Part shown: positions 1-64,000 of the stretch, in pieces
Position numbering within the stretch: position 1 is the first letter of the stretch
Layout of the letters: each line of letters begins with the position of its first letter
Source: a virus
Lineage: Duplodnaviria; Heunggongvirae; Uroviricota; Caudoviricetes
IMG/VR virus record: IMGVR_UViG_3300042889_001305
DNA length: 64,000 nt
Reading direction: 5' to 3' (one strand)
Translations under genes and position numbers: made by a program
The notes under the pieces: model-generated
Seen by the model: the letters and a program-made list of their open reading frames with translations, nothing else
The model's database searches: none
Told to the model about the DNA's origin: nothing

Positions 1-43
1 CACTATTCGTTATATTAAATCCACCAGGTAATATGATTGCCAT
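1..43 (-). CDS. 5' fragment of a probable virion structural protein (MAIILPGGFNITNS...), runs off the window edge
   Basis: ATG at 43 translated by hand; directly follows the 869-aa gene. Confidence 0.6.
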   Translation of the reverse strand, partial: MAIILPGGFNITNS

Positions 44-63
44 TTTGTATCTTTTCTATTTTA

Positions 64-2673
64 TTACGTTAATATATATGTTATACTACTTCCTGCACCA
101 CCTGCTTGTAAAGTAGTTGTTTTGTAAACTTTGTATTGACCAACTGTTGTCACTGCAAATGAACCTAATACTCCAAATCCGCTTGTAGTAATGTTTGATA
201 AATTCGATAGTGAACTATTGAATACTATATAATGGTATTTATCACCAGTCCAACTTATTGTTACACTTTGACCACTTGCAGTAGTTGTTCCTTTCACAAT
301 CGTTCCTATTGCACCACCCAATGTAGTATCCCACAATGCTAAGGTTTCCAATTCTCCTGCCGTAAATGATGTTGCTGCACTTGCACCATGTCTTAAACTT
401 ATAATCTTACTATAAGTATTAGTAGTAGTCGATGTTGTTGTTAAATCAGGACTATTATCACCTGAAGGAGATTCGTAGTTTGCAGTTGCGGTTATACTAA
501 TCGAAGTAGAACCGGTTGCAGAACCCGTTACATAATAAGGTGATGCCACATTGGTTGTTACACTTGTCAAATTCCAACTATTAGAAGGATTTGCCGAAGA
601 TGATGTAAATGTTATACTACCAGTTGCTCCCTGTTCAATTTGATTTGAACTATATCCTAACTGAACCGATGGAGTTGAACTCAATGTCGGATTAGCAGGA
701 TTTGATTTAGATAAAGTTCCCGTTGTTGTAGTTGAGGTTTTATATAATGAACCATCTAATGGTGAACTTGCTGTATATTGTAAAGTATAGGTATGTGAAC
801 CTGATGTTGTTGTACTATATGTTAAAGATGTTCCGCTACCAACTTGTGTTAATAGAGTTGCCCCTTCATATAAAGATGCACTTACTATTGTATATCCTTG
901 ATTATTCCAAGTTCCATTAACTGAATACGCATCGGTTACTCTATTGAATCGATTTGTTTCAAATCCACTTAGAGATGCTGCTACTGATGTTGGTGCGGTT
1001 GGTGTTCCAAAAATAAATTTAAGAACTCCGTTTGTAAATGTTACTGCGGTATTATTATCAAAATCTGCAACTTCTATTCCTGTCAATTGCTCAACACTAT
1101 TAGTTACATAGTTAATGTAACCACTACTTTGAGATAATGATTCTAATGTAGTTGCTATTGATGAACTAAATGTGGTTAAATCAGCATCAGTTGCAAATAC
1201 GCCATCTAATGATGATGTTATTTGGTCAGAACTACTTACAATACCATTTGGAAGATTACTTAAATCAGTAAATGAAATTTGAGATGAACCAGATACTATT
1301 CCATCACTTCCAGCCAATAATATATTTTGTTCACTATCTTTAGGGCCGGCAATCCATCTATCATTAATGGAATCCCAAAGTAAAGAACCAGATATTTCAT
1401 TTGGACTATCTGCATCTTTAACTAATAAACCACCATGTTGTAAACCCCTACCATTTAGTTCGATAATATTATCACCTAACTGAATTGTTGTTGAGTTAAT
1501 TGTGGTAGTTGTTCCCTTAACTGTTAAGTTACCATTAATTGTTACATTCGTACCACTTGCAGTAATTGCTGCATTAAGTGATTGGGTAAATGAGTTAAAT
1601 GAACTCGATAAAAGGAATCCTGCTCTTTGAATTTGAGTAGAACCACTTATTGTACCAGAAGGAACACCTGATGATGCTAATGAATCTACATCTGCTCTAA
1701 GTCCTACAATTGATGCAGTCATTAGAGATGATGATATTGCTAATTCTGCTACTGATTGACTTGTAGCGTAACTTCCACTTACAAATCCTAATGCAGATAT
1801 TTGTGCTGATGAACTTATTAAATCTGATGGTAGAATTACGTTTTGAACACTACCACTTAGGGTATATCTTGAATCAAATGAACCCGTTAGTTGTGATGAA
1901 CCACTAATAGTACCACTTGGTACTGAATCTGATGAACTGACAAATCCTAACGCTGTAATTTGTGCAGAAGAACTGATTGTTCCTGTCGGTATAGTTGCTC
2001 CACCACCAAAACTACCTGTTTGAGAACCTAAAGTTGCAAACTTAGTATCAATTGATGAGGTGAATGTATTTAATGCATATATATCAGTTGAAGAACTGAC
2101 AAATCCCAATGAAGTTATTTGTGCAGAACCACTAATAGTTCCGGTAGGTACTGAAGCAGATGAACTAACAAATCCTAATGCGGTAATTTGTGAACTACCA
2201 CTTATAATACCATTCGGTACGTTTATAAGTTGAGTATAATCATCCGTACCACCTCCTCCACCCCCTACTACATATCCTAACGCACTGATTTGTGCAGATG
2301 AACTAATAATTCCTCTACCCTTTGTTTCGTAAGATGAAGTTGCTTGGGTTAAGTTTGAAAGTTGTGAATTAACCGATGCAGTATAAGTAGCAAGGGTTAA
2401 ATCCTTAGTATTTTGTGAACCACTAAAAGTATTTAAATCCGTTAAGATACCAACGATTTGAGATGAACCACTAACTAATGTTGGTGCGTTAACAATACTA
2501 CCAAAATTGATATTAGTTAATCCTGCACCATTACCCGTAAAGGTATTGGCCCTTATATTACCAGATGCGGTTATACTCGTAGCAACTAAAGACCCACTTA
2601 CTGTGAATATTCCTTCAATTACTGAAGCGGTTACAACCCCCTGTATTTGTTTACTTTTAATAAGTGTAGCCAT
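64..2673 (-). CDS. Ser/Thr/Gly-rich tail fibre/baseplate-type structural protein with internal repeats
   Basis: 869 aa; ~10 copies of (I/T)(I/V)S(G/S)S(A/S)QI(T/S)ALGF; beta-rich C-terminal region; follows the neck genes. Confidence 0.6.
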   Translation of the reverse strand: MATLIKSKQIQGVVTASVIEGIFTVSGSLVATSITASGNIRANTFTGNGAGLTNINFGSIVNAPTLVSGSSQIVGILTDLNTFSGSQNTKDLTLATYTASVNSQLSNLTQATSSYETKGRGIISSSAQISALGYVVGGGGGGTDDYTQLINVPNGIISGSSQITALGFVSSSASVPTGTISGSAQITSLGFVSSSTDIYALNTFTSSIDTKFATLGSQTGSFGGGATIPTGTISSSAQITALGFVSSSDSVPSGTISGSSQLTGSFDSRYTLSGSVQNVILPSDLISSSAQISALGFVSGSYATSQSVAELAISSSLMTASIVGLRADVDSLASSGVPSGTISGSTQIQRAGFLLSSSFNSFTQSLNAAITASGTNVTINGNLTVKGTTTTINSTTIQLGDNIIELNGRGLQHGGLLVKDADSPNEISGSLLWDSINDRWIAGPKDSEQNILLAGSDGIVSGSSQISFTDLSNLPNGIVSSSDQITSSLDGVFATDADLTTFSSSIATTLESLSQSSGYINYVTNSVEQLTGIEVADFDNNTAVTFTNGVLKFIFGTPTAPTSVAASLSGFETNRFNRVTDAYSVNGTWNNQGYTIVSASLYEGATLLTQVGSGTSLTYSTTTSGSHTYTLQYTASSPLDGSLYKTSTTTTGTLSKSNPANPTLSSTPSVQLGYSSNQIEQGATGSITFTSSSANPSNSWNLTSVTTNVASPYYVTGSATGSTSISITATANYESPSGDNSPDLTTTSTTTNTYSKIISLRHGASAATSFTAGELETLALWDTTLGGAIGTIVKGTTTASGQSVTISWTGDKYHYIVFNSSLSNLSNITTSGFGVLGSFAVTTVGQYKVYKTTTLQAGGAGSSITYILT

Positions 2674-2678
2674 AATTC

Positions 2679-3065
2679 TTAAATATCCACTAGTTTTCCT
2701 TTAACCATAAATTCACTTATAAGAATCTCACTTGGAGTATAAGCTATTGCTTGATTAAATGTTATTATTATATTATTACCACTGGTTGTAACATCATATG
2801 AAGTTGGTTCTTGTAATATACCTTGTAGATATACATCTACATAATCTTTGGTATTATTAAATTTTAATTCTTCAAATTCAAATTTTTTATTAGTTAAAGT
2901 TAATGTAAATAGTGTATCAGTAAGTTCATCTAACTCCATATCATCAGTACCACCTATTAATTGGTATGAACGTCTAAATGTATCATCAAATACTTCATAT
3001 ATTAATTCCTTTACACGAGTTCTATCGTTAAAAGGAATTTTTTTTATTTTTGGTGCTACTTTCAT
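2679..3065 (-). CDS. hypothetical virion-associated protein
   Basis: 128-aa ORF tightly coupled in the neck/tail operon; GGGAG upstream. Confidence 0.6.
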   Translation of the reverse strand: MKVAPKIKKIPFNDRTRVKELIYEVFDDTFRRSYQLIGGTDDMELDELTDTLFTLTLTNKKFEFEELKFNNTKDYVDVYLQGILQEPTSYDVTTSGNNIIITFNQAIAYTPSEILISEFMVKGKLVDI

Positions 3066-3394
3066 AGTATTTCAAAATCTCCCTTCATTACAATATTATC
3101 GTTTGTAGTAATATCATATGCGTTTACAAAATTAGCTTTTTTAAATTTAACTAAAATATCTGCATTATACCCTTCCATCACATAATCTTTTTCGGATATG
3201 TATTGCCCGTTAATAAATATATCAAAACGTGCGTGTTCGCTTCGTAAAGGTCTAAGAAAGGATTCTAAATCTTTAAGTTTAGTATTTTTTGCACCCCATA
3301 CCCAATATAGTGGGTGATTCATATCCATTGGTATCAATGAATACTCATTTTGGTCTTCAATTTGTTTTAATATTTTATTTAAATCATATATCAT
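3062..3394 (-). CDS. hypothetical virion-associated protein
   Basis: 110-aa ORF with 4-nt overlaps on both sides; resembles the C-terminal region of the upstream 381-aa protein (FDIFING vs FKVYING). Confidence 0.6.
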   Translation of the reverse strand: MIYDLNKILKQIEDQNEYSLIPMDMNHPLYWVWGAKNTKLKDLESFLRPLRSEHARFDIFINGQYISEKDYVMEGYNADILVKFKKANFVNAYDITTNDNIVMKGDFEIL

Positions 3395-4536
3395 AATTCA
3401 ATAAATTTTCCAGTTACTGCTATTTCATCAGTAGTTTCTATTGGGTATCCTAATTCATCCTCATTTGGATTTTCTATAATTTCTGCACCACCAAAAACAA
3501 ATTGAATTTCATTTGTAGTAGCATCATATGAATAAGTGTATTTTCTAAATGGGATTAATACTCCATTTATATAAACCTTAAACCATTCTCCTGCAGCAAC
3601 ATATGTATTTCTCAATTCTGGCGGGCATATAGGTAGTTTTACATTGGTTAACTTAATAGTAGATGAGTTGATAAAGATTGGTGCAAATGAACTTCCCAAT
3701 ACACCACCTTGTGCCCCTCTAATAGTAATAAAATCAATTAGGTCTGAATATTCATTATACATTTGTTGTCTTGTATAATTTACATTACCACCAGATAAAT
3801 CAGTTTCTATACCCCATACTACTTTTTTAGGAGATAATGATTTTTTAGTAGTCGGTTGATTATCAAATTTTTCAGGTAGTAAATACGCATTGACTGTCAT
3901 TGTAAATGTAGTTCTTACAATTCTTTGTGCACCATCCCCTACTTCCTGTTGATTCTCGAACGAATCTATTTTTGTACGAAATTTAAAACCAGATTGGTCT
4001 CCCCAATATTCATCCGTTGCATATTGAAATGCTTCAACAATTTTATTCATATGCTCAGTAAAATCTGTCCATATAATAACATCATATGTTACACTAACAT
4101 AATCCGGCATTGTTATATTGTATTGTTCGACTGGTCTTTTAGTATCGGTCATCAAACTAAACTTATCATACTTATGTTTTTTAGAATACATAGATATGGT
4201 AGGATATGATACATGACGATTCATTGTATTAGCCAATGATTCATCTCTCGCAATTGAATTTCTTTTAAAGACAATTATTGGTGTTTGAACTTGGCCATTT
4301 TTATCTCTTAAAAAGCCATCTCTTCTTATAGCTTTCCATCTTTCTGGATTACCATATATTACAGGTACTTTTATTGATTCACCTAAGATTTCTAAACTAG
4401 GAACGACAGTATCTACCATATGTTCAGCAATTGCTAAATCAACATCATATAACTTAACTCCTTTGAACTGATTTTTAGGTTCAGTTTTAAGTTGTTCTGC
4501 TCTATTTAGTGGTTTTTTTAGTGGGTCTACTGCCAT
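3391..4536 (-). CDS. gp15: T4 gp15-like tail terminator/sheath stabiliser with C-terminal extension
   Basis: PDYVSVTYDVIIWTDFTEHMNKIVEAF and RIVRTTFTMTVNAYL segments; position after gp13/gp14-like genes. Confidence 0.6.
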   Translation of the reverse strand: MAVDPLKKPLNRAEQLKTEPKNQFKGVKLYDVDLAIAEHMVDTVVPSLEILGESIKVPVIYGNPERWKAIRRDGFLRDKNGQVQTPIIVFKRNSIARDESLANTMNRHVSYPTISMYSKKHKYDKFSLMTDTKRPVEQYNITMPDYVSVTYDVIIWTDFTEHMNKIVEAFQYATDEYWGDQSGFKFRTKIDSFENQQEVGDGAQRIVRTTFTMTVNAYLLPEKFDNQPTTKKSLSPKKVVWGIETDLSGGNVNYTRQQMYNEYSDLIDFITIRGAQGGVLGSSFAPIFINSSTIKLTNVKLPICPPELRNTYVAAGEWFKVYINGVLIPFRKYTYSYDATTNEIQFVFGGAEIIENPNEDELGYPIETTDEIAVTGKFIEL

Positions 4537-5090
4537 TAGTATGTTCTCTCCTCAATTTGAACTTGTGAACGTTTTACCATCATACCAGTAGCAACAAGTT
4601 GCATACTTGCATCTGAGAATGTGTTTGTAGATTGGTCATATATTTTTGATGAACCACCTATTAACATAGTATCCATAACATTATTTATTTCATAGTAAAA
4701 TTCATCAAACAAAATAATGTCTCCAATTTCAGGATATCCATATTGTGTATTTTGTATTGCATCTGCCGGTATTTCGTTACCATTGATATCTCGTACCTTT
4801 GGTATCTCATGTGTTCTTAATCTTTCTTTATTAAAACGGAATTCTACATTTTGTTGTGTATCCGGTCCAAATTCATCATAATTTGAAGTAGTATTCTCCC
4901 TATCAACAATACACATTAAATTAGCAGGTGCATGGTATATTTTACCCAATGATTCACCATATAAATTAGTTTTTGATTCACCAACTGATATTTTGAATAG
5001 AGTAACAGTCGTTTCCACTACATAATCTACCACTTCTTCAGCGATAGTTTTTATGAATTCCAAATCTCTACTATGAAAAAACTTTGGCAT
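4536..5090 (-). CDS. gp14: neck/head-closure protein (T4 gp14-like)
   Basis: 184 aa; NLYGES and YPEIGDIILF motifs; lies between gp13-like and gp15-like genes. Confidence 0.6.
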   Translation of the reverse strand: MPKFFHSRDLEFIKTIAEEVVDYVVETTVTLFKISVGESKTNLYGESLGKIYHAPANLMCIVDRENTTSNYDEFGPDTQQNVEFRFNKERLRTHEIPKVRDINGNEIPADAIQNTQYGYPEIGDIILFDEFYYEINNVMDTMLIGGSSKIYDQSTNTFSDASMQLVATGMMVKRSQVQIEERTY

Positions 5091-5096
5091 ATGTTA

Positions 5097-6248
5097 TTAT
5101 CCTATGTATATTGCTAATGGAACTGATTTAATTATTTTTTGTTGTTGTTCAACCATATTGGATTCATTTTCCATTCTGGTCTTTTTACTAACCTCTTCTA
5201 AGTTTTCTCTCAATTGAGTTACTAATGATTCCTTTTCAGTTTGTGCTTCTGCTCTTAGTGCTGCACCATCCAATGAAACATCAGAACCAGGAATTGGTAT
5301 AGTAGAATATTTTTCTCTAATTGCACCTAATAATTCTTTAGCAAGTGCAAGTGTGTATTTTCTAATCCATTGTTTACCAACATCATTAATTTTTGAGTAA
5401 TCTTGAAACTGATATCCAACATTTGAATAATCACTTACAACATTTGGTGTTATTATAGTATTTCCTTCTCTGAAATCCTTTTTTACCATATACTCAAACC
5501 ATAATCTTTCGGTTTTAGTTGGTATTGGGAATATTTGTATTTTATTATTGACAATATTAAAACTAAATGCGGATTTACGGAATTGGTCATTGAATTCAAT
5601 TGCTTGAATTCTTAACATATCCTCATACATTGGCATTAGAATAAATTGTGCTGCGGGTGAGAACGAACCAAACCCAAATTCATCAATTAAGTTTAATGTA
5701 CCTTGTCCAGAAACTGAATAAGGGTCAAAGAAACGAGAGATTGCAGGAGTGGCTTCGTAAAATACTTTAGTTATATCAAGTCTTTCACCACTTTCATTTA
5801 CATCACCCCATAATTCTTGTAAATCATAACTTTGAGTACCTGCCGATGCAAGGATACTTCCTCTTTTAATATCTATTCTACCACCAACATTTGCTTGAGT
5901 ACCATAACCTTCGGCAATAGTAATTACATTGTTTAATTCACTTCCTAATACTGATTTGTTGGTAAAATTTGAACTTGTGGGTTGACCTTCAAGGGCACCC
6001 ATATTGTTTCGTATGTTAAATTGATTAACTTGTGCAGAATATTCACTTACTGCCTCTTCAAACACCGCAAAGAAACTACTTGATATCAATTCTACATCTA
6101 CAATTGGATAACCCAACCTTTGTGCACACCACGATGCAACTTTAGGGGCATCTAATTGAAAGTTTGAATCATTATCATATAATCCGAATGGGGTAGATGA
6201 ACCAGTAACGAAAGTTGCCGTACCTGTCCATACTCTTGATTGCGACAT
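5097..6248 (-). CDS. gp13: neck/head-tail adaptor protein (T4 gp13-like)
   Basis: LGYPIVDVEL and WIRKYTLALAKELLGAIREKY...LDG motifs; start moved to MSQSRVW (6248), which has AAGGAG 7 nt upstream. Confidence 0.75.
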   Translation of the reverse strand: MSQSRVWTGTATFVTGSSTPFGLYDNDSNFQLDAPKVASWCAQRLGYPIVDVELISSSFFAVFEEAVSEYSAQVNQFNIRNNMGALEGQPTSSNFTNKSVLGSELNNVITIAEGYGTQANVGGRIDIKRGSILASAGTQSYDLQELWGDVNESGERLDITKVFYEATPAISRFFDPYSVSGQGTLNLIDEFGFGSFSPAAQFILMPMYEDMLRIQAIEFNDQFRKSAFSFNIVNNKIQIFPIPTKTERLWFEYMVKKDFREGNTIITPNVVSDYSNVGYQFQDYSKINDVGKQWIRKYTLALAKELLGAIREKYSTIPIPGSDVSLDGAALRAEAQTEKESLVTQLRENLEEVSKKTRMENESNMVEQQQKIIKSVPLAIYIG

Positions 6249-6294
6249 ATTTATTCTCCTTAATACATTTATTCTTATATAAATATAAAATAAC

Positions 6295-6325
6295 AAAAAA
6301 GGGAGTGAATAAATCCACTCCCTTT
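6295..6325 (-). terminator. intrinsic terminator
   Basis: GGGAGTG-8nt-CACTCCC hairpin followed by T6 on the minus strand. Confidence 0.8.
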
Positions 6326-6347
6326 CAAATCTTATGTTTTATATCTA

Positions 6348-6719
6348 TTATCCTAAGTTAATTAGTTTATATTTTGTTGAGTATAATAGTTTAGCAATAT
6401 TATCTAATTCATTCTGAATCCAACTTACCTTTAATTTATCTTGCTGTCTTTCATTTTCTAAAAATTTAATAAGTTTATCAAAATATGCGATTATGTTTTC
6501 TTTTGATGAATCAGTATCTATTCCGTTTACTTGTTTATAAGTTATCAAACCATATTTACCTTGATATGCTTCAATTAAACCATCCAATAGGGGTATAAGT
6601 TCTGTATAATAGGTTTGTAATGCTAAATGTAAAGCAAGAGAACCTGGCCCTTTAACTCCTGTGTGGAATTGATGTGCTTGTGTTCTACTATGAAAAAAAA
6701 TTGAAGCTAATTGTTCCAT
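6348..6719 (-). CDS. ferritin/Dps-like four-helix phage protein (DUF5856-like)
   Basis: RTQAHQFH...HLALQTYY...LDGLIEAYQGKYG...LQ/IQNELD..AKLLYSTKYKL; start taken at MEQLAS. Confidence 0.65.
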   Translation of the reverse strand: MEQLASIFFHSRTQAHQFHTGVKGPGSLALHLALQTYYTELIPLLDGLIEAYQGKYGLITYKQVNGIDTDSSKENIIAYFDKLIKFLENERQQDKLKVSWIQNELDNIAKLLYSTKYKLINLG

Positions 6720-6766
6720 ATAATATATCTCTTTGATAATAAGTATATACAAAGGTTAATTTAAAT

Positions 6767-6791
6767 AAAAAAAAGGGAGAAATCTCCCTTT
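6767..6791 (-). terminator. intrinsic terminator closing the small-gene island
   Basis: AAAGGGAGA-AA-TCTCCCTTT hairpin plus T-run on the minus strand. Confidence 0.8.
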
Positions 6792-6822
6792 AACAAATGA
6801 ACAAACAAACAAAACTAATATC

Positions 6823-7089
6823 TTAATATTCAATCATTGAGACCGGTACGTTGTATGAAGCAAACCCACCTTTTACTCTCAAATTGGCTTTAGTTCGGTT
6901 GATTTTAACAACCTCTAACTCTCTACCCATTAATTTGGGGTGATTTACTTTAACCGTCATACCTACTTGCAATGACAATTTCTTTTCTAACGATTCTATG
7001 GTACGTTTTTGTTTAATCAGTTCAATAACCATTTGGTTAACGTTACGCAATTCTGCTACTGATAATTTTGATAATTCTGAATAATTCAT
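6823..7089 (-). CDS. small hypothetical protein with KOW/SH3-like C-terminal region
   Basis: 88 aa; LQVGMTVKVNHP...VVKINRTKANLRV. Confidence 0.65.
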   Translation of the reverse strand: MNYSELSKLSVAELRNVNQMVIELIKQKRTIESLEKKLSLQVGMTVKVNHPKLMGRELEVVKINRTKANLRVKGGFASYNVPVSMIEY

Positions 7090-7112
7090 GTCTTTTATGT
7101 TTTAAATTTTAA

Positions 7113-7325
7113 TTAATCTATTTCGCCAAATACTCTAATCCATTCCTCATTGGTAATTCCCGTCATAAGGAACTCTCTTTCGTCCATTGTTAAGTTTGGA
7201 ACGATGTTTTGTATCAATTCTTTTGAATTGTAACGATTCTCTACTCTTAATAACTCATCTTGAGTAACATTGATATTCAATGTATGTTCAATACCGGTTA
7301 AACTGCTGATTTTTGTAATATTCAT
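7113..7325 (-). CDS. small conserved phage hypothetical protein
   Basis: 70 aa; LIQNIVPNLTMDEREFLMTGIT; AAAATATAAAAT initiation region. Confidence 0.7.
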   Translation of the reverse strand: MNITKISSLTGIEHTLNINVTQDELLRVENRYNSKELIQNIVPNLTMDEREFLMTGITNEEWIRVFGEID

Positions 7326-7342
7326 ATTTTATATTTTAAGGG

Positions 7343-7585
7343 TTACCAACACAACATATCTCCTGCCTTATCCCAACTTCTAGCACCACTTTCGGTTGCT
7401 TTGTGAAGTGAGTTGTAATTCACATCTAAATTAGAATTACCAAATTGACGTTTAAGTTCTGATTTAAACTCTTTAAGGTTCTTAGCCCAAATATCGTTGA
7501 ACCCACCACTTACCCAATTGAATTGGTATCGGTACTCACCTTTTGAATTTTTTAACAATCTTTCATACTTTGCTCTATGTTTCAT
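7343..7585 (-). CDS. small hypothetical protein
   Basis: 80 aa; directly downstream of the promoter at 7628-7659. Confidence 0.7.
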   Translation of the reverse strand: MKHRAKYERLLKNSKGEYRYQFNWVSGGFNDIWAKNLKEFKSELKRQFGNSNLDVNYNSLHKATESGARSWDKAGDMLCW

Positions 7586-7627
7586 ACTTTTATATTTTAT
7601 AGTTTATTATCTCTTAATCTTATAAAG

Positions 7628-7659
7628 CTAATCTACAACTTTTTTTCCACATTTCCAAA
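7628..7659 (-). promoter_or_regulatory. Bacteroidota sigma70-type (-33/-7) promoter
   Basis: TTTG-N20-TAGATTAG; part of a ~60-bp block repeated at 8245-8305. Confidence 0.65.
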
Positions 7660-7676
7660 TATTTTAGGACTTATTT

Positions 7677-7985
7677 TTATAAATAAGTTGGACCATAATG
7701 TGACCATTTAGCAGTTCCATCAAATATGTTTCCTCTACTATGTTTAGCCGGGGCTCTCCAACTGGCGGGTTTCATTAAATCACCTTTCTTAACGGGGACA
7801 CCCATATGAAATCCATCAAACATCGAAACGAACGCCCATACGTGGGTTGAATCCATAATTTTCATAAATTTAGAACCCTTTTTAATCTTTAATGGGGTAT
7901 AATCACTATAATAATCACCTGATTCGTGTCTTTTTTTACGGTCTGCATCGACCTTTGCTAACCAAATTTCAAATTGTGTTTTCAT
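7677..7985 (-). CDS. conserved phage hypothetical protein
   Basis: 102 aa; KGDLMKPASWRAPAKHSRGNIF motif typical of small jumbo-phage proteins. Confidence 0.7.
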   Translation of the reverse strand: MKTQFEIWLAKVDADRKKRHESGDYYSDYTPLKIKKGSKFMKIMDSTHVWAFVSMFDGFHMGVPVKKGDLMKPASWRAPAKHSRGNIFDGTAKWSHYGPTYL

Positions 7986-7997
7986 ATATCTTATATT

Positions 7998-8228
7998 TTA
8001 TTTTAACCATAAATTGTAAACATAATCATACTTTACATTCAAAGTCTCTGCAAGTTTCTCAAACAACCTCTCTCTCACTATACTATCAGTAACACCAATG
8101 TATCGGTAAACATCCTCACCAACAATCAGTTTATTTAATAGGCCGGGAAACGTTGGGGTTTCATTCAATTCTAATCCCAAATCATCGGTTGGGAAGTTCT
8201 CTACATAATACTCTTTAATTGTGCTCAT
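7998..8228 (-). CDS. small hypothetical protein
   Basis: 76 aa; first gene after the promoter at 8270-8301. Confidence 0.7.
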   Translation of the reverse strand: MSTIKEYYVENFPTDDLGLELNETPTFPGLLNKLIVGEDVYRYIGVTDSIVRERLFEKLAETLNVKYDYVYNLWLK

Positions 8229-8269
8229 ATCTTTTATATTTTATTTGTTTATCTCCTAATCTTATAAAG

Positions 8270-8301
8270 CTAAACTACACATTATTTTCCACAATTCCAA
8301 A
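8270..8301 (-). promoter_or_regulatory. Bacteroidota sigma70-type (-33/-7) promoter
   Basis: TTTG-N20-TAGTTTAG. Confidence 0.65.
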
Positions 8302-8340
8302 TTATTTCCCATTTATTTTCACTTTTTTTGTAAAATTTTT

Positions 8341-8386
8341 CATTGATTATCAATGAGTTATAAAAGGTTGACTATCAATAAGTTAT
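8341..8386. repeat. two imperfect 20-bp direct repeats; the first overlaps a perfect palindrome
   Basis: attgattatcaatgagttat (8342-8361) and gttgactatcaataagttat (8367-8386); CATTGAT-T-ATCAATG palindrome at 8341-8355. Confidence 0.7.
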
Positions 8387-8392
8387 GGGCAT

Positions 8393-8424
8393 AAAAAAAG
8401 GGAGAATATTTCTATTCCCCCTTC
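8393..8424 (-). terminator. intrinsic terminator after the major capsid gene
   Basis: GGGGGAATAG-AAA-TATTCTCCC hairpin plus T7 on the minus strand. Confidence 0.8.
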
Positions 8425-8459
8425 TTTATTATCGAATCGTTAGTTTGATTCAGTTAAGA

Positions 8460-10100
8460 CTAGATTGAAGCCAAATCTTTAACATAAATCTTACCATAGA
8501 ATTCTGGACGGACCATCTTCTTAGCGTAACGAGTCATAACACCACGACGAGGCGTGAAGTTAGATGGGTCGTACACTAATGGAGTCATAATCAATGGTAC
8601 ATATGGAGCATAAACCGCACCAGTCTCAAGGAAGTTACTTCCTTTGAATCCTAATAAGATTTCGTTAGAAGTCATATAAGGGTTCTTGTAAACTGTGTAA
8701 CGAGATGCCAAAGAACCTACTTGAGATACACCAGCTGCGAAAGATGTAGCATCTTTATCCGCGTTAACTGAGAAACCAGGAATTGATTCTAAGATAGTAC
8801 AAACATCTGGAGATGCAACGATGAAGTTAGCACCACCACGAAGAGTTAATTGATGAATCTTGTTAGAAACTTTGTTCAATTTAACACCTAATGTTTGGAA
8901 CCATGTATTTTTTTGGTAAGCCAATGAATTGTTACCTGCTGACCAACTACCATCTTGAGAGTTAAACTCTTCACCAATTGTTGCTGACCAATATTCAGTT
9001 GTTAACGCGTTAGACTTTAACATATCTAAGATTTCTAAGTCAATCTCTAAAGAGATATACTCAGATAACATAGAAGTTAATTCAGCCTCAGCATCGATTG
9101 AATGGTATGCATTCAAATCTTGTGCCAATTCCGGTGTCCATACTGCTTTCAACTTACGAGTCTTAGCAACGATTGCCTCAGAACGTAATTCTAAGTCAAC
9201 TTCAGGAATACCTAAATCAGATGCTGGTTCAGAGATACCACCTGCTTGTGTACCATCTTCGAAATCACCACGTGTGTTTGAAGTTGGAGCTTTTGAATAC
9301 TGAACTTCTAAAGATTTTACAGCACTTGCAGATGTTACTTTACCATAGAATACGATATTTGAACCTGAAATTCTTGTTTGACCAGGATAGTATAAATCAG
9401 CTGCTGAAAAAGCAGGTGATTGAACTGCAAATGAACGTACTGCTTCTACATCTAAACTTGGTAATTCTGATGTTGCAGTAACGAATCTTTTAAGAGTACC
9501 AGCTGCTACTGAAGCAGATAAAGCTGCATCGTATCCAACTTCTTGCCAGTTTGCAGAACCAGTTGTTACAGCAGATGCTGCAATTGATTCACTAACATTG
9601 TTAACTGTGTATCCGTAACGTCCTTCACCATAAAGACCGTTTACAGCTGATTTAGTTCTACCATATTCAGAATCAAATGTTGAAGTACCATTACCACCGA
9701 AAAGTGATTTACCTGCGTTAGCAGCATTGAATGCTGGGTTACCATTTACACTTGTTCCGTATTTGAAATCTAGATAGAATATAAGACCTGAAGGTAAGTT
9801 CATTGGTTGAACTGAAACGAATTCTTTCGCTGCAATTTCACCAAAGATTCTTCTTACTAATGGTAAAGCTACGCCAGACCATTCTTCAGAACCTGCTGAA
9901 GTACCAGTTGCGGTAGCTTCATCCAATAATTGTTTCGCTTGGTTCTCTAATAGAACTGCGATTTGAGATTGCTCTCTTTCTTTTAAACCTTCTAAAAGAC
10001 CAGTTGCTTCCCATTTGCTTTTCAATTGACGTGTTTCAGCCAACATTACCGCTTGTGGGTTCTTGCCTTCCATAAGTTTAGATAAATTAAAATTTGCCAT
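8460..10100 (-). CDS. gp23: major capsid protein (T4 gp23 family)
   Basis: VSVQPMNLPSGLIFYL, TRKLKAVWTPELAQDLNAYHSIDAEAEL, YAPYVPL and GVMTRY motifs; 546 aa. Confidence 0.97.
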   Translation of the reverse strand: MANFNLSKLMEGKNPQAVMLAETRQLKSKWEATGLLEGLKEREQSQIAVLLENQAKQLLDEATATGTSAGSEEWSGVALPLVRRIFGEIAAKEFVSVQPMNLPSGLIFYLDFKYGTSVNGNPAFNAANAGKSLFGGNGTSTFDSEYGRTKSAVNGLYGEGRYGYTVNNVSESIAASAVTTGSANWQEVGYDAALSASVAAGTLKRFVTATSELPSLDVEAVRSFAVQSPAFSAADLYYPGQTRISGSNIVFYGKVTSASAVKSLEVQYSKAPTSNTRGDFEDGTQAGGISEPASDLGIPEVDLELRSEAIVAKTRKLKAVWTPELAQDLNAYHSIDAEAELTSMLSEYISLEIDLEILDMLKSNALTTEYWSATIGEEFNSQDGSWSAGNNSLAYQKNTWFQTLGVKLNKVSNKIHQLTLRGGANFIVASPDVCTILESIPGFSVNADKDATSFAAGVSQVGSLASRYTVYKNPYMTSNEILLGFKGSNFLETGAVYAPYVPLIMTPLVYDPSNFTPRRGVMTRYAKKMVRPEFYGKIYVKDLASI

Positions 10101-10134
10101 TTTATTTTTTCTCCTTTGGGGTTGTTTTTTTTGT

Positions 10135-11250
10135 TTATTTAATATTTGCTAATTTCTTGAAACGTTCTGCCATAGAATTGCTTTCTGCTATAATTGTTTT
10201 TGGAGCAGTTGAAGCAACTTTTTTCGATGCGAATGATTCATTCATTTTAGTTTGTTGTTTTACCTTCTTAGCAGTTCCACCAATTTTCATTGATTCAGCT
10301 AATGTAGAGAAAACTAATTTTACTTCTCTAACGTTTTGAGTTCTATCTAAAGTTTCAACAACTTTATGTTTTTGCTCATTAGTTAAATCGTAAGAACGGA
10401 ATAATTTGTTAGTATACAATAATTTTGCATTTAACAAGTTTACTTCGTTGATTGTAGATTTCAAAGATTTGATAACTTTGTATGCTTCTTCTAAATCAGC
10501 TTGTAATTCAGCTTTTTCTTCATCAGCACCTTCTTTCATTTCCTCTTCTTCACCTTCCATTTTTTCGTCATCACCATAACCCATTTCACGTAAGATTTCG
10601 TCTAAGTCGATTTCTTCGTCTTCTTCGGATACTGGTTCTGCTTTTTCGTCACCTTCTGCAAAAGCTTCTGGTTTTTCTTCCTCTTCAACATACTCAGGTT
10701 TTTCAGATTCGAATTTTGCTTCGCCTTTTTCATCACCTTCTTCTGTCATTGGGTCGTTTTTACCATCTAACTCTTGTTCTAGTTCTCTGATAATTTCTTC
10801 TAAATCGAAATCATCTTCATCCATAGGTTCTGCTTTTTCTTCTTCAGCGATTGCGCCAGTTGGGTCGTCGTTAACACCATCACCATTTTCATCTTCATCA
10901 GATTCTGCGATTGTGTTGTTTTCGTCTTCTTTACCTGGTTCTGCTGTTTCTTTGTCAGTATCACCTAATTCTGTGTGTGCATCAGTTGAGATACCCTGTG
11001 GGTCTTTGTTCTCAACATCGCCAAATTTTGTGCTGTCTGCATCCGATGTGTCATCTGCACCATACTCTTCAGTTACATCTGCTGTCTCATCTTCTTCACC
11101 TTCCATTTCGGCTGTGATTTTCTTAGATAAGATAGATTGTAAACGTGGAGTAAAAGCTTCCTCTAATGCGATTTTAGCATTAGCGATTGCAGTTTCACGT
11201 ACGGCTTTAGCATCAGCAATTGCATCTTTCAACAATTTTGAATTTGCCAT
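10135..11250 (-). CDS. prohead scaffold/core protein
   Basis: Very acidic 371-aa protein immediately upstream of the capsid gene; LKDAIADAKAVRETA, NLLNAKLLY and RFKKLANI segments; many [ILVM]xE sites. Confidence 0.8.
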   Translation of the reverse strand: MANSKLLKDAIADAKAVRETAIANAKIALEEAFTPRLQSILSKKITAEMEGEEDETADVTEEYGADDTSDADSTKFGDVENKDPQGISTDAHTELGDTDKETAEPGKEDENNTIAESDEDENGDGVNDDPTGAIAEEEKAEPMDEDDFDLEEIIRELEQELDGKNDPMTEEGDEKGEAKFESEKPEYVEEEEKPEAFAEGDEKAEPVSEEDEEIDLDEILREMGYGDDEKMEGEEEEMKEGADEEKAELQADLEEAYKVIKSLKSTINEVNLLNAKLLYTNKLFRSYDLTNEQKHKVVETLDRTQNVREVKLVFSTLAESMKIGGTAKKVKQQTKMNESFASKKVASTAPKTIIAESNSMAERFKKLANIK

Positions 11251-11400
11251 TTGTTTTCTTCCTTTACTTTTTTTTCTGAAAATATTGAGTGATTTTCAAT
11301 CGAATTGATTAAGTTAGTTGTTCGGTGACCTCACATAAGGGTGGGTATTCATTAACCAACGGGATAAAATTAAACCTACATTGAGTAGGTTATTATAGAA

Positions 11401-11408
11401 ATAAATAT
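11401..11408 (-). promoter_or_regulatory. putative late promoter ATATTTAT (head operon)
   Basis: Same octamer is intergenic and sense-oriented at 6279, 11789, 18749, 20561, 27863, 48645, 49746 and 58400 (minus) and 58427 (plus). Confidence 0.55.
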
Positions 11409-11448
11409 ATAAATGTTTACGAAACCGCAAAATTTATGTAAAATATTT

Positions 11449-11751
11449 TTAATCTCTTGAGGTGTCTTTATCTGATTGAGGTGTTTTTTTACTAACTTTC
11501 TTTTTCTTTTTAGTAAAAAACCTAATCGTTCTATCACCATCTGCAATCTTACTGAGAGCAACTCTTTTTTGCTCTTCTCTGATTGCCTTTTGTTTTTGTA
11601 ATCTTCTTTTTGTAGTAGGTTTAACGTATTCCTTTCTTTCTCTTAGTTCTAAGAGGTGTCCAGATTCCATAACCTTTTTTTTGAATTTTTTTAAAGCCTT
11701 TGCAATGTCTCCATTACGAACTTCGACTGTAATCCTTGCTAATCCGCTCAT
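11449..11751 (-). CDS. rpsU: phage-encoded 30S ribosomal protein bS21 with basic C-terminal extension
   Basis: VEVRNGDIAKALKKFKKKV...LELRERKEYVKPTTKRR matches the bS21 signature. Confidence 0.9.
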   Translation of the reverse strand: MSGLARITVEVRNGDIAKALKKFKKKVMESGHLLELRERKEYVKPTTKRRLQKQKAIREEQKRVALSKIADGDRTIRFFTKKKKKVSKKTPQSDKDTSRD

Positions 11752-11808
11752 TAATTGTATTTAAATTGTGTTTGTAACTTATTTGGTAATAAATATGTCT
11801 TTTATAAA

Positions 11809-13368
11809 TTATTTGCTTAAAAGGAACAATGCTTCTTCAGCTTCTTGTTGATTTTTAATCTTTGGGTCTTTATACATATCTACTTTATATCCTCTTAACG
11901 CATTTGATAAGAATATCATATACTTAGGATGTCCTAATTTTTCTTCTAATGTAGAAAGTGAATCATAGAATGATTGTTCATTTCCTTTATTCATTTTTTC
12001 TGCTGCTTTGAATTCTTCTTTATGTTTATCAATATATGATGCAGTTGAATCTTTATATCCATATGCTGCTTCTTTATTTATTTTTTTACCTGCAGCCACT
12101 GCATCTTTATATGCATCCGAATTTTTATGTGCCGGTGCTTCGCCTCTAGCTTTTTTAGCTCGGATATTTGCCCAAAGACCAGGTTTTTCTTCTTTTATAG
12201 ATTCTTTGAATAGATTTGTAATTATTCCACCTGAAACGTAATCAGGTAACATTTTTTCTAAATCTTTATGGGATACTTTACCCATTTTTTCAACTTTATC
12301 TGCGAAAGCCTTAGTTGATTGATTTTTTCTCATTTTATTTGCAATGAGTTTTGCATCAACTTTTTTATCAGAAACTTCTTCGTTTACGGATTCTGTTTCT
12401 AATTCATTTGCAGGTACTTCAATTGAATAGTATTGGCCAATATCTACGATATAAAATGGAGAACCGGGTGTTTTACCATCAAAACGAACAATTTTACCAG
12501 ATTTACCGCCACGAAGTTTTACTTTTGTTCCTGGTTTTAAAATTGGTTTTGCTTCTTCGTTTACTTTACCACAATCAACACAATTAGTTTTAGATTCTTC
12601 TAATGGCCATTGTTTCAACCACTTTAACCACTCTTTAGTATTCCAATCGTTTCTTTGTCTTGCATCTACTTTCCAGTATTTTGCAAATACATCTTTTAAT
12701 TCTGATTTGTAATTAGCAAAACCGGGTATTTTAGATGTAATGTTTACAAATTCATTTGCACTAGCGTAATGTTCCATTGAGTTAGATAACATATCTACTA
12801 ATGCTAACATTGCTTTATCATTACCTAACGCTTCGTTTACTGATTCATTCTTTGGAACACAATTAGGAACTTGAGCACCACCTTTACCTGGTTTCATTCC
12901 TATCATCTCATATCCTTTCCAACATGGGTCTTTCTCCCCACCTTGTAATTTACCATCTTCTCTCAATCCCAAACGTTCTCTCATTTGTTCTTCAGAAATT
13001 TCACCAATTTTATAGTAACGAGATAGGATATGTCCCATATCTTCGTATAATCCATGTAATCTTTGGTCTAAGTTCTTTGCTTCTATTGCAACTTGGTCGA
13101 ATGATTTACCTAATTTGGTTAATTCATTCATATTACGTTTAACAGTATGTGCATCAAACCAATCATCTGCTTCGTTTACCGCCAATTCTCTAGCTGCATC
13201 GGTAATGCCACCTAAAGTTTCTGCTATCTCAGTAATATCTGATTTTCTATCCATCATTTCTTGATACTTGTTGTATGTAGAAACGATTTCTAAGAAATGT
13301 TTTTTTACTTCGTTAGAAAATCTTTTTGGTTCTTCACCTTCTTTAACTATCTTTGATAAACGTATCAT
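11809..13368 (-). CDS. modular head-associated (internal) polyprotein
   Basis: N-terminus MIRLSKIVKE; modules (DPCWKGY...VPNCV, KOW-like, GLWANIRAKK) separated by ESVNE/ESIKE. Confidence 0.6.
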   Translation of the reverse strand: MIRLSKIVKEGEEPKRFSNEVKKHFLEIVSTYNKYQEMMDRKSDITEIAETLGGITDAARELAVNEADDWFDAHTVKRNMNELTKLGKSFDQVAIEAKNLDQRLHGLYEDMGHILSRYYKIGEISEEQMRERLGLREDGKLQGGEKDPCWKGYEMIGMKPGKGGAQVPNCVPKNESVNEALGNDKAMLALVDMLSNSMEHYASANEFVNITSKIPGFANYKSELKDVFAKYWKVDARQRNDWNTKEWLKWLKQWPLEESKTNCVDCGKVNEEAKPILKPGTKVKLRGGKSGKIVRFDGKTPGSPFYIVDIGQYYSIEVPANELETESVNEEVSDKKVDAKLIANKMRKNQSTKAFADKVEKMGKVSHKDLEKMLPDYVSGGIITNLFKESIKEEKPGLWANIRAKKARGEAPAHKNSDAYKDAVAAGKKINKEAAYGYKDSTASYIDKHKEEFKAAEKMNKGNEQSFYDSLSTLEEKLGHPKYMIFLSNALRGYKVDMYKDPKIKNQQEAEEALFLLSK

Positions 13369-13378
13369 TTATTATCTC

Positions 13379-14650
13379 CTATTTTACTAATTTTGCTAAT
13401 TTTATTGATTCTGATTTAAATGGATTAAATAATCCTCTATTATTTACTTCCTTTTCAGTAGATGGTGCAACTTTTGCATTTTGTTGGTGTTTGTTCTTTA
13501 TTGGATTATATTTTTCCAATTCATCAACATTAACATTACCATCTGCATCGGTCTTAACCTCACCCGATTTATCATCACCCATTCTTACAATACCAACTGT
13601 CTTAGTTCTTTTGTTATAAACTAAATCATCTTTTTTGAATTTACCTTCCTTTACCATTTTAGTTAAAGAAATTCTACCTTCATTCTTTTTAACTGGCTCA
13701 TATCCCCTGTCAACTTTATCTTTTTTCTTAGCATCAGAGTCTTGTACACCCGGTTCATTTGGTTCATTATCATCAAAATCTATTGTATCCTTTTCAGCAG
13801 GAGTTCCCATTTGTTTACCATACATAGATGTAACATGATGTTGATTAAAATCTTGTTCTGCTTCACTATCTTCAGTATTAGAAAGACCTGTATTAAAATG
13901 TTTAGGTTCGTCTTCATTAACCATTTTGGTCAAAGAAATTCTACCTTCATTCTTCATATATGGTTTATTATCAAATACTGATTGAATTAAATCCGCTTCT
14001 TTATGAAATCCATTCATCCTTAATGTAAATGCTATACCATCTGCTGCATCGACTCCGTCCCATCCTGATGCTTGTGATACATCCGTACCATAATCATCAA
14101 TCTCACCAGTTCCGTTCATATAAACCGAACCATCTGCCGAATTCTTACGAATATCATCCATTTTCTCTTTATACTTAGGGTCTTTGATTGATGGGTATTC
14201 AGGTTTCTTTGCAAACTCAGGTTTCCCTTCAATTGCTGCCACTAATTCTCTTGCTTCACTATGGAAGTTTGAATCAGTTAGTGCAGAAACTGCTGCTTGA
14301 AACATTGCTTCTTTATATTTTTCATTACCCAACTTTTGTGGAGTAATTCCTGATTTCTCAGCTAATTTCTTAGCATCTTTATTTACTTTTGGATTACCTG
14401 GTCTTTTCTTTTTAGGTTCTGATGTTGGTGTATCAGCTTTAGGTTCTTCTGCAGGAGTATTAAATATATTTGCAGTTGGTGTAGATGCCTTTTTAGAAGT
14501 ATCACCCCCTTTACCATCTGCTTTTGAGTGAGTTCCTGCTTTGATTGCAGAATCTCTACTATCCTTTGATTTGAACACCGATGTTTTACCGGTCTTCTTA
14601 TTAGTAGCAGTAAACGTTTCTTCGTTAAGTAAATTATTTAATTTAATCAT
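13379..14650 (-). CDS. modular head-associated (internal) polyprotein
   Basis: N-terminus MIKLNNLLNE; internal KNEGRISLTKMV(N/K)E repeated twice (near-identical DNA around 13654 and 13921); ends ESIKLAKLVK. Confidence 0.6.
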   Translation of the reverse strand: MIKLNNLLNEETFTATNKKTGKTSVFKSKDSRDSAIKAGTHSKADGKGGDTSKKASTPTANIFNTPAEEPKADTPTSEPKKKRPGNPKVNKDAKKLAEKSGITPQKLGNEKYKEAMFQAAVSALTDSNFHSEARELVAAIEGKPEFAKKPEYPSIKDPKYKEKMDDIRKNSADGSVYMNGTGEIDDYGTDVSQASGWDGVDAADGIAFTLRMNGFHKEADLIQSVFDNKPYMKNEGRISLTKMVNEDEPKHFNTGLSNTEDSEAEQDFNQHHVTSMYGKQMGTPAEKDTIDFDDNEPNEPGVQDSDAKKKDKVDRGYEPVKKNEGRISLTKMVKEGKFKKDDLVYNKRTKTVGIVRMGDDKSGEVKTDADGNVNVDELEKYNPIKNKHQQNAKVAPSTEKEVNNRGLFNPFKSESIKLAKLVK

Positions 14651-14669
14651 TAGTTGATGTTCCTATATT

Positions 14670-15110
14670 TTAAAATCCTATTGAGACCGTTTTGTTGTCA
14701 AATTCTATCCAACGTATTTTTAGTGAAATTAATAATTTCAAATCACTAACATCCATTCTCCAATTTTTTTCTGCCATTTCAATATCAGCGATATTACCAT
14801 GAATACCATCCCAAATTGTAATAACTTTACCATTAAAGAATTTTAAGAATTGTTGTACTTGTTTTTGTTTAGCAGCATCTAATTCTTTTAATTCAATTTC
14901 CGATGCTTCTTTAATTACCCTTTTAGTTTCAGTTAATACAGTTTTATGTGTATAAAGGTCTAACTTACCATCGGCTTTAATCTTAACCTCATAGTTAGTC
15001 TTACGAATATCGTTATGACCACCCTTAAAAGGTGTATCACCAACTTCTTTCTTAATACTACCCATTTCTATTTTGTTATCTCTTAGATAATCTTGTATTG
15101 AAAATGCCAT
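14670..15110 (-). CDS. head-module hypothetical protein
   Basis: 146 aa; AAAGGA upstream; contains VLTE/VIKE sites. Confidence 0.6.
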   Translation of the reverse strand: MAFSIQDYLRDNKIEMGSIKKEVGDTPFKGGHNDIRKTNYEVKIKADGKLDLYTHKTVLTETKRVIKEASEIELKELDAAKQKQVQQFLKFFNGKVITIWDGIHGNIADIEMAEKNWRMDVSDLKLLISLKIRWIEFDNKTVSIGF

Positions 15111-15120
15111 ATTGTATCCT

Positions 15121-15720
15121 TTATGCTAATTCAGTAATGATTTCTCTCATAAGGTCTTGTGCCTTACAATACTCACCACAAACTATAGCTTGTTCTTTTA
15201 ATTGTCTATTTACTGATTCGTTCATCGTAACCGGTGTCATAAATGCACCATGTGTAGATGGGTTAGAAACAAAATCCCAACCAATCAGTTCAAAATCATC
15301 ACCCACTTTTACTTTACCTTCGCCAATGTTAACTACCGAACCCATACCACGAGAGGAAATACCCAAAAGGATACCTGCTCTTAATAATTCTTTTAAGATG
15401 TTACCGGATGGAGTTGGTAAAATTTCTACTGTCCCACAAAGGTCATCACCTTCCCAATGAATTTCTTTTACGTTATGTGAAACATTCTTTAAATTGATAA
15501 TACCAGAATCTGGGTGGTCTAATTCCCCTAATGCACGTCTTTCTTTAATAAGAACTTCGTATTTCTTTGCTTCACGCATTAGGATTTCTTTAGGGTATAT
15601 ACGACCATTTTGGTTTTCTGCAACCGCTCTTTGAAGAATACCTTTAACTAAGGTTCTACCACTTGAATCTTCATTCAATTTTCCTTCAAATAATGTTGTT
15701 TCTATTAATAAATTTTTCAT
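15121..15720 (-). CDS. gp21: prohead core protease (T4 gp21 family)
   Basis: NQNGRIYP, RALGELDHP, GISSRGMGS and DFVSNPS motifs; start taken at MKNLLIE, coupled to the upstream stop codon (TAATG). Confidence 0.95.
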   Translation of the reverse strand: MKNLLIETTLFEGKLNEDSSGRTLVKGILQRAVAENQNGRIYPKEILMREAKKYEVLIKERRALGELDHPDSGIINLKNVSHNVKEIHWEGDDLCGTVEILPTPSGNILKELLRAGILLGISSRGMGSVVNIGEGKVKVGDDFELIGWDFVSNPSTHGAFMTPVTMNESVNRQLKEQAIVCGEYCKAQDLMREIITELA

Positions 15721-15896
15721 TATGCTCCCCAAGTTTTTCTCTTTTTAAAGAGGTCAAAAAATATTGCAGATACTTCTCTACGAATGATATCACGAATAAG
15801 TTTTTCATCCTCAGTTGTGATTTCTTCTTTGACGATACCCCATTTTACTTTGGTTATCTCTTCGTTAATGATATCTAACAATCTTTTTCGTGTCAT
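15720..15896 (-). CDS. 58-aa hypothetical protein missing from the ORF track (MTRKRLLDIINEEITKVKWG...KRKTWGA)
   Basis: Hand-translated; fills the gap exactly and its TAA overlaps the gp21 ATG. Confidence 0.75.
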   Translation of the reverse strand: MTRKRLLDIINEEITKVKWGIVKEEITTEDEKLIRDIIRREVSAIFFDLFKKRKTWGA

Positions 15897-15898
15897 TG

Positions 15899-16357
15899 TT
15901 ATTTTTTCTTTACTGATTCTACTATATGTAGAACAAAATCACCATTACCATTTGATTTTACTACTTTATATTCCTTTTTCTTACCACCGGAATTAATAGT
16001 AATTTTTTCACCCACTTTAAGTGCGTTTTTATCACCAGTTTTTAATATAGCAGGTCCATCGTAATCTTCGTTTACTTTTTTACCAGCTCTTAAATCTGCT
16101 AAATCATCACTACCGATATCACCATCTTTATCAACATCTAATTTCTTTTGACCGCCCACTAATTCTTCATTCTTCTCGCCCTTACCATTCCATGCTGCAT
16201 CAATTTTATCAAAGAATGCTTTCTTTTCTTCATCTGACATAGATGGAATTGATTTTCCAGCTTTATCTAATGCTTTTTGAAAGAATTCCTGATATTCATT
16301 TTCTTCAGTCATTACTCCTTTGATGATTTCTTTTAATCTTGTACGTGATATTTTCAT
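15899..16357 (-). CDS. head-associated protein with EF-hand/dockerin-like loop
   Basis: 152 aa; LDVDKDGDIGSDDLADLR; N-terminus MKISRTRLKEIIKGVMTE. Confidence 0.6.
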   Translation of the reverse strand: MKISRTRLKEIIKGVMTEENEYQEFFQKALDKAGKSIPSMSDEEKKAFFDKIDAAWNGKGEKNEELVGGQKKLDVDKDGDIGSDDLADLRAGKKVNEDYDGPAILKTGDKNALKVGEKITINSGGKKKEYKVVKSNGNGDFVLHIVESVKKK

Positions 16358-17856
16358 TATTTTTCTATCTCCTGTATTGTTTTCGCTATGTTGATTAATC
16401 GTTCCTTTATCTTATAAATATGTCCGTGCGTTCTTTTCCAAAATGTATCGGAACTCAATTCATTCATAGTCTTAATTTGATTATACCAACGGAAAAAAGT
16501 TTCAACCTCTTTTAATTGATATTTTAATTCTCTCAAACCAGTCGCTAACTTCTTATTAGCATGCATTGATTCATCATTTTTTAATTCTAACCAACGATTT
16601 ACCGGTCTTTGAATTCGTTTTCCCTCTGATAAACTCTCATCCATATGTTCCAAACCATATTTCATAATAGTTTTATCATCTAACATCTTACCATTAAGAG
16701 TAAACATACGTTTACCTTTATAATAAACTGACCAATTACCTTGTGGGGTTGCATCGACAGTGATATTCTTTAAATCCTTTATACTTCTATCATTAACTTG
16801 AATAGCATCTAAGAATTTTTCTGCTTTAGGGTCTAATGCTTCGTTTACTGATTCATTTGTTGATACAAATAATCTTACTGAAAGAATTACATCTTTATCT
16901 ATATTTAAACTTCTTACTTTATTTTTTTCTAAATCGTAAGCCGGATTGATTGTATTTGCTCTTGCAATTACACCATCTTTAATAAAATGTGGCTGTAATC
17001 CAGAGTAGTTATCATCTCTAAACATAAAAACATCTTTAGGAGAATCCTTAGATATTTTAATTATTTTCTTTAAACCTTCTTTACCAATAAAGCATCCACC
17101 TTCACATTTACTTCCACCATAAGTTTTACCTTTTTGTAATGATGCTTCGTTTACTGATTCAAATAATGCTCTGTCTCCACTAATATCCTGTTTATCAAAA
17201 TATGCTATTTTCTTTTTACCTTTTTCTATTTGATATACCTTCCATCCTTTGTTGGTTGGTTCAATTAGTTCTATCTCAATATTTGGATTATGTTTATGAG
17301 TAAGTTTATCTCCTGATTTATTTGCTTCGTTTACTGATTCTTTTAGTTTACTTACATAATCTGCTACAACATCATTAACTGTCTTTTGTATCAATTGTAA
17401 GTATTTTGGGTCATCTTCGGTTCGTACTCTTACAGCGGTTTTACCCTGTTGTGTTAATTTTAATGCTACCTTTCCATTAGCATGTGTTAAATTATAATGC
17501 CTAACATCTAATGTATAGTTTTTAAGTTTTTCTGCCATTTTTAAACCAACAGATACATCTGCATGACCTAATTTTTGTTGTGGTAAACTCGATGCGGGGG
17601 TTGTACTAATAATATAATCCGGTGATTTGAATTTTGCTTCATTTACCGATTCATCAATATTATTAATATCATTATTTACTAATGTATAACCGAATTGTGT
17701 TGCAGTTTTTTTTCTTTTTTTATCAGAATTTTTACCAGAAAAGGCATGAGGAGTATCATAGCCATCAACATTACCTGTCACATTGGCTTCATCTAATTCA
17801 TCTTCGACTTCCTTAATAAGTTCGTCTATAAAAGATTTAATATTTTTTTCTGACAT
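16357..17856 (-). CDS. modular head-associated polyprotein with four ESVNEA linkers
   Basis: 499 aa; LDE-ANVTGNVDGYDTPHAF N-terminal module; 4x ESVNEA plus ESLSE. Confidence 0.65.
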   Translation of the reverse strand: MSEKNIKSFIDELIKEVEDELDEANVTGNVDGYDTPHAFSGKNSDKKRKKTATQFGYTLVNNDINNIDESVNEAKFKSPDYIISTTPASSLPQQKLGHADVSVGLKMAEKLKNYTLDVRHYNLTHANGKVALKLTQQGKTAVRVRTEDDPKYLQLIQKTVNDVVADYVSKLKESVNEANKSGDKLTHKHNPNIEIELIEPTNKGWKVYQIEKGKKKIAYFDKQDISGDRALFESVNEASLQKGKTYGGSKCEGGCFIGKEGLKKIIKISKDSPKDVFMFRDDNYSGLQPHFIKDGVIARANTINPAYDLEKNKVRSLNIDKDVILSVRLFVSTNESVNEALDPKAEKFLDAIQVNDRSIKDLKNITVDATPQGNWSVYYKGKRMFTLNGKMLDDKTIMKYGLEHMDESLSEGKRIQRPVNRWLELKNDESMHANKKLATGLRELKYQLKEVETFFRWYNQIKTMNELSSDTFWKRTHGHIYKIKERLINIAKTIQEIEK

Positions 17857-18706
17857 TGGTTATTTCCTTTATTAATTCATATGATAGCATCAACGCTGAA
17901 ACCTGTTCATCCGTAATTTTTTTTCCTATCTTTTGTGTTTTTAAAACATTGATAGTTTCTTTTAATTTAATTTTTGTGATTTTATCATTAACTTCGGAAT
18001 GTAATTTGTGAAGTTCAGTTACTACTTTCTTTAATTGTGAATCGTAGTATTCACCGAATTTAGATGTATTATTAACATTATTAATAAATTCTCTTAAAAG
18101 ACCTTTTTGGTCGTCGTTTAAGTTAGTGTATTTACTATTAAATGTTTCAACTAGTATTTTATATGTCAACAATCTCAAATCCTTTTCTTGATTCTTATAT
18201 GTTTCCATTAATTTATCTTCAATCTTCTTAATAGATGTTTGGGTTGTAGATACGTGTTCTACTAATGTAATCTTAGCATCAAATACATCCTTAACATTAG
18301 TTACATCTTGTATCTTTGCTTCAAAAATCTTATGAACCGATGCTAATACTCTATAATTAGAAACAGGAGAAGCAACAAATTCTTCAATATCGAAATTTTC
18401 TTTAATAGCTTTTACTAAGTTATACTTTTCTCTTAATAATTTAGTTTCATCTAATTTAGTACGAGTTTCGATAATAGCATCAATAAATTTTTCTGCTTTA
18501 CTTTCTGAATTATATTTTTCAGTTGTAAGTAAATTGAATAAACGCAATTCCTTTGCTAATTCGGTTTTACCACCAAAAAATTCTTGTACTATTTTTTTAG
18601 CCTTCTCAACTGGAGCATTATTTAAAATCTCCAATGTGATTTGACGAGTTAAGAGTTCAAATAAAAACCCTGTATTTTTAAATTTCGAATGTTTAATTTT
18701 TTTCAT
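17837..18706 (-). CDS. conserved helical head-module protein
   Basis: 289 aa; KKIKHSKFKNTGFLFELL N-terminus; lies between the portal and protease genes. Confidence 0.6.
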   Translation of the reverse strand: MKKIKHSKFKNTGFLFELLTRQITLEILNNAPVEKAKKIVQEFFGGKTELAKELRLFNLLTTEKYNSESKAEKFIDAIIETRTKLDETKLLREKYNLVKAIKENFDIEEFVASPVSNYRVLASVHKIFEAKIQDVTNVKDVFDAKITLVEHVSTTQTSIKKIEDKLMETYKNQEKDLRLLTYKILVETFNSKYTNLNDDQKGLLREFINNVNNTSKFGEYYDSQLKKVVTELHKLHSEVNDKITKIKLKETINVLKTQKIGKKITDEQVSALMLSYELIKEITNVRKKY

Positions 18707-18774
18707 TGTATTTTAAATCCTTATTTTGATAGACTCAAATTTCTATATATAAATATAAAAAATTCTAAGTTAGA

Positions 18775-20505
18775 TTAATTTTCCGTATCATCGATAATAT
18801 TAGTTTCATCTAACATATCTTTAGTTTCGTGTAAATATTTCTTTTTTGATGAAATCCCATTGATGTAATTCATTGCTTTTGTTTCAGATGTTCTACTTCT
18901 CTTTGAAGTTCTCTCATCATCACCTAATGGGTCTCTTCCATAAGGATGTTTGTCTTTACCATAAGTATTACCTTCGCGGGGTCTACCACCTTTATCCTTC
19001 AATTCTGTTTTAAGATTTTCTAAACTTTCTTCAACATCATTTTGTTTTGGAGGGTTTGCAGGGTCATTACCATCGTTTTCTATTGAGTTATAACGGAATG
19101 TATCTTTTAAATCCTCAACCACTTTACCTCTTTGTTCAGTTTGTTCTGTTTCTGATAATTTAAATATATTTTCATATATCCAATCTTTAGATAACATCTT
19201 TAAACTTTGCATATCAGTTGCTAAACGGATTTTCTCACTCCATAAGTTTACTTTCTCTTGTTCGTAGATTGTAGATGGGTTAACTAATCCAATTTCAAAA
19301 TTAGTCATTTCAGAATCTTGAATACCATTACCATATAAGTGGATAACTGCTATTTTAGATAATTCTGAAGTAATTGTTCGTTGGATTCTTTCGATTGTTC
19401 TTGCAAAACGTACATCTTCTGCTGCTAGGGTTGCTTTACCATTTACATTTTCATCATATCCCAAATATGCTTTAGGAATTTTTAATGCTGCAAATAATTT
19501 AGCTTTTAAGTAATCAATATCTTCAATTGAAGCGTATTCTAATCCTGCTAAGTTTTCAATAGCAGTTCCACTATCACCACCTCTTACTGGTAGATAAAAA
19601 TCTTCCGTAAGGTTTTGCATATTATACTTTAAATTGTAATCACCACTTGTCTTATCTAAGAATGGAACTTTTTTCATCTTATTGATAATCTTTTGCATGT
19701 AGTTATCAACTTCCGTTGGTGGAATATTACCAATATCAATTTTGAACACTCTTTTTTCAGGTGCTCTCATAATACGATGGATTAACATAGCATCTTCCAT
19801 TAGGGATAATTGTTTCCACAACCTTCTACCATTCTCAATCATTGATTTACCATAAGGTAACCAGTTTGTATCTGATAATAAACGGAAATGTGCCATTTCA
19901 AAATTATCATACTCTACTTTACCGATTGGGTCTTCTTGTACTTTGAATTTAACAAGTGAAGTATTCTCAGGGTCATGTCCTTCTATTCTTTCAGTATTGT
20001 ATTGTGAGTGTGGAGTAACGTTTACTATACCTTTACCTTCAGCAATCTCAAGTCCTAAAAAGAAATCACCATATTTACACATATTACGTGTCCACGGCCA
20101 TAAGTTAAATTCAACATTAAGAATATCATAGAAAAGGTTTTCTAATAATTCTTGTACTCTTTGATTATCTGAACGTATTGTTAAAATATCACCAAATTCA
20201 TTTTTAAGTGTAGATTCATCAGCGTAAATATCTAATGCAGATGCTATAATTGGGTCTTGGTCCATTGCATCAAAATCTCTAAATACTTCTCTACGAACTT
20301 GAGCGTATGCCATTGATTGTGCACCACCCGCTTGTTCATAAAAAGATTTTTGTATTTTTGTGTATCTATCTTTTAGTGAAGATAGATTTGTTTGTTGTTT
20401 TTCATCCGCATCAAAAACTTTTCGTTTTCCACTAGCATCGACAGTAACTATCGCCTTTGTTGAGAAAAGTTTTTTTAACCGATTGAAAAATGTAGTATCT
20501 GCCAT
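18775..20505 (-). CDS. gp20: portal protein (T4 gp20 family)
   Basis: LMEDAMLIHRIMRAPEKRVFKIDIGN, EDFYLPVRG and ALKIPKAYL motifs. Confidence 0.97.
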   Translation of the reverse strand: MADTTFFNRLKKLFSTKAIVTVDASGKRKVFDADEKQQTNLSSLKDRYTKIQKSFYEQAGGAQSMAYAQVRREVFRDFDAMDQDPIIASALDIYADESTLKNEFGDILTIRSDNQRVQELLENLFYDILNVEFNLWPWTRNMCKYGDFFLGLEIAEGKGIVNVTPHSQYNTERIEGHDPENTSLVKFKVQEDPIGKVEYDNFEMAHFRLLSDTNWLPYGKSMIENGRRLWKQLSLMEDAMLIHRIMRAPEKRVFKIDIGNIPPTEVDNYMQKIINKMKKVPFLDKTSGDYNLKYNMQNLTEDFYLPVRGGDSGTAIENLAGLEYASIEDIDYLKAKLFAALKIPKAYLGYDENVNGKATLAAEDVRFARTIERIQRTITSELSKIAVIHLYGNGIQDSEMTNFEIGLVNPSTIYEQEKVNLWSEKIRLATDMQSLKMLSKDWIYENIFKLSETEQTEQRGKVVEDLKDTFRYNSIENDGNDPANPPKQNDVEESLENLKTELKDKGGRPREGNTYGKDKHPYGRDPLGDDERTSKRSRTSETKAMNYINGISSKKKYLHETKDMLDETNIIDDTEN

Positions 20506-20578
20506 ATTTTATTTTTTATATTAAAATTATATTATTTAATAGTGCATCTTATTATACACTATAAATATGTTGAATTTT

Positions 20579-22162
20579 TTATTTAATCAACCAAGTCAAA
20601 TCTTCGTCTTGATTACCCACTCTCATTGACCACGGATTATCATCCATTGAACTACCACCATAGAAACCAGATTCTTGTATTTGTTGTTGAATTCCACCTA
20701 ATGATTTGATAGTTAAATCAATTCCTTCCTGTCTTAATCTCAATGCGGTATCTCTAACCCATAGAGCAATCGATAACGCCATCACTAAGTCATCATTGTA
20801 TCCCCTCATTGCTTCTGCACGATTGTTGTTCCATATAAAGGTAAAAAGCTCCTCTATCAACCTATTAGAACGTATGGTGATAGATTTCTCTCTGAAGTAA
20901 TCATCCAACTTTGAAATAATTAGAGGTCTTGTCTTAGATGTGGTTGAAAATCCTGCAACCATACCTCTTTCTTCCGCCCTAAACTTATTATGCATCTGAT
21001 GTTCTACATCTACATACTTTAAATCCTTACTCATATAGAATAAGTTTTTATATCCTCTATCAATTACTTGCTGGATAACTGCCCAACCAATATTTGCGTT
21101 CTCTATTACTAAAAGTGCTTCGTTATAATCAGTTGCTAAGGAAACTAAGAAATTTCCAAAATCTTTTGTATCTAATTTTCCTTTGTATTCTGCTACTTGT
21201 ACCGAATTAACAATATCAATCACTTGTGCGGCGGAGTAATCCGTAGAATCTCCACGTGCAACGTCCGCAACAACCATATATGATTTTTGATAATCGGGAT
21301 ATTCCCATTTCCAAAGATTTCCATCAAAGCCAGTTTTTTCTAATGGTTCTTGTACAAAAGATTCTTTATAAAACATTAGAAGTTGTGGGTCTATGACACT
21401 ATCACCGGATGATACGAAATCGCAATCACATTCCTGTGCTGCACCCTTTGCTCCCAAAAGTACTTGTTGTTCATCTCTCCATTCTTGATTTCTTTCGGGG
21501 TGAACCGTCCAATGTAAACGGACTGTATTGAATCCATTAGTTCCATCCTCTGCACCAACCCAAGTCCTATGAAAGAAATTACCCACACCATTAGGAGTAG
21601 AAAGAATAATTGCATTACCACCCGTTGATAGAGTAGATTGTGCAGATATCCAAATTTCTTCAATGTTATCAATGAATGCTGCCTCATCAAATACTAATAG
21701 GGATAGTGCTTCAGAACGACCAGCATCACCTGCTGCAGAAGTTGCTTTTGCCTGTGAACCATTTGAGTATCGTAATGAAAGTTTATTATCTTCAACTGTT
21801 GTTTGTTTTAACCAACTAGGTAAATATTGATTCATTACCCTAATTTTAGTAATAAGGTTTTTAGCAACTTCTTGTTTAGTTGCAATTACCAATACGTTAA
21901 AATCTTGATTAAATAACATTTTCCACAATGCAAATCCCGCAGTTAAGGTAGATATACCAGTTTGACGAGATTTTAGAATGATGTTATATCGATGGTCTTT
22001 GAATTGTGTTAGTGTATTTTCTTGAAATGGATATAAATGAAATGGTATTTTACCGCGGACAGGGTGCTGAATCATACAATACTTTTTCATAAAGTATATA
22101 GGGTCACCAGCACATCGTTGGTATTCTAATTTTATTATATCTTTTAATGAAGCACCTGCCAT
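20579..22162 (-). CDS. gp17: terminase large subunit (T4 gp17 family)
   Basis: ILKSRQTGIST (Walker A), LLVFDEAAF (Walker B), STPNG, ADVARG and DDLVMAL nuclease motifs. Confidence 0.97.
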   Translation of the reverse strand: MAGASLKDIIKLEYQRCAGDPIYFMKKYCMIQHPVRGKIPFHLYPFQENTLTQFKDHRYNIILKSRQTGISTLTAGFALWKMLFNQDFNVLVIATKQEVAKNLITKIRVMNQYLPSWLKQTTVEDNKLSLRYSNGSQAKATSAAGDAGRSEALSLLVFDEAAFIDNIEEIWISAQSTLSTGGNAIILSTPNGVGNFFHRTWVGAEDGTNGFNTVRLHWTVHPERNQEWRDEQQVLLGAKGAAQECDCDFVSSGDSVIDPQLLMFYKESFVQEPLEKTGFDGNLWKWEYPDYQKSYMVVADVARGDSTDYSAAQVIDIVNSVQVAEYKGKLDTKDFGNFLVSLATDYNEALLVIENANIGWAVIQQVIDRGYKNLFYMSKDLKYVDVEHQMHNKFRAEERGMVAGFSTTSKTRPLIISKLDDYFREKSITIRSNRLIEELFTFIWNNNRAEAMRGYNDDLVMALSIALWVRDTALRLRQEGIDLTIKSLGGIQQQIQESGFYGGSSMDDNPWSMRVGNQDEDLTWLIK

Positions 22163-22174
22163 TATTGTTTTGTA

Positions 22175-22834
22175 TTAAACGTAATGTTCACAATTATGTT
22201 CTTTTAAAATTTCGAACGCTTTATTACGGAATTCTTCTATTTTTTGTAATTCTTCCTTACCATTTGTAATAATTTCCATTATTTCAGCACGAGTATCTTC
22301 TACTGAATTTGGTAATTCCCATTTTTCCGTAGTTCCATCCTCATTAACATATTCGTAATAAGGTTTCACATCATCATGTGCTTGTTGGAGTTCTTCTAAT
22401 TTTATTTTACCATCGATTATCATACGAGTGTATATTTTATAATCCTCGTATTGTTCCCATACTCCGGCAACTCGTACATTATGTTCTCTTTCCGCTAAAC
22501 AATTGATACAATATCCAGTTTTTTTAATAACTTTCTTATGATTACTATTAATCTTTATTGTAGTACAATCTGGGTTAGAGCATCTTTCTAATTCTGCTAT
22601 ATATTTTCTGATTTCATCAAATGCTTCAGAGTTTTTAGAAGTTTTCATTGTGAATCCTTCTTTTTTCTCATATCTATGATGTTCATCTTCCCAAACATCA
22701 CCAACCTTTCGTTCTACGTTAGCGGTTTCCCATCCAACTGTGGTGTTTTTAGCATATTCACCACCGGTCATAACCATATCCACCAACTTCCTACGAGTTG
22801 GATGCATAAACTTTTTATTAAATTCCTTTGCCAT
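22175..22834 (-). CDS. hypothetical protein with putative Zn finger
   Basis: 219 aa; CSNPDC...CINC; directly upstream of the terminase gene. Confidence 0.55.
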   Translation of the reverse strand: MAKEFNKKFMHPTRRKLVDMVMTGGEYAKNTTVGWETANVERKVGDVWEDEHHRYEKKEGFTMKTSKNSEAFDEIRKYIAELERCSNPDCTTIKINSNHKKVIKKTGYCINCLAEREHNVRVAGVWEQYEDYKIYTRMIIDGKIKLEELQQAHDDVKPYYEYVNEDGTTEKWELPNSVEDTRAEIMEIITNGKEELQKIEEFRNKAFEILKEHNCEHYV

Positions 22835-22887
22835 TATTATATATTAGGTTTTTATTTTAATATATATATAAGTATATATAAAATAAA

Positions 22888-25800
22888 TTATGCGTAAAAA
22901 ATACCCAATAATTGATTCAGAGAGGCGAATGCTCCTGTTAATTTGAATGTCTGTCCGTTATATACAAATACAATTCCTTCGATTGGTACGATTCTTTTAG
23001 CACCACCAATTGCATTTAATCTTTTAAGTTCTAATTTTAGTTTATCTATCTTCTTAGGGTCTCCACTTGCCTGAACATCCTTTATAGTTTGTTCTAAACG
23101 TTTCTTCATATCCCTTAGAGCGGAATCTGGATTAACTGTTAATACCGATGCGGTAAATTCTAATACATCTGCCCCAACTCCTAAGAAAATATCTTCAAAT
23201 TTCATTAAGTTATCTTTTGAAATACCCTTATGGTCTTCTTTATCTATCTTAGTAGCCCATGCAAGAGTTTTTTCATCCTTAATTGAATTCTTATCAATAC
23301 GAAATCCCTTTTCGTTAAACGCCCATCTCTTAACTAACCCCATTTTAGTGGCGTTATCTAATGTAGTTGGTGTTTTCTTATCTACAAAGTTCTCCCACCA
23401 TGCTTGATGGTAATCGGCAACACCTGCAGTATCTCCTAATCCAAATTCTTTTTGTAATTTAGATATCATAGTAAGATACTTACCTTTCTTAGATGATAGG
23501 TCTTGTGATTTTGGTAACTTTAATACCGGTGGCCCTTGTAGTGTATACTTTGATTGAACATCTGCGTTTACTTGTTTAAGCATTCCACCCAATACTCTAC
23601 CTGCTTCTGCCGATTCCCCTATTGCATCACCATTCTCATCGTACTCCATTGTTCCGTGAAATACTAATAATGGTTGTCCGTAAGGAATGACGTTGACTGA
23701 GGTAGGATATATCACCTCTATGTTCATAAAACACGAACCATTCTTAAATACCTTATCTTTTTGTGATTGGGATAATGATTTTATAGCATTAGATAGGTCT
23801 TTCATCGCAAAATTGTAGGCATCAGTTAATTCACCTCTACCCGCAAACTTATCTGCTACTCCGTTGATATCTAACGCCCCTGCACCTTTGTTTTTCAAAT
23901 GTGATTTGTTTCTTGCTGCTACTAATCTACCATCTATCCAACTAATTGCTAATGCTTGACCATCGGTTTTCTCTCTAGCAAATTCTAAGTTACCATCCAA
24001 TGCACGATTTACAATATCTTTAAGTTGACCAAATGTTAAATTGATTTCAGTATCAAACGGATGATTCATATGTCCATATGCACCACCTTCCATTATTAGG
24101 GATTCATTTATTGATTCCGTATTTAAAGATAATAAATCCCAATCTAATTCTTTACTATCAAAATCAATGCCATTACTATAAACATCTTTTACTATTACAC
24201 CTACTTGTTTCATTTGGTTTGCTAAATCCTTAACAACATTTGGTTTCATATTAATAAGACTTACCGAACCTGCACCATTATATTCATACCCACTTCCCTC
24301 ATATTTACGGAAACCTCTTACACTAGTACTATATGATTCTACTTTTTTTATACGATTCTTTTTAAAAATAGCATTTATTTCTTTTTTTACAATATTTCTT
24401 TCAGCTTCATTTATAGATTCAGTTGTGAATACAGGAGTAGATGATTTGAAATCAGCTTTTCTCATTACCGTCTTAGCAATCAATCTATTAGCCACTTTAA
24501 TAAATGCTATATTGATATTTGATACTCTATCTTTAACTACAAACTCTTTATATTGTTTTAGGAACTCTAAAAATTTCTTTTTGTTTCTAGCCAATCTTTT
24601 GAATAATCCTGTTAATTCTGCAGGAGATATTTCTTTACCATTTCGCGGGTCGTTTAACCTTTGAAAGAAATGGTCAGTTTCTTTTCCTAAATCAACATCA
24701 GTTGGATTCATTTGTGAATCGGCATATTTTTCAACCGCATCCATATCGGTTTTTGCCATTTCAACTTTAACTTTTTCTCTTAATACTGCACTTTGAGATG
24801 AATAAAAGTATCTATCAATTAATTTATTTTCTAATTTTTTAAATCCAATATTTTTATGACAATTATGGAATGGATTTTGTTGTTTCACCAAAAGTATTTG
24901 ATGTGTTATCTCGTGTAATATTGCCCTTTCTATATCAGTAACCTTACTCAAATCAAAAGTAATATATTCTGGTATAAATGTTTTAGTATCAAATGTAGTT
25001 GCAGCACCTGCACGACCAACTGAACCAAATTTAATTGCGATGGGTTTTATCTTTAAATCTTTACAAATTTCTTTGTAGTAATTTACAACACTTTCTTTTT
25101 TAACTTCGGTTAATGGTTCGTTAGGTATATCATCAACTTGTACCGCTATTTCCTCTAAATCATCTTGACCTGAATCTTTTACTTTAAAATTAGCTTTTTT
25201 ATTATCGTATTTTCTCGAATGTGTTCTTGCCCAATCTGCGTAATTATTAACTGTTCCATCATAGTAATAATTTTCTTTAATATCACCCTTTTCATCTTTG
25301 TTAGAATTAAATGATTCTATTGCAGAAGCCATTACTTCATTTGGTATTTTTGCACTTTCTAATTTCTTACTTATAATAGCTATGAATTTTAACATATCTG
25401 CATCTGATTCTTCCTCTCCTGCAAATAGTGCTGCTTTACCTGCACCTATTGCTATAGTTTCAACAACTATATGAGGAATAAATTCCACCATTAAGTGTTT
25501 ACCAAAAGCAGCAGCTCCATGTGCCAAACCACCACCAGCCGCACCAAATGTTGCTGCTAATGCAACTTTTTTAGCTACACTAATTAAAGCCTTTTTTTCA
25601 GAATCAGAAACTTTACCACCACTAAAAAAGTTTTTAACACCACTACCGGCTTCTTTAAACAAATGAACTTCATGTTTAGCACCATGTTTAATTGCTTCTA
25701 ATGCACCTTTAGCTTTGTCTTTAACTGCTTCTCCAAAACTTCTTCGTTCTGGTGATTCTCCCTTGTGTACTTTTTGTATGAAAAATTGTTTTTCGTCTAT

Positions 25801-27840
25801 ACTCCAATTCTTTACACCATCTTTAATTTTTTGAAGAGCCATTGGAGCATTTTTATTTATATCTACCTTTGGAGTATCTCGTGGTGTTTCTTCTTCATCA
25901 TAGTTAAATTCACCATCGTAATCTAGTATCTTTACAGGTAATTTTTTACCATATGCAGTAAATGACATTAAACGAGTATTTCCTGCTAATAAATGCAATT
26001 TACCATTCTTATCTCTTAATACTAATGGTGGAGGAACATCACTACCACCTTCAATACCTTTTTCTAATCTATCCCAATCTTTACCATATTCATCTGCAAG
26101 TTCTTTACCTCTTGCTTTCATCGAATCTTTGCCACCCTCTTCACTTGCCGAAAGAATATCACCAACATCAGTATTACTCATGTTTTGTAGTTCTTCAGAT
26201 GAGATATAAACAGGTTTAGCATCTTTCATTTTTTGAATCATTTCTGATTCATCTTTAAATGCGTTTGGTGCAACTTTCTTAGTTACATCATTTTCAAAAT
26301 ATTCACCCGTTTCACCTTTATATTCTTCATCACTATAATCTCTGATGGTGGTTACTTTTGCTCTATCATCATCTAAAATTTCCCAACCATCTTTTCCACT
26401 TGTCCAATCTTCAGCCGGTTCTTTTGTAGGTTCTTGTTTTGGTTCTTCTTTAGGTTGTTTAACACTTTTATCGTGTTTAAACATATCCGCCCCTTGTACT
26501 GCTTGACCAGTTGGTTTAGCTTCACCACCCTTATCATCTCCCCCAATAGGACTATATTTTCCACTATCATCTTTTTTAAATAGTGGTGCACCTTCTACAT
26601 CTTTTTTACTTTTTTCTTTGTATTTACCATACCCAACGTGCACGTATTTATCATCTTCGCCATCACTTTCAAATAGTGAATCTAATAAATCAGAATAATC
26701 AGATATTAATTCTGAAATAGAATCTTTTTGTTTTACTTTCTTTTTCAATCGTTTTTCCACCTTTTCAATTTTTTCAATATCTTGAGTTACATCAACATCA
26801 TCGAAACCAAATGGATATGTAGTTGGTTTATTCAAACTTCTAGCGTTGTTTTTTGATTTGATTTTAAATGTTATTTGGTTTTCATCATCTGCTGCGTAAA
26901 TTGCATCTGCTTTAGGGAAATCAGTTTGAGTATAACCACCCCTAACAAACCACTCATCACTACTATTAACACCATCATCTCCACCCAATACTCTTGCTTT
27001 ACCTTTTGGTAGGTATCCACCATCTGGTTGTGAATCTTCTCCACCAGAAACTGTTGCTGCTTCTTTAAAAATATTTTGTTTTGGTATTATTCTAAATGTA
27101 GCTACTTTTTTACCATTAATGGTTGGCATTCCATGTTCATCTTTGCCAATTGATTTAACTACTGTTTTTTTATTTTTAAATTTACCCATTAAAATAGTAT
27201 CGCCTATTTCAACATCTAATTTAATTTCTTCTTTTATAGATTCACTCAATTTATCCAATTTAAGTGTAATCAATTTAAATATTTTTTCATCAAACTTTGG
27301 ATATGCTTTTAAAAATCCTGCTTTCCTTTGTTCTTCATCGCCCTTGCTTAACCAATTTCGTACATTAGTACCGGATATTGGGTTTGATTGTGAGGGGGAA
27401 ACGTATACATAACCTTTATCTTTATATCCTTGTTCTATCTTACCTTTATATTTCTCAAAATACTTTCCACCCAATCTCATCTCATCTTTTTCACCAACAA
27501 CACTTATATAACCAGTTGTAGTTTCATCAAAGTTTTTTAAGATTTCAGTTGGTGCATAAGGATTCTTAATCTCAACTATTTTGTTTGATGGAATACCAAA
27601 CATTTTAGTCATGATTATTTTCTTTTCCTTAAAATTAAATGGAGATTGTCTATTATCGGTTTTATTAGATGTTCCAATAAACACTTTATCCTTACCAAAC
27701 TTTTTACAAAGATTTTGATAAGTTGCGTAGTGACCCTTATGAAAAGGCTGGAATCTGCCTGAATATACTACAACAAAGTTGCGTAATTCAGTTTCTTCTA
27801 ATAAAATTTGATTGACAAGATATTGACTTAGTTCATTCAT
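22888..27840 (-). CDS. 1650-aa multidomain protein: HxGH nucleotidyltransferase + ParB-like + HExxH + ligase-like nucleotidyltransferase
   Basis: YSGRFQPFHKGH; PPLVLRD...LLAGNTRL; ILHEITH; EGGAYGHMNHP...EKTDG...EGIVF...FKLTG; domains separated by ESIKE/ESINE. Confidence 0.65.
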   Translation of the reverse strand: MNELSQYLVNQILLEETELRNFVVVYSGRFQPFHKGHYATYQNLCKKFGKDKVFIGTSNKTDNRQSPFNFKEKKIIMTKMFGIPSNKIVEIKNPYAPTEILKNFDETTTGYISVVGEKDEMRLGGKYFEKYKGKIEQGYKDKGYVYVSPSQSNPISGTNVRNWLSKGDEEQRKAGFLKAYPKFDEKIFKLITLKLDKLSESIKEEIKLDVEIGDTILMGKFKNKKTVVKSIGKDEHGMPTINGKKVATFRIIPKQNIFKEAATVSGGEDSQPDGGYLPKGKARVLGGDDGVNSSDEWFVRGGYTQTDFPKADAIYAADDENQITFKIKSKNNARSLNKPTTYPFGFDDVDVTQDIEKIEKVEKRLKKKVKQKDSISELISDYSDLLDSLFESDGEDDKYVHVGYGKYKEKSKKDVEGAPLFKKDDSGKYSPIGGDDKGGEAKPTGQAVQGADMFKHDKSVKQPKEEPKQEPTKEPAEDWTSGKDGWEILDDDRAKVTTIRDYSDEEYKGETGEYFENDVTKKVAPNAFKDESEMIQKMKDAKPVYISSEELQNMSNTDVGDILSASEEGGKDSMKARGKELADEYGKDWDRLEKGIEGGSDVPPPLVLRDKNGKLHLLAGNTRLMSFTAYGKKLPVKILDYDGEFNYDEEETPRDTPKVDINKNAPMALQKIKDGVKNWSIDEKQFFIQKVHKGESPERRSFGEAVKDKAKGALEAIKHGAKHEVHLFKEAGSGVKNFFSGGKVSDSEKKALISVAKKVALAATFGAAGGGLAHGAAAFGKHLMVEFIPHIVVETIAIGAGKAALFAGEEESDADMLKFIAIISKKLESAKIPNEVMASAIESFNSNKDEKGDIKENYYYDGTVNNYADWARTHSRKYDNKKANFKVKDSGQDDLEEIAVQVDDIPNEPLTEVKKESVVNYYKEICKDLKIKPIAIKFGSVGRAGAATTFDTKTFIPEYITFDLSKVTDIERAILHEITHQILLVKQQNPFHNCHKNIGFKKLENKLIDRYFYSSQSAVLREKVKVEMAKTDMDAVEKYADSQMNPTDVDLGKETDHFFQRLNDPRNGKEISPAELTGLFKRLARNKKKFLEFLKQYKEFVVKDRVSNINIAFIKVANRLIAKTVMRKADFKSSTPVFTTESINEAERNIVKKEINAIFKKNRIKKVESYSTSVRGFRKYEGSGYEYNGAGSVSLINMKPNVVKDLANQMKQVGVIVKDVYSNGIDFDSKELDWDLLSLNTESINESLIMEGGAYGHMNHPFDTEINLTFGQLKDIVNRALDGNLEFAREKTDGQALAISWIDGRLVAARNKSHLKNKGAGALDINGVADKFAGRGELTDAYNFAMKDLSNAIKSLSQSQKDKVFKNGSCFMNIEVIYPTSVNVIPYGQPLLVFHGTMEYDENGDAIGESAEAGRVLGGMLKQVNADVQSKYTLQGPPVLKLPKSQDLSSKKGKYLTMISKLQKEFGLGDTAGVADYHQAWWENFVDKKTPTTLDNATKMGLVKRWAFNEKGFRIDKNSIKDEKTLAWATKIDKEDHKGISKDNLMKFEDIFLGVGADVLEFTASVLTVNPDSALRDMKKRLEQTIKDVQASGDPKKIDKLKLELKRLNAIGGAKRIVPIEGIVFVYNGQTFKLTGAFASLNQLLGIFYA

Positions 27841-27884
27841 TTGTGTAGTACTCTATTAGTGTATAAATATGAATGAGTTAAGAA

Positions 27885-28004
27885 TTAGTGATTTTTATAA
27901 ACGAATGGGTCTCTTTTACGGAGTTCTTCTAAACGTTTTTTATATTGTTTTTTTAATTTACGTTGTTTGAACCAATCTGTTATTTTTTTAATAAGCTTTT
28001 TCAT
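27885..28004 (-). CDS. 39-aa basic peptide missing from the ORF track (MKKLIKKITDWFKQRKLKKQYKKRLEELRKRDPFVYKNH)
   Basis: Hand-translated; the LRKRDPF(I/V)Y ending is a motif I recall from T4-like jumbo phages. Confidence 0.65.
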   Translation of the reverse strand: MKKLIKKITDWFKQRKLKKQYKKRLEELRKRDPFVYKNH

Positions 28005-29397
28005 TAATAGTTTTTTTTAAGTTAATTATAAATTCACTTTCAATTTCATCTTTATTATTTGCGTATTCAAACAATAAATTTCTATTATAAATAAGTATTT
28101 CAAAAATTGATTTATACCACTCATTTAATTCTTCAAAAGATAATGAATTTAATCTCATAATTTCGGCATATATGGATTCCATACGTTCTGCATCATCTTT
28201 TATATTATCATACTCTTCATTTATAAATGGAGAAAATGTTTTAAATCCTAATTTTTTTAATTCAACAAGTGCACCTGACTTATTAACCATTATAAATGGT
28301 TGTAAGTGTCCAATTGGTTTCCATGTCTTTTCGGAAAGATATAATCCGGTTTCATAAAAATTAGTTTCTGATAAAATATGAATATATGAATTTAAATAAG
28401 GTTCTTTATTTTCAAAATTAAATCCCCAAACTGATTCTATATCGTCATAATCAATTGTTTGTTTTTTTAGTTTAATTATATTTTGAAATTCTTTATATGC
28501 ACTTAATGCTAAATTACTAGTGTGTAAATGATGTGAAAAAAATGAAAGATTATTTTCTCTTTCAAACATATCAATATCAAATGAAACTAAATTTTCTTTT
28601 ATAAAATCAATACCTAATAATGAAAGTAATGTAATACGTTGTGGTCTTAATCGTCTATTCATAAATAAAAATTTATGTTTTCTAATAGAAAAATTAATAT
28701 CACTTTCTTTTACAATAGTACTTGTATTATTAACGTGTTCCCAAAAATTATCCTTTACTCCATTAAAAATTTGTTGCATTTCTAATGATTTCATTCTTAA
28801 TGACCATCCCCAATAAATTACTTTCATTTTATCAGTAATATTATTTTCTAAACAAATTTTATTGTGCAGTTCCTCAATATCAACACTAGAAATTGTGAAT
28901 ATAACTTTATTAGCGGGAATTTCATATTTTTTAAACAATTCGTATAAATACACTATTAAATGCTCTTCAAATACACCTTCAGTTGAAAAATTAATATGTA
29001 AATAAAAATTAGGTGTATTTTTTATTTCTGTTAATGCATGGGTTGATATAAAATCTATAAAATTCCATTCTGAAAATTGAGTTTGTTTTCCTAAAAATTG
29101 TGAAAAACTTCCAAATGGTTCTACTAAATATACAAAACTTTTATTACTTTTTATTCTAATATCATAATACTCATTGAAGGATAATTTAGTATATAAGTTT
29201 GTATTTAAATTTAAATTTGCATTATAAACGGGTGGTTGTAAATAATTTTTAAAAAAATGTTCACTAACTGAACTATTTACTTCCCCACCTTCTTCAAAAA
29301 ATTTGTAAGAATAAAAATAATTAAACGCGTTTGGAATCCAACCAGATGGGCCAAAGAAATCATAAACTGCGTGAAAATTATCAATCGTATTATGCAT
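27988..29397 (-). CDS. putative glycosyltransferase-like protein, paralogue 1 (ETxF...EKxxKP...QPFI family)
   Basis: YIHILSETNF...SEKTWKPIGHLQPFI...LKKLGFKTF...YD shared with the ORFs at 32620 and 38582. Confidence 0.5.
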   Translation of the reverse strand: MHNTIDNFHAVYDFFGPSGWIPNAFNYFYSYKFFEEGGEVNSSVSEHFFKNYLQPPVYNANLNLNTNLYTKLSFNEYYDIRIKSNKSFVYLVEPFGSFSQFLGKQTQFSEWNFIDFISTHALTEIKNTPNFYLHINFSTEGVFEEHLIVYLYELFKKYEIPANKVIFTISSVDIEELHNKICLENNITDKMKVIYWGWSLRMKSLEMQQIFNGVKDNFWEHVNNTSTIVKESDINFSIRKHKFLFMNRRLRPQRITLLSLLGIDFIKENLVSFDIDMFERENNLSFFSHHLHTSNLALSAYKEFQNIIKLKKQTIDYDDIESVWGFNFENKEPYLNSYIHILSETNFYETGLYLSEKTWKPIGHLQPFIMVNKSGALVELKKLGFKTFSPFINEEYDNIKDDAERMESIYAEIMRLNSLSFEELNEWYKSIFEILIYNRNLLFEYANNKDEIESEFIINLKKTINEKAY

Positions 29398-29935
29398 AGT
29401 ATAATTCAGGGTATTCTGCTAATACATGAATACCAATATTTTCGGTTGCGTATTTATATGATAATTCAACGTCTTGCCAAGTCTTTAAATCGTGAAATTC
29501 TATATTAGGACACATTGATTTAAATTCATCTATATAATTTCCTTTATGTTGATGACCAGGGTCTAATGGTTTATCAGAACCCTTACCTACTCTAATTAAA
29601 ATATGAGGATTCCATTGACCATTTGACATTTTCTTAATTTTATCTAAATGATTTACCAATTGATTTGATGCACAAATTAAAAAATCCCAACGAGGATAAA
29701 ATGTAACAACTTTATGACCAGCCATAGCTAATCCTAAACTCATACCTAATTGAGTCTCTTCCATTACTGGAGTTTCTATCATTTTTTCTTTTGGTAATCC
29801 CTCAATTGTTTTTGACATTGGATTTCCATAATAAACTATTTGTTGACCAATAAATATAGTTGATTCATCTTGCATAATAGTTTTCATAGCAGTTGTCAAT
29901 GCATCAACATATGGTGTAAATTGTGGTGTACTCAT
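29390..29935 (-). CDS. ThDP-dependent enzyme, E1-beta/transketolase pyrimidine-binding domain only
   Basis: IFIGQ, IETPVMEETQLGMSLGLA, YPRWDF...QLVN and GHQH motifs; 181 aa, no C-terminal domain. Confidence 0.85.
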   Translation of the reverse strand: MSTPQFTPYVDALTTAMKTIMQDESTIFIGQQIVYYGNPMSKTIEGLPKEKMIETPVMEETQLGMSLGLAMAGHKVVTFYPRWDFLICASNQLVNHLDKIKKMSNGQWNPHILIRVGKGSDKPLDPGHQHKGNYIDEFKSMCPNIEFHDLKTWQDVELSYKYATENIGIHVLAEYPELYYA

Positions 29936-29943
29936 TTTTTAAT

Positions 29944-30669
29944 TTAATTTGGTTGCCAATTATCTTTTTTTAATTTTTTAATTATTGATTCTGCGACACA
30001 TTTATGTCCTTTTAGATTAAGATGTATATCATTTTTTTGTAATCCTTGTGATACAAAATCAGATGCTATTGTTACATTGTATTCATCTCTATGTAGAAAG
30101 TATTCAAATGAATTTTTTGTATCACCATCTATTTCTATATCAACATGTCTATCTTTAAAATATTTTTGATATAATGGATGATTTGGAAATTCTTCATACC
30201 AACTAAGTGTTACAACTTTAACACCCTCCGATTCCCATTTAGTAATTTCATTATTTACAAATTCAATTTGCTGTTCTATTGACATTACATCACCAGTCAA
30301 CCAACCTTCCTTTGTACGAATTTTATTTACATAATCTCTATATTGTGATGTAAATTGATATATTATTAATCCCATTTTTGATATTGGTAGATTAACTGTT
30401 TCCTGTAAATAACCATTTACATAATCTTCTATATTTCTTACATTTGAACCACCATTTCCACTATTAGCAATATCCCACATTTTGTATTCATTTGCTACGA
30501 TTCTTAAAAATCTATTTTCATCTTTAAACTTAATGTGGTCTTCAGTTAGGGTGTAATCAAATCGATGATATTCTTTTAACGCTGGTAAATCTGGTAGATT
30601 ACTATAAAAATATAATCCCTCACCCCACGTGAACGAACAACCGATACCCAATACACCCTTTGTATTCAT
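29944..30669 (-). CDS. SGNH-hydrolase-like protein (possible O-acetyl esterase/transferase)
   Basis: GCSFTWG block I and DIHLNLKGH block V. Confidence 0.65.
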   Translation of the reverse strand: MNTKGVLGIGCSFTWGEGLYFYSNLPDLPALKEYHRFDYTLTEDHIKFKDENRFLRIVANEYKMWDIANSGNGGSNVRNIEDYVNGYLQETVNLPISKMGLIIYQFTSQYRDYVNKIRTKEGWLTGDVMSIEQQIEFVNNEITKWESEGVKVVTLSWYEEFPNHPLYQKYFKDRHVDIEIDGDTKNSFEYFLHRDEYNVTIASDFVSQGLQKNDIHLNLKGHKCVAESIIKKLKKDNWQPN

Positions 30670-31661
30670 TATGGTTTTGAATTTGGATTATATAAATGTT
30701 TATTTGCTTTATACCACTCAATGGTTTCTTTAAGAGCTTCTTTTAGATTTCTCTTTGGTTTCCATCCTAAATCATTAATCTTTTTAGAAGATAATAATCG
30801 GATAGGAATCATTGGTGCCTTATTATTTACAAATTCAATTGGGTTAGTATTACCATCTAATTCTTTAATGGTTGCAAGTGTTTCATTTACTGTAAATCCT
30901 TCACCATAACATACATTAAAAATATCGTATGTATCATTATTCTCTGCTACAAAGATAAACCCATCTGCCATATCTTCAACGTGTAGTAAATCTCGTACTT
31001 CCGTTCCATCACCCCAAACTGGTATTGGATTTAAACCATCTGCTACTTTACGAATGTTTGCCGGAGTAACGTGACACTTTTCAAAATCAAACTTATCATT
31101 TGGGCCGAATGCGTTTGAAGGTCTAACAATTAAACATTGCATTGGTTCGTGAATTTGGTTAGAAAAGAAATCACATAACATTTCGCCATATCTTTTCATA
31201 CCACCAACTGCTTTGTAAACTGGTAACATAGGAGTTGCGTGAATATTCATATCCTCAGTACAAAATTCAGTACCCATATCTGGATACGTTGTGTTTGATG
31301 AAATAAATAAAAATTTACGAACTTTGTTTTTCCAACTTTGCTCTAATAAATTTACATTCATCTCTACATTTGGAGTAACGTGTAATAGTGGATTAAATTT
31401 AGTATCCAATGCGTTTGATGTGTTTGCTGCACAATGGAATACTACATCAACATCTTTACTGATTAACTGACAAAACTCTGCAGTTTGTAAATCACCTTTG
31501 ATATGTTCTATTTCCGATGTTCCTTCAAAATCGTTTCTCAAATCTCTACTGAAAGAGGTTGAGCGAAGGTTTCGATAACCCTTCTCATATAATAATCTTA
31601 ATAAATGTGAACCTATAAATCCACTTGCACCCGTAACTAAAACTTTGTCTGTTTTTTTCAT
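30669..31661 (-). CDS. NAD-dependent NDP-sugar epimerase/reductase (GDP-L-fucose synthase-like)
   Basis: VTGASGFIG, RPSNAFGPNDKF, VWGDGTEVRDLLHVED. Confidence 0.85.
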   Translation of the reverse strand: MKKTDKVLVTGASGFIGSHLLRLLYEKGYRNLRSTSFSRDLRNDFEGTSEIEHIKGDLQTAEFCQLISKDVDVVFHCAANTSNALDTKFNPLLHVTPNVEMNVNLLEQSWKNKVRKFLFISSNTTYPDMGTEFCTEDMNIHATPMLPVYKAVGGMKRYGEMLCDFFSNQIHEPMQCLIVRPSNAFGPNDKFDFEKCHVTPANIRKVADGLNPIPVWGDGTEVRDLLHVEDMADGFIFVAENNDTYDIFNVCYGEGFTVNETLATIKELDGNTNPIEFVNNKAPMIPIRLLSSKKINDLGWKPKRNLKEALKETIEWYKANKHLYNPNSKP

Positions 31662-31664
31662 AAC

Positions 31665-32630
31665 TTATTTTTTGTATTCATTTAAATAATAATCAATTGT
31701 ATGTCTTAATCCTGTCTTTAAGGATATTTTTTGTTTAATTCCAAATGATTCTGCTCTTTCAGTGCTCATTAATCTTTTCTCATCACCATTTGGTTTTGTT
31801 GGGTCCCAGTTTATTTCAACTTTTTCACCATACATCTCTTCGTATATTTCTACAAGAGTTTCTGCAAGTTGTTTAATTGTTACACCTGTTCCACTACCTA
31901 AATTTATTGGTTGTGTTAATTTTTGTTCGTATGCCTGAATAATTCCATCAGCAACATCTCCTGCATAGATAAAATCTCTAATTGGAGAACCATCTCCCCA
32001 ACATACTAATGGATGTTCTTTTTCACCAAATAAACGTTTGATTAGGGATGCAATGACGGTAGATTCTGGACTAAAGTTATCGTGTCTACCATAAATGTTT
32101 GCCGGTCTTACAATTGATACTTTATTCCAATCGTATGATACTGAATATACTTCTGCTTGAAGTTCTCCAAGTCTCTTAGCCCAACCTGCGTATTTATCCT
32201 TTTCTGATGGGAACGTTTTCCAAACATCATCTTCATAAAATACTTCCGCCGGTTGATATACTCCAACTGTCGATGTGTAAACATACCATTCTACATTTTC
32301 TAAACGTGCAGCTTCCATCATATTGGTATTAAACTGCAACATTGGTACGAAATAATCTGCGGGTTGTTCGGCTGCTCTTTTTGGAGAACCCTTTACGCCT
32401 GCAATGTGGAAAATTATATCCTGCCCTTCAACTACTCTTTTACAATTTTTGAATTCTCTCAAATCAGCTTTAATAAACTGATAGTTATCTACATTGTATT
32501 TTTCTAATTGATTTTCGGGAGTATTAATATCCACTGCGGTTACAAATGCTCCTCTTTGAATACATTTGTCAACCATATAATTACCAACTAAGCCGTTGGC
32601 ACCTGTTATCAAAACCTTTTTACCATTCAT
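31665..32630 (-). CDS. NAD-dependent NDP-sugar epimerase/reductase (GDP-L-fucose synthase-like)
   Basis: ITGANGLVG, YAGWAKR, RPANIYGRHDNF, WGDGSPIRDFIY, WDPTKPNG. Confidence 0.85.
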   Translation of the reverse strand: MNGKKVLITGANGLVGNYMVDKCIQRGAFVTAVDINTPENQLEKYNVDNYQFIKADLREFKNCKRVVEGQDIIFHIAGVKGSPKRAAEQPADYFVPMLQFNTNMMEAARLENVEWYVYTSTVGVYQPAEVFYEDDVWKTFPSEKDKYAGWAKRLGELQAEVYSVSYDWNKVSIVRPANIYGRHDNFSPESTVIASLIKRLFGEKEHPLVCWGDGSPIRDFIYAGDVADGIIQAYEQKLTQPINLGSGTGVTIKQLAETLVEIYEEMYGEKVEINWDPTKPNGDEKRLMSTERAESFGIKQKISLKTGLRHTIDYYLNEYKK

Positions 32631-33810
32631 TTTCTATTGAATTTAAAATTTTACTAAATTCATCTACTTCCCAAAAGGTTTGTAGATGTTTTTTATTATA
32701 TATACATATATCTAAAACTGATTTATAGTTTTTTTCACACTCCTCTAATGACCACTCACTAATTTGGGTTATTAAATCAAATATTTTTATTAATCGGTCT
32801 TCATTATCAATAATTGAATCATATTTTTCATCCCAAATAGAATCGAATGTTTTGAATCCTAATTCTTTTAATTTTTTTAAATAATTTGGCGATGATAAAA
32901 CTATAAATGGTTGTAAACACATTATTGGTTTTAATATTTTTTCCGTAAAAAATATTTGACCATCAGTAAAACACGTTTCTGTTACAATATGAAAATATGA
33001 ATCTAAATAATGTTGTTTAAAAAAAGTGTTTCCAACATGGAATCCTTGAATTGATTTTAATCTATTTTGGGTATCCAACTCCATTGGTATCTTTGATGTT
33101 ACCGATTCCTTATATTTTTCTAAATATTTTAATTTTTCAAAATTATTTTCATGCAAATTCATTAATAATGAAAACAATGATTTTTTATATAAATTTTCTT
33201 TTTCAAAAAATAATGATAAATAGTATCTATGAGGGCGTTGTGAATTTCTATTTAAACATAAAAAATGTTTATTTCGATGTGTAATATTACGCACTTCTTC
33301 AATGGTCGGTATATCTGATATATAATTTAAATCGTTTAATTCATTTGGATGGTAATTACACATCACAATAAAATGTAGAGTTGTAAATATTTTAAAATTA
33401 GTATTTGTATCTAAAAAATTTTGATTTGAATCCAATAAAATTAAATGAGTTTCATCTAATTCAAATCTATTCAATTCTTTTATTAAATTATCAAAAAAAT
33501 CAGATACTATTTCTGTTGCCTCTGCAATTGAGGCCAATAAAATTTTAGTTTTGTTTTGTTTTATTGTTTCAATAAATTCTATTGGTAAGGTATCTAATAA
33601 TGTTTTACCATTTTTATCTTTTCTATAAAAATCTCGTAATGATTCTCTACATTCTAATAAAAATATATTTTTGGTAGATGTTGTTTTGTAATTAAAACTT
33701 TTATCAAAATTTGGATTATTTATAATATAGTTATACATGCCGGATTGATGAAATAATTCACTTCCATTTGATTCATCATTACCAAATACAAAATTTAACG
33801 TATTACTCAT
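32620..33810 (-). CDS. putative glycosyltransferase-like protein, paralogue 2
   Basis: FLCLNR..RPHR; YFHIVTETCF...FTEKILKPIMCLQPFI...LGFKTF. Confidence 0.5.
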   Translation of the reverse strand: MSNTLNFVFGNDESNGSELFHQSGMYNYIINNPNFDKSFNYKTTSTKNIFLLECRESLRDFYRKDKNGKTLLDTLPIEFIETIKQNKTKILLASIAEATEIVSDFFDNLIKELNRFELDETHLILLDSNQNFLDTNTNFKIFTTLHFIVMCNYHPNELNDLNYISDIPTIEEVRNITHRNKHFLCLNRNSQRPHRYYLSLFFEKENLYKKSLFSLLMNLHENNFEKLKYLEKYKESVTSKIPMELDTQNRLKSIQGFHVGNTFFKQHYLDSYFHIVTETCFTDGQIFFTEKILKPIMCLQPFIVLSSPNYLKKLKELGFKTFDSIWDEKYDSIIDNEDRLIKIFDLITQISEWSLEECEKNYKSVLDICIYNKKHLQTFWEVDEFSKILNSIENEW

Positions 33811-34811
33811 TATTTTCTAATTATTTTTTTTATAGAATTTCTAACAAATTTATTTTCATGTTTAAAACTATCAAATAAAGATTCGTTTTGTATATATCTC
33901 TTTTGACACATTTTATCAAACATAGTATCACCTAATAATATTTGTTGATGTGATATTACTAAGTCTGAAATATTATCTTTGATATATTGCTTTATTCCAT
34001 CTACTATTTTTTGTTTATTTTCAAAATCAGATTCAGTTATTTCCCAATCACTATTTACAAATTTACCATCTATTAAATCAATATATGTCCCAACTTTATC
34101 CACAAAAACAGATTCAAAAAAGATTATATTATCTTTAAATTTTGATTCGTAAAATGGATATAATCCAATTGCATCTTTTATAGGTAAATTACCTTTATAT
34201 GTAAAATACTTGCCTCTGAATTTATAACCATAAATTTTTTCTAAATAGTATTGAGTAGTTCCTTGATATCCACTATCTACCATTAAAATATTTTGTGCCG
34301 AACCAATTGTTGTATCAATATACTCTTTATATTCAATTTGAAGTTTTTTTGATTTTGTTATAATTAATTCAACCCAATCACTTAAATCTGGCAATCCCTT
34401 TGTTGTATCAATCCATTGTTTTGGAACGTTTATTTTAATACCAAATCTATCAAATAATAAATCATTTATATCACCTTCATATCTGTGTAACTCAAACGAT
34501 TTATATATTTCAATTTCAGTTGTAAACGATATCATTGATGCTAATTTACGAGAAGTTTTAAAATACACACTATTTGGCAATTTGTATTTATCTTTATAGG
34601 TTTCCCATATATTTTTTAAAAAATATCCTTCTCTGGAATTAAATAGAATTAAATCTGCTCCATCTAAATTATCAATTAACCATTTAAAATAATTGAATAC
34701 CAATGGGCCAAAGAATATATATCCTAAATCAAATACTGATTTTGGATTTTTAGTATGTTCTTTATCTAAAAAATTATAATCCATAAACTTTGAAACATGA
34801 TATTCCAACAC
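33810..34811 (-). CDS. polysaccharide-locus HAD-associated protein
   Basis: FFGP...LFNSREGYFL; VDSGYQGTTQYYL; resembles the C-terminal part of HAD-like capsule-locus proteins. Confidence 0.5.
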   Translation of the reverse strand: MLEYHVSKFMDYNFLDKEHTKNPKSVFDLGYIFFGPLVFNYFKWLIDNLDGADLILFNSREGYFLKNIWETYKDKYKLPNSVYFKTSRKLASMISFTTEIEIYKSFELHRYEGDINDLLFDRFGIKINVPKQWIDTTKGLPDLSDWVELIITKSKKLQIEYKEYIDTTIGSAQNILMVDSGYQGTTQYYLEKIYGYKFRGKYFTYKGNLPIKDAIGLYPFYESKFKDNIIFFESVFVDKVGTYIDLIDGKFVNSDWEITESDFENKQKIVDGIKQYIKDNISDLVISHQQILLGDTMFDKMCQKRYIQNESLFDSFKHENKFVRNSIKKIIRK

Positions 34812-35211
34812 TATTCCACATTTGTATTATTTCTTCATCATCATCATAAGCACAGAATACGTCTGATTTGATTATAGTTTCATATACTTTCTTTTTATAC
34901 ACCGATGCTTTTAAAAAATATGAACTACGATTTCGCATAATTAATTGGTCGTATTCTATTTCATATTTTTTTAACCATTCTTCCGTAACGCTTTTAACTG
35001 ATTCTGGTCTTCCTGTTAAAATAATAACTTCAAATCCATCTTTTTTATATTTTTTTGCCAAATCAATCATAGGATATAATGGTTTATCATTTTTTATAAG
35101 TTCTACACTATGTGCAATATCCCAATTAATTTTTCCGTTTTCTTTTTTTGCTATAGCAAATCTTTCATTACTAATACAAAGTGTATTATCTATATCAATT
35201 ATTACTTTCAT
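34774..35211 (-). CDS. HAD-family phosphatase (T4 PNK 3'-phosphatase-like)
   Basis: IIDIDNTL, ILTGRPE, LIMR and YDDD motifs. Confidence 0.8.
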   Translation of the reverse strand: MKVIIDIDNTLCISNERFAIAKKENGKINWDIAHSVELIKNDKPLYPMIDLAKKYKKDGFEVIILTGRPESVKSVTEEWLKKYEIEYDQLIMRNRSSYFLKASVYKKKVYETIIKSDVFCAYDDDEEIIQMWNSVGISCFKVYGL

Positions 35212-36413
35212 AAATCTCTTACACCTTGTTTTTCATAACTAACTGGTACTTTAATTCCGGTGTTACATCCATTACAATTATCACAAAATGTAATATATCC
35301 TAAATCAGTATAACCTAAATCAAATTTTAATAATTCTTCTTTTGAAATTGTCTTTATATCAACATAATCATTTTCATTTAATGGGAATATTTTTGTTCTA
35401 ACTGCTGATGTATTAAGATGACAATAATAAAACTTACCATCATTTAATCCTCTAAATGGGGCAGTACACGAATCAAAGTGTTTTATTAATTCATCAGTTG
35501 GTAATTTTTTAGAAACCCTTAAATCACCAAAATCATACCATTCAATTTCATTCCTAACATAATGATTAATATTATTATTTTTATAAACATCTAAAACTTT
35601 TGTTATTTTACTTTTTATAAATTCTAATTTATCACTATAATCACTAACACTTAAAATAACATCATTATCCTTTAATAACTGGATAATAGTATCTTTTGGT
35701 AAAATTGTACCATTTGTAGTGATTATTAGTTTATCAATTTTGGTTATATAGTTTTCTAATATGTGTTTGATTACATTTTCTATATTTGGATATAAAAATG
35801 GCTCTCCGCCAACTAAATGAAAAACACTTACATAATCTACAATCTTAAAATAGGAATCTATATCAGAAATTATCGTATCTAACTCCATGTGAACCGGGAA
35901 TTCGTAATGCGGCATGAACATATTACAATGTGAGCAGTTCAAACTACATTTTTCGGTTACTAATACATCTGATTGGAATATATGAACTATATTTTTGTAT
36001 TTAAAGGGCCAAATTGATGCAATATTCTTATACCAAGTCCATTTTACATCATTTTTTTCTAAAAATTCTTTGTATTTTTGTTTATACACATCAGTTGTTA
36101 CAATAACTTGTGTATTTGGTGTAATTTCAAAATTATCTATGTGAATTAGTTCAATATTTTTTCTTTTTAGTTCAATATTTTTAGATTGATGATAAAAAGA
36201 ACTAATTTCGTTGATATTATTTAAGGTAGTTGTATTTTTTACATCGTGGTCAACGATATATTTAATTTTTAACACATTTTCACCTAATAATAAATCAATA
36301 GTTCTAATAAATTGGATGCATTCTTTACTTGCACCAAATAAAACATATTCAGTATCTAAGTTCCAATCTGAAATGAACTTATCAAAATTATGTAACTCAT
36401 TATTATATAACAT
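35208..36413 (-). CDS. radical SAM protein with N-terminal Rossmann-like segment
   Basis: CSLNCSHC, LVGGEPFL, ITTNGT; C-terminal Cys cluster. Confidence 0.85.
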   Translation of the reverse strand: MLYNNELHNFDKFISDWNLDTEYVLFGASKECIQFIRTIDLLLGENVLKIKYIVDHDVKNTTTLNNINEISSFYHQSKNIELKRKNIELIHIDNFEITPNTQVIVTTDVYKQKYKEFLEKNDVKWTWYKNIASIWPFKYKNIVHIFQSDVLVTEKCSLNCSHCNMFMPHYEFPVHMELDTIISDIDSYFKIVDYVSVFHLVGGEPFLYPNIENVIKHILENYITKIDKLIITTNGTILPKDTIIQLLKDNDVILSVSDYSDKLEFIKSKITKVLDVYKNNNINHYVRNEIEWYDFGDLRVSKKLPTDELIKHFDSCTAPFRGLNDGKFYYCHLNTSAVRTKIFPLNENDYVDIKTISKEELLKFDLGYTDLGYITFCDNCNGCNTGIKVPVSYEKQGVRDL

Positions 36414-36417
36414 ATTG

Positions 36418-37056
36418 TTAAAATACTACCCATTTACCTGTTCCGTAATGCGGATATTTTGATTTATATTTATAATAGATTACATCTTCTGGTATTTCTC
36501 TTTGAATTTCTCCCCAAGTATGTGAGGTTGGGGTATTTGTAGATACTTCATTATCTTCAACTACAAAATAAAGGGGTAAATTATGATTTCTAGCGTATTT
36601 ATGTACTTCATAAAAGATTCCTGTTTCAAAAGTCATATCACCAATGAAACACCATACCTTTTTATCTTCACCTTTTAGTTTTATTGATTCAGCTGCACCT
36701 AAAGCAATTGGTAAAATCCCAGTTACTATTGCTGATGAGTAAAAATTACACTTTTTATTTACAATTGTTATACTTCGACCATCTAAAATCTCATCTTTTA
36801 ACCAAGATTCATCAATCCCATGCAAAAGTGCATGATAATGAGACCTCCAAGTAGAAAATACCCAATCATCTACCCCCACTTTTTTGAATATTTCTATTAA
36901 TTCATCCTCGTTTCCATTTGATAAATGTATTGGGCCTCGAATATCTCCTGTTTCCCAATGTTTAATAATATCATCTTCAAATTGAATGAGTTGTTCTTTT
37001 GTAAGATTACCATCAATCCATCTATCTTCGTGATAATTTAAATTTTTAATTTCCAT
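36418..37056 (-). CDS. ThDP-dependent enzyme, E1-alpha-like subunit (compact)
   Basis: GPIHLSNGNE, STWRSHYH, GDMTFETG...VVEDN ThDP-binding motif. Confidence 0.85.
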   Translation of the reverse strand: MEIKNLNYHEDRWIDGNLTKEQLIQFEDDIIKHWETGDIRGPIHLSNGNEDELIEIFKKVGVDDWVFSTWRSHYHALLHGIDESWLKDEILDGRSITIVNKKCNFYSSAIVTGILPIALGAAESIKLKGEDKKVWCFIGDMTFETGIFYEVHKYARNHNLPLYFVVEDNEVSTNTPTSHTWGEIQREIPEDVIYYKYKSKYPHYGTGKWVVF

Positions 37057-37630
37057 TTTTATCTCTATTTGAAAGTATTGGTTGTGCTACGGGCCATTCA
37101 ACATTAAATCGTTTATCGTTAAACACTATTGTTTTTTGTTTATTCTCATCGTTATATTCACCTTCATATGCCATTTTGTAAAAAAAGATAGAATTATCCT
37201 CCATCACATAATGACCATTAGCAAACATTGGTGGAATTAGAACTTGAGTACCAGTTTCCGGTGAAATTATAAAAGATTCCCATTTACCATAAGTTGGTGA
37301 GTTTGGTCTAACATCCATTACAACCAAATATATACGACCATGCAGACAACTTACTAATTTCCAAGTCTTTTCATCATAGTGCATTCCTCTCAATACACCT
37401 ACTTTTGATTTTGAGAACCTATCGTGTTTAAATTCTAACCCATTGTTGCGTTCAGCGGCGGGCAACAAACGGTCATAATACTCTGAGTGATAAGTTGTAG
37501 AGATTGAACCTCTATATTCGTAATACGTGGATGGTTGTACGATTTTTATCTCTGGTAATACCAATCCATTGTAATAGTGAAAATCATTCCACTCTCGTTC
37601 TTTGTAAAATATACTACGTCCTGTTGCCAT
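37046..37630 (-). CDS. rmlC: dTDP-4-dehydrorhamnose 3,5-epimerase (RmlC family)
   Basis: SKVGVLRGMHY, KLVSCLHG, DVRPNSPTYGKW and PPMFANGH motifs. Confidence 0.85.
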   Translation of the reverse strand: MATGRSIFYKEREWNDFHYYNGLVLPEIKIVQPSTYYEYRGSISTTYHSEYYDRLLPAAERNNGLEFKHDRFSKSKVGVLRGMHYDEKTWKLVSCLHGRIYLVVMDVRPNSPTYGKWESFIISPETGTQVLIPPMFANGHYVMEDNSIFFYKMAYEGEYNDENKQKTIVFNDKRFNVEWPVAQPILSNRDKNGN

Positions 37631-38585
37631 AACTTAAAGGGAATCCATTTCTATATTTTGAAGATAAGTCTTGGATTAAAATTTTATATGTTTTTATTAA
37701 TTCTACGATTCCATCATCTAAACTATATTGTGGAGTCCAACCTAATGCTTCTAATTTAGAATTAGAAACAATATAATCTCTTTTATCGGGGTCTTCATAA
37801 TAATCCGAATATGTGATTGCAAAATCGGGTACATATTCTTTGATTTTTTCTACTAATTGCTGTTTTGATAAATTAGCGTTTGAAAGGCCCACATTAAATA
37901 CGTCTCCTTTTAATTTTTCATAATTTTCTATCATATACACAAATGTATTTGCAACATCTCTGATATGAATGTAGTTTCTTATGAAATTTTTCTCAAAAAT
38001 GGTGATGTACTTATCAGTTAATGCTTTGTAAACAAATTCGTTAACAAGTAAGTCCATTCTCATTCGTGGTGATGAACCAAAGACGGTGGCAAGTCTAATT
38101 GAAATACCACCATAGTTTAATACTTCTCTCTCAGCATTAACTTTGGTTACACCATAATGAGAAATGGGGTTTAGTGGACTCTCTTCAGTACACTCACCAT
38201 TCTCTCCTATCCCATACCCACTATTTGTGTTGGGGTATATAATCTTTTTATTAGTATTCTTTATTCTATCACATATAAACTTTACTTGAGTATAATTGAC
38301 TGCAGTAGCAAGGTCTTTATCTCTATCACATGCAGGAAATCCTACGATTGCTGCCAGAGGAATTATTACATCTGCTTCATCTACATATTTTGAAAGTTTT
38401 TCCTGGTCTCTAACATCCCCATAAACAAATTCAAAATTCTTTCTCCAACTATAATGTATTAATGATGTTTGATTGTACATTAAATTATCATAAACTGTAA
38501 GTTTAGTAACTCCACCATTATTAAATAGACGTTCAATTAAAACTGAACCTAAATAACCTGCACCACCTGTAATTAAAATATTCAT
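37614..38585 (-). CDS. NAD-dependent epimerase/dehydratase
   Basis: ILITGGAGYLGS, PISHYGVTK (YxxxK), RLATVFG and DKRDY motifs. Confidence 0.9.
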   Translation of the reverse strand: MNILITGGAGYLGSVLIERLFNNGGVTKLTVYDNLMYNQTSLIHYSWRKNFEFVYGDVRDQEKLSKYVDEADVIIPLAAIVGFPACDRDKDLATAVNYTQVKFICDRIKNTNKKIIYPNTNSGYGIGENGECTEESPLNPISHYGVTKVNAEREVLNYGGISIRLATVFGSSPRMRMDLLVNEFVYKALTDKYITIFEKNFIRNYIHIRDVANTFVYMIENYEKLKGDVFNVGLSNANLSKQQLVEKIKEYVPDFAITYSDYYEDPDKRDYIVSNSKLEALGWTPQYSLDDGIVELIKTYKILIQDLSSKYRNGFPLSYGNRT

Positions 38586-40018
38586 ATTAAATCTTTATTT
38601 AAAGCTTTATAAATTGTGTTTCCTAAATATTCGGGTAATAAATAACTTTGATATATTTTTACTAAATTATTAAAATTATGTTCTAATACTTCAAACATAT
38701 CAAAATAAATTTCATGTATTTCATCAATATCTAATTTAGATATTTTTAAGATTTCATTGTATGCTAATTCGAATCGTTTGTTTGTATTTATTTCTAAATC
38801 ATATGATTCATCAACCCATTTATCAAATGTTTTAAACCCCAACTCTTTTAATGATTTTAATGTATATGGATTACCAAATATAATAAATGGTTGTAAATTT
38901 ATTACGGGTCTTAATGTTTTTTCAGTTATAAATGTATAATCAGAATGACAAGATGTTTCACACACAATATTAAAATATGAATTTAAAAAATGCTCTTTTG
39001 TACTAATTTGATTATCTGCTCTAGCACATACATCAGCATCATCGTGGTCTAATTTTAATGGGTATGATTCATCAACAAATTTTTTTAAAATTTCTCTATC
39101 CTCTTTTGAAAATTTTAAAGTTTCAAATTCTAAATTACTAATTGATTTTAAAACATTATCATATTCTGATAACGCACGTGATTCATATAATGAAACTAAT
39201 GATTCTTTTAAAATTCCATCATTATATAATTTAGAAATAACATATGGACGATGTAATCTATTTGAATTACGATTATATGATAAAAATTTATATTTTCTTA
39301 TATTGGAATATGAATTAAAAGCATCATCATTTTTAACAAAAGTTAATTCTTTATTTGTCATAGAATCCGGTCTACCATATACACGTGGGTCAAACCCCAT
39401 TAAGATATACCAGGGAAATGTTTCGACTGAAAATTCATATTTTTGTGAATCTTTTTTTATTTGAAAATTATTATTTACAAAAAAAACATCTTCTTTTTTA
39501 AATCCGTTTTTACTAACAAACCCATTAAAAAGTTCAATAGTTTTATCTGTTATTTCATAAGAACCTTCTCTCCAATCCATAATAAGTAAAATACAATTTT
39601 TATTATTTTTAATTAAATTGATTGTTGCTGGAGCTAATTTAAAATTATCAAACCCAAATTGTCTATGAACTGATATAGTATCCGCTTCTAATATTACTAC
39701 ATTTAAAATATCATCTTTTAATTCGGTTTCATTTATTTGGTATGGTAATTTAAATTTTACTATTGGTATTCTGTGTGCTTCATTTGAAAATTTTGATTTA
39801 TACTCTTTTAAATAATTTAAAAATGGAGTATCAACATATCGTAATTCATATTTTTCTTTTGGTCTTGTTGGACGAGTTAAATGAACATCAAAATCTTTTA
39901 TTTTTTTTAAATTATTTAAAAAAATTTCAGGCAAATCTTGTTGAGCATATCCAGAAAAAAGATATCCATTTGGTGTTATATATTCACTTATTATATTAAT
40001 TTTAGAATATAAAGACAT
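38582..40018 (-). CDS. putative glycosyltransferase-like protein, paralogue 3
   Basis: FLSYNR..RLHR; YFNIVCETS...ITEKTLRPVINLQPFI...LGFKTF.KWVDESYD. Confidence 0.5.
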   Translation of the reverse strand: MSLYSKINIISEYITPNGYLFSGYAQQDLPEIFLNNLKKIKDFDVHLTRPTRPKEKYELRYVDTPFLNYLKEYKSKFSNEAHRIPIVKFKLPYQINETELKDDILNVVILEADTISVHRQFGFDNFKLAPATINLIKNNKNCILLIMDWREGSYEITDKTIELFNGFVSKNGFKKEDVFFVNNNFQIKKDSQKYEFSVETFPWYILMGFDPRVYGRPDSMTNKELTFVKNDDAFNSYSNIRKYKFLSYNRNSNRLHRPYVISKLYNDGILKESLVSLYESRALSEYDNVLKSISNLEFETLKFSKEDREILKKFVDESYPLKLDHDDADVCARADNQISTKEHFLNSYFNIVCETSCHSDYTFITEKTLRPVINLQPFIIFGNPYTLKSLKELGFKTFDKWVDESYDLEINTNKRFELAYNEILKISKLDIDEIHEIYFDMFEVLEHNFNNLVKIYQSYLLPEYLGNTIYKALNKDLI

Positions 40019-40020
40019 AC

Positions 40021-40803
40021 TTAAATTAGAGTAGAAGATTTTTTATTTATACTATTCATTAATTCAACTTCGTAATTTTTAAAAGTTTCAATATACCACT
40101 GTCTTCTATGTCTTAGGTGGTTACAATGACCAGATTTATCTGATATTGTTGAGTATGTGCTTGAAACTCCATCATATTCAAACCAAGTGTTTTCATATTT
40201 TGCATCATGCATTATTTCATCAAAATATATTTCGTCTTCTAATACTATTTTTGGAATAAAATAATCAACTGCTTTTAAGTAATCAATACTACCTGCCCAA
40301 AACCCATTATGTGGTATTGAATTTTTGTGATGATATGCACATCCTATATAAGTGTTACACCAACTGTAATCAATAAGGTCACCTGTATATTTATTTGCTG
40401 ATGACATCATTAATTCATCTAATTCATTGTAGAAACAAACTACAAATTCTTTGTTTACACTATCATGTGAAACAAATACCTTTAACCATTCTTGATTTTC
40501 AATTTTTTGTGGTACAAAGACGTGGTTAAATTTTGGTTCTGCATCCGGTGTTTCCTTTGTCCACCAATCAAATTTAATATATCCATCTAATGTTATATAC
40601 AACCCTAAATGTAATCCTGGTTTACCAATAATACAACATGCATTATTTTCACCTTCATCTTTTTTAATTGCTTCAAAATTTGTTTTAAATTTAGTAAACA
40701 AAGTAAAATCTCCTTGTACCCAAGCAGCTGAATTCTTATCTTTTAATCCATGTTGGTTTTCTATACAAATTTCCCACCAATCTTTATAATTTATTTCTAT
40801 CAT
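40021..40803 (-). CDS. LamG/concanavalin-A-like domain protein
   Basis: 260 aa; beta-rich; YIGC...FWAGSID..K...Y...ISDKSGHCNH pattern as in LamG domains. Confidence 0.45.
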   Translation of the reverse strand: MIEINYKDWWEICIENQHGLKDKNSAAWVQGDFTLFTKFKTNFEAIKKDEGENNACCIIGKPGLHLGLYITLDGYIKFDWWTKETPDAEPKFNHVFVPQKIENQEWLKVFVSHDSVNKEFVVCFYNELDELMMSSANKYTGDLIDYSWCNTYIGCAYHHKNSIPHNGFWAGSIDYLKAVDYFIPKIVLEDEIYFDEIMHDAKYENTWFEYDGVSSTYSTISDKSGHCNHLRHRRQWYIETFKNYEVELMNSINKKSSTLI

Positions 40804-42215
40804 AATTTTGTGTTTTTACATATGTTCCAAAAATTTTCAAACTCAGGAAAGGTCTTTAAAAAATCAGTTCCTCTTCTCTTATCGTGGTTTGAAAAGAATT
40901 GATAAAAATTATATCTTCTCATATTTTTTAACCAATCTTCCTCATCAGATATATACCAATCATAAATTCTTTTTATTTTTGCAATTTCCATATCACCATA
41001 ACCTGCTTCGGTTTTTGCTGCGTATGGAGTTGCTAAAAAATCCATTAATTTTGCTTGATTTAATATATCATTACCCCAATCATGTGAATCATCTGCCATT
41101 AAAGTTTTAACTGCTTGGTGTTGTGGGTGTCTTAAATAAGAACTATCTAATAATACGGCGTTTGGCCAATATCTATCAACACTCTTATGATTATATTTTA
41201 TATCGTAGATATCAGTAATCAGTCCACCAAAATTTGGAACTGATAACGCGTTATAAGTTGTCATAAATGTGATATTTACGCGAGGACATTTTAATAAAAT
41301 TTTATTAACATTATCCATAAACTGATTATACACTAATCCGTTTCTAATATATTCCGCTTGTTCTCCCTTTGAATCGCATGATGTAAATATTACAAAATCT
41401 TTTACCTTATCACCTTCCGTAATTCTATTTATTTTTTCTATAAATTTATCAATTAATTTATCAGGTACACCTAAGTTTGAATTGATTGCTAATGATAAAT
41501 TTTTATTTGGATTTTTTTCATCAATTATATAATCTAATACCTTCCATGTATCTTTTGACATTAGAGGTTCACCACCAGTGATTCTAAAGGTATGTAAATC
41601 CCTATATAACTCAGGCCACCATTTCCAAAATGCTTCTACATATGGATTTTCTTGTGATAATGGTATTGGCATTTTATCTTCTTGTCTAAGATATGCTAAA
41701 TCATTAAAATTATCAGTAGTTGGATAACCACCATGCTCTTCGATTTCCTCCATCCATCTAGTTGAGAATTGAGGTGAACAATATGAACATTTAAAATTAC
41801 ATGCGTTTGAAAAAGAAACTTCTGCGTACTTTGGATTATAATCTGCTTTCCAATCCAATGCTTTAATCTCATTCATATGTGGATAAGACCAAGGTTCGCC
41901 TGATTTAAATATTCTATCTGAAAACTCCGTTGAATTATCTTCAACATTCCAACAATAATCACATTCACTTGGACGTTTTCCTTCTAACATTTCTTTTCTA
42001 CGAATTTTTTTGAATCGCGTGTTGTGAAGTGCAGATGGGTTTCGTCTAATTTCTCTTTCAGGTATTGGGTGAGTACCCGGATGGTGACAAGAGTGAGTAT
42101 GCCCTATTTGTAAGTGCATTGTTACTTGTGTCCACTTTGCTAAACACATACCACAACCGGTTTTACTTAATTCATTCTTAACTTTTAAAGAATGCTCGTG
42201 AAATTTATTTTCCAT
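40800..42215 (-). CDS. radical SAM protein with N-terminal Cys-rich (twitch/SPASM-like) region
   Basis: CLAKW...SCHH, ECDYCW, CNFKCSYC, ITGGEPL. Confidence 0.85.
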   Translation of the reverse strand: MENKFHEHSLKVKNELSKTGCGMCLAKWTQVTMHLQIGHTHSCHHPGTHPIPEREIRRNPSALHNTRFKKIRRKEMLEGKRPSECDYCWNVEDNSTEFSDRIFKSGEPWSYPHMNEIKALDWKADYNPKYAEVSFSNACNFKCSYCSPQFSTRWMEEIEEHGGYPTTDNFNDLAYLRQEDKMPIPLSQENPYVEAFWKWWPELYRDLHTFRITGGEPLMSKDTWKVLDYIIDEKNPNKNLSLAINSNLGVPDKLIDKFIEKINRITEGDKVKDFVIFTSCDSKGEQAEYIRNGLVYNQFMDNVNKILLKCPRVNITFMTTYNALSVPNFGGLITDIYDIKYNHKSVDRYWPNAVLLDSSYLRHPQHQAVKTLMADDSHDWGNDILNQAKLMDFLATPYAAKTEAGYGDMEIAKIKRIYDWYISDEEDWLKNMRRYNFYQFFSNHDKRRGTDFLKTFPEFENFWNICKNTKL

Positions 42216-42247
42216 AACTTAAAAATTCATTTATATACATATATATA

Positions 42248-43687
42248 TTAAAGTTTTACATTTATCAACTTTGCTTTCGGTGCTAAATTTTCAATATTAA
42301 TTAACTCATATTTTAATTGAGCAATTCCATCTAATTTATAATCCCATTTACCTTGTTGCATCTGTAAAACGTATCTTTTTTCATTTCGTGCCGTAGTTTC
42401 TCCCTTTGCCCACTTATCTACTCCACCTACTTTAATTAAACCTTCATCTTGATGTGGTAAACATTTCAATCTACCAGCAATTCGATGTGGTATTATAGTA
42501 TATGGTATTTTTATCTCCTCTATTTTGTTTTCACAATTATATGCTATACCATTATTATCATTACCACTTTTATCAGTTACAATTCCATCTTCAAAATCAT
42601 AATGTAAAATTAAATCGGCATTAATAGGTATATTTGGTATTTGTTCTACTTCGCCTTTTGATAATGCTCTGTCCCACATTTTAACTTCTCCTATATCACC
42701 TTTGAACCACTTACTAACATCATCTGCTGCAACTGAAGTGGTTGTTCCTAAATAATAATCAACCATACCATAACGTTTTAACATTCCTGCAAATTGTTGT
42801 GGAGAATGAGTACCAGTTCCGTGTCTTGCATCAGATTCTTTTCCATTCATATAAAAATGAATATTATTATCATCAACTACAAGTGTAACCCATGTCCATT
42901 GGTTTTCATATCGTTTCATCCATTGATATAAATGTTCTCTTTGGTTATTCCAAAGTTGTGCAGTGTATGCTCTACTATTATTATAACTCAATCCGTAATC
43001 ATAACCTGGTCTGCGTAGTATTGGATATTCACAAAATCTTCTTTCAGTATCACCTACTAACCAAATTGGAACTTTTTCCTCTTGTTGGTGTGCACGAACT
43101 AATATTGAAATTGTATGAGAACGTGATGTTAAATTTCTTAAACTTCTTGTTGTAGGAATATGAACATATGAACTTTTACCATCAAACGATAAAAAATGTT
43201 TAGGGGTTGATGGGTAATTCATATATGAATTGTTTGCATATCCTTCTAATATACATCTCCAAAATAGGTCATCATCTTCCATACCCCAATCCCAATAATC
43301 GTTTGAATATCCGTTGGTGCGTTCCACTTGTTCCTTTGAAAAAATGACTGCTCCACCAAAATACTCTTCGTATTTCAACTTGTAATCCATTTGAGAGATA
43401 TTTGTAGCGATGTGTATTGGGTGTTTGTCTGGAAATGAGTAATCACATCCCTCTTCAGGTATCATATCAATATCATGCCAAACTATATAATCACACCCAT
43501 CTTCAAATGCGTGTTTTGCTGCAACGTTTTTCATTGCACCCCTATTGAATAATTTATCATCAACTTGATGCCCAAAATAAATACAATAATCAATACCTTG
43601 TTCTTCAAGATACTTTCCTACTGTTGGGATAAACTCTTTTAAATGAGATTCTCTATTTCTATAAGGTACACATACTCCTAATTTCAT
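42248..43687 (-). CDS. GT7 (beta-1,4-galactosyltransferase-like) glycosyltransferase with inserted LamG domain
   Basis: VPYRNR, FNRG, HDID, YFGG, NGYSNDYWDWGMEDDDL; LamG insert; C-terminal LKCLPH...GIAQLKY. Confidence 0.85.
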   Translation of the reverse strand: MKLGVCVPYRNRESHLKEFIPTVGKYLEEQGIDYCIYFGHQVDDKLFNRGAMKNVAAKHAFEDGCDYIVWHDIDMIPEEGCDYSFPDKHPIHIATNISQMDYKLKYEEYFGGAVIFSKEQVERTNGYSNDYWDWGMEDDDLFWRCILEGYANNSYMNYPSTPKHFLSFDGKSSYVHIPTTRSLRNLTSRSHTISILVRAHQQEEKVPIWLVGDTERRFCEYPILRRPGYDYGLSYNNSRAYTAQLWNNQREHLYQWMKRYENQWTWVTLVVDDNNIHFYMNGKESDARHGTGTHSPQQFAGMLKRYGMVDYYLGTTTSVAADDVSKWFKGDIGEVKMWDRALSKGEVEQIPNIPINADLILHYDFEDGIVTDKSGNDNNGIAYNCENKIEEIKIPYTIIPHRIAGRLKCLPHQDEGLIKVGGVDKWAKGETTARNEKRYVLQMQQGKWDYKLDGIAQLKYELINIENLAPKAKLINVKL

Positions 43688-45150
43688 TATATATCTACTT
43701 TTATATGTGATACTGATGGTGAAATTACTTTATTTTCTAATTCAGTATATCGCAATGTATTTAATCCATCAATATGATAATCCACAATACCAGTTCGTAC
43801 TTTATTATAATATTTTAATTGATTTTTTCTAGTTTCATCGTGTACCCAACGATTACCAATTGAAGAATTTGATTTATGTTTTAAAGATTTAAATTTACCA
43901 TTTCTTCTATATGGTTTTGGTAAAAATGTATTAAATGATTGTGATAATTTTTCAATACTAACATTATTTAATTTAGCCTGATATTCTCCAACCAAATCTA
44001 CACACTTTATATTATTTGATAATTCAGGTAGTAATTGAAAATATAAAAACTCTGATGATTTAAAGTTACCAAAATTTCTAATTTTTGGTTTTACTTTATT
44101 TTTACATATTTCTATGATTTCGTTTGGTTCTAATGCACTATCATACATTTCAACATTAGCTATATTACCATAAAAGAAATCTTTATTAGTATTCTTACCA
44201 TTTGCTGCACCTATATAAATATTCTTACTTGATAAGTCTAATATTTCAGCATCCATTTTAACACTATCAATAAGATTACCATCTAAATAAAAATATAACA
44301 TATTAGTATCTTTAAATACCATAGTTAAGTGAACCCAACGTTCTCCTAATATTTCAGTTGTTATTGAGTATGGGTTTTTATTTTTATCAAACGTTTGACA
44401 GAAAAATCTACGAAACGAATTATAAAAAATACCAATATTATATCCCGGTATTGATATTATTGGATATTCATCGTAATCTTTGTTTCGATTTATTTGCACG
44501 TCTACAGGTTTTACCATTACTGATAATGTAAAATCATTTGATAGATACGATGGTGTTTTTGCTTGTAATTCTATATAAGAATTATTACCATCAAATTTAA
44601 ATGTTTCAAATATTTCAACATCACAATTATCTGAATCTTCAACATCCAATTCTAAATCAGATTCTAAACATCTTATTAATAAATCATCATCTTCAAATCC
44701 CCATCCTAAGTATTCGTTTGAATATCCATTTATTTTTTCAAAATCTGCTTTATTAAAAAGAGTAACTCCTCCAAAATAATCAAAAAATGAAATTTCATAA
44801 TCATTTTCTTGTAAATGAGTTGCTAGGTGTAGTGGTTTATCAGTATATGAATAATCTACGTTAATTGGTAACATATCTACATCGTGAAATACAAAATAAT
44901 CACAATTATGATTGCATGCAATTTTATAACCTACATTTAATAGTTTACCACGATTAAATGGTTTGTCATCATTTTGTTCGATAACAAAAATTTGGTAGGT
45001 ATAATTAGTCAGATATTTTTCCATATGTTTTAAAAACCTATTGAGTTGGGTTTCTCTATTACGATATGGAACAATAACCGCTAGTTTATGCTGTTGGTGT
45101 ATCACCTTCTGTTTCATTTGTTTCAATTTCTGGTTCGGTTCTTTCTGCAT
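43687..45150 (-). CDS. GT7 glycosyltransferase with inserted LamG domain (start uncertain)
   Basis: VPYRNR, FNRGKLLN, FHDVD, FGGV, INGYSNEYLGWGFEDDDL; LamG insert; SLKH...GLNTLRY. Confidence 0.85.
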   Translation of the reverse strand: MQKEPNQKLKQMKQKVIHQQHKLAVIVPYRNRETQLNRFLKHMEKYLTNYTYQIFVIEQNDDKPFNRGKLLNVGYKIACNHNCDYFVFHDVDMLPINVDYSYTDKPLHLATHLQENDYEISFFDYFGGVTLFNKADFEKINGYSNEYLGWGFEDDDLLIRCLESDLELDVEDSDNCDVEIFETFKFDGNNSYIELQAKTPSYLSNDFTLSVMVKPVDVQINRNKDYDEYPIISIPGYNIGIFYNSFRRFFCQTFDKNKNPYSITTEILGERWVHLTMVFKDTNMLYFYLDGNLIDSVKMDAEILDLSSKNIYIGAANGKNTNKDFFYGNIANVEMYDSALEPNEIIEICKNKVKPKIRNFGNFKSSEFLYFQLLPELSNNIKCVDLVGEYQAKLNNVSIEKLSQSFNTFLPKPYRRNGKFKSLKHKSNSSIGNRWVHDETRKNQLKYYNKVRTGIVDYHIDGLNTLRYTELENKVISPSVSHIKVDI

Positions 45151-45382
45151 CTCTTGCCGGTCTATTTACTGAACCTACTGTTTTAGCTTTTGCAATCATA
45201 TAAAATTCATTTAAATACCATTCAATCCTTTCAGACCAAACATCTACTTCTAATGCATAAACCCAGTCGTTCATATCTTCCAATGTATCAGCAATACGTT
45301 CTAATGCTTTAGTACGTCTTTCTTCCAAATTTACGGATTCGCTTTTTGCCGTTTCGTTTCCTTTAATTAATTCCTTTGCCAT
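45086..45382 (-). CDS. small acidic hypothetical protein
   Basis: 98-aa ORF between two GT7 genes; overlaps the ORF-track start of the next gene. Confidence 0.6.
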   Translation of the reverse strand: MAKELIKGNETAKSESVNLEERRTKALERIADTLEDMNDWVYALEVDVWSERIEWYLNEFYMIAKAKTVGSVNRPARDAERTEPEIETNETEGDTPTA

Positions 45383-45407
45383 TTTTGTTTTGTTTTTTTT
45401 AAATTTA

Positions 45408-46895
45408 TTAAGTTACAATTCTTAGTAATGTATACCCATCTTTCATTTCTGAATTTAAGATTGTATATTTTATATTAGATAATCCTATTTTTTTAAAATC
45501 TATTTTATCAGTTAACGCCTCATTAAAAAATATATCTGCATTTTCCTCAACATCTGGGTCATATCTATAATATTTTTGTATAATATTATCATCTCCTACG
45601 TGTATTAGTGATTTATACGTTCCATCTAATCTAGTTGGTAAAGATATCTCATCTAATAGATTTATAGTTTCATTGAATATTGAATATTTACCTTCTACCT
45701 TTACGTGATTTCCAGCTTTACCTTTGTCTAATTTAAGTTCTGCAATACCACTAACATTATATGCGGTATCAAATCTAAAAATATTAGTTGGTATCAATCC
45801 TTCAATACTAGCAAGTTTATCCAAATATGAAATACCATCATAATATAATTTTTTAAGTTGTTCATCCGTTAATGTATCACTAAATGTAATTATATCTGCT
45901 AATTGGATTGCTGATTGTGAATCTGAAATTTTAATACATCTATCTGAATAATTAAAGGTTTCAAATTTACCTAATTTTTTTTCTTGTACTTTTTTATTGT
46001 TCAATACAAGTTTAATTTTATTATTAGGTTTATCATAAATTAAAACTGCGTTATTCCACTTATCTTTATTGTATTCAATACAAACATCAAAATGGTGTTC
46101 GGTATTACTCCAAATTTGTCCATTTAAATATCGACTACCAACTTCATTTTCAGATAAAAATAATCCAGTATCTGGTCCATCAAATGCAAATAAGTTTATT
46201 TTATGCATTACCTCCGATATATCTTTAAACCATAATGATATTGTAAAAGATGAATCAGTAAATCCTTGCATTAAGGAATTCTGTGGTCCGTATAATCGAG
46301 TTTCTTTTGGTAAATCAATTCCTTTGATTGTATGGGTTTTATTAATGTTTGATATCTCAACATTTTCAATTCTATATGGTAACACATCCCACAAATCATA
46401 ATATGAATATACTTGTTGTGCATCATAATATTGTTCTAAATATACTCCTGCTTTTTCCAATCGCATTAGTAAATCTAAATCTTCAAATCCATATCCCCAA
46501 TACTCATTAGAGTATCCGTTAGCCATTTCAAAATCTTCCCTATTAATTAATACAACTCCGCCAAAATATTGTGGGTAAGGTAATTTATTATTGTGTGCTT
46601 CTACGTTTGTTGCAAGGTGAGTCGGAACTGCTGGATAATTATAATCACACGAATCATTTATCGGTAACATATCAATATCATGAAAACAAAAATATGTGTA
46701 TTCTTTTGGTATTTCGTTTATTACCGCGTTACATAACTTACCATAATTAAATGGTCTATCATCTGCTTGTTCTGCTATAAAAATAGTATAATCAATTCCT
46801 TTATTTGCAAGGAATCTATTCATGTGTGGTATAAAGACATTTAAATGTGCTTGTCTATCACGATATGGTACTATGATTGCTAATTTATCTATCAT
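45408..46895 (-). CDS. GT7 glycosyltransferase with inserted LamG domain
   Basis: VPYRDR, FNYGKL, FHDID, YFGGV, NGYSNEYWGYGFEDLDL; LamG insert; SLIH...GLSNIKY. Confidence 0.85.
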   Translation of the reverse strand: MIDKLAIIVPYRDRQAHLNVFIPHMNRFLANKGIDYTIFIAEQADDRPFNYGKLCNAVINEIPKEYTYFCFHDIDMLPINDSCDYNYPAVPTHLATNVEAHNNKLPYPQYFGGVVLINREDFEMANGYSNEYWGYGFEDLDLLMRLEKAGVYLEQYYDAQQVYSYYDLWDVLPYRIENVEISNINKTHTIKGIDLPKETRLYGPQNSLMQGFTDSSFTISLWFKDISEVMHKINLFAFDGPDTGLFLSENEVGSRYLNGQIWSNTEHHFDVCIEYNKDKWNNAVLIYDKPNNKIKLVLNNKKVQEKKLGKFETFNYSDRCIKISDSQSAIQLADIITFSDTLTDEQLKKLYYDGISYLDKLASIEGLIPTNIFRFDTAYNVSGIAELKLDKGKAGNHVKVEGKYSIFNETINLLDEISLPTRLDGTYKSLIHVGDDNIIQKYYRYDPDVEENADIFFNEALTDKIDFKKIGLSNIKYTILNSEMKDGYTLLRIVT

Positions 46896-47746
46896 ATTTT
46901 AATTATAATTCTAGTTAATCTATCCCATTTAATGTAATCAAAATGATTATTTGTATTCATCTTTTCAAACATAAATTTATCGTTATTTATATCAATTTTA
47001 AAATCATTCCATTGAATTGCGTTATACATTAATTCATATTCAGTTGAAAACGCGTATTCTTTTTTAATATCAGCAACCGCCTTAATTCTATCTACACAAG
47101 TACTATCCCATTTGAAATGATGTACTTGTATTAATCCTTCACCATCTCCAATTGGGTAACGTTTTGGATGAGATTCTCCCCAACTATTTGTTCCATCCTC
47201 AAACTCAGCGTAATGTTGGCCGGATGATATTTTAATAAACCCTTTCATAATACAAACCTTATTTGGACAAGCCCCACTCATTGGATATCTAAAAAATCCA
47301 GCAAGTGGGAATTGTGTCCAAATATTTGTATGTTCATTTATCTGAGGAAACTCTCCATTTTCTCCTATCCTGTCAATAAACCCACCTGTAACAAATTCCC
47401 AATTATTTTCTTCACAATCAGAAATTAATTCTCTAATTGGTTTTGGATAAATGTGAAACTCATCGTCATCTGAAACTACCCACCAATCATTGGGGTGTAA
47501 TAATTTTGTTTCGTTATATAATTGTGTAACATATTCCCAATTAAATTTTTCTTTTATTTCTCGTCTAACAATTTTTGCTTTAGGAAATTCTTTTACAATC
47601 TCATAAACAATATCATATGTGCTAAACTCATCCCATTCATATACAACAACATATATTTCATCAACTAAATCATTATAGTGATTTAACATATGACGTAGAG
47701 TATTTGTTCTACTTCCTGTTACTGTAACTAATCTAATTTTTTGCAT
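46892..47746 (-). CDS. GT-A fold (GT2-like) glycosyltransferase
   Basis: WWVVSDDDEF (DxD), PNKV and HHFKW motifs. Confidence 0.7.
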   Translation of the reverse strand: MQKIRLVTVTGSRTNTLRHMLNHYNDLVDEIYVVVYEWDEFSTYDIVYEIVKEFPKAKIVRREIKEKFNWEYVTQLYNETKLLHPNDWWVVSDDDEFHIYPKPIRELISDCEENNWEFVTGGFIDRIGENGEFPQINEHTNIWTQFPLAGFFRYPMSGACPNKVCIMKGFIKISSGQHYAEFEDGTNSWGESHPKRYPIGDGEGLIQVHHFKWDSTCVDRIKAVADIKKEYAFSTEYELMYNAIQWNDFKIDINNDKFMFEKMNTNNHFDYIKWDRLTRIIIKI

Positions 47747-48519
47747 CTCTGAATAAATGTTAACCCCGTAGAAGTTGGTTTGTTTCTTAATATCCCGTTA
47801 TTAAAAAAATTAAATATTTCCCAATTGCCGGTTTCTTTTAATTCTTTTATTAATTTAGATGGGCCAGATGAAAACTCATGAAAGTCATTTTTGGGTTTTA
47901 CATCATCCGTAACAATTAATTCCTTTTCAAATGATACATCGGTATCGTGAATTGATATTATACCATAAGGTGAAAGAAGTTGTGAATATAATTCAAAATC
48001 ATTTTTTACATCTTCATAGGAATGACCTGCATCTATATGTAGATAATCAATTTTAATATCTTCTTTAACAAAATAATTATAAAATGCGTTTTCAGTAGTA
48101 TCTATGATAAATCTACAAGGAAAATTAGTTCTAAAAAAAGAATTTTCAGATTCCCAATCGGTATGACCACCGATTCCATTTGAAGCATCTACTAAAATTG
48201 TAGTACCACAATCACCCCACTCCATCATTTTATTTCCACTAAATATTTGTTGGTCGTGTAAATCAATTCTAGCTTGTGACATTAATCGCGGAATAAATCC
48301 ACCACCACTCCCCAAGCATACACATGTTTTTGCTCTGAGGTATTGGATTGTTGCATAAATTAATAATCCATCCCCAATATGTAAATCAGTAGCTCCATGT
48401 GACCATCGATATGCAACGGGTTGGTATTCAAAATATTCATCACCCTTAGTGTCTATTTTTTTAGTTCTATTATTGGTAAAAAAATCTTTTAAAATATTAT
48501 AGTTGAGAATACTGCCCAT
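47728..48519 (-). CDS. class I SAM-dependent methyltransferase (Methyltransf_24-like)
   Basis: VCLGSGGG, IDYLHIDAGHSYE and GIISIHD motifs. Confidence 0.8.
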   Translation of the reverse strand: MGSILNYNILKDFFTNNRTKKIDTKGDEYFEYQPVAYRWSHGATDLHIGDGLLIYATIQYLRAKTCVCLGSGGGFIPRLMSQARIDLHDQQIFSGNKMMEWGDCGTTILVDASNGIGGHTDWESENSFFRTNFPCRFIIDTTENAFYNYFVKEDIKIDYLHIDAGHSYEDVKNDFELYSQLLSPYGIISIHDTDVSFEKELIVTDDVKPKNDFHEFSSGPSKLIKELKETGNWEIFNFFNNGILRNKPTSTGLTFIQRCKKLD

Positions 48520-48700
48520 ACATTGAATAATGTGAATAAAATGCTAGAAATATGCTATTAGCTTAATAGTAATATAAGTTAATTAAGATAGTATAAGTGA
48601 TAGTGTAATAGCTTAGTAGCTTATCCCCCTACCCCCTTTAGTATATAAATATATAAAAATATACCAAACGATAAAAAAACTGAAAAATAAATATTTGGAA

Positions 48701-49738
48701 TTATCCTAAAATTGCTGTACGGACTTTATCAATCCATACGTCTTTATTATCAAATTTTATCATATATTCTTTAAGATTTTTGATGTTTGCAACCCTCTCT
48801 TCATGTGAATCTTTGAGGATTTGTTTAACACATTCATCAAATTCATTTTTGGTTGAAACCCTATATTTGTATTCAACCTCCGGTGCCCAATCTTTATTTA
48901 TTATTGGTAATTTACCATAATCTACTGCTTGAAATATTGAATATCCAAATGGTTCTTTAAAATACGCTGCGTGAAATATACCAAAATTTTTCAACATAAA
49001 AAAATGATGATGATTAACATCCCATTGAAAAACTTCCATTCCTTTTAATGAGTAGGTACTACTATCTTTAAGATTTTGTAAATCAAACTGATTTGTTAGA
49101 ATATATCCTTTATGGTCGTTTAACCAATGTACACATTTTCTTGATTCAATACGAGAAGCAAATCCAATTTTACCATTATCAACATGAGTAGTGAGCGGTA
49201 AGTTATTTTTAAACTCATAAAAATTTGGAACGTTATATGTGTAGTTTGGATGTTCATCAATCATAGTTGTGGTATTATTACCTACCCAAATTCTACGATT
49301 AAATGTTGCTAAATACTCATCATAAAAATCTGAATCAACTTGAGTATTATATTGTAACCTTTTTAGTTCCGGAATAGCAGAAATTGCGGCATCCATTTCT
49401 CTAGCATATGCATGAACAAAGACAGTTTTAAATTTATCTTCAAAATGCCAAATGTGCGGTCTTAAATGATAATGTGGATGTAATACATGAATTTCTTCAC
49501 ACTCATCTAACCACGTTCTAGTCTTTTCAGGGTCATCGTAGTGAAAATGATGAACCAATCCCTTCGGTAAGTATTTTGATTCGAATGAAGCGGGTCTCTT
49601 GGAGTCAATAAGTAATCTCCAATCCCTTTTGACAGGTAGTGTTGGCCAAACTAATTCTAAAAAATAATTAGTCCATATATCGGCCCCACCCATAACAGTA
49701 TTACCACATCCAGTTGTAACTAAAACCTTTATACTCAT
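48701..49738 (-). CDS. GT-B fold (GT4-like) glycosyltransferase
   Basis: GGADIW, FASRIESRK and EPFGYSIFQAVDYGKLPI motifs. Confidence 0.7.
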   Translation of the reverse strand: MSIKVLVTTGCGNTVMGGADIWTNYFLELVWPTLPVKRDWRLLIDSKRPASFESKYLPKGLVHHFHYDDPEKTRTWLDECEEIHVLHPHYHLRPHIWHFEDKFKTVFVHAYAREMDAAISAIPELKRLQYNTQVDSDFYDEYLATFNRRIWVGNNTTTMIDEHPNYTYNVPNFYEFKNNLPLTTHVDNGKIGFASRIESRKCVHWLNDHKGYILTNQFDLQNLKDSSTYSLKGMEVFQWDVNHHHFFMLKNFGIFHAAYFKEPFGYSIFQAVDYGKLPIINKDWAPEVEYKYRVSTKNEFDECVKQILKDSHEERVANIKNLKEYMIKFDNKDVWIDKVRTAILG

Positions 49739-49767
49739 AACATATATAAATATATAAAAATTAAATT

Positions 49768-50319
49768 TTAAACAAACGATTTTTCTCTAACCCACACAAT
49801 TGCAATCCACTTTGTACCACTAATAACTGGCAATCCTGCATGTAAACTTTCAAAATCTAAACTACCATCTATTTTTAGATTACTCCACATTAACATACGA
49901 CCAGTTTTTGGTGTTACTTTTATTTTTTTAGTAGGAAATTCGGTTTCACCCCCTTCAAATTCATCGTTTAAATAAAATAAACAAGATACCACCCTCTGAC
50001 CACCTGATTTCATAGTAGTATCGTAATAATCAGTATTTGGATGGAAAAAATCATGATGTGTTTTATATTCACCACCAACGTTATATTTTACAATATGTAT
50101 TTGTTCTTGATTTTCAATTGGAAGTCCTGATTTACTTGAAATTATTTTTTTTATTTTTGTTGTTAATTCTGTTTTTGAATGAATCCACGTATTTTCAGCA
50201 ACCCTATAATTTTCAATTGGAGTTCCTAATGTAGAAGCACTTATCATATTTGCAGAACCCATTTCAATTAGTTCTTTACATTCTGCTTCAGATATTTCAT
50301 AATCAATTATTGCTATCAT
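49768..50319 (-). CDS. prolyl 4-hydroxylase-like 2OG-Fe(II) dioxygenase
   Basis: QIHIVKYNVGGEYKTHHDFF, RVVSCLFYLN...GGETEFP and HAGLPVISGTKW (HxD...H...K). Confidence 0.9.
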   Translation of the reverse strand: MIAIIDYEISEAECKELIEMGSANMISASTLGTPIENYRVAENTWIHSKTELTTKIKKIISSKSGLPIENQEQIHIVKYNVGGEYKTHHDFFHPNTDYYDTTMKSGGQRVVSCLFYLNDEFEGGETEFPTKKIKVTPKTGRMLMWSNLKIDGSLDFESLHAGLPVISGTKWIAIVWVREKSFV

Positions 50320-50322
50320 AAC

Positions 50323-51180
50323 TTATTTTTTACAAGTTGTACATTCTTTATAAACTTCATTTACCCATTCTAAAGTAGTTCTTTCAGTTCCACCATAATC
50401 TTTTAAACCAGTAACAAAATCCATATTTGGATTGAATTTACTCCAATTACATAATTCTCTATAAGAACTATTATAATTTGGAATATATTTATGCCAAATT
50501 ATATTTTTTCTAATTGCAAATACATCATAACCACTTTTAAATAGTAAAAGGGAATATATTTCTTGTTCTTTAGTTGGGTTGTAATATTCGTTTACTTTTA
50601 ATATATTTACAATTTCACCACTACCAAATAAGTTACCTCCTGATATATTCATCACTTTTTCATAACCATCAATTGGGTGTCTCATACAATGTGGGGGAAT
50701 AAATTCAGGTGTCCACGTCGGTGCATTAGATGTATATATTGTGGCAACGTTTCGTTTACTATATACATCATATGTTTCATTAAATTCAAAAATCTGTGGA
50801 AATACACTAATAACTCCCTTTGATGGTATTTCACTTAATTGATTAATATATTCATCATCCCACCCTATCAAAAATCTAGAATGAGAATCTACACATAAAA
50901 AATAATCTTCATTATTATATAAATTTTCCATTATTAAATTCCTAGCCCATCCACATCCTTGTGCATCAGAAGCTAGTATTTGCATAAATTTTACATTTAA
51001 ATAAAATAGATGGTTATTAATTAAATCTGTTATTCTTTTTTGTTCTACCTCAGTATCTTGCAAACACACTCCAATAAATACATTATTTGGATTATTCGCT
51101 TTATTAAAACAATCTATTATAGTGTTAACAACATCAAAATCTTTATATGAAGCTATACTTACAAATATCGTTTTATTCAT
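50323..51180 (-). CDS. GT60-like UDP-GlcNAc:hydroxyproline/Thr polypeptide GlcNAc transferase (Skp1 Gnt1-like)
   Basis: TIFVSIASYKD, VFIGVCLQ, GCGWARN, YFLCVDSHSRF..GWD and GGNLFG motifs. Confidence 0.8.
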   Translation of the reverse strand: MNKTIFVSIASYKDFDVVNTIIDCFNKANNPNNVFIGVCLQDTEVEQKRITDLINNHLFYLNVKFMQILASDAQGCGWARNLIMENLYNNEDYFLCVDSHSRFLIGWDDEYINQLSEIPSKGVISVFPQIFEFNETYDVYSKRNVATIYTSNAPTWTPEFIPPHCMRHPIDGYEKVMNISGGNLFGSGEIVNILKVNEYYNPTKEQEIYSLLLFKSGYDVFAIRKNIIWHKYIPNYNSSYRELCNWSKFNPNMDFVTGLKDYGGTERTTLEWVNEVYKECTTCKK

Positions 51181-51189
51181 AATTATTTA

Positions 51190-52809
51190 TTATTCTATTT
51201 GTTTTACTTCTGCTCGGTTATGTACTAATATACCACTGCCAAAGTATACGTCATCATCTTCAATATTAACACTAACAGTTTGACAAGTTTCATTAATGAA
51301 TTCAATGTCGCGTATTCTAACCCATATATCATTGGTATTAAATAAATAATCACCCACTAATAAATTATAAACCTTACAAAACTTATATTCATTACCTCTT
51401 TTTATAAACACAGGATGTTCATATGTTATTCGTATTGATTTATTTATAATATAATAATTGGAATAAGACCCATGCATTAAAGTTACAACCCTTGCTGTTG
51501 ATGGTTCAAACCAAAATTTAGTATCAGAAAAATTAACCCAATTTTTTTCAATATCCTTATCTAATCCTTCTATTGATAAACTACTAAGAATATCTCCCAA
51601 TACTAAATCTTCAATTAATTTATTACTACCATCAGCCATTTTAATTTCAGTACCATAAAGAAAACACGGGTCTTCTTCCGGTGGAGGAGGTGGTGGTGGA
51701 GTTGGTGTTGGTGGAGGCGGAGGTGGTGCCGGACAACTACTTACTGTATTAATAAACCCATTACCTTCTACATAGTAAACTGAAGTTCCGTTTGAATAAT
51801 ATCCATCGGCTGCATTCGAACTACCATCACTAGCTGATTTTAATACACATTGTGCAATAAGTGATGAACAAGTACTCCATACTTCCGTAGTTACACCCAT
51901 AGCACATGCCAACGAATCATCTCCCGCATTATATCCAAAATTAAATGAATAATATGTTGGAGGTGCCGGCGTAGGCGGAGGTGGAGTTGGTGGTGCAACA
52001 TAACATGCAACAGCACTTATCCCATATCTAACACCCGCTCCAGTTGTAGCGTTATAAATATAAACACCATAACTTCCACCATAATCACCTACACCTGTAA
52101 AAGTGTACGATGTTGCACTACCAATTGATAACGTAGCCAATGCTGCAGGACTAGCAGTATCCACACTATATCCAACGTAACAATCACTTCCACCATTTGC
52201 TATATTTTCTATAAATATTCGACCACTTGCACCCGTTGTTCCACTACAATCTTGTGTAACAGTAGCAGTTACCGCAGGTGGTGGAGTTGGTGGTGGTGGA
52301 GTTGGTGGTGGTGGAGTTGGACACGTACATCCATTAATGCCAGTTGCACGAAAAAGATGAGTATCAGTTGGAGTGTATGATGTTCCTACTGCTATATAAC
52401 AAATTTCATTTACATCATCGTATATATTTGTTCCGTAATTATAACTTCCAAAAATATGTCCCTGTGCTACCCCACCCGTACCACATTGTGATAAATATGT
52501 ATATACCTGAGGAGCCGGTGTTGGAGGTGGTGGAGTTGGAGGAGCCGGAGTTGGTGGAGCCGGTGTTGGTGGAGCCGGAGTTGGAGGTGCCGGTGTTGGA
52601 GGTGCTGGAGTTGGAGGTGCAGGTGTTGGAGGAGCTGGAGTTGGAGGAGTTCCTGTTCCTCTTCCAAGAAACTCATCCATACCATGTGGTTTTGTAGGAA
52701 TCCCATATGCTATAGCAGCCGTATCCATATCAACTTGAGTACCTGATGCAATATTTCTATCGGTATTAAATAAATTAAATGATATTTCTCCTGTAGACGG
52801 TAATGCCAT
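51190..52809 (-). CDS. Pro/Thr-rich, Cys-rich virion-type protein with C-terminal Hint (intein-like) domain
   Basis: Four Pro-rich blocks; Hint domain CFLYGT...ILVHN at 51217-51666. Confidence 0.8.
   Translation of the reverse strand: MALPSTGEISFNLFNTDRNIASGTQVDMDTAAIAYGIPTKPHGMDEFLGRGTGTPPTPAPPTPAPPTPAPPTPAPPTPAPPTPAPPTPAPPTPPPPTPAPQVYTYLSQCGTGGVAQGHIFGSYNYGTNIYDDVNEICYIAVGTSYTPTDTHLFRATGINGCTCPTPPPPTPPPPTPPPAVTATVTQDCSGTTGASGRIFIENIANGGSDCYVGYSVDTASPAALATLSIGSATSYTFTGVGDYGGSYGVYIYNATTGAGVRYGISAVACYVAPPTPPPPTPAPPTYYSFNFGYNAGDDSLACAMGVTTEVWSTCSSLIAQCVLKSASDGSSNAADGYYSNGTSVYYVEGNGFINTVSSCPAPPPPPPTPTPPPPPPPEEDPCFLYGTEIKMADGSNKLIEDLVLGDILSSLSIEGLDKDIEKNWVNFSDTKFWFEPSTARVVTLMHGSYSNYYIINKSIRITYEHPVFIKRGNEYKFCKVYNLLVGDYLFNTNDIWVRIRDIEFINETCQTVSVNIEDDDVYFGSGILVHNRAEVKQIE
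52511..52645 (-). repeat. 9 x 15-bp coding repeat: 8 PTPAP + 1 PTPPP
   Basis: Read directly from the sequence; units differ mostly at synonymous positions. Confidence 0.95.
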
Positions 52810-55800
52810 TACTTATTCTCTTTTAACTCGTTAATTTCTTTTTTCAATTCCTTAATACACTCAACTAATAAGGGTACAATTTTTTCGTATTTGATAGCAA
52901 GGTATCCATCTACTCTTTTTACCACAACCTCGGGTAAAATTGTTTCTACTTGTTGAGCAATTAAACCTACATCGTGTTTTCTTATAAAGTAATTATCTTC
53001 GCCCTTACCACCACTTTCTTTTTGAATATATTCATCTGTCCAATCAAATTCTACCCCATCTAATTTTTCTATTTTATCAAGAGCTTTTCCTATTGGTATA
53101 ATATTTTCTTTTAATCTTTTATCTGAAGTAGCGAATGCAGTTATATTTCCGGTAGCAGTAATACCACCACCAACTGCAACGAAATTAGTATTTGCCTCAT
53201 TTCTTTCAACTTTAAGATATCTATCAGTACTTGCTACAACTTGGAAACCACCCGCAACTAATTCAGTTTTCGATACTTGTTGTGATACCGATATAGTACT
53301 TATCTTTGGAGTGTTATAAGAGACACTAACATCAAAAGTTGCAACTGTTCCTGAATCACGATACGCAACACATACTCCATTTTTAATATAAGGTACAAAA
53401 TAATATGTTGTACTTGGTGATAATGAAATAGCCCCGGTTAAAGTACCAAACGCATCACCGCTGGCCCAACCAAATTGCTCTTCTATGATAGTGTTACCAT
53501 ATCCAAATACCTCTGAAAAATTTATTGCTTTCGATATATCTAAAACTTCATTAGCTATACCTGTACCACCCGCTCTAACGGAAATCCCTATGGTATAGTA
53601 GTGTTGTACATAACTTATATAAGGAGTATTTCCCCCAAATGGTTGATTACCCGGTTCTAAATATACACTATAATTTGAAAGTACCCCATGCCATAAATTT
53701 GTACTTATGGAATAAATTCCAGTAGTCCCAGCACTTGTAGTAAAACTAGGTGATGAACCAGGAGTCCATTCTAAATATGTTGGGTCCATATTAGCAGATA
53801 TTTGTGTAACATATTGGGAAGTGTTACCAGCATATTGTTGCTGAGTATTATAATTTGTTACTGAAGTTGGACTTATTGTTACACTACCGGCACTTAAACT
53901 ACTCAATGTAGAGGCGTTACTTATATCTACCCTTAATGCAGTACCCTCATAAATTTCAATAGCAGGTCTTGCTGCGTTTAATCTTAATTTTTCAGTTGAA
54001 TCTCGTATACTTGTAGGAGTTACAGTCCAACCCCCAATGTTACCGGTGGTAGCCGAAACTCTACCAGTAATATCCGCACCGGTTGCAAACAATATACCGG
54101 CATTAGTTACCCTAAACGGGGCATTACCAAATGTAGCATTTCCTAACCACATTCCATTACTATCTGCTTTAAAAATAGTATTTGAACTACCAATTGAAAT
54201 TGCTCCGGTACTATCTAATATTGCTGCTCCACCTGTTAAAGTGGTTGCACCCAATGTCCACCCACCAATAGTACCAGAAGTTGCTTTTAAAACTCCCGCG
54301 GGTGTTACACTAAATTCTGCACTTCCAAATGTTTCATTACCTAAATAAATTCCACTAGTATCCGCAGTAAATACACTTTCACCACTACCAATTCGAATAG
54401 AACCATTAAACGTTCCTGTTGCTGCGGATAATGCACCACTAAACGTTCCTCCACCATTAACAGTTAAAGATGTTCCATCCCATAATAGGGAATTACTAGC
54501 AGATTTTAAAGACAATCTATATACGGGTGAACTACTAACATTAACCACCCCCATAAAAATACCATTTACATTATACCCTTGTGAACCGGCTGATGAACTT
54601 TGTCCGATAGATATGTACGGATAGGCACTGCCACCTGCTAAAGTAATATTTGCTGCTGCCATTGCACCATTCGAATTCGTACCAATGTTTAAAGTGTTTT
54701 GAACAAACGAATCTTCAAATATACCTATTTTAGCTGCAACAAAGAAATCTTGTGCACCTAACGATATCCAACCCGTTTGTGCTGCTTGATGTGGTGCACC
54801 ATTTATTACGTTTCCTGTTGCTGAAAGATGTTGTCTAGTAGTTGCGTAGTATGTATTATACGGAGCGTTTCCATTTGTACTCCATAAGACAGTATCTCTT
54901 CTACCAGTCCCCGTTGTTAACCCATCTGAAAATTGATAGGTTCTACCACTTGTCCAAACTCCGGTATGAACCACACCAGGACCTGTTTGACCCGTTGCAC
55001 CATCATCTCCATCAGTTCCATCAGTTCCATCAGTTCCATCAGTTCCATCAGTTCCGTTAATTGTTACATTTACTTTATGTTCTTTAGTTATTGTACCGGT
55101 AGTTCCTTCCGAATTTACATATGTTATAGTAATAGCTACAGTCGTACCTGCATCGGTAGTTGGTGTGGTTGGTGTTATAGTTGTAGTTCCCGTTCCACCT
55201 GTTAATGAAATTTGATATGTATTTATTGCACCACCAGTTGAATATGTATAATTTGTTCCACCTTCGTTTACACTAATTGTAAATGTAGCAGGTGTAGCAT
55301 ATACCCCAGCGTTTGTTTTTGTAATCGATTGACCTTCATTTGATAACGTTGCAATTACTACCGGTGCAGCTTTTTTAACTTTTGATAAACTTAATGTATC
55401 AGTTAGAGTTCTACTTGTCCCTTCAGAATCCGTAACTACTGCTGATATTGCTATTGTTGTAGAATTTGTTCCCGCTGCTAAAGTTTTTCCATTTAACGTT
55501 ACCAACCCACTTGCAGCAGTAGTTGATATTGATGTAATATCTGAAGATGTTGCAGTTAACGATGTTATTGTTTTTGTTGTAGTAGAACCATTATAAGTTT
55601 CCCTTACAACTATTGTTGAATTTGCAAATGAATCAATTTGTGCACCGGTTGATTTAGCAGTTACACTTTGGTCTTTTGGTGTTGCAGAAATTGCAAGAAC
55701 CGGAGCAGCTTTTTTATTTTTTGTATAAGTTGCAGTTTTTATAACACTTGTGGTATCTCCGGCACCATCTTTATAATTAATTGTAATATCTAAAGAACCA

Positions 55801-58379
55801 GAATCTGCTGCAAGTGCGGTTATACCATATACGTTTGTAGATGGATTTGTAATATTTGGAGTACAACCTATTCCGCTTAAATTAGTTATTGCAAATGTAT
55901 TATTAGCTCTAAGATTATCATTATCATCATCAAATGTAATAGTCTCATTTCCCACTTTTACGTTTACCGAACCACTTGTAAAAACAAAATCACCATTTGC
56001 TACAACTCCAGTTGAAAGTGCAGGCAAGGATGTATTATCATTTGTTAATGTAACTGATAATCCATCTAATATTTTTACAGGAGTTATGGTTACCGCATCT
56101 GAAAATTTATTTCCAAATTGGTCAGACCCTGTGAATGAATATGTAGTAGAACCACTTAAAAATGGATATGCAGAACCAGCTAATGTGAATAACGTTACAC
56201 CTGAAGTAGCATCAGTTGCTCCAATAGTTAAAGGTGGTTTTAAACTACCAGAATTTACTTCTAATGTACCAGTAGTTGATGCTAAATTTTTTCTTTTAGC
56301 CTCTATTGTAATTACTTGGCCTGATGGATTTAAGGATAAATCAGTTGCCTTATAAATAAATTGGTTAGCGTTTGAAGTTGTAAATAGACCGGGTGCATTT
56401 TCTCCATCTTCAAATCTATAAATGGTTTCGAACTCATTTAACCCATCACATGATGCAGTATAAGTTATAGAACCAATTAATACTGATGGTACACTACCAC
56501 TAAAATTAGCAATAGTTAAACTTGCACCACCATCTCCTGCGTTTGTTAAAAGACCAGGATATGTTCCCGCATAACTAGCAGGAACTATATAATTACCATC
56601 TGTATCAAACGCAGCAGATGCATAAGTAACCGAACCTGTTAAATTAGTTCTACTAATTGAGAATCCAACTTGTTGAAAAGCAGGATTACCAAACGAACCA
56701 CTCGTAAAACGAAATGCAGTTCTATCTGATTCAAATGTTAAGATTTTTGAGGTAGTTGTAAAACTGTTACCACCATTAAATGTTTTTGAAGTTTTTACAT
56801 CAACGGGAATATAATTGTTATTTATATCGTAAAATTCAAATTTGAAATCATATGTCTCACTCGCAAGTTTACGAGGAATATCTTGTATTAAAGTAAATTC
56901 ATCAGGTGAAAACGAAGTTTCTTGTGCGTTTTGTAAACTCACATTTGCCAAATACCAATCATCACCCGCAAACTCAAATACTAATTTAGCATCTCCAGTC
57001 TTAGTAGCCTTTACATTTTGAGTTACGTTTTGTTTTGTAGTATATATCGCCGAATTAGTAACATTTACGATAGTTTGTTGTGGATAATCCGAACCACTAA
57101 AATATGCTTTTAAAGTTTTAGTCGAATCATTTGAACCACTTAGGAGTGTTTTGAATGAAAGGGTATACTCAACTCCCTCTGTCAGAGATAGAGATTGAGA
57201 TGTAATAAAAAGGGCAGTATTATCATAATTTGAACCACTATAATCTACCTTAACCGATGCGTTTAATTTATCTACATTAATTGTAATTGGATGTGCAGTT
57301 GAACCACTTACCCAATAATTTTTTATATTGGTATCCGTAAACTGACCATAGGATAATTCCGTATTAGCAGTTGTTGTTATATCTTTTAGTATTTCTGATG
57401 ATTCTAATTTAGTATCTTGTATGAATTGGTAATCACCAACTTCGTTTCTAGATTTTCTATAAACCTTTACTCTCGCTACATCACCAACAAATGTTTTTAA
57501 ATCTGATAATTGAATTTTAGCAAAAGAACCCGTCAACGCCGAGTTGATAATCGTCTGACCTTCAATATGGTCAAATGTAGTTGTGTAGGCAGTAGCAGGA
57601 AAATTTGAAACGGATGATGATACCGCATATGGAATATCTACAAATATTTCTTTGTTATTTAAGACCTCTCTTATAGTTGCCGAATACCCTAATGATGGTA
57701 TTGTTATGGTATTTTCATCAACGGATGATGTCCAATTTGAACCATCGGTAATTTTTAATTTATATAAAGTTCCGGCTGTCCAAGTTCGAATATCAGTACC
57801 ATAAACTGGTTGTTGTGGGATACCTTCAACCAATCCCGTTTGAGTAACTGATGGGGTTGTTATATTAAAAATGGGTTTATTTATCTCATCAATTGTAATT
57901 TTTGGTCTTTTATAAAACCTAACAATAGTTTCATTCGAAAGATTTTTATTTACATTAAACGTTCTCTCCCACTTAATATTATAGATACCACTCCACTCAG
58001 CAGGAATATCTCTAACTACTCCGGTCTCATCAATATAGGTTTTTAATTCACCTAATACAGTAATTTTTCCTAAACCAATAGGGGTATCCTCATAGACATG
58101 AACTGATACAATTTTTGAAATTCCTTCGTAGTATTCTGGTATACCATTACCCGGCTCGTAATAAATCGGTGTGCCGGTAACATCTAATATCTCAATTTTA
58201 ATTTCAGTTGTTTCCTTTAAATGTTCAGAACCCTCTATAAGAAACCCATTCTTACCACCGGTGAAGGTATCTTTAAATTCGGTAATTCTAAAATATTCAG
58301 ACGTTCTAACTTGGTCATTTATAAATGTACCAAAGTTTGATAAGTTTTGATACGAAGCGAACGATTTAATTATTGCCAT
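52809..58379 (-). CDS. 1856-aa tail/baseplate fibre protein with C-terminal peptidase S74 intramolecular chaperone
   Basis: Ser/Thr/Gly-rich; short collagen-like GTD repeat; SDKRLKENI...GLIAQQVE..LPE...Y..IVPLLVECIKEL C-terminus. Confidence 0.8.
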   Translation of the reverse strand: MAIIKSFASYQNLSNFGTFINDQVRTSEYFRITEFKDTFTGGKNGFLIEGSEHLKETTEIKIEILDVTGTPIYYEPGNGIPEYYEGISKIVSVHVYEDTPIGLGKITVLGELKTYIDETGVVRDIPAEWSGIYNIKWERTFNVNKNLSNETIVRFYKRPKITIDEINKPIFNITTPSVTQTGLVEGIPQQPVYGTDIRTWTAGTLYKLKITDGSNWTSSVDENTITIPSLGYSATIREVLNNKEIFVDIPYAVSSSVSNFPATAYTTTFDHIEGQTIINSALTGSFAKIQLSDLKTFVGDVARVKVYRKSRNEVGDYQFIQDTKLESSEILKDITTTANTELSYGQFTDTNIKNYWVSGSTAHPITINVDKLNASVKVDYSGSNYDNTALFITSQSLSLTEGVEYTLSFKTLLSGSNDSTKTLKAYFSGSDYPQQTIVNVTNSAIYTTKQNVTQNVKATKTGDAKLVFEFAGDDWYLANVSLQNAQETSFSPDEFTLIQDIPRKLASETYDFKFEFYDINNNYIPVDVKTSKTFNGGNSFTTTSKILTFESDRTAFRFTSGSFGNPAFQQVGFSISRTNLTGSVTYASAAFDTDGNYIVPASYAGTYPGLLTNAGDGGASLTIANFSGSVPSVLIGSITYTASCDGLNEFETIYRFEDGENAPGLFTTSNANQFIYKATDLSLNPSGQVITIEAKRKNLASTTGTLEVNSGSLKPPLTIGATDATSGVTLFTLAGSAYPFLSGSTTYSFTGSDQFGNKFSDAVTITPVKILDGLSVTLTNDNTSLPALSTGVVANGDFVFTSGSVNVKVGNETITFDDDNDNLRANNTFAITNLSGIGCTPNITNPSTNVYGITALAADSGSLDITINYKDGAGDTTSVIKTATYTKNKKAAPVLAISATPKDQSVTAKSTGAQIDSFANSTIVVRETYNGSTTTKTITSLTATSSDITSISTTAASGLVTLNGKTLAAGTNSTTIAISAVVTDSEGTSRTLTDTLSLSKVKKAAPVVIATLSNEGQSITKTNAGVYATPATFTISVNEGGTNYTYSTGGAINTYQISLTGGTGTTTITPTTPTTDAGTTVAITITYVNSEGTTGTITKEHKVNVTINGTDGTDGTDGTDGTDGDDGATGQTGPGVVHTGVWTSGRTYQFSDGLTTGTGRRDTVLWSTNGNAPYNTYYATTRQHLSATGNVINGAPHQAAQTGWISLGAQDFFVAAKIGIFEDSFVQNTLNIGTNSNGAMAAANITLAGGSAYPYISIGQSSSAGSQGYNVNGIFMGVVNVSSSPVYRLSLKSASNSLLWDGTSLTVNGGGTFSGALSAATGTFNGSIRIGSGESVFTADTSGIYLGNETFGSAEFSVTPAGVLKATSGTIGGWTLGATTLTGGAAILDSTGAISIGSSNTIFKADSNGMWLGNATFGNAPFRVTNAGILFATGADITGRVSATTGNIGGWTVTPTSIRDSTEKLRLNAARPAIEIYEGTALRVDISNASTLSSLSAGSVTISPTSVTNYNTQQQYAGNTSQYVTQISANMDPTYLEWTPGSSPSFTTSAGTTGIYSISTNLWHGVLSNYSVYLEPGNQPFGGNTPYISYVQHYYTIGISVRAGGTGIANEVLDISKAINFSEVFGYGNTIIEEQFGWASGDAFGTLTGAISLSPSTTYYFVPYIKNGVCVAYRDSGTVATFDVSVSYNTPKISTISVSQQVSKTELVAGGFQVVASTDRYLKVERNEANTNFVAVGGGITATGNITAFATSDKRLKENIIPIGKALDKIEKLDGVEFDWTDEYIQKESGGKGEDNYFIRKHDVGLIAQQVETILPEVVVKRVDGYLAIKYEKIVPLLVECIKELKKEINELKENK
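55009..55053 (-). repeat. 5 x 9-bp perfect tandem repeat (ccatcagtt) encoding a Gly-X-Y (TDG)5 linker
   Basis: Read directly from the sequence. Confidence 0.95.
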
Positions 58380-58433
58380 TGGAATCCTTTGTTATAGCAA
58401 TAAATATAAGTAAAAAAGATTGTATTATATTTA

Positions 58434-58453
58434 TTCTATGGAAACCCATAGAA
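58434..58453. promoter_or_regulatory. inverted repeat, putative RHH operator
   Basis: TTCTATGG-AAAC-CCATAGAA, overlapping direct repeats gaaacccata/gaaaccaata, just upstream of the RHH ATG. Confidence 0.5.
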
Positions 58454-58463
58454 ACCAATAGAA

Positions 58464-58634
58464 ATGAACAAATATACGACAATTCAAATAAAAAAAGATA
58501 CCCATGCACTTCTACAAGAATATTGTAGAGAACACGGGTATACGTTAAGTGGGTTGGTAGACTCGTTAATTAAACAAAGAATTAACAAACCTAAACCAAC
58601 CAATATATTAGCGGTTAAAACTTTACATAGCTAA
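58464..58634 (+). CDS. 56-aa ribbon-helix-helix DNA-binding protein, missing from the ORF track; the only convincing plus-strand gene
   Basis: Hand-translated MNKYTTIQIKKDTHALLQEYCREHGYTLSGLVDSLIKQ...; ATATTTAT upstream on the plus strand. Confidence 0.75.
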   Translation: MNKYTTIQIKKDTHALLQEYCREHGYTLSGLVDSLIKQRINKPKPTNILAVKTLHS

Positions 58635-61600
58635 ATCCATTTGTTTTTTTAATTTCTATTAAACCATCCACCACATCTCTCATTGAGTCGATATGGGATA
58701 TAATCATTACAAAATCAAATTGTGTCTTCAAATAAGTGAATAACATGAATAGGGATTGTAGGTTCTCACTATCTAATGTTCCGAACCCTTCATCTATAAC
58801 TAGGAAGTTAGGACGAGGAAGGTTACATACGTTGATTAAAGCCACCCTAATTGCAAGTCCAGAGATAAACCTCTCCATACCACTACACATCTCCAAAGAC
58901 CACTTATTATCCCCGTATACGAGGTAAGCGTTGATGTTTTTACCATCCATCTCTAATTGCATTCCAAACTCAACAATTTGTGCCAAAATGTTATTAACCT
59001 CACCCTCAATCATTGGTAAAGATTTTTCAATCAATTCATATGATACCCCATCTTTATTTAGGGCGTTAAGATAATATTCGTATAATTTCGATTGTTCCTC
59101 TAAATCCTTAACCTCTTTGATTTTATCCTCTAAGGTATCTCTTTGCGATTGTAGGGATGAAACTCTACCATTTAATTCTAATAACTTTTTATTTGTTTTT
59201 GTAAATAAAATTTTATTAGCATCTAAGGTTTCTCTTACAATTTTGATTTCTTCTCTGATTTCACCATTCTTTTTGATTTGTTCTTCGTTCTTGTAATACT
59301 CATCAATTAGTTTAATTTGTTCGGCAATTTGTGTTTGAACTCTAATTTCTTCAGTTTCGGATGTTGATAACTTGTTAATAAGTGAAGAAATTTCTCTATC
59401 AATTTTAACTTCTTTCTCCTTTGTATCGGTTAAATTAGTCCAATCCGTCTCATATTGGGTCAATGATGTAATCTTCAACTCTAACGCCTCCTTTGTATTA
59501 TTTGCAGTAACAATGAATCCATTTACTTCAATTAATGTTTTTTCTACATCATCTTTACTTTGTAGGATTGTTTCCGAATTTTCCATACAAATATTACAAT
59601 CTGGGTTATATTTGTGTAAATCCAAATGTTCTTTTTTATCAACTAACGATGTATGCCAAATCCCTAATTTATCTAATTCGTGTTTAGTATTACCTAAATC
59701 CGTTTTAGCAACTCCTAGTTCCTTTATCTTTGTTTCTAACTCATCTTCATTAAAACCATCAATTATTTCTTCTAATTGTAATTGTAAAGCCTCTAACTTA
59801 CCAATACGGTCTTGCGTAGCATTTTTAGTATCTAATACCTCAGTCTCCTTATCAGTAAGAATTTTCTTTCTTTTTTCTAATTCCTCTATTCCAATATTAT
59901 CTGAGTTTAATTTTACAATTTTACCATTCAAACGAATTAAATCTTTATTTAAGGATTCCTCTTCAGTTTTAATTCCACCCAATTCAATATCAACTAATTT
60001 GTATTCATTTGTTGATTCGGTCAATTGAGTTTTGATATCGGCTAACTTAGAAGTAAAATCATCAGATTTGAATTTTTTGATTAAAGTAGCATTATCTCTA
60101 TTCTCATCTGCGGCAACTGTATATAATTTATCAAAAATATCTACGCCAATAAATTGAGAAAGTATCTCTTTTCTTTCTGATTGTGATTTATCGATGAATA
60201 GTGCGTTATTACCTTGTAGGGAAAGGGATGTTAGAACAAAATCCTCAAATTTACCTAAATATCTTTCAATATTTTTATTAGTATCCCTTCGTTGTTCACC
60301 ATTTAATGATGTAGTAACTCCGGCATCTTCTTTCCAAAAGTTTACGTTTACTGAAAGGTTTGTTCCCTTACGAGTCCACCTTGCACTACGTTCAATGAAG
60401 TAATCCACTCCATCAATTTCAAAATTAAATTTACAATAGAAATTATCTTTTTGATTATTTAGGATATTTTTTGATGATGAACTTCTTGATGTTTTATCAA
60501 AGATACAAAATGAAAGGGCATCAAAAAGAGATGATTTACCACTTGCATTCGGTGCAAATATACCTATCACTCCCTGTGCGTTTTCAAATCTAACTTTGTT
60601 ACCTTCACCATATGAGAACATATTTGAGAACTCTAAAGTCTTAGGCACCCAAAGAATATTTTCAGCCAATTCTGAATCATCAATTCGGTGATTAATCTCC
60701 TTATTGATTTCAGAAATTTTATCTAAATCAGAATCCTCTAATAGAAATTGTCTTTCTAAATAATCTCTAATCAATTGATTTTGAAAAGTTTCATCTTTTA
60801 CATTACCAACAATATTTTTGTTTAATTTTGAATTTGTTTTTAATTGACCAATAGTATCCGTTCTTGTGACTGTTACCTCTGCTACATTAAATAATTCTTT
60901 AAGTTCGGTAATACGCAACTTCATTTCTGATGCTTCGGTATTAGTGAATCTTAATCTTAAACGTGGGTTCTTAGGTAATTTTGTATCAATCTCATCATAT
61001 ACCCATTGTGGTATCTGTCCGTTGACTACATCAATTGTAAGGAATCCATAATCATTATGAAGATGGTGTTCGGTAAATGTACGAGTTGGAACATCCCATA
61101 ATAAATACCCGTGATTCTCCAACATCTCTCCGTGATTTTGTTGAACCATTGAACCTGCATATGCTACGTGTTCCCATCCTTCACCAAATGTTTGACGTTT
61201 GTGGATATCACCTAACATTGCCATATCAAATCCTTCAAACATATCGACGGTGAAAGAATTTGATGATACTACATACCCAATATCAGTTTGTGCTTTATTT
61301 ACCGGCCCGTGGAAAAGACAGATTTTGTTTTCCCCTTCAATATCTTTCGCCAACGGCCAATTTTCCTTCTTATCCAATATGGAATAAACAACAAAAGTAA
61401 TATTATTGTAATTGTAGACACCAGTATCGCGGAGATAATGGATGTGAGGATTATTAAGATTATCGATAATAGGCGTAAGAACATCTAATCTATGGTTATT
61501 GTTTAAGTTACAATCATGGTTACCTGTTATTAAGAAAGTTTCCCTTAGTTTTGAACATTCTGTTAAGAACCAACTAATCTCCCTAATAAGTTCAGGAGAC

Positions 61601-61770
61601 ATTTCAGTTTTAGCATGTGCAATATCCCCTGCTAAATAAATAATAGAATCTTGAATTTTATCGTCTTCTACTTGTTTTAAAAACTTTTTGAATACCTCTT
61701 TGTATTCTTTGTGTCTTTGCAAATTTCTAATGTGTAAATCTGCTAAGTGATATATTTTGTTAATAATCAT
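58615..61770 (-). CDS. fused Mre11/SbcD nuclease - Rad50/SbcC ATPase (T4 gp47-gp46-like)
   Basis: DLH, GDIAH, GNHD and GDIH phosphoesterase motifs; APNASGKS Walker A; CNIC zinc hook; CSGME signature; IDEGFG Walker B. Confidence 0.93.
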   Translation of the reverse strand: MIINKIYHLADLHIRNLQRHKEYKEVFKKFLKQVEDDKIQDSIIYLAGDIAHAKTEMSPELIREISWFLTECSKLRETFLITGNHDCNLNNNHRLDVLTPIIDNLNNPHIHYLRDTGVYNYNNITFVVYSILDKKENWPLAKDIEGENKICLFHGPVNKAQTDIGYVVSSNSFTVDMFEGFDMAMLGDIHKRQTFGEGWEHVAYAGSMVQQNHGEMLENHGYLLWDVPTRTFTEHHLHNDYGFLTIDVVNGQIPQWVYDEIDTKLPKNPRLRLRFTNTEASEMKLRITELKELFNVAEVTVTRTDTIGQLKTNSKLNKNIVGNVKDETFQNQLIRDYLERQFLLEDSDLDKISEINKEINHRIDDSELAENILWVPKTLEFSNMFSYGEGNKVRFENAQGVIGIFAPNASGKSSLFDALSFCIFDKTSRSSSSKNILNNQKDNFYCKFNFEIDGVDYFIERSARWTRKGTNLSVNVNFWKEDAGVTTSLNGEQRRDTNKNIERYLGKFEDFVLTSLSLQGNNALFIDKSQSERKEILSQFIGVDIFDKLYTVAADENRDNATLIKKFKSDDFTSKLADIKTQLTESTNEYKLVDIELGGIKTEEESLNKDLIRLNGKIVKLNSDNIGIEELEKRKKILTDKETEVLDTKNATQDRIGKLEALQLQLEEIIDGFNEDELETKIKELGVAKTDLGNTKHELDKLGIWHTSLVDKKEHLDLHKYNPDCNICMENSETILQSKDDVEKTLIEVNGFIVTANNTKEALELKITSLTQYETDWTNLTDTKEKEVKIDREISSLINKLSTSETEEIRVQTQIAEQIKLIDEYYKNEEQIKKNGEIREEIKIVRETLDANKILFTKTNKKLLELNGRVSSLQSQRDTLEDKIKEVKDLEEQSKLYEYYLNALNKDGVSYELIEKSLPMIEGEVNNILAQIVEFGMQLEMDGKNINAYLVYGDNKWSLEMCSGMERFISGLAIRVALINVCNLPRPNFLVIDEGFGTLDSENLQSLFMLFTYLKTQFDFVMIISHIDSMRDVVDGLIEIKKTNGFSYVKF

Positions 61771-62705
61771 AATTGATTTAATTTCTGAAGAATTACATCT
61801 TCATAATTTGTTTCTGTTTTGTTTTTGATAATTTTATTGATTTCACTAAACCCAATATCAGCTGCATCTTTACCAGATGGAATAATATTTTTTATTTGGA
61901 ATCCTTGCTTTTGAAAATACATTGTATAGTATAGTGCTTGGTCTTGTGCATCGGTATCTAATAGAATGTTTAGATTACGAACCCCTCTTTCATATATACT
62001 ATCCATTAATTTTTTAGGAATAAATTTTCCTAATATTGGAATAGCGTTTCTCCTAACTGCCAATGCATCAAACGCACCCTCACAAATAGTAATGGGTTCG
62101 TTCCAATTAATTTGGTTTTCAAACATAATTACATTCTTTGAAACAGGTGGGTTTTTATATTTGTATGGTTCATCATCAAATACGGAACGGGCGATAAAGT
62201 AATTTAATTTATTGTTTATATCATATGATGGTATAATAATTCTACCTGAATATAACCCACCATCACAATATCCAATATTATATTTAATAATATCTGAATT
62301 TCGTATTCCTCTTAATGTTGCATAGTGTTTTACCTTTTTATATATGGGTTTAAAACCAGTTGGTATTTCTGCTAACGATTTAAATTCTTTCGGTAATCGT
62401 AATTCAATTTGGTCTTCCTCTATTTGAGATGATACAATATAATCATCACCATATATCTCATATACCTTACGAAGTTTGGAAACATCGACTTGTAACTTTT
62501 TAAGTAATCCTTGTATTCTCTTACCCTTAGAATCACACACCCAACAATGCCATTGTTGTGTATCTAAATTCACTTGGAGTTTCTTTTTATGATGATGACA
62601 AAATGGACAATAATGAGCCTGTTCATTTCCTTTCAGAGATGAACCTGGTCCTAAGACATCATCTAAAATACTAACGATTGTTAATTTATCTGTATTTGAT
62701 ACCAT
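61767..62705 (-). CDS. DNA primase (Zn finger + TOPRIM)
   Basis: CPFCHH...WHCWVC, GRIIIP, ICEGAFDA and LDTDA motifs. Confidence 0.9.
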   Translation of the reverse strand: MVSNTDKLTIVSILDDVLGPGSSLKGNEQAHYCPFCHHHKKKLQVNLDTQQWHCWVCDSKGKRIQGLLKKLQVDVSKLRKVYEIYGDDYIVSSQIEEDQIELRLPKEFKSLAEIPTGFKPIYKKVKHYATLRGIRNSDIIKYNIGYCDGGLYSGRIIIPSYDINNKLNYFIARSVFDDEPYKYKNPPVSKNVIMFENQINWNEPITICEGAFDALAVRRNAIPILGKFIPKKLMDSIYERGVRNLNILLDTDAQDQALYYTMYFQKQGFQIKNIIPSGKDAADIGFSEINKIIKNKTETNYEDVILQKLNQL

Positions 62706-62728
62706 ATATTATAACGCTACTAATATAG

Positions 62729-62760
62729 TAAAGATACGAAATAAATCTGATATTTCCAAA
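62729..62760 (-). promoter_or_regulatory. Bacteroidota-type promoter P2 upstream of the primase gene
   Basis: TTTG-N20-TATCTTTA. Confidence 0.7.
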
Positions 62761-62795
62761 TTTATGTACGTTTATTATATTTGCATTAAGTCTAA

Positions 62796-62827
62796 CAAAG
62801 ATACAACAAATTTATGAGATTTCCAAA
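62796..62827 (-). promoter_or_regulatory. Bacteroidota-type promoter P1 upstream of the primase gene (perfect consensus)
   Basis: TTTG-N20-TATCTTTG; overlaps the last codons of the GIY-YIG gene. Confidence 0.75.
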
Positions 62828-63216
62828 TCTCTTTTGAAGAATTTTCCCATTAAGTTCTCATTTAGGGATTTTTCATCTGCCAATACGTTGTTCGCAAATT
62901 GTTCTTGTAATTCGTAATATGTGAGGGCTTTCTTTGATTGACAAAATCGTAAGATTTCTTTGGTAATGGGTTCATTTGTCCATGTTTTAACAACATCATT
63001 TGATGAACAATAATCTTGCCATTTCATTTCTTTGACAACTTTACGATTTCGTTTATACCCCTTTAATGGGGCTAGAGTTCTATGTGAGTATAAACTTTTT
63101 TTACCAATATAATATTGGCCGGTTATATTGTGGGTTATTTTATAAATAAAACCAATTGTACCTTCGGGCATTTCAGATATTTCTGATATAACCTTTTCTT
63201 TATATATCCAATTCAT
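62812..63216 (-). CDS. GIY-YIG family nuclease-like protein
   Basis: GFIYKITHNITGQYYIGKK...WQDYCSS...EILRFC...E. Confidence 0.7.
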   Translation of the reverse strand: MNWIYKEKVISEISEMPEGTIGFIYKITHNITGQYYIGKKSLYSHRTLAPLKGYKRNRKVVKEMKWQDYCSSNDVVKTWTNEPITKEILRFCQSKKALTYYELQEQFANNVLADEKSLNENLMGKFFKRDLEIS

Positions 63217-63772
63217 AATTAAAATTTTGAAAATCGTCTTTGTATTTAGTTCTAACCCAATCTTTTACCCAATCTTCCCTATACAAAGATTTATAATATT
63301 TGTGTTGATTTAAAGTTGGGTGTCTTTCGTATATAGTGTTTTTATTAAGATGTGGTATTCTAGGAATAGGGTGACCCAATTTTTTAAATAGAAAATTTAT
63401 ATCGTTTGTGTAATTTTCATACCTGCCTATAAAACTAATATTTCTTTTATCAGTTCTATTATTATTTAAAAAAAATGTTTGAGGATAATATAAAAAATTA
63501 TGTTCAAAAATGGTTTTAATAAAATTACCAAAGGTTTTATCACACCCCATTCGTACTTCATGATGATACCACGATGCTAATCTTGTAAATGGGTTTCTTA
63601 CAAATGTAAAAATAAAATAATCTTCAATATTACCAAATGCCGATAAATCGTCATGAGTAGTTACAAATTCCGTTCCTTTAATTGTTAGTAGAATTTCACT
63701 AAGGGAATTCCCACCTGTTTTAGGTATATGAAGAAACGCCCACTTTTCGGAATGGTTTATTAATAACGCCAA
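63200..63772 (-). CDS. sulfotransferase (Sulfotransfer_2, carbohydrate-type)
   Basis: FLHIPKTGGNS (5'-PSB) and FVRNPFTRLASWY (3'-PB) motifs. Confidence 0.85.
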   Translation of the reverse strand: MALLINHSEKWAFLHIPKTGGNSLSEILLTIKGTEFVTTHDDLSAFGNIEDYFIFTFVRNPFTRLASWYHHEVRMGCDKTFGNFIKTIFEHNFLYYPQTFFLNNNRTDKRNISFIGRYENYTNDINFLFKKLGHPIPRIPHLNKNTIYERHPTLNQHKYYKSLYREDWVKDWVRTKYKDDFQNFNYELDI

Positions 63773-63782
63773 ACGGATTTAT

Positions 63783-63965
63783 TTAAGGTTTAACAGTTGT
63801 AGAATACTTTGTATCCTTTAATTTACCACCTCTAGATTTTGCAAGTTTTGCTTCATCTACATTTGCTTTGAAAGATTTATCTTCAGAAAGAGGTGTCTTA
63901 TCTTTAGATTTATCTGCCAATTTAGCAAAATCAGAATTTTTATATAAGTCTAATATACTAGCCAT
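63783..63965 (-). CDS. small basic hypothetical protein
   Basis: 60 aa; AAGGT upstream and a truncated ATATTTAT-type motif at the window end. Confidence 0.6.
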   Translation of the reverse strand: MASILDLYKNSDFAKLADKSKDKTPLSEDKSFKANVDEAKLAKSRGGKLKDTKYSTTVKP

Positions 63966-64000
63966 AATTATTTACCTTGTTTGTTATATGCTTATAAATA

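Follow-up and report, generated by a model that had tools for sequence, protein, structure and literature searches.

The 1650-aa open reading frame at 22888..27840 on the minus strand of the window, by which we mean the whole 64,000-nt stretch analysed here, probably encodes a 'polyvalent' cargo polyprotein that a large T4-like lake myovirus targets to its capsid and processes by proteolysis. The gene (P0001) is real and uninterrupted over its full length, as an earlier sequence-only reading had proposed, and every motif named in that reading lies at the position given there: QILLEE (aa 11-16), FHKGH (27730-27744), ESIKEE (aa 200), LLAGNTRL (25969-25992), HEITH (24901-24915), ESINEA (aa 1141), ESINES (aa 1242), EKTDG (23959-23973) and EGIV (22969-22980). 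All four folds called in it are recovered by Pfam or by comparison of AlphaFold models, with fold Z-scores across the modules of 5-8.7, the middling range by the comparison tool's own scale.

Genomic context and family architecture

The ORF is surrounded by a T4-type head module comprising TerL, portal, S77 protease and a gp23-like major capsid protein (MCP) on one shared strand. Its ends, a HIGH-type nucleotidyltransferase (module A) and an RNA-ligase-like domain (module G), enclose a set of middle modules that differ in content and order across the family, and cassettes are swapped exactly at the linkers. The ligase-like end alone comprises 1768 clusters at 50% identity. Homologue P0155 carries an AAA_33 kinase, an HD domain and a CCA-adding enzyme ahead of the same G domain, and the presence of kinase, HD and CCA-adding modules in some homologues points to RNA repair.

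The catalytic signatures (HxGH with ISGTxVR, GNTR, HExxH and KxDG/E/EG/K) are kept across hundreds of diverged homologues. This conservation argues against a mainly structural scaffold or core protein with degenerate enzyme-like domains, an explanation that we consider very improbable even though the ORF is located in the head module and contains long acidic and helical regions as scaffold proteins do.

Linkers, leader and prohead protease

The motif ES[IV]xE occurs three times in the 1650-aa protein, compared to 0.07 copies expected, and shuffling the protein 20,000 times gave three or more copies just twice. All three sites coincide exactly with module borders that were set independently from homologue coverage. 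The generic pattern [LIV]xE[SAG] shows no enrichment, with 6 copies against an expectation of 4.9, and the C/H, H/D and D/E borders have no clean hydrophobic-x-Glu site. Of the 53 minus-strand ORFs in the window, just three contain ES[IVL]xE[ASG], and these lie between MCP and TerL. A 499-aa neighbour (o499; 16357..17856, minus strand) has five ES(V/L)xE(A/G) linkers, and a 519-aa neighbour (o519; 11809..13368, minus strand) combines a T4-CTS-like N-terminus with ESVNEA/ESIKEE sites. Family-wide, unrelated upstream modules all meet module G via [VILF]-x-E-[SGA].

The presumed processing enzyme is the prohead protease encoded 7 kb from the ORF (15121..15732, minus strand; PF03420 Peptidase_S77, E 8.8e-27; phrog_207, E 1e-48). 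In T4, the corresponding protease gp21 processes Alt at ITE and LTE, cleaving after the Glu (PMC5694885), and the capsid-targeting sequence (CTS) sends cargo to the core (PMC3012670). The MCP of the present phage contains LLDE|A at aa 59-62, close to the cut position of T4 gp23. The leader of the 1650-aa protein (aa 1-15; 27796..27840, minus strand), MNELSQYLVNQILLE, is a candidate capsid-targeting propeptide of 15 residues that ends in ILLE|E; its consensus among homologues, MNxLxxxLxxxILLE, is kept. The strict 10-residue T4 CTS pattern M..[LY]..[FIL][ILV].E is matched by the neighbouring ORFs o519 and o423 and not by this leader, which resembles the T4 CTS less well than theirs. Its L-x-E ending fits a gp21-type site. 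Proteins that consist of a stand-alone module G carry T4-CTS-like leaders of 8-45 aa that likewise end in x-E. Processing of the gp21 type is thus suggested by the S77 gene, the restriction of the linker to head ORFs, the junctions across the family and the leaders of stand-alone G proteins. Since the linkers resemble head-protease cut sites, the modules probably travel inside the capsid and reach the cell by injection together with the DNA.

In the corresponding mechanism, the ORF would be transcribed together with the head genes and the leader would carry the polyprotein into the scaffolding core, where the S77 protease would cut after the Glu of the hydrophobic-x-Glu linkers. Predicted cut points are E15, E204, possibly E260, E1145, E1246 and E1251. 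Once released, the modules would remain packaged and be delivered to the cell along with the DNA.

Conservation of the linker could instead reflect a role as flexible spacer or recombination joint. Along these lines, the chain might be a cytoplasmic, non-packaged multi-enzyme protein, produced either early or late in infection, that stays intact in the cell, for example as an RNA-repair or host-shut-off complex, with ES(I/V)NE serving as spacers and recombination joints. Cassette exchange exactly at the linkers could alone keep them conserved. Four observations nevertheless make this alternative rather unlikely: the gene lies directly upstream of terminase, both here and in Microcystis phage Mel-JY01; the linker motif is confined to ORFs of the head module; it fits the preference of S77-family proteases for cutting after Glu; and the leaders of stand-alone G proteins are short and look cleavable, a feature for which a cytoplasmic enzyme would have no need.

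N-terminal nucleotidyltransferase

Module A (aa 16-204; 27229..27795, minus strand) contains FHKGH at aa 33-37 and ISGTNVR at ~aa 155-161, both kept in the family consensus. The assignment to the HxGH nucleotidyltransferases is confirmed by PF01467, which matches at E 1.6e-7 (32 bits at a cut-off of 21) with profile positions 1-131 of 133 over aa 25-161, and phrog_395 matches at E 3e-12. The proposed likeness to NMN adenylyltransferases (NMNAT) holds for the motifs and fails for family membership: NMNAT models of NCBIfam (TIGR01527, NF002243 and the NadM models NF0037xx) reach at best 29.3 bits, far under their cut-offs of 127-449, and only over aa 25-80, while NMNATs in the PDB match at E 2.5e-4, restricted to aa 21-80. 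Module A shares with the archaeal/NadM-type enzymes a near-identical GRFQPFHKGH signature and the second motif ISGTxVR, whereas only its first ~55 residues align with them. The remainder of the domain differs from NadM. Module A is most likely an adenylyl- or cytidylyltransferase, for which NMN is one candidate substrate.

NMNAT-like or cytidylyltransferase proteins have been found in virion proteomes of T4-like cyanophages (PMC9602691, PMC10665884). We considered kinship of the family to the 'cytidyltransferase' of these phages and rejected it. BFVD contains a structure match to an S-PM2 protein (E 1.8e-6), and the pairwise match of module A to S-PM2 p142 is remote (E 0.001 over 67 residues); hhalign to S-PM2 p143 was negative, and a search of the S-PM2 genome with the module G profile gave no match. 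Given this remote kinship, the cyanophage virion data are a precedent and not evidence on the 1650-aa protein. The cytidyltransferase gene of S-PM2, the nearest one in a cyanophage, is located in the replication module, a location among replication genes that speaks for the cytoplasmic alternative.

Exchangeable middle modules

A Pfam search of the 1041-aa middle returned nothing usable. Module B1 (aa 205-260; 27061..27228, minus strand) is a small, putatively beta-rich cassette between SIKE|E and IFKE|A that travels as one unit and shifts its position among homologues, for example to the order B1-A-G. Module B2 (aa 261-529; 26254..27060, minus strand), present in 37 of 265 homologues, is acidic and Gly/Ser/Asp/Lys-rich, and its composition (net charge -15; 57% G/S/P/D/E/K) suggests that it is disordered.

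The ParB-like domain that had been noted corresponds to module C (aa 530-650; 25891..26253, minus strand), whose AlphaFold model (pLDDT ~95) adopts the ParB/sulfiredoxin (Srx) fold. Some 20 members of this superfamily are among its fold matches at moderate Z values, including sulfiredoxin (6.3 over 89 aa), Noc (5.8), ParB (5.5), Osa (5.3) and SerK (5.0), and G620-N-T-R623, which fits the GxxR active-site loop with its conserved arginine, is invariant in 31 sequences. Module C is most likely an NTP-binding ParB/Srx nuclease or NTPase. Pfam ParBc (PF02195) did not match module C at E <= 10. A link to ParBc through shorter proteins was looked for and not found: all 36 shorter homologues lack it, and the domains next to module C are instead a lytic transglycosylase, an HD domain and a CCA-adding enzyme. 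Module H (aa 664-860; 25261..25851, minus strand) is helical in the model and includes a Gly/Ala-rich hydrophobic hairpin at aa 751-809, with a Kyte-Doolittle maximum of 1.55 that is borderline for a membrane segment.

Module D (aa 907-1024; 24769..25122, minus strand) contains HEITH, and the HExxH call made from the letters is borne out by a minimal SprT/Wss1-like zincin fold in the AlphaFold model, with matches to SPRTN (6mdx; Z 8.7 over 97 aa), Wss1 (8.2), selecase (7.8) and minigluzincins (6.8-7.8). H976, E977 and H980, and further on H992 and H995 as candidates for the third zinc ligand, are conserved in a set of 14 close sequences only, and one homologue matches PF10263 SprT-like at 9.4e-5. 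Module D is most likely a small zinc protease. With its HExxH intact and the zincin fold present, it might process the polyprotein itself in place of the prohead protease, as zincin-like MPTases have been proposed to do for polyvalent proteins (Iyer et al. 2017, PMC5512222). We regard such self-processing as improbable: module D is present in just 42 of 265 sampled family members, members without it keep the linkers, and o499 and o519 share the linker yet have no zincin.

Module E (aa 1026-1145; 24406..24765, minus strand; phrog_14518) occurs in about half of the sampled family and appears to adopt a RegB/RelE-like endoribonuclease fold. The RegB comparison is a single match, to T4 RegB 2hx6 (Z 6.8, 106 aa aligned, rmsd 3.3). 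H1057, R1061, D1064, R1066, N1067, K1081, K1123, T1124 and R1127 are invariant in 43 sequences. Module E may share with T4 RegB and the RelE-YoeB toxins this fold, in which 106 of 153 RegB residues align, and a conserved His/Arg/Lys set; sequence identity to RegB is 15%. Its most likely function is that of an mRNA- or tRNA-cutting RNase. RegB itself is an early cytoplasmic protein and not a head protein. RNA ends produced by RegB carry 5'-OH and 2',3'-cyclic phosphate ends (PMC3014915). Matches of module E in records of phage phiM12 and of the immuto phage are annotated only as 'hypothetical protein', and an Atlas search with the module gave a score of 0.85 and no family. Neither the RegB/RelE-like module nor the exchangeable nature of the cassettes had been remarked on in the sequence-only reading.

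Module F (aa 1146-1246; 24103..24405, minus strand), a small alpha/beta cassette in a low-confidence model, is enclosed by direct TESINE linkers and constitutes an exact indel relative to P0002, between TTES and LIME.

C-terminal RNA-ligase-like domain

The C-terminal ligase domain proposed from the letters is supported by the AlphaFold model of module G (aa 1252-1650; 22891..24087, minus strand; AF2 pLDDT 92), which recovers a covalent-nucleotidyltransferase fold with a helical insert. RNA ligases are its closest structural matches. Among the 14 top rows of the VIA-align comparison, 13 are ligases, with RNA ligases leading at Z 8.7-7.7 (NgrRnl 8.7, Trl1 8.4, TbREL1 8.4, T4 Rnl2 and Rnl1 7.8), and rank 11 is a designed helical protein. 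The top 20 Foldseek matches are RNA ligases, yet at E 9e-3 or weaker.

In 33 diverged sequences, the motif I residues K1291, D1293 and G1294, placed in a loop between two model strands, are at least 90% conserved. E1375, E1621 and G1622 are invariant and K1633 is at least 90% conserved; these residues follow the canonical ligase order, and their assignment to motifs III, IV and V derives from order and spacing, not superposition. Inside the fold, motifs IIIa and IV are separated by an inserted helical domain of ~170-200 residues. The model shows disorder over the first 15 residues of the G segment, and the N-terminus of the module contains a conserved GGAYGHMxHP segment.

Compared with the ATP-dependent RNA ligases Rnl1 of T4, Rnl2 of T4/TbREL1, Rnl5 of Naegleria and Trl1, module G shares the nucleotidyltransferase fold (Z 7.7-8.7 over 180-206 residues) together with the canonical succession of KxDG, Glu (motif III), EG (motif IV) and Lys (motif V), all conserved. 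Unlike these enzymes, it has its helical domain inserted rather than appended N- or C-terminally and lacks a sequence-level match to ligases in Pfam or PDB: Pfam on module G alone gave no match at E <= 10 besides one chance match, and a profile built from the G alignment matched nothing in the PDB apart from ribosomal protein eS6, by chance through lysine-rich sequence. The Atlas suggested a link to DUF6267, a domain that 24% of its nearest cluster possess; Pfam on 33 G-family members did not confirm it, finding neither this domain nor a ligase family. Module G is most likely an ATP-dependent RNA-sealing enzyme acting via lysyl-AMP at K1291; it appears to be an undescribed RNA-ligase-like enzyme and could represent a new class of RNA ligase.

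Comparison with T4 internal proteins and polyvalent proteins

The T4 internal proteins IPI, IPII and IPIII and Alt are CTS-directed, gp21-processed and ejected, and deliver enzymatic or anti-defence cargo with the DNA (PMC5694885, PMC3012670). The present system shares with them the T4-type head module, Peptidase_S77, a leader ending in hydrophobic-x-Glu and the predicted cutting after Glu. Whereas T4 uses one gene with its own CTS per cargo, the present family joins up to ten unrelated modules per chain, with internal sites at which modules are swapped, and the 1650-aa polyprotein shares no fold with the T4 cargo proteins.

With polyvalent proteins (PMC5512222), the family has in common that many unrelated effector domains are joined in one chain with predicted delivery along with the invading DNA, and that zincin-like peptidase, ParB/Srx and BECR-type RNase modules are used. 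In the survey of these proteins by Iyer, Burroughs, Anand, de Souza and Aravind from 2017, RNA ligases are reported as not seen in fusion with its 2H domains and the term 'HIGH nucleotidyltransferase' is absent from the text (PMC5512222). The present family differs in having a HIGH nucleotidyltransferase and an RNA-ligase-like domain as fixed ends, and in that the prohead protease is a likelier processor than the zincin.

Possible function at the onset of infection

More tentatively, T4-like phages of lakes and oceans may pre-load their capsids with a kit for RNA repair and host takeover that is released from one exchangeable polyprotein. Module G, as a new RNA ligase family with an accessory domain inside the nucleotidyltransferase fold, would cooperate with the optional cassettes (kinase, HD phosphoesterase and CCA-adding enzyme) in resealing tRNAs or mRNAs that abortive-infection nucleases of the host have cleaved, at a stage when phage gene expression has not yet begun. 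The HIGH transferase fixed at the N-terminus would provide or replenish a nucleotide cofactor, for instance NAD+. A PADLOC search gave no match.

If the polyprotein reading is correct, phages possess a polyprotein strategy resembling that of RNA viruses for filling the head with a changeable set of enzymes, in which the protease site doubles as the recombination joint. Injected RNA-repair and nucleotide-transfer enzymes would be active prior to transcription, when anticodon nucleases and NAD-depleting defences strike. The ligase-like end would constitute a large family, invisible to Pfam and PDB sequence searches, with an unusual domain insertion, and a possible new RNA ligase class would be of biochemical and biotechnological interest.

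Promoter-like motif

The gene had also been credited with its own copy of a motif, and the promoter-like octamer ATATTTAT is indeed located at 27863..27870 (minus strand), on the coding strand 23 nt before the ATG of the ORF. The extended form (C/T)ATATTTAT(A/T) also precedes the portal gene, o289, o100, the 1856-aa ORF and others. In the whole window, the octamer is not over-represented (22 observed, 22.5 expected). On the coding strand lie 17 of the 22 copies, and ~9 precede a minus-strand gene start by 170 nt or less, among them the copies ahead of the portal gene, the 1650-aa ORF and the 1856-aa ORF.

Architecture and variation of the probable polyprotein family

The ORF at 22888-27840 (-) is open over 1650 residues, and all motifs that a sequence-only reading had listed for it are present where that reading placed them. 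Its neighbours all share its strand and make up a head module of T4 type, which runs from a 219-aa ORF (-) through the large terminase (20579-22162 (-)), the portal (18775-20505 (-)) and a T4 gp21-type prohead protease (Peptidase_S77, PF03420, E 8.8e-27; 15121-15732 (-)) to a gp23-like major capsid protein (8460-10100 (-)). The capsid protein is nearest to those of an uncultured 484-kb phage, Microcystis phage Mel-JY01, the Flavobacterium immuto phages and Rhodothermus phage RM378. On the coding strand, ATATTTAT precedes the ATG of the 1650-aa ORF by 23 nt. The extended form (C/T)ATATTTAT(A/T) occurs on the coding strand at 20561-20568, 18749-18756, 11789-11796, 58400-58407 and other sites, and stands close upstream of the portal, ORF o289, a bS21-like ORF, a 1856-aa ORF and the 1650-aa ORF; it may serve as a late promoter element, although the ATATTTAT octamer is not enriched across the window as a whole.

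A search of 5.8 billion proteins yielded over 1500 relatives, between 967 and 2132 aa long. With only the last 409 residues as query, 1768 clusters at 50% identity matched, and here the match is nearly always C-terminal; stand-alone forms of ~410 aa occur too. From homologue coverage we delimited modules A (aa 1-200), B1 and B2 (after A and before C), C (~aa 530-650), H (aa 664-860), D (aa 900-1025), E (about aa 1026-1141), F (aa 1142-1241) and G (aa 1242-1650). Among 265 sampled family proteins, collected with the whole chain or G as query, 262 have G, 211 have A and 129 have E, and each remaining module occurs in 6-134. Orders include A-G, A-B1-E-G, A-D-E-G, A-E-D-G and B1-A-G, the minimal A-G form being a 639-aa 'cytidylyltransferase like protein' of Mel-JY01 whose gene lies upstream of the terminase, as in the window.

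Near-identical relatives differ by entire cassettes. One (P0002) lacks module F, with the gap exactly between TTES and LIME, and direct TESINE repeats stand on both sides of this module in the window; another (P0003) carries extra sequence inserted at ESIKEE, and its ParB-like module is replaced by a different block. A 2003-aa version of the gene occurs in an IMG/VR record that has 21% of sampled words in common with the window. The variable cargo of 35 long representatives includes PolyA_pol/CCA-adding enzyme (5), Zeta and AAA_33 P-loop kinases (4 and 3), HD phosphohydrolases (4) and DUF5661 (5), as well as an intein and a SprT-like domain. The intein (Intein_splicing and Hint matches) in one long member and a ROS/MucR domain in another show how varied the inserted cassettes are. 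The ParB/Srx-like cassette is also found in shorter proteins that lack the ligase-like end (P0274, P0276 and P0277), where its partners are CCA-adding enzyme and HD domains or an SLT lytic transglycosylase.

Linkers and predicted processing

ES[IV]xE stands three times in the chain, at aa 200, 1141 and 1242, each time exactly on a module border, and at least three copies arose in only 2 of 20,000 shuffles. Across homologues the joint before G reads [VILF]-x-E-[S/G/A], then L-[IL]-x-E-GGAYGH, whichever module precedes. Only 3 of the 53 minus-strand ORFs of the window carry ES[IVL]xE[ASG], all of them located between the capsid and terminase genes: 22888-27840 (-), 16357-17856 (-) (499 aa) and 11809-13368 (-) (519 aa). 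The 499-aa ORF, between portal and protease, has five ES(V/L)xE(A/G) linkers spaced ~60-100 residues apart and looks, from this pattern, like a single precursor from which a series of small internal proteins is cut.

T4 gp21 cleaves after Glu, as at ITE-6 and LTE-619 in Alt (PMC5694885), and T4 internal proteins reach the core via a capsid-targeting sequence (CTS; PMC3012670). The T4 CTS pattern M-x-x-L-x-x-[IL]-[VL]-x-E fits the start of only 2 of the 53 ORFs, 11809-13368 (-) and 13379-14650 (-), which adjoin the protease. The 1650-aa chain begins with a conserved leader of 15 residues whose last three are LLE, stand-alone G proteins have short amphipathic leaders ending in x-E, and LLDE|A stands at aa 59-62 of the major capsid protein. 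Taken together, linkers, leaders, the capsid-protein site and the T4 precedent are best read as predicted capsid targeting of the chain and its processing by the S77 protease. That the SprT-like module D acts instead as a general processing enzyme is unlikely, since most family members lack this module yet retain the linkers.

The conserved ends

No sequence method used links module G to any ligase family. Its AlphaFold model is confident (pLDDT 92), and RNA ligases rank first in two independent structure searches. VIA-align places Naegleria Rnl (Z 8.7), Trl1 (Z 8.4), TbREL1 (Z 8.4) and T4 Rnl2 and Rnl1 (Z 7.8) over 180-206 residues, above DNA ligases (Z 5-6.7) and capping enzyme (Z 4.8); the Foldseek list is similar but weak (best E 9e-3). 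The alignment falls into two stretches, roughly module residues 12-200 and 376-405, and an all-helical block is inserted into the fold between the positions of motifs IIIa and IV. Invariant or nearly so in 33 diverged sequences are K, D and G of EKTDG, a downstream Arg, Glu of NxEVIY, EG of EGIVF and Lys of (F/Y)KLTG. The proposed ligase-like C-terminal domain is upheld by structure and by its conserved EKTDG and EGIVF residues.

A set of end-healing and end-sealing activities is known from T4 Pnkp and Rnl1. A 1930-aa homologue (P0155) combines, in order, a HIGH nucleotidyltransferase, DUF5661, an AAA_33 kinase, HD, CCA-adding enzyme and G; by its predicted domains it is a whole RNA end-healing and sealing set plus tRNA 3'-end repair in one chain. 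Of the evidence at hand, this fusion pattern speaks most strongly for G as a predicted RNA-sealing enzyme and for the proposed role against defences that cut RNA. Kinase, HD and CCA cassettes are absent from the chain encoded in the window.

Module A proves to be a nucleotidyltransferase of HIGH type, as had been proposed from its HxGH motif: PF01467 scores above cut-off, phrog_395 matches, and both HxGH and ISGTxVR are present. The further proposal of an NMNAT-like enzyme holds at motif level. The GRFQPFHKGH signature is closest to archaeal/NadM NMNATs, but NMNAT models align over only ~55 residues with scores far under their cut-offs, and we therefore do not class module A as an NMNAT. Virion proteomes of T4-like cyanophages contain NMNAT-like or cytidylyltransferase proteins (PMC9602691; PMC10665884), to which module A is only remotely related.

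Middle modules and known systems

Folded as one piece, aa 530-1241 gave a model with well-ordered islands (pLDDT 74). Both enzyme-like domains suggested here by motif alone were recovered as folds: aa 530-650 adopt a ParB/sulfiredoxin fold (Srx Z 6.3, Noc 5.8, ParB 5.5, Osa 5.3, with numerous superfamily members in the match list) in which GNTR is invariant, and aa 907-1024 form a minimal zincin, nearest to SPRTN (Z 8.7), Wss1 (Z 8.2) and minigluzincins, with HEITH conserved. Module E (about aa 1024-1141) matches T4 RegB (Z 6.8, 106 residues), a RelE/YoeB-like cyclizing RNase (PMC3014915), and a set of His, Arg, Asp and Lys residues in it is invariant. The model of module F is poor. Region aa 664-860 is made of helices and includes a hydrophobic hairpin rich in Gly and Ala at aa 751-809 (25414-25590 (-); Kyte-Doolittle maximum 1.55) that may insert into a membrane.

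The proposed mechanism resembles that of T4 internal proteins and Alt, and the architecture that of polyvalent proteins (Iyer et al. 2017), whose hub domains include zincins, ParB and BECR RNases (PMC5512222). A literature search for an RNA ligase with a capsid-targeting sequence gave nothing relevant. What is new is that a multi-site polyprotein lies within a head module of T4 type and that its fixed ends are a HIGH transferase and a ligase-like domain; the ligase-like family is itself new.

In Flavobacterium phage immuto_2-6A (NC_055915), the gene at 1671-4394 (907 aa) bears the annotation NMN adenylyltransferase (NadR). It lies ~9 kb upstream of the terminase and shares a region with a 252-aa protein of module E fold; its product may be an analogous cargo chain that lacks the ligase-like end.

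Follow-up and report, generated by a model that had tools for sequence, protein, structure and literature searches.

Does a bacteriophage encode its own system for hydroxyproline or mucin-type O-glycosylation next to the protein that it modifies? The question is raised by a 64,000-nt stretch of DNA (hereafter the window) from a large lake-water phage, a jumbo myovirus. The ten genes of positions 42248-52809 are all on the minus strand according to an ORF check (coordinates as in the initial annotation). Our best explanation as a whole, which we hold to be reasonably probable, is that the three genes following the tail-fibre gene form a self-contained cytoplasmic protein-modification cassette:

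52809..58379, minus strand: tail fibre, 1856 aa, with a C-terminal Peptidase_S74 intramolecular chaperone (Pfam PF13884, E 4.8e-15)
51190..52809, minus strand: modular Pro/Thr-rich protein, 539 aa, the proposed substrate (translation)
50323..51180, minus strand: GT60-family (PF11397) GT-A glycosyltransferase, 285 aa (Pfam E 3.5e-36, 125.8 bits, cutoff 21)
49768..50319, minus strand: collagen-type prolyl 4-hydroxylase (P4H; 2OG/Fe(II) dioxygenase), 183 aa (PF13640, E 8e-18)

Genes are tightly packed downstream of the fibre gene, with gaps of -1 to 29 nt; the fibre stop codon and the start codon of the Pro-rich gene share 1 nt. The fibre also has a short collagen-like segment, (GTD)n, and at least 138 viral contigs share the conserved N-terminus of the protein. 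Neither the cassette enzymes nor the 539-aa protein have a signal peptide or a transmembrane segment. The latter protein comprises an N-terminal module of ~50 aa, common to the genes found in the same slot of relatives, three small modules with Cys residues, set apart by four Pro-rich linkers, and a Hint domain at the C-terminus:

52510..52653, minus strand: linker 1, residues 53-100, (PTPAP)n, 29 Pro and 10 Thr (composition)
52273..52317, minus strand: linker 2, residues 165-179, TPPPPTPPPPTPPPA, with a Cys directly before (Pro-rich tract scan)
51952..51993, minus strand: linker 3, residues 273-286, PPTPPPPTPAPPTY, with a Cys directly before (Pro-rich tract scan)
51667..51729, minus strand: linker 4, residues 361-381, APPPPPPTPTPPPPPPPEEDP, abutting Cys382 of the Hint (Pro-rich tract scan)
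51217..51666, minus strand: Hint (intein-like) domain, residues 382-531 (weak Pfam matches and PDB profile search)

Among the ORFs on both strands of the window, the 539-aa protein is the only one with a Pro-rich tract (defined by a 40%-Pro window), and its gene abuts that of the GT60. The (PTPAP)n linker is encoded by a 15-nt tandem array at 52509-52649 (9.4 copies, 84% matches). As for the Hint domain, it has weak Pfam matches (Intein_splicing, 2e-4; Hom_end_hint, 1.3e-3; PT-HINT, 0.014), and a PDB profile search returned the TFIIB mini-intein 5o9j (E 5.4e-7) as well as PI-SceI and the BIL domain 2lwy. Its motifs, namely Cys1 (Cys382, in CFLYG), the TYEH block and the terminal HN (VHN531), are invariant across the L018 and L119 homologues, the domain itself being restricted to some slot variants (those of the window, L018 and L119-121). 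The terminal HN is followed by an Arg and then by merely 8 residues to the end of the protein. Since a Hint without a +1 nucleophile is expected to perform cleavage or transfer rather than splicing, this domain is expected from its motifs to be non-splicing. It resembles BIL/Hedgehog-type Hint domains in its Cys1, TxxH, terminal HN and lack of a +1 nucleophile, but differs from them in that it ends a Pro-rich, presumably glycosylated phage protein.

Both enzymes have clear relatives among protein-modifying families. The GT60, which retains the invariant residues D98-x-H100 and H230, yields an AF2 model with a pLDDT of 91, whose best Swiss-Prot fold match is the Skp1-hydroxyproline (Hyp) GlcNAc-transferase Gnt1 of Dictyostelium (Q8T1C6, E 4.9e-17). 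The next matches are polypeptide GalNAc-transferases at ~1e-9, which places Gnt1 ahead of every other Swiss-Prot protein by 8 orders of magnitude in E-value. Its cellular relatives are distant (26-34% identity). We propose that it is the initiating protein O-glycosyltransferase. The P4H has the signature residues H88-x-D90, H160 and K170, and its relatives in the PDB are bona fide prolyl 4-hydroxylases (E 4e-28 to 1e-15), among them 3itq of B. anthracis (4e-28), Cr-P4H-1 of Chlamydomonas (2jig, 2e-24), human C-P4H (7zsc) and 5c5t of PBCV-1 (1e-15). The Hint protein with its (PTPAP)n tract, the GT60-like GlcNAc transferase and the prolyl 4-hydroxylase of the initial annotation are all borne out by these data.

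The synteny that the initial annotation had suggested looking for was found: the three genes are conserved together in phage lineages that are unrelated to one another. The order fibre, Pro-rich protein(s), GT60, P4H occurs in L001, L002, L003 and L018, with GT60s 64-75% identical. In crAss-like contigs, which represent an independent lineage, the GT60 is 45-51% identical and belongs to cassettes of a two-domain P4H, an rSAM/SPASM protein and GT60 that adjoin proteins of 360-2050 aa carrying (PT)n/(PS)n tracts. Near relatives, whose fibre N-termini are 72-98% identical, reveal how the slot varies. L119-121 combine a (PNVTPQVTPA)n and Hint protein with a two-domain P4H, a GT60-like gene and a gene assigned by Pfam to the plant HPAT (Hyp O-arabinosyltransferase) family, at 41.7 bits against a cutoff of 23.9; L117 and L123 have a poly-Pro protein and a small P4H-type oxygenase, with neither GT60 nor HPAT. 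The slot protein of L124, L125 and L152 is devoid of Pro linkers, and P4H and GT60 are both absent, while in L122 slot gene, P4H and GT60 are all cleanly missing. Among the crAss-like relatives found via the muzzle-C protein, all P4H carriers have PT-rich ORFs except L097, a short truncated contig, and L108 and L112-116 have neither. The position 3' of their P4H is occupied by rSAM and GT60, by an HPAT-like gene 40% identical to the myovirus copy, or by a Gly_transf_sug glycosyltransferase; in other relatives as well, an HPAT-like gene replaces or accompanies GT60 beside P4H.

In the gene-neighbourhood counts, which describe associations only and come from phylogenetically non-independent metagenomic contigs, 101 loci picked without regard to either enzyme comprised 15 with both P4H and linkers, 79 with neither and 7 discordant ones, most of them truncated contigs, and P4H was found near 41 of 80 viral GT60 loci compared with 2 of 80 bacterial (cellular-genome) loci. 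P4H-GT60 coupling is virus-specific, judging from these neighbourhoods. A blind prediction also held: a PF13640 gene lies ~230 nt past the end of the PT-rich-gene piece of L169 that first lacked P4H. The available contigs support the view that the Pro/Thr-rich protein is co-conserved as a unit with the neighbouring GT60 and P4H. Nevertheless, 15 viral loci (e.g. L053) have P4H and GT60 with no Pro-rich ORF within 8 kb, and the L109-111 lineage has linkers and no detectable P4H, so linker proteins are not an obligate or sole partner. In related phages (Mel-JY01), P4H is found in an unrelated context. In addition, linkers of the PT type often serve as flexible spacers in proteins of aquatic phages and bacteria.

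The initial annotation had placed these three genes and those that follow in one complete pathway. The rest of the region is as follows:

48701..49738, minus strand: probable GT-B-fold glycosyltransferase, 345 aa (language-model features, EX7E-like motif)
47728..48519, minus strand: Methyltransf_24 methyltransferase, 263 aa (Pfam E 3.5e-10)
46892..47746, minus strand: weakly GT2-like protein, 284 aa (PF13704, E 3.7e-4, 21.4 bits, below the cutoff of 27.5)
45408..46895, 43687..45150 and 42248..43687, minus strand: three paralogous GT7 (beta4GalT-like) and Laminin_G_3 enzymes, within 42248..46895 (Pfam)
45086..45382, minus strand: conserved 98-aa ORF, unmentioned in the initial annotation (ORF list)

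The methyltransferase and the three GT7-LamG enzymes stand, each of the latter having Glyco_transf_7N, Glyco_transf_7C and Laminin_G_3 domains, with the Laminin_G_3 of 45408-46895 under the Pfam cutoff (22.1 vs 27.6 bits). The labels 'GT4' and 'GT2' hold up less well. The 345-aa protein has no match in Pfam or PDB searches; its EX7E-like motif and its position near GT4/GT1/AGT clusters in the Atlas language-model feature search point to GT-B families, and the GT2 score is below the cutoff. The single pathway was not borne out. The block is retained in the trio-less relatives L122 and L124, and the trio is found without it in L001 and L018, which indicates two separable modules. The 345-aa gene is the first of the block, with a ATATTTAT motif 15 nt upstream of its ATG, and in L122 its homologue directly follows the fibre gene; the GT7-LamG region is kept in L122 and L003. 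The block and the large sugar-nucleotide and glycosyltransferase island of the window form a separate module, which may lengthen the glycan or act on a different target.

In the mechanism that we propose, the cassette would act in the cytoplasm of the infected cell. The P4H would convert Pro residues of the (PTPAP)n and poly-Pro linkers into 4-hydroxyproline, and the GT60 would then install the first sugar; to judge by the enzyme family, this is probably a HexNAc in alpha linkage, with a UDP-sugar as donor. The acceptor would most likely be the new hydroxyl group, as in the Skp1 pathway; we infer these chemical steps, the preference for Hyp over Thr and the nature of the sugar from enzyme families and gene neighbours. 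The product would be a stiff, protease-resistant glycosylated stalk, and the Hint domain would probably self-cleave at Cys382. Gene position and the ~50-aa N-terminal module, conserved in every slot variant found, suggest that the 539-aa protein is probably an appendage docked close to the tail fibre. The cassette appears to be mobile between jumbo myoviruses and crAss-like phages, with an exchangeable glycosyltransferase beside P4H (GT60, HPAT-like or GT32-like).

Two eukaryotic pathways provide precedents. In the cytoplasm of Dictyostelium and Toxoplasma, Skp1 is modified by the P4H PhyA, then by the GT60 alpha-GlcNAc-transferase Gnt1, then by PgtA/AgtA or Glt1/Gat1. The phage similarly pairs a soluble, signal-less P4H with a soluble GT60 whose fold is closest to Gnt1 and which keeps the DxH metal motif, and further glycosyltransferases are encoded nearby. 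However, there is no Skp1 in the phage, a repetitive Pro/Thr-rich linker and not one particular Pro is the presumed acceptor, the closest relatives of its P4H are collagen-type, bacterial and algal enzymes, and this bacteriophage-encoded GT60 is only 22% identical to Gnt1. In plants and green algae, hydroxyproline-rich glycoproteins (extensins) are modified by P4H and then by HPAT (GT95). Repetitive Pro-rich substrates, the match to Cr-P4H-1 and the HPAT-like gene adjoining P4H in L119-121 and in the crAss-like L096 and L099 are common features; the L119 copy exceeds the PF23452 HPAT cutoff, L096 being assigned solely via its 40% identity to that copy, and the window has no HPAT-like gene. Unlike the soluble phage enzymes, those of plants are Golgi-luminal and membrane-anchored, and their repeats are Ser-Pro4 rather than PTPAP/PT.

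Alternatively, the GT60 might glycosylate Thr/Ser of the PT linkers directly, after the model of the polypeptide alpha-GlcNAc-transferases of Trypanosoma cruzi and Dictyostelium, as trypanosomatid and Dictyostelium GT60 enzymes also modify Thr/Ser. The product would still be a phage-made glycoprotein, not a Hyp-linked one, and P4H would independently stiffen the polyproline-II helix of the same linkers or act on another target. Thr/Ser occur in every linker seen next to a GT60 or HPAT-like gene, and L117 and L123, whose variants are purely poly-Pro, have the oxygenase without either transferase, so Thr could be the acceptor; moreover, the top PDB fold matches of the GT60 are mucin-type polypeptide GalNAc-transferases. 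We nonetheless consider this scenario unlikely. P4H and GT60 are adjacent even where no PT linker is near (L053 type), which suggests mutual dependence of the two enzymes, and P4H coupling is common for viral GT60s but rare for their bacterial relatives. Furthermore, among named proteins the closest in fold is the Hyp-specific Gnt1, and GT60 is replaced in the same slot of near relatives by a gene of the HPAT family, itself Hyp-specific, which is an independent pointer to a hydroxyproline acceptor.

The adjacency to a PT-linker protein might be a by-product of a variable region behind the fibre gene if the enzymes were auxiliary genes that modify host molecules and not a phage protein, be it the envelope polysaccharide or LPS of the host or host proteins (e.g. 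a Pro-containing translation factor). The sugar-nucleotide island, reminiscent of cyanophage 'LPS' clusters, the presence of the GT-B/GT7 block without the trio and the loci lacking linker genes are compatible with this idea. It seems quite improbable to us, as both enzymes come from families that modify proteins, linker genes appear and disappear jointly with P4H over short evolutionary distances, and no lipid-carrier priming transferase, flippase, polymerase or membrane segment was detected among the nine proteins of 42248-52809 (Pfam, TM check). We give hardly any credence to DNA hypermodification, in which the transferases would decorate modified bases and the oxygenase would act on nucleic acid, even though the T4 DNA alpha-glucosyltransferase (AGT) cluster is among the near neighbours of the 345-aa protein in the feature search and DNA-glycosylating virus-encoded transferases are known (Pyle et al. 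2024, as cited in PMC12619734). The full-length P4H alignment, including the Lys at +10, is with peptidyl-prolyl 4-hydroxylases and not with TET/JBP or AlkB types, the GT60 matches protein O-glycosyltransferases, and the cassette is located in tail/muzzle modules rather than in nucleotide-metabolism modules.

As this trio recurs as a set in phages of unrelated lineages, it is probable that phages produce hydroxyproline glycoproteins resembling those of plants. We found no publication on a phage cassette of P4H, GT60 and a Pro-rich protein and, to our knowledge, such chemistry has so far been described in eukaryotes only; if our reading is correct, it extends to bacteriophages.

Viral precedents exist for parts of the system. 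The chlorovirus PBCV-1 P4H A085R acts on virus-encoded Pro-rich repeats, and Mimivirus has collagen lysyl hydroxylase/glycosyltransferases (PMC9546862, PMC12279948). As proposed for our phage, both viruses encode a hydroxylase, and Mimivirus also transferases, for their own repetitive structural proteins, and the PBCV-1 enzyme is a detectable homologue of the phage P4H (5c5t). They are, however, giant viruses that infect eukaryotes; no GT60 is linked to the P4H of PBCV-1, and in Mimivirus hydroxylysine of collagen is modified rather than hydroxyproline. Mycobacteriophages also decorate their own structural proteins using phage-encoded glycosyltransferases (Freeman et al. 2023, PMC10527164, as cited in PMC12619734). 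Those enzymes belong to other families, there is no hydroxylase, Pro-rich linker or Hyp, and the glycans are carried by residues at the C-termini of the capsid and tail-tube subunits.

Genes for a prolyl 4-hydroxylase (P4H) and for proteins with Pro-rich linkers appear, judging from gene content, to be acquired and lost jointly over short evolutionary distances and to move between unrelated phages. In the window, whose genes are all on the minus strand, the two follow a tail-fibre gene, with a GT60 glycosyltransferase gene between them. In order of transcription, the features are:

52809-58379, minus: tail fibre, 1856 aa, with a C-terminal Peptidase_S74 chaperone
51190-52809, minus: Pro/Thr-rich protein, 539 aa
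50323-51180, minus: GT60 (PF11397, E 3.5e-36)
49768-50319, minus: prolyl 4-hydroxylase, 183 aa
48701-49738, minus: 345-aa protein without Pfam match
sixth gene, minus: methyltransferase (Methyltransf_24)
seventh gene, minus: GT2-like protein (weak match)
last of the series, minus: three GT7N+GT7C+LamG_3 enzymes (Pfam)
45086-45382, minus: acidic ORF, 98 aa, between two GT7 genes
40800-42215, minus: twitch-domain radical SAM protein, 471 aa (NCBIfam NF033640, 329 bits), directly after the GT7 genes
27988-40018, minus: sugar-nucleotide island of about 14 kb, further downstream
22888-27840, minus: very long protein with an N-terminal cytidylyltransferase-like domain, after the glycosylation region

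The window belongs to a phage of about 229 kb (the longest contig bearing the GT60), with T4-like head genes. Its major capsid protein shares 52-55% identity with its counterparts in Microcystis phage Mel-JY01, Flavobacterium phage immuto and an uncultured 484-kb phage. Lake-water metagenome runs contain 49768-52809 at near identity, at least 12 of them with at least half of the sampled words; the runs listed include none of RNA. A megablast search of the phage collection with the glycosylation region as query returned nothing, and the nearest record, a 69.5-kb fragment, carries no GT60.

The 183-aa oxygenase matches the B. anthracis P4H (3itq/5hv0) over its whole length (residues 2-181, E 4e-28, phmmer against PDB), with further matches to the Chlamydomonas enzyme (2jig, 2e-24), human C-P4H alpha-2 (7zsc, 3.5e-23) and the PBCV-1 enzyme (5c5t, 1e-15), and it scores 65.6 bits against Pfam PF13640 (2OG-FeII_Oxy_3; cutoff 27). 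Alignment to 3itq places the Fe(II) triad at H88-H-D90 and H160, and the 2-oxoglutarate-binding K170 at +10 from the distal His. By family and catalytic residues, this protein is predicted to be a collagen-type peptidyl-prolyl 4-hydroxylase (P4Hc). A second domain of about 190 aa, dioxygenase-like and with an HxD...H-like motif, is fused to P4H or follows it in most phages (for instance L001 9300-10406, L002 12307-12804, L006 7922-9100 and L119 15655-16854, L numbers denoting homologous loci fetched from other contigs). The window P4H comes without it, and L021 and L024 have kept this domain alone. The collagen-like (GTD)n segment of the fibre was considered as a P4H substrate and rejected, as it holds one Pro only.

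As for the GT60 protein, it scores 125.8 bits on its family model (CAZy GT60, PF11397; cutoff 21), and both D98-S99-H100, the DxH metal-binding motif, and H230 are invariant across 18 homologues. Its AF2 model (pLDDT 91) has a Rossmann-like GT-A topology. Searches of PDB sequences by phmmer and profile gave no match, the fold search alone being informative: the best named match is the Dictyostelium Skp1-hydroxyproline GlcNAc-transferase Gnt1 (E 4.9e-17, 22% identity), and the next group, eight orders of magnitude worse, is that of mucin-type polypeptide GalNAc-transferases, which also head the PDB list. Both groups are protein O-glycosyltransferase families. From the family, the donor would be UDP-GlcNAc and the acceptor a protein hydroxyproline (Hyp) or Thr hydroxyl. 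No membrane-like segment was found in any of the nine proteins of the region, nor a signal peptide on the Pro-rich protein, so that modification would take place in the cytoplasm, which is also the site of the Skp1 pathway.

The initial annotation had made its proposal of a hydroxyproline O-glycosylation system depend on co-conservation of the trio formed by the Pro/Thr-rich protein, GT60 and P4H, and this expectation is borne out: P4H and Pro-rich linker genes co-vary, and the trio is found in unrelated phages. In L001, L002, L003 and L018, where GT60 is 64-75% identical, the fibre gene is likewise followed by Pro-rich protein(s), then GT60, then P4H, and the linkers vary in sequence and length. 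In crAss-like contigs (Pfam crAss_MUZ / crAss_MUZ_C), an unrelated lineage, GT60 at 45-51% identity comes last in a cassette, after a two-domain P4H and a radical SAM/SPASM protein, beside proteins of 360-2050 aa with long (PT)n/(PS)n tracts. A P4H-like gene is present in the fetched flanks of 41 of 80 GT60-anchored viral loci, and in nearly all viral loci with GT60 of at least 33% identity, a P4H as well as linker ORFs can be found no more than about 3 kb away. The best cellular GT60 relatives (one genome per prokaryote species) are 26-34% identical, and P4H lies within 6 kb in 2 of 80 cases, one of which concerns a contig that looks viral within a Bacteroidetes single-cell assembly. In Xanthomonas phage XacN1, the 8-kb flanks inspected around a GT60-like gene of 24% identity contain no P4H. 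The P4H of Mel-JY01 (41% identical) was rejected as a counterpart of the trio, as it adjoins no Pro-rich or GT60 gene.

Fifteen viral loci have P4H and GT60 without a linker ORF within 8 kb, L053 among them. There, a 1205-aa multi-glycosyltransferase with two GT60 domains (5283-8900) directly follows a two-domain P4H and is followed by a 525-aa ORF; such giant proteins (1205-1535 aa) also come after two-domain P4H in L040 and L206 (4108-8712). L206, which looks viral but stems from a Bacteroidetes single-cell assembly, is a possible host lead.

Presence and absence were followed from neutral anchors, namely the muzzle-C protein in crAss-like phages and the fibre N-terminus (72-98% identical) in near relatives. 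Among the muzzle-C-anchored relatives, those bearing P4H have PT-rich ORFs, with the exception of the contig-cut L097, and L108 and L112-116 have neither. Anchored by the fibre, the near relatives display five states of the slot, that is, the gene position directly after the fibre gene.

States of the slot in fibre-anchored near relatives
State 1, window: PTPAP + Hint protein, P4H, GT60
State 2, L119-121: (PNVTPQVTPA)n + Hint protein, two-domain P4H, GDSL-like gene, Pfam HPAT, GT60-like gene
State 3, L117 and L123: poly-Pro protein, small P4H-type oxygenase, no GT60
State 4, L124, L125 and L152: same N-terminal module + BACON domain; no Pro linkers, P4H or GT60
State 5, L122: no slot gene, P4H or GT60; GT-B-like gene directly after the fibre

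The N-terminal module is common to all cargo variants. In the 717-aa slot protein of L124 (15538-17691), a BACON domain (E 9e-8) replaces the Pro-rich linkers behind it, which argues that the cargo of the slot can be swapped while the N-terminal adaptor stays the same. The conserved module and the position of the crAss-like cassettes inside tail/muzzle modules would fit a docking module of a virion appendage. In the poly-Pro variants (L117 16920-17651; L123 16954-17676), the small P4H-type oxygenase occurs together with DUF6065 and DUF7796 proteins, and in other viral contigs (L044, L076) DUF6065 and the second dioxygenase-like domain adjoin distant GT60-like genes; all three may belong to the same functional network.

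Of 101 loci that were collected through neither enzyme, 15 carry P4H along with a linker, 79 lack both, and seven are discordant. The association has a Fisher P of 3e-12, which is descriptive only, since the loci are related to one another. Four of the seven discordant loci (L097, L103, L118, L169) are truncated, as either their contig or the fetched piece stops there, and the other three are one lineage (L109-111) with a distant GT60 and linkers without detectable P4H. For L169, which has two PT-rich genes after the fibre, a P4H was predicted before looking, and a PF13640 gene lies about 230 nt past the fetched end.

The position 3' of P4H is exchangeable, being held by radical SAM plus GT60, by an HPAT-like gene (L096, L099) or by a Gly_transf_sug glycosyltransferase (L098). 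The HPAT of L119-121 matches PF23452, the hydroxyproline O-arabinosyltransferase family, with 41.7 bits (cutoff 23.9), and the L096/L099 gene is 40% identical to the myovirus copy; jackhmmer found no HPAT-like ORF in the window. GT60 and HPAT are the two families known to glycosylate hydroxyproline. Thr could be the sugar acceptor in the linkers, as all those linked to a glycosyltransferase contain Thr or Ser, and the poly-Pro variants have neither GT60 nor HPAT. As for Hyp, the co-variation of P4H with the linkers and the glycosyltransferases adjacent to P4H are what a cassette that hydroxylates and then glycosylates a neighbouring protein would look like in genome sequences.

The 539-aa protein, the only one in the 64-kb window with Pro-rich tracts of this kind, comprises an N-terminal module of about 50 aa, four Pro-rich linkers, three small modules and a Hint domain. 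The 15-nt array that encodes linker 1, (PTPAP)n, is imperfect (84% matches), which means that it is the peptide repeat that is maintained. Each small module ends in a Cys just before a linker, and in 51190-52809 and L005-L033 nearly all Pro-rich linkers are directly preceded by a Cys (GCTCPTPP, VACYVAPP, SSCPAPP; in crAss-like loci CNCAPTPT, TCVAPTP). The radical SAM/SPASM maturase between P4H and GT60 in crAss-like cassettes hints at a further, Cys-linked modification. In the Hint domain, C382 (CFLYG), TYEH and VHN531 are invariant in three homologues, and a profile search of PDB retrieved the mini-intein 5o9j (E 5.4e-7), PI-SceI and the BIL domain 2lwy. The terminal Asn is not followed by the +1 Cys/Ser/Thr that protein splicing requires (Arg in the window and L119, Ala in L018) and only 8-10 residues are left after it, which argues for an autoprocessing, BIL-like Hint domain, not a splicing intein. 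No reading was built on the AF2 model of this domain (3-sequence alignment, pLDDT 37.7).

It is tempting to speculate that tailed phages possess a mobile, plug-and-play Hyp O-glycosylation cassette. It would consist of P4H, a Pro-rich stalk protein and an initiating transferase that can be exchanged (GT60, HPAT/GT95-like or GT32-like), and would give the virion glycoprotein appendages of extensin or mucin type. In the window phage, the thioester of the terminal Hint domain would serve to attach the glycosylated stalk to another molecule by a covalent bond, on the model of Hedgehog, which is ligated to cholesterol. We consider it unlikely that the cassette, the virion appendages, the Hint ligation and a phage reservoir of GT60/GT95 all hold jointly. 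If they did, phages would be a prokaryotic-world reservoir, and possibly the source, of both families.

Hyp-linked glycans are textbook eukaryotic chemistry, found on plant and algal cell-wall proteins and protist Skp1, and GT60 and GT95 are regarded as eukaryotic enzyme families. In the Skp1 pathway (PhyA-Gnt1-PgtA-AgtA), one conserved Skp1 Pro serves as acceptor, whereas the window has no Skp1-like protein and the adjacent, co-varying partner of the phage cassette is a Pro/Thr-repeat protein. The two may operate alike, but the phage cassette does not belong to the Skp1 pathway. The plant/algal HRGP pathway combines P4H with HPAT (GT95), which is absent in the window but present in L119-121 and crAss-like L096/L099. 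Among the nearest viral precedents are giant viruses of eukaryotes, PBCV-1 with its prolyl 4-hydroxylase and Mimivirus with hydroxylysine-linked collagen glycosylation; mycobacteriophage virion glycosylation is another of the nearest known systems (Freeman 2023, as cited in PMC12619734). Full-text literature searches returned no paper on phage P4H, P4H+GT60, GT60, HPAT or Hyp glycosylation, and a marine phage proteomics study looked for neither Hyp nor glycans (PMC12014285). If the modification takes place, a glycan coat on the virion would affect adsorption, stability, protease resistance, and particle or mucus binding, and mass-spectrometric and structural annotation of phage fibres would have missed it. 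Furthermore, the evolutionary history of GT60/GT95 would have to take in viruses of bacteria, and small, soluble enzymes working in the bacterial cytoplasm would be attractive tools for making Hyp-glycopeptides in bacteria.

The downstream block (GT-B-like, methyltransferase, GT2-like and GT7-LamG genes), which the initial annotation had placed in the same pathway, is not tied to the trio: it is kept without the trio in L122 and L124, and L001 and L018 have the trio and other GT2 genes without the block. The GT-B-like 345-aa protein, labelled GT4, has no Pfam match at E<=0.01, a profile of 4 homologues found no match in PDB, and it has no detectable homology to the GT1 domain of the GT1-methyltransferase fusion of L198. 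It lies near GT4/GT1/AGT clusters at 0.96-0.97 in an Atlas feature search, and we take its motif EPFGYSIFQAVDYGKLPII to resemble the GT4 EX7E region. We retain that label, and that of GT2 for the weakly matching protein, as tentative only. A ATATTTAT / TATATTTAT motif occurs in 58380-58408, 49739-49754 and 48652-48694, the last of these in the 181-nt gap ahead of the methyltransferase gene, as well as before several other window genes, and may be a phage promoter element; a scan for sigma-70 promoters and terminators gave no excess over shuffles. ATATTTAT stands 28 nt ahead of the start codon of the fibre gene and 15 nt ahead of that of the GT-B-like gene (both ATG), which fits the trio being an insertion co-transcribed with the fibre.

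The very long protein of 22888-27840 has counterparts directly 3' of the trio in L001 (10513-13953) and L018 (11148-14045), which makes the glycosylation island a variable insert between two conserved genes, those of the fibre and this polyprotein. A radical SAM gene stands 3' of the GT7 genes in L003 too, and the acidic 98-aa ORF, which the initial annotation does not mention, is kept in L122. The sugar-nucleotide island encodes three SDR epimerase/dehydratases, an RmlC-like 3,5-epimerase, a radical SAM enzyme, a HAD phosphatase, a ThDP enzyme in two halves (E1_dh-like and Transket_pyr-like) and several ORFs without Pfam match, and is probably a pathway to an unusual deoxy or branched sugar. 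In the phage of L169, L198 (G002:C1:4000-12400) carries P4H, then a GT1 + Methyltransf_24 fusion and a GT9 heptosyltransferase-like gene, as well as cytidylyltransferase and PfkB-kinase genes (HldE-like halves), which suggests a heptose-containing decoration.
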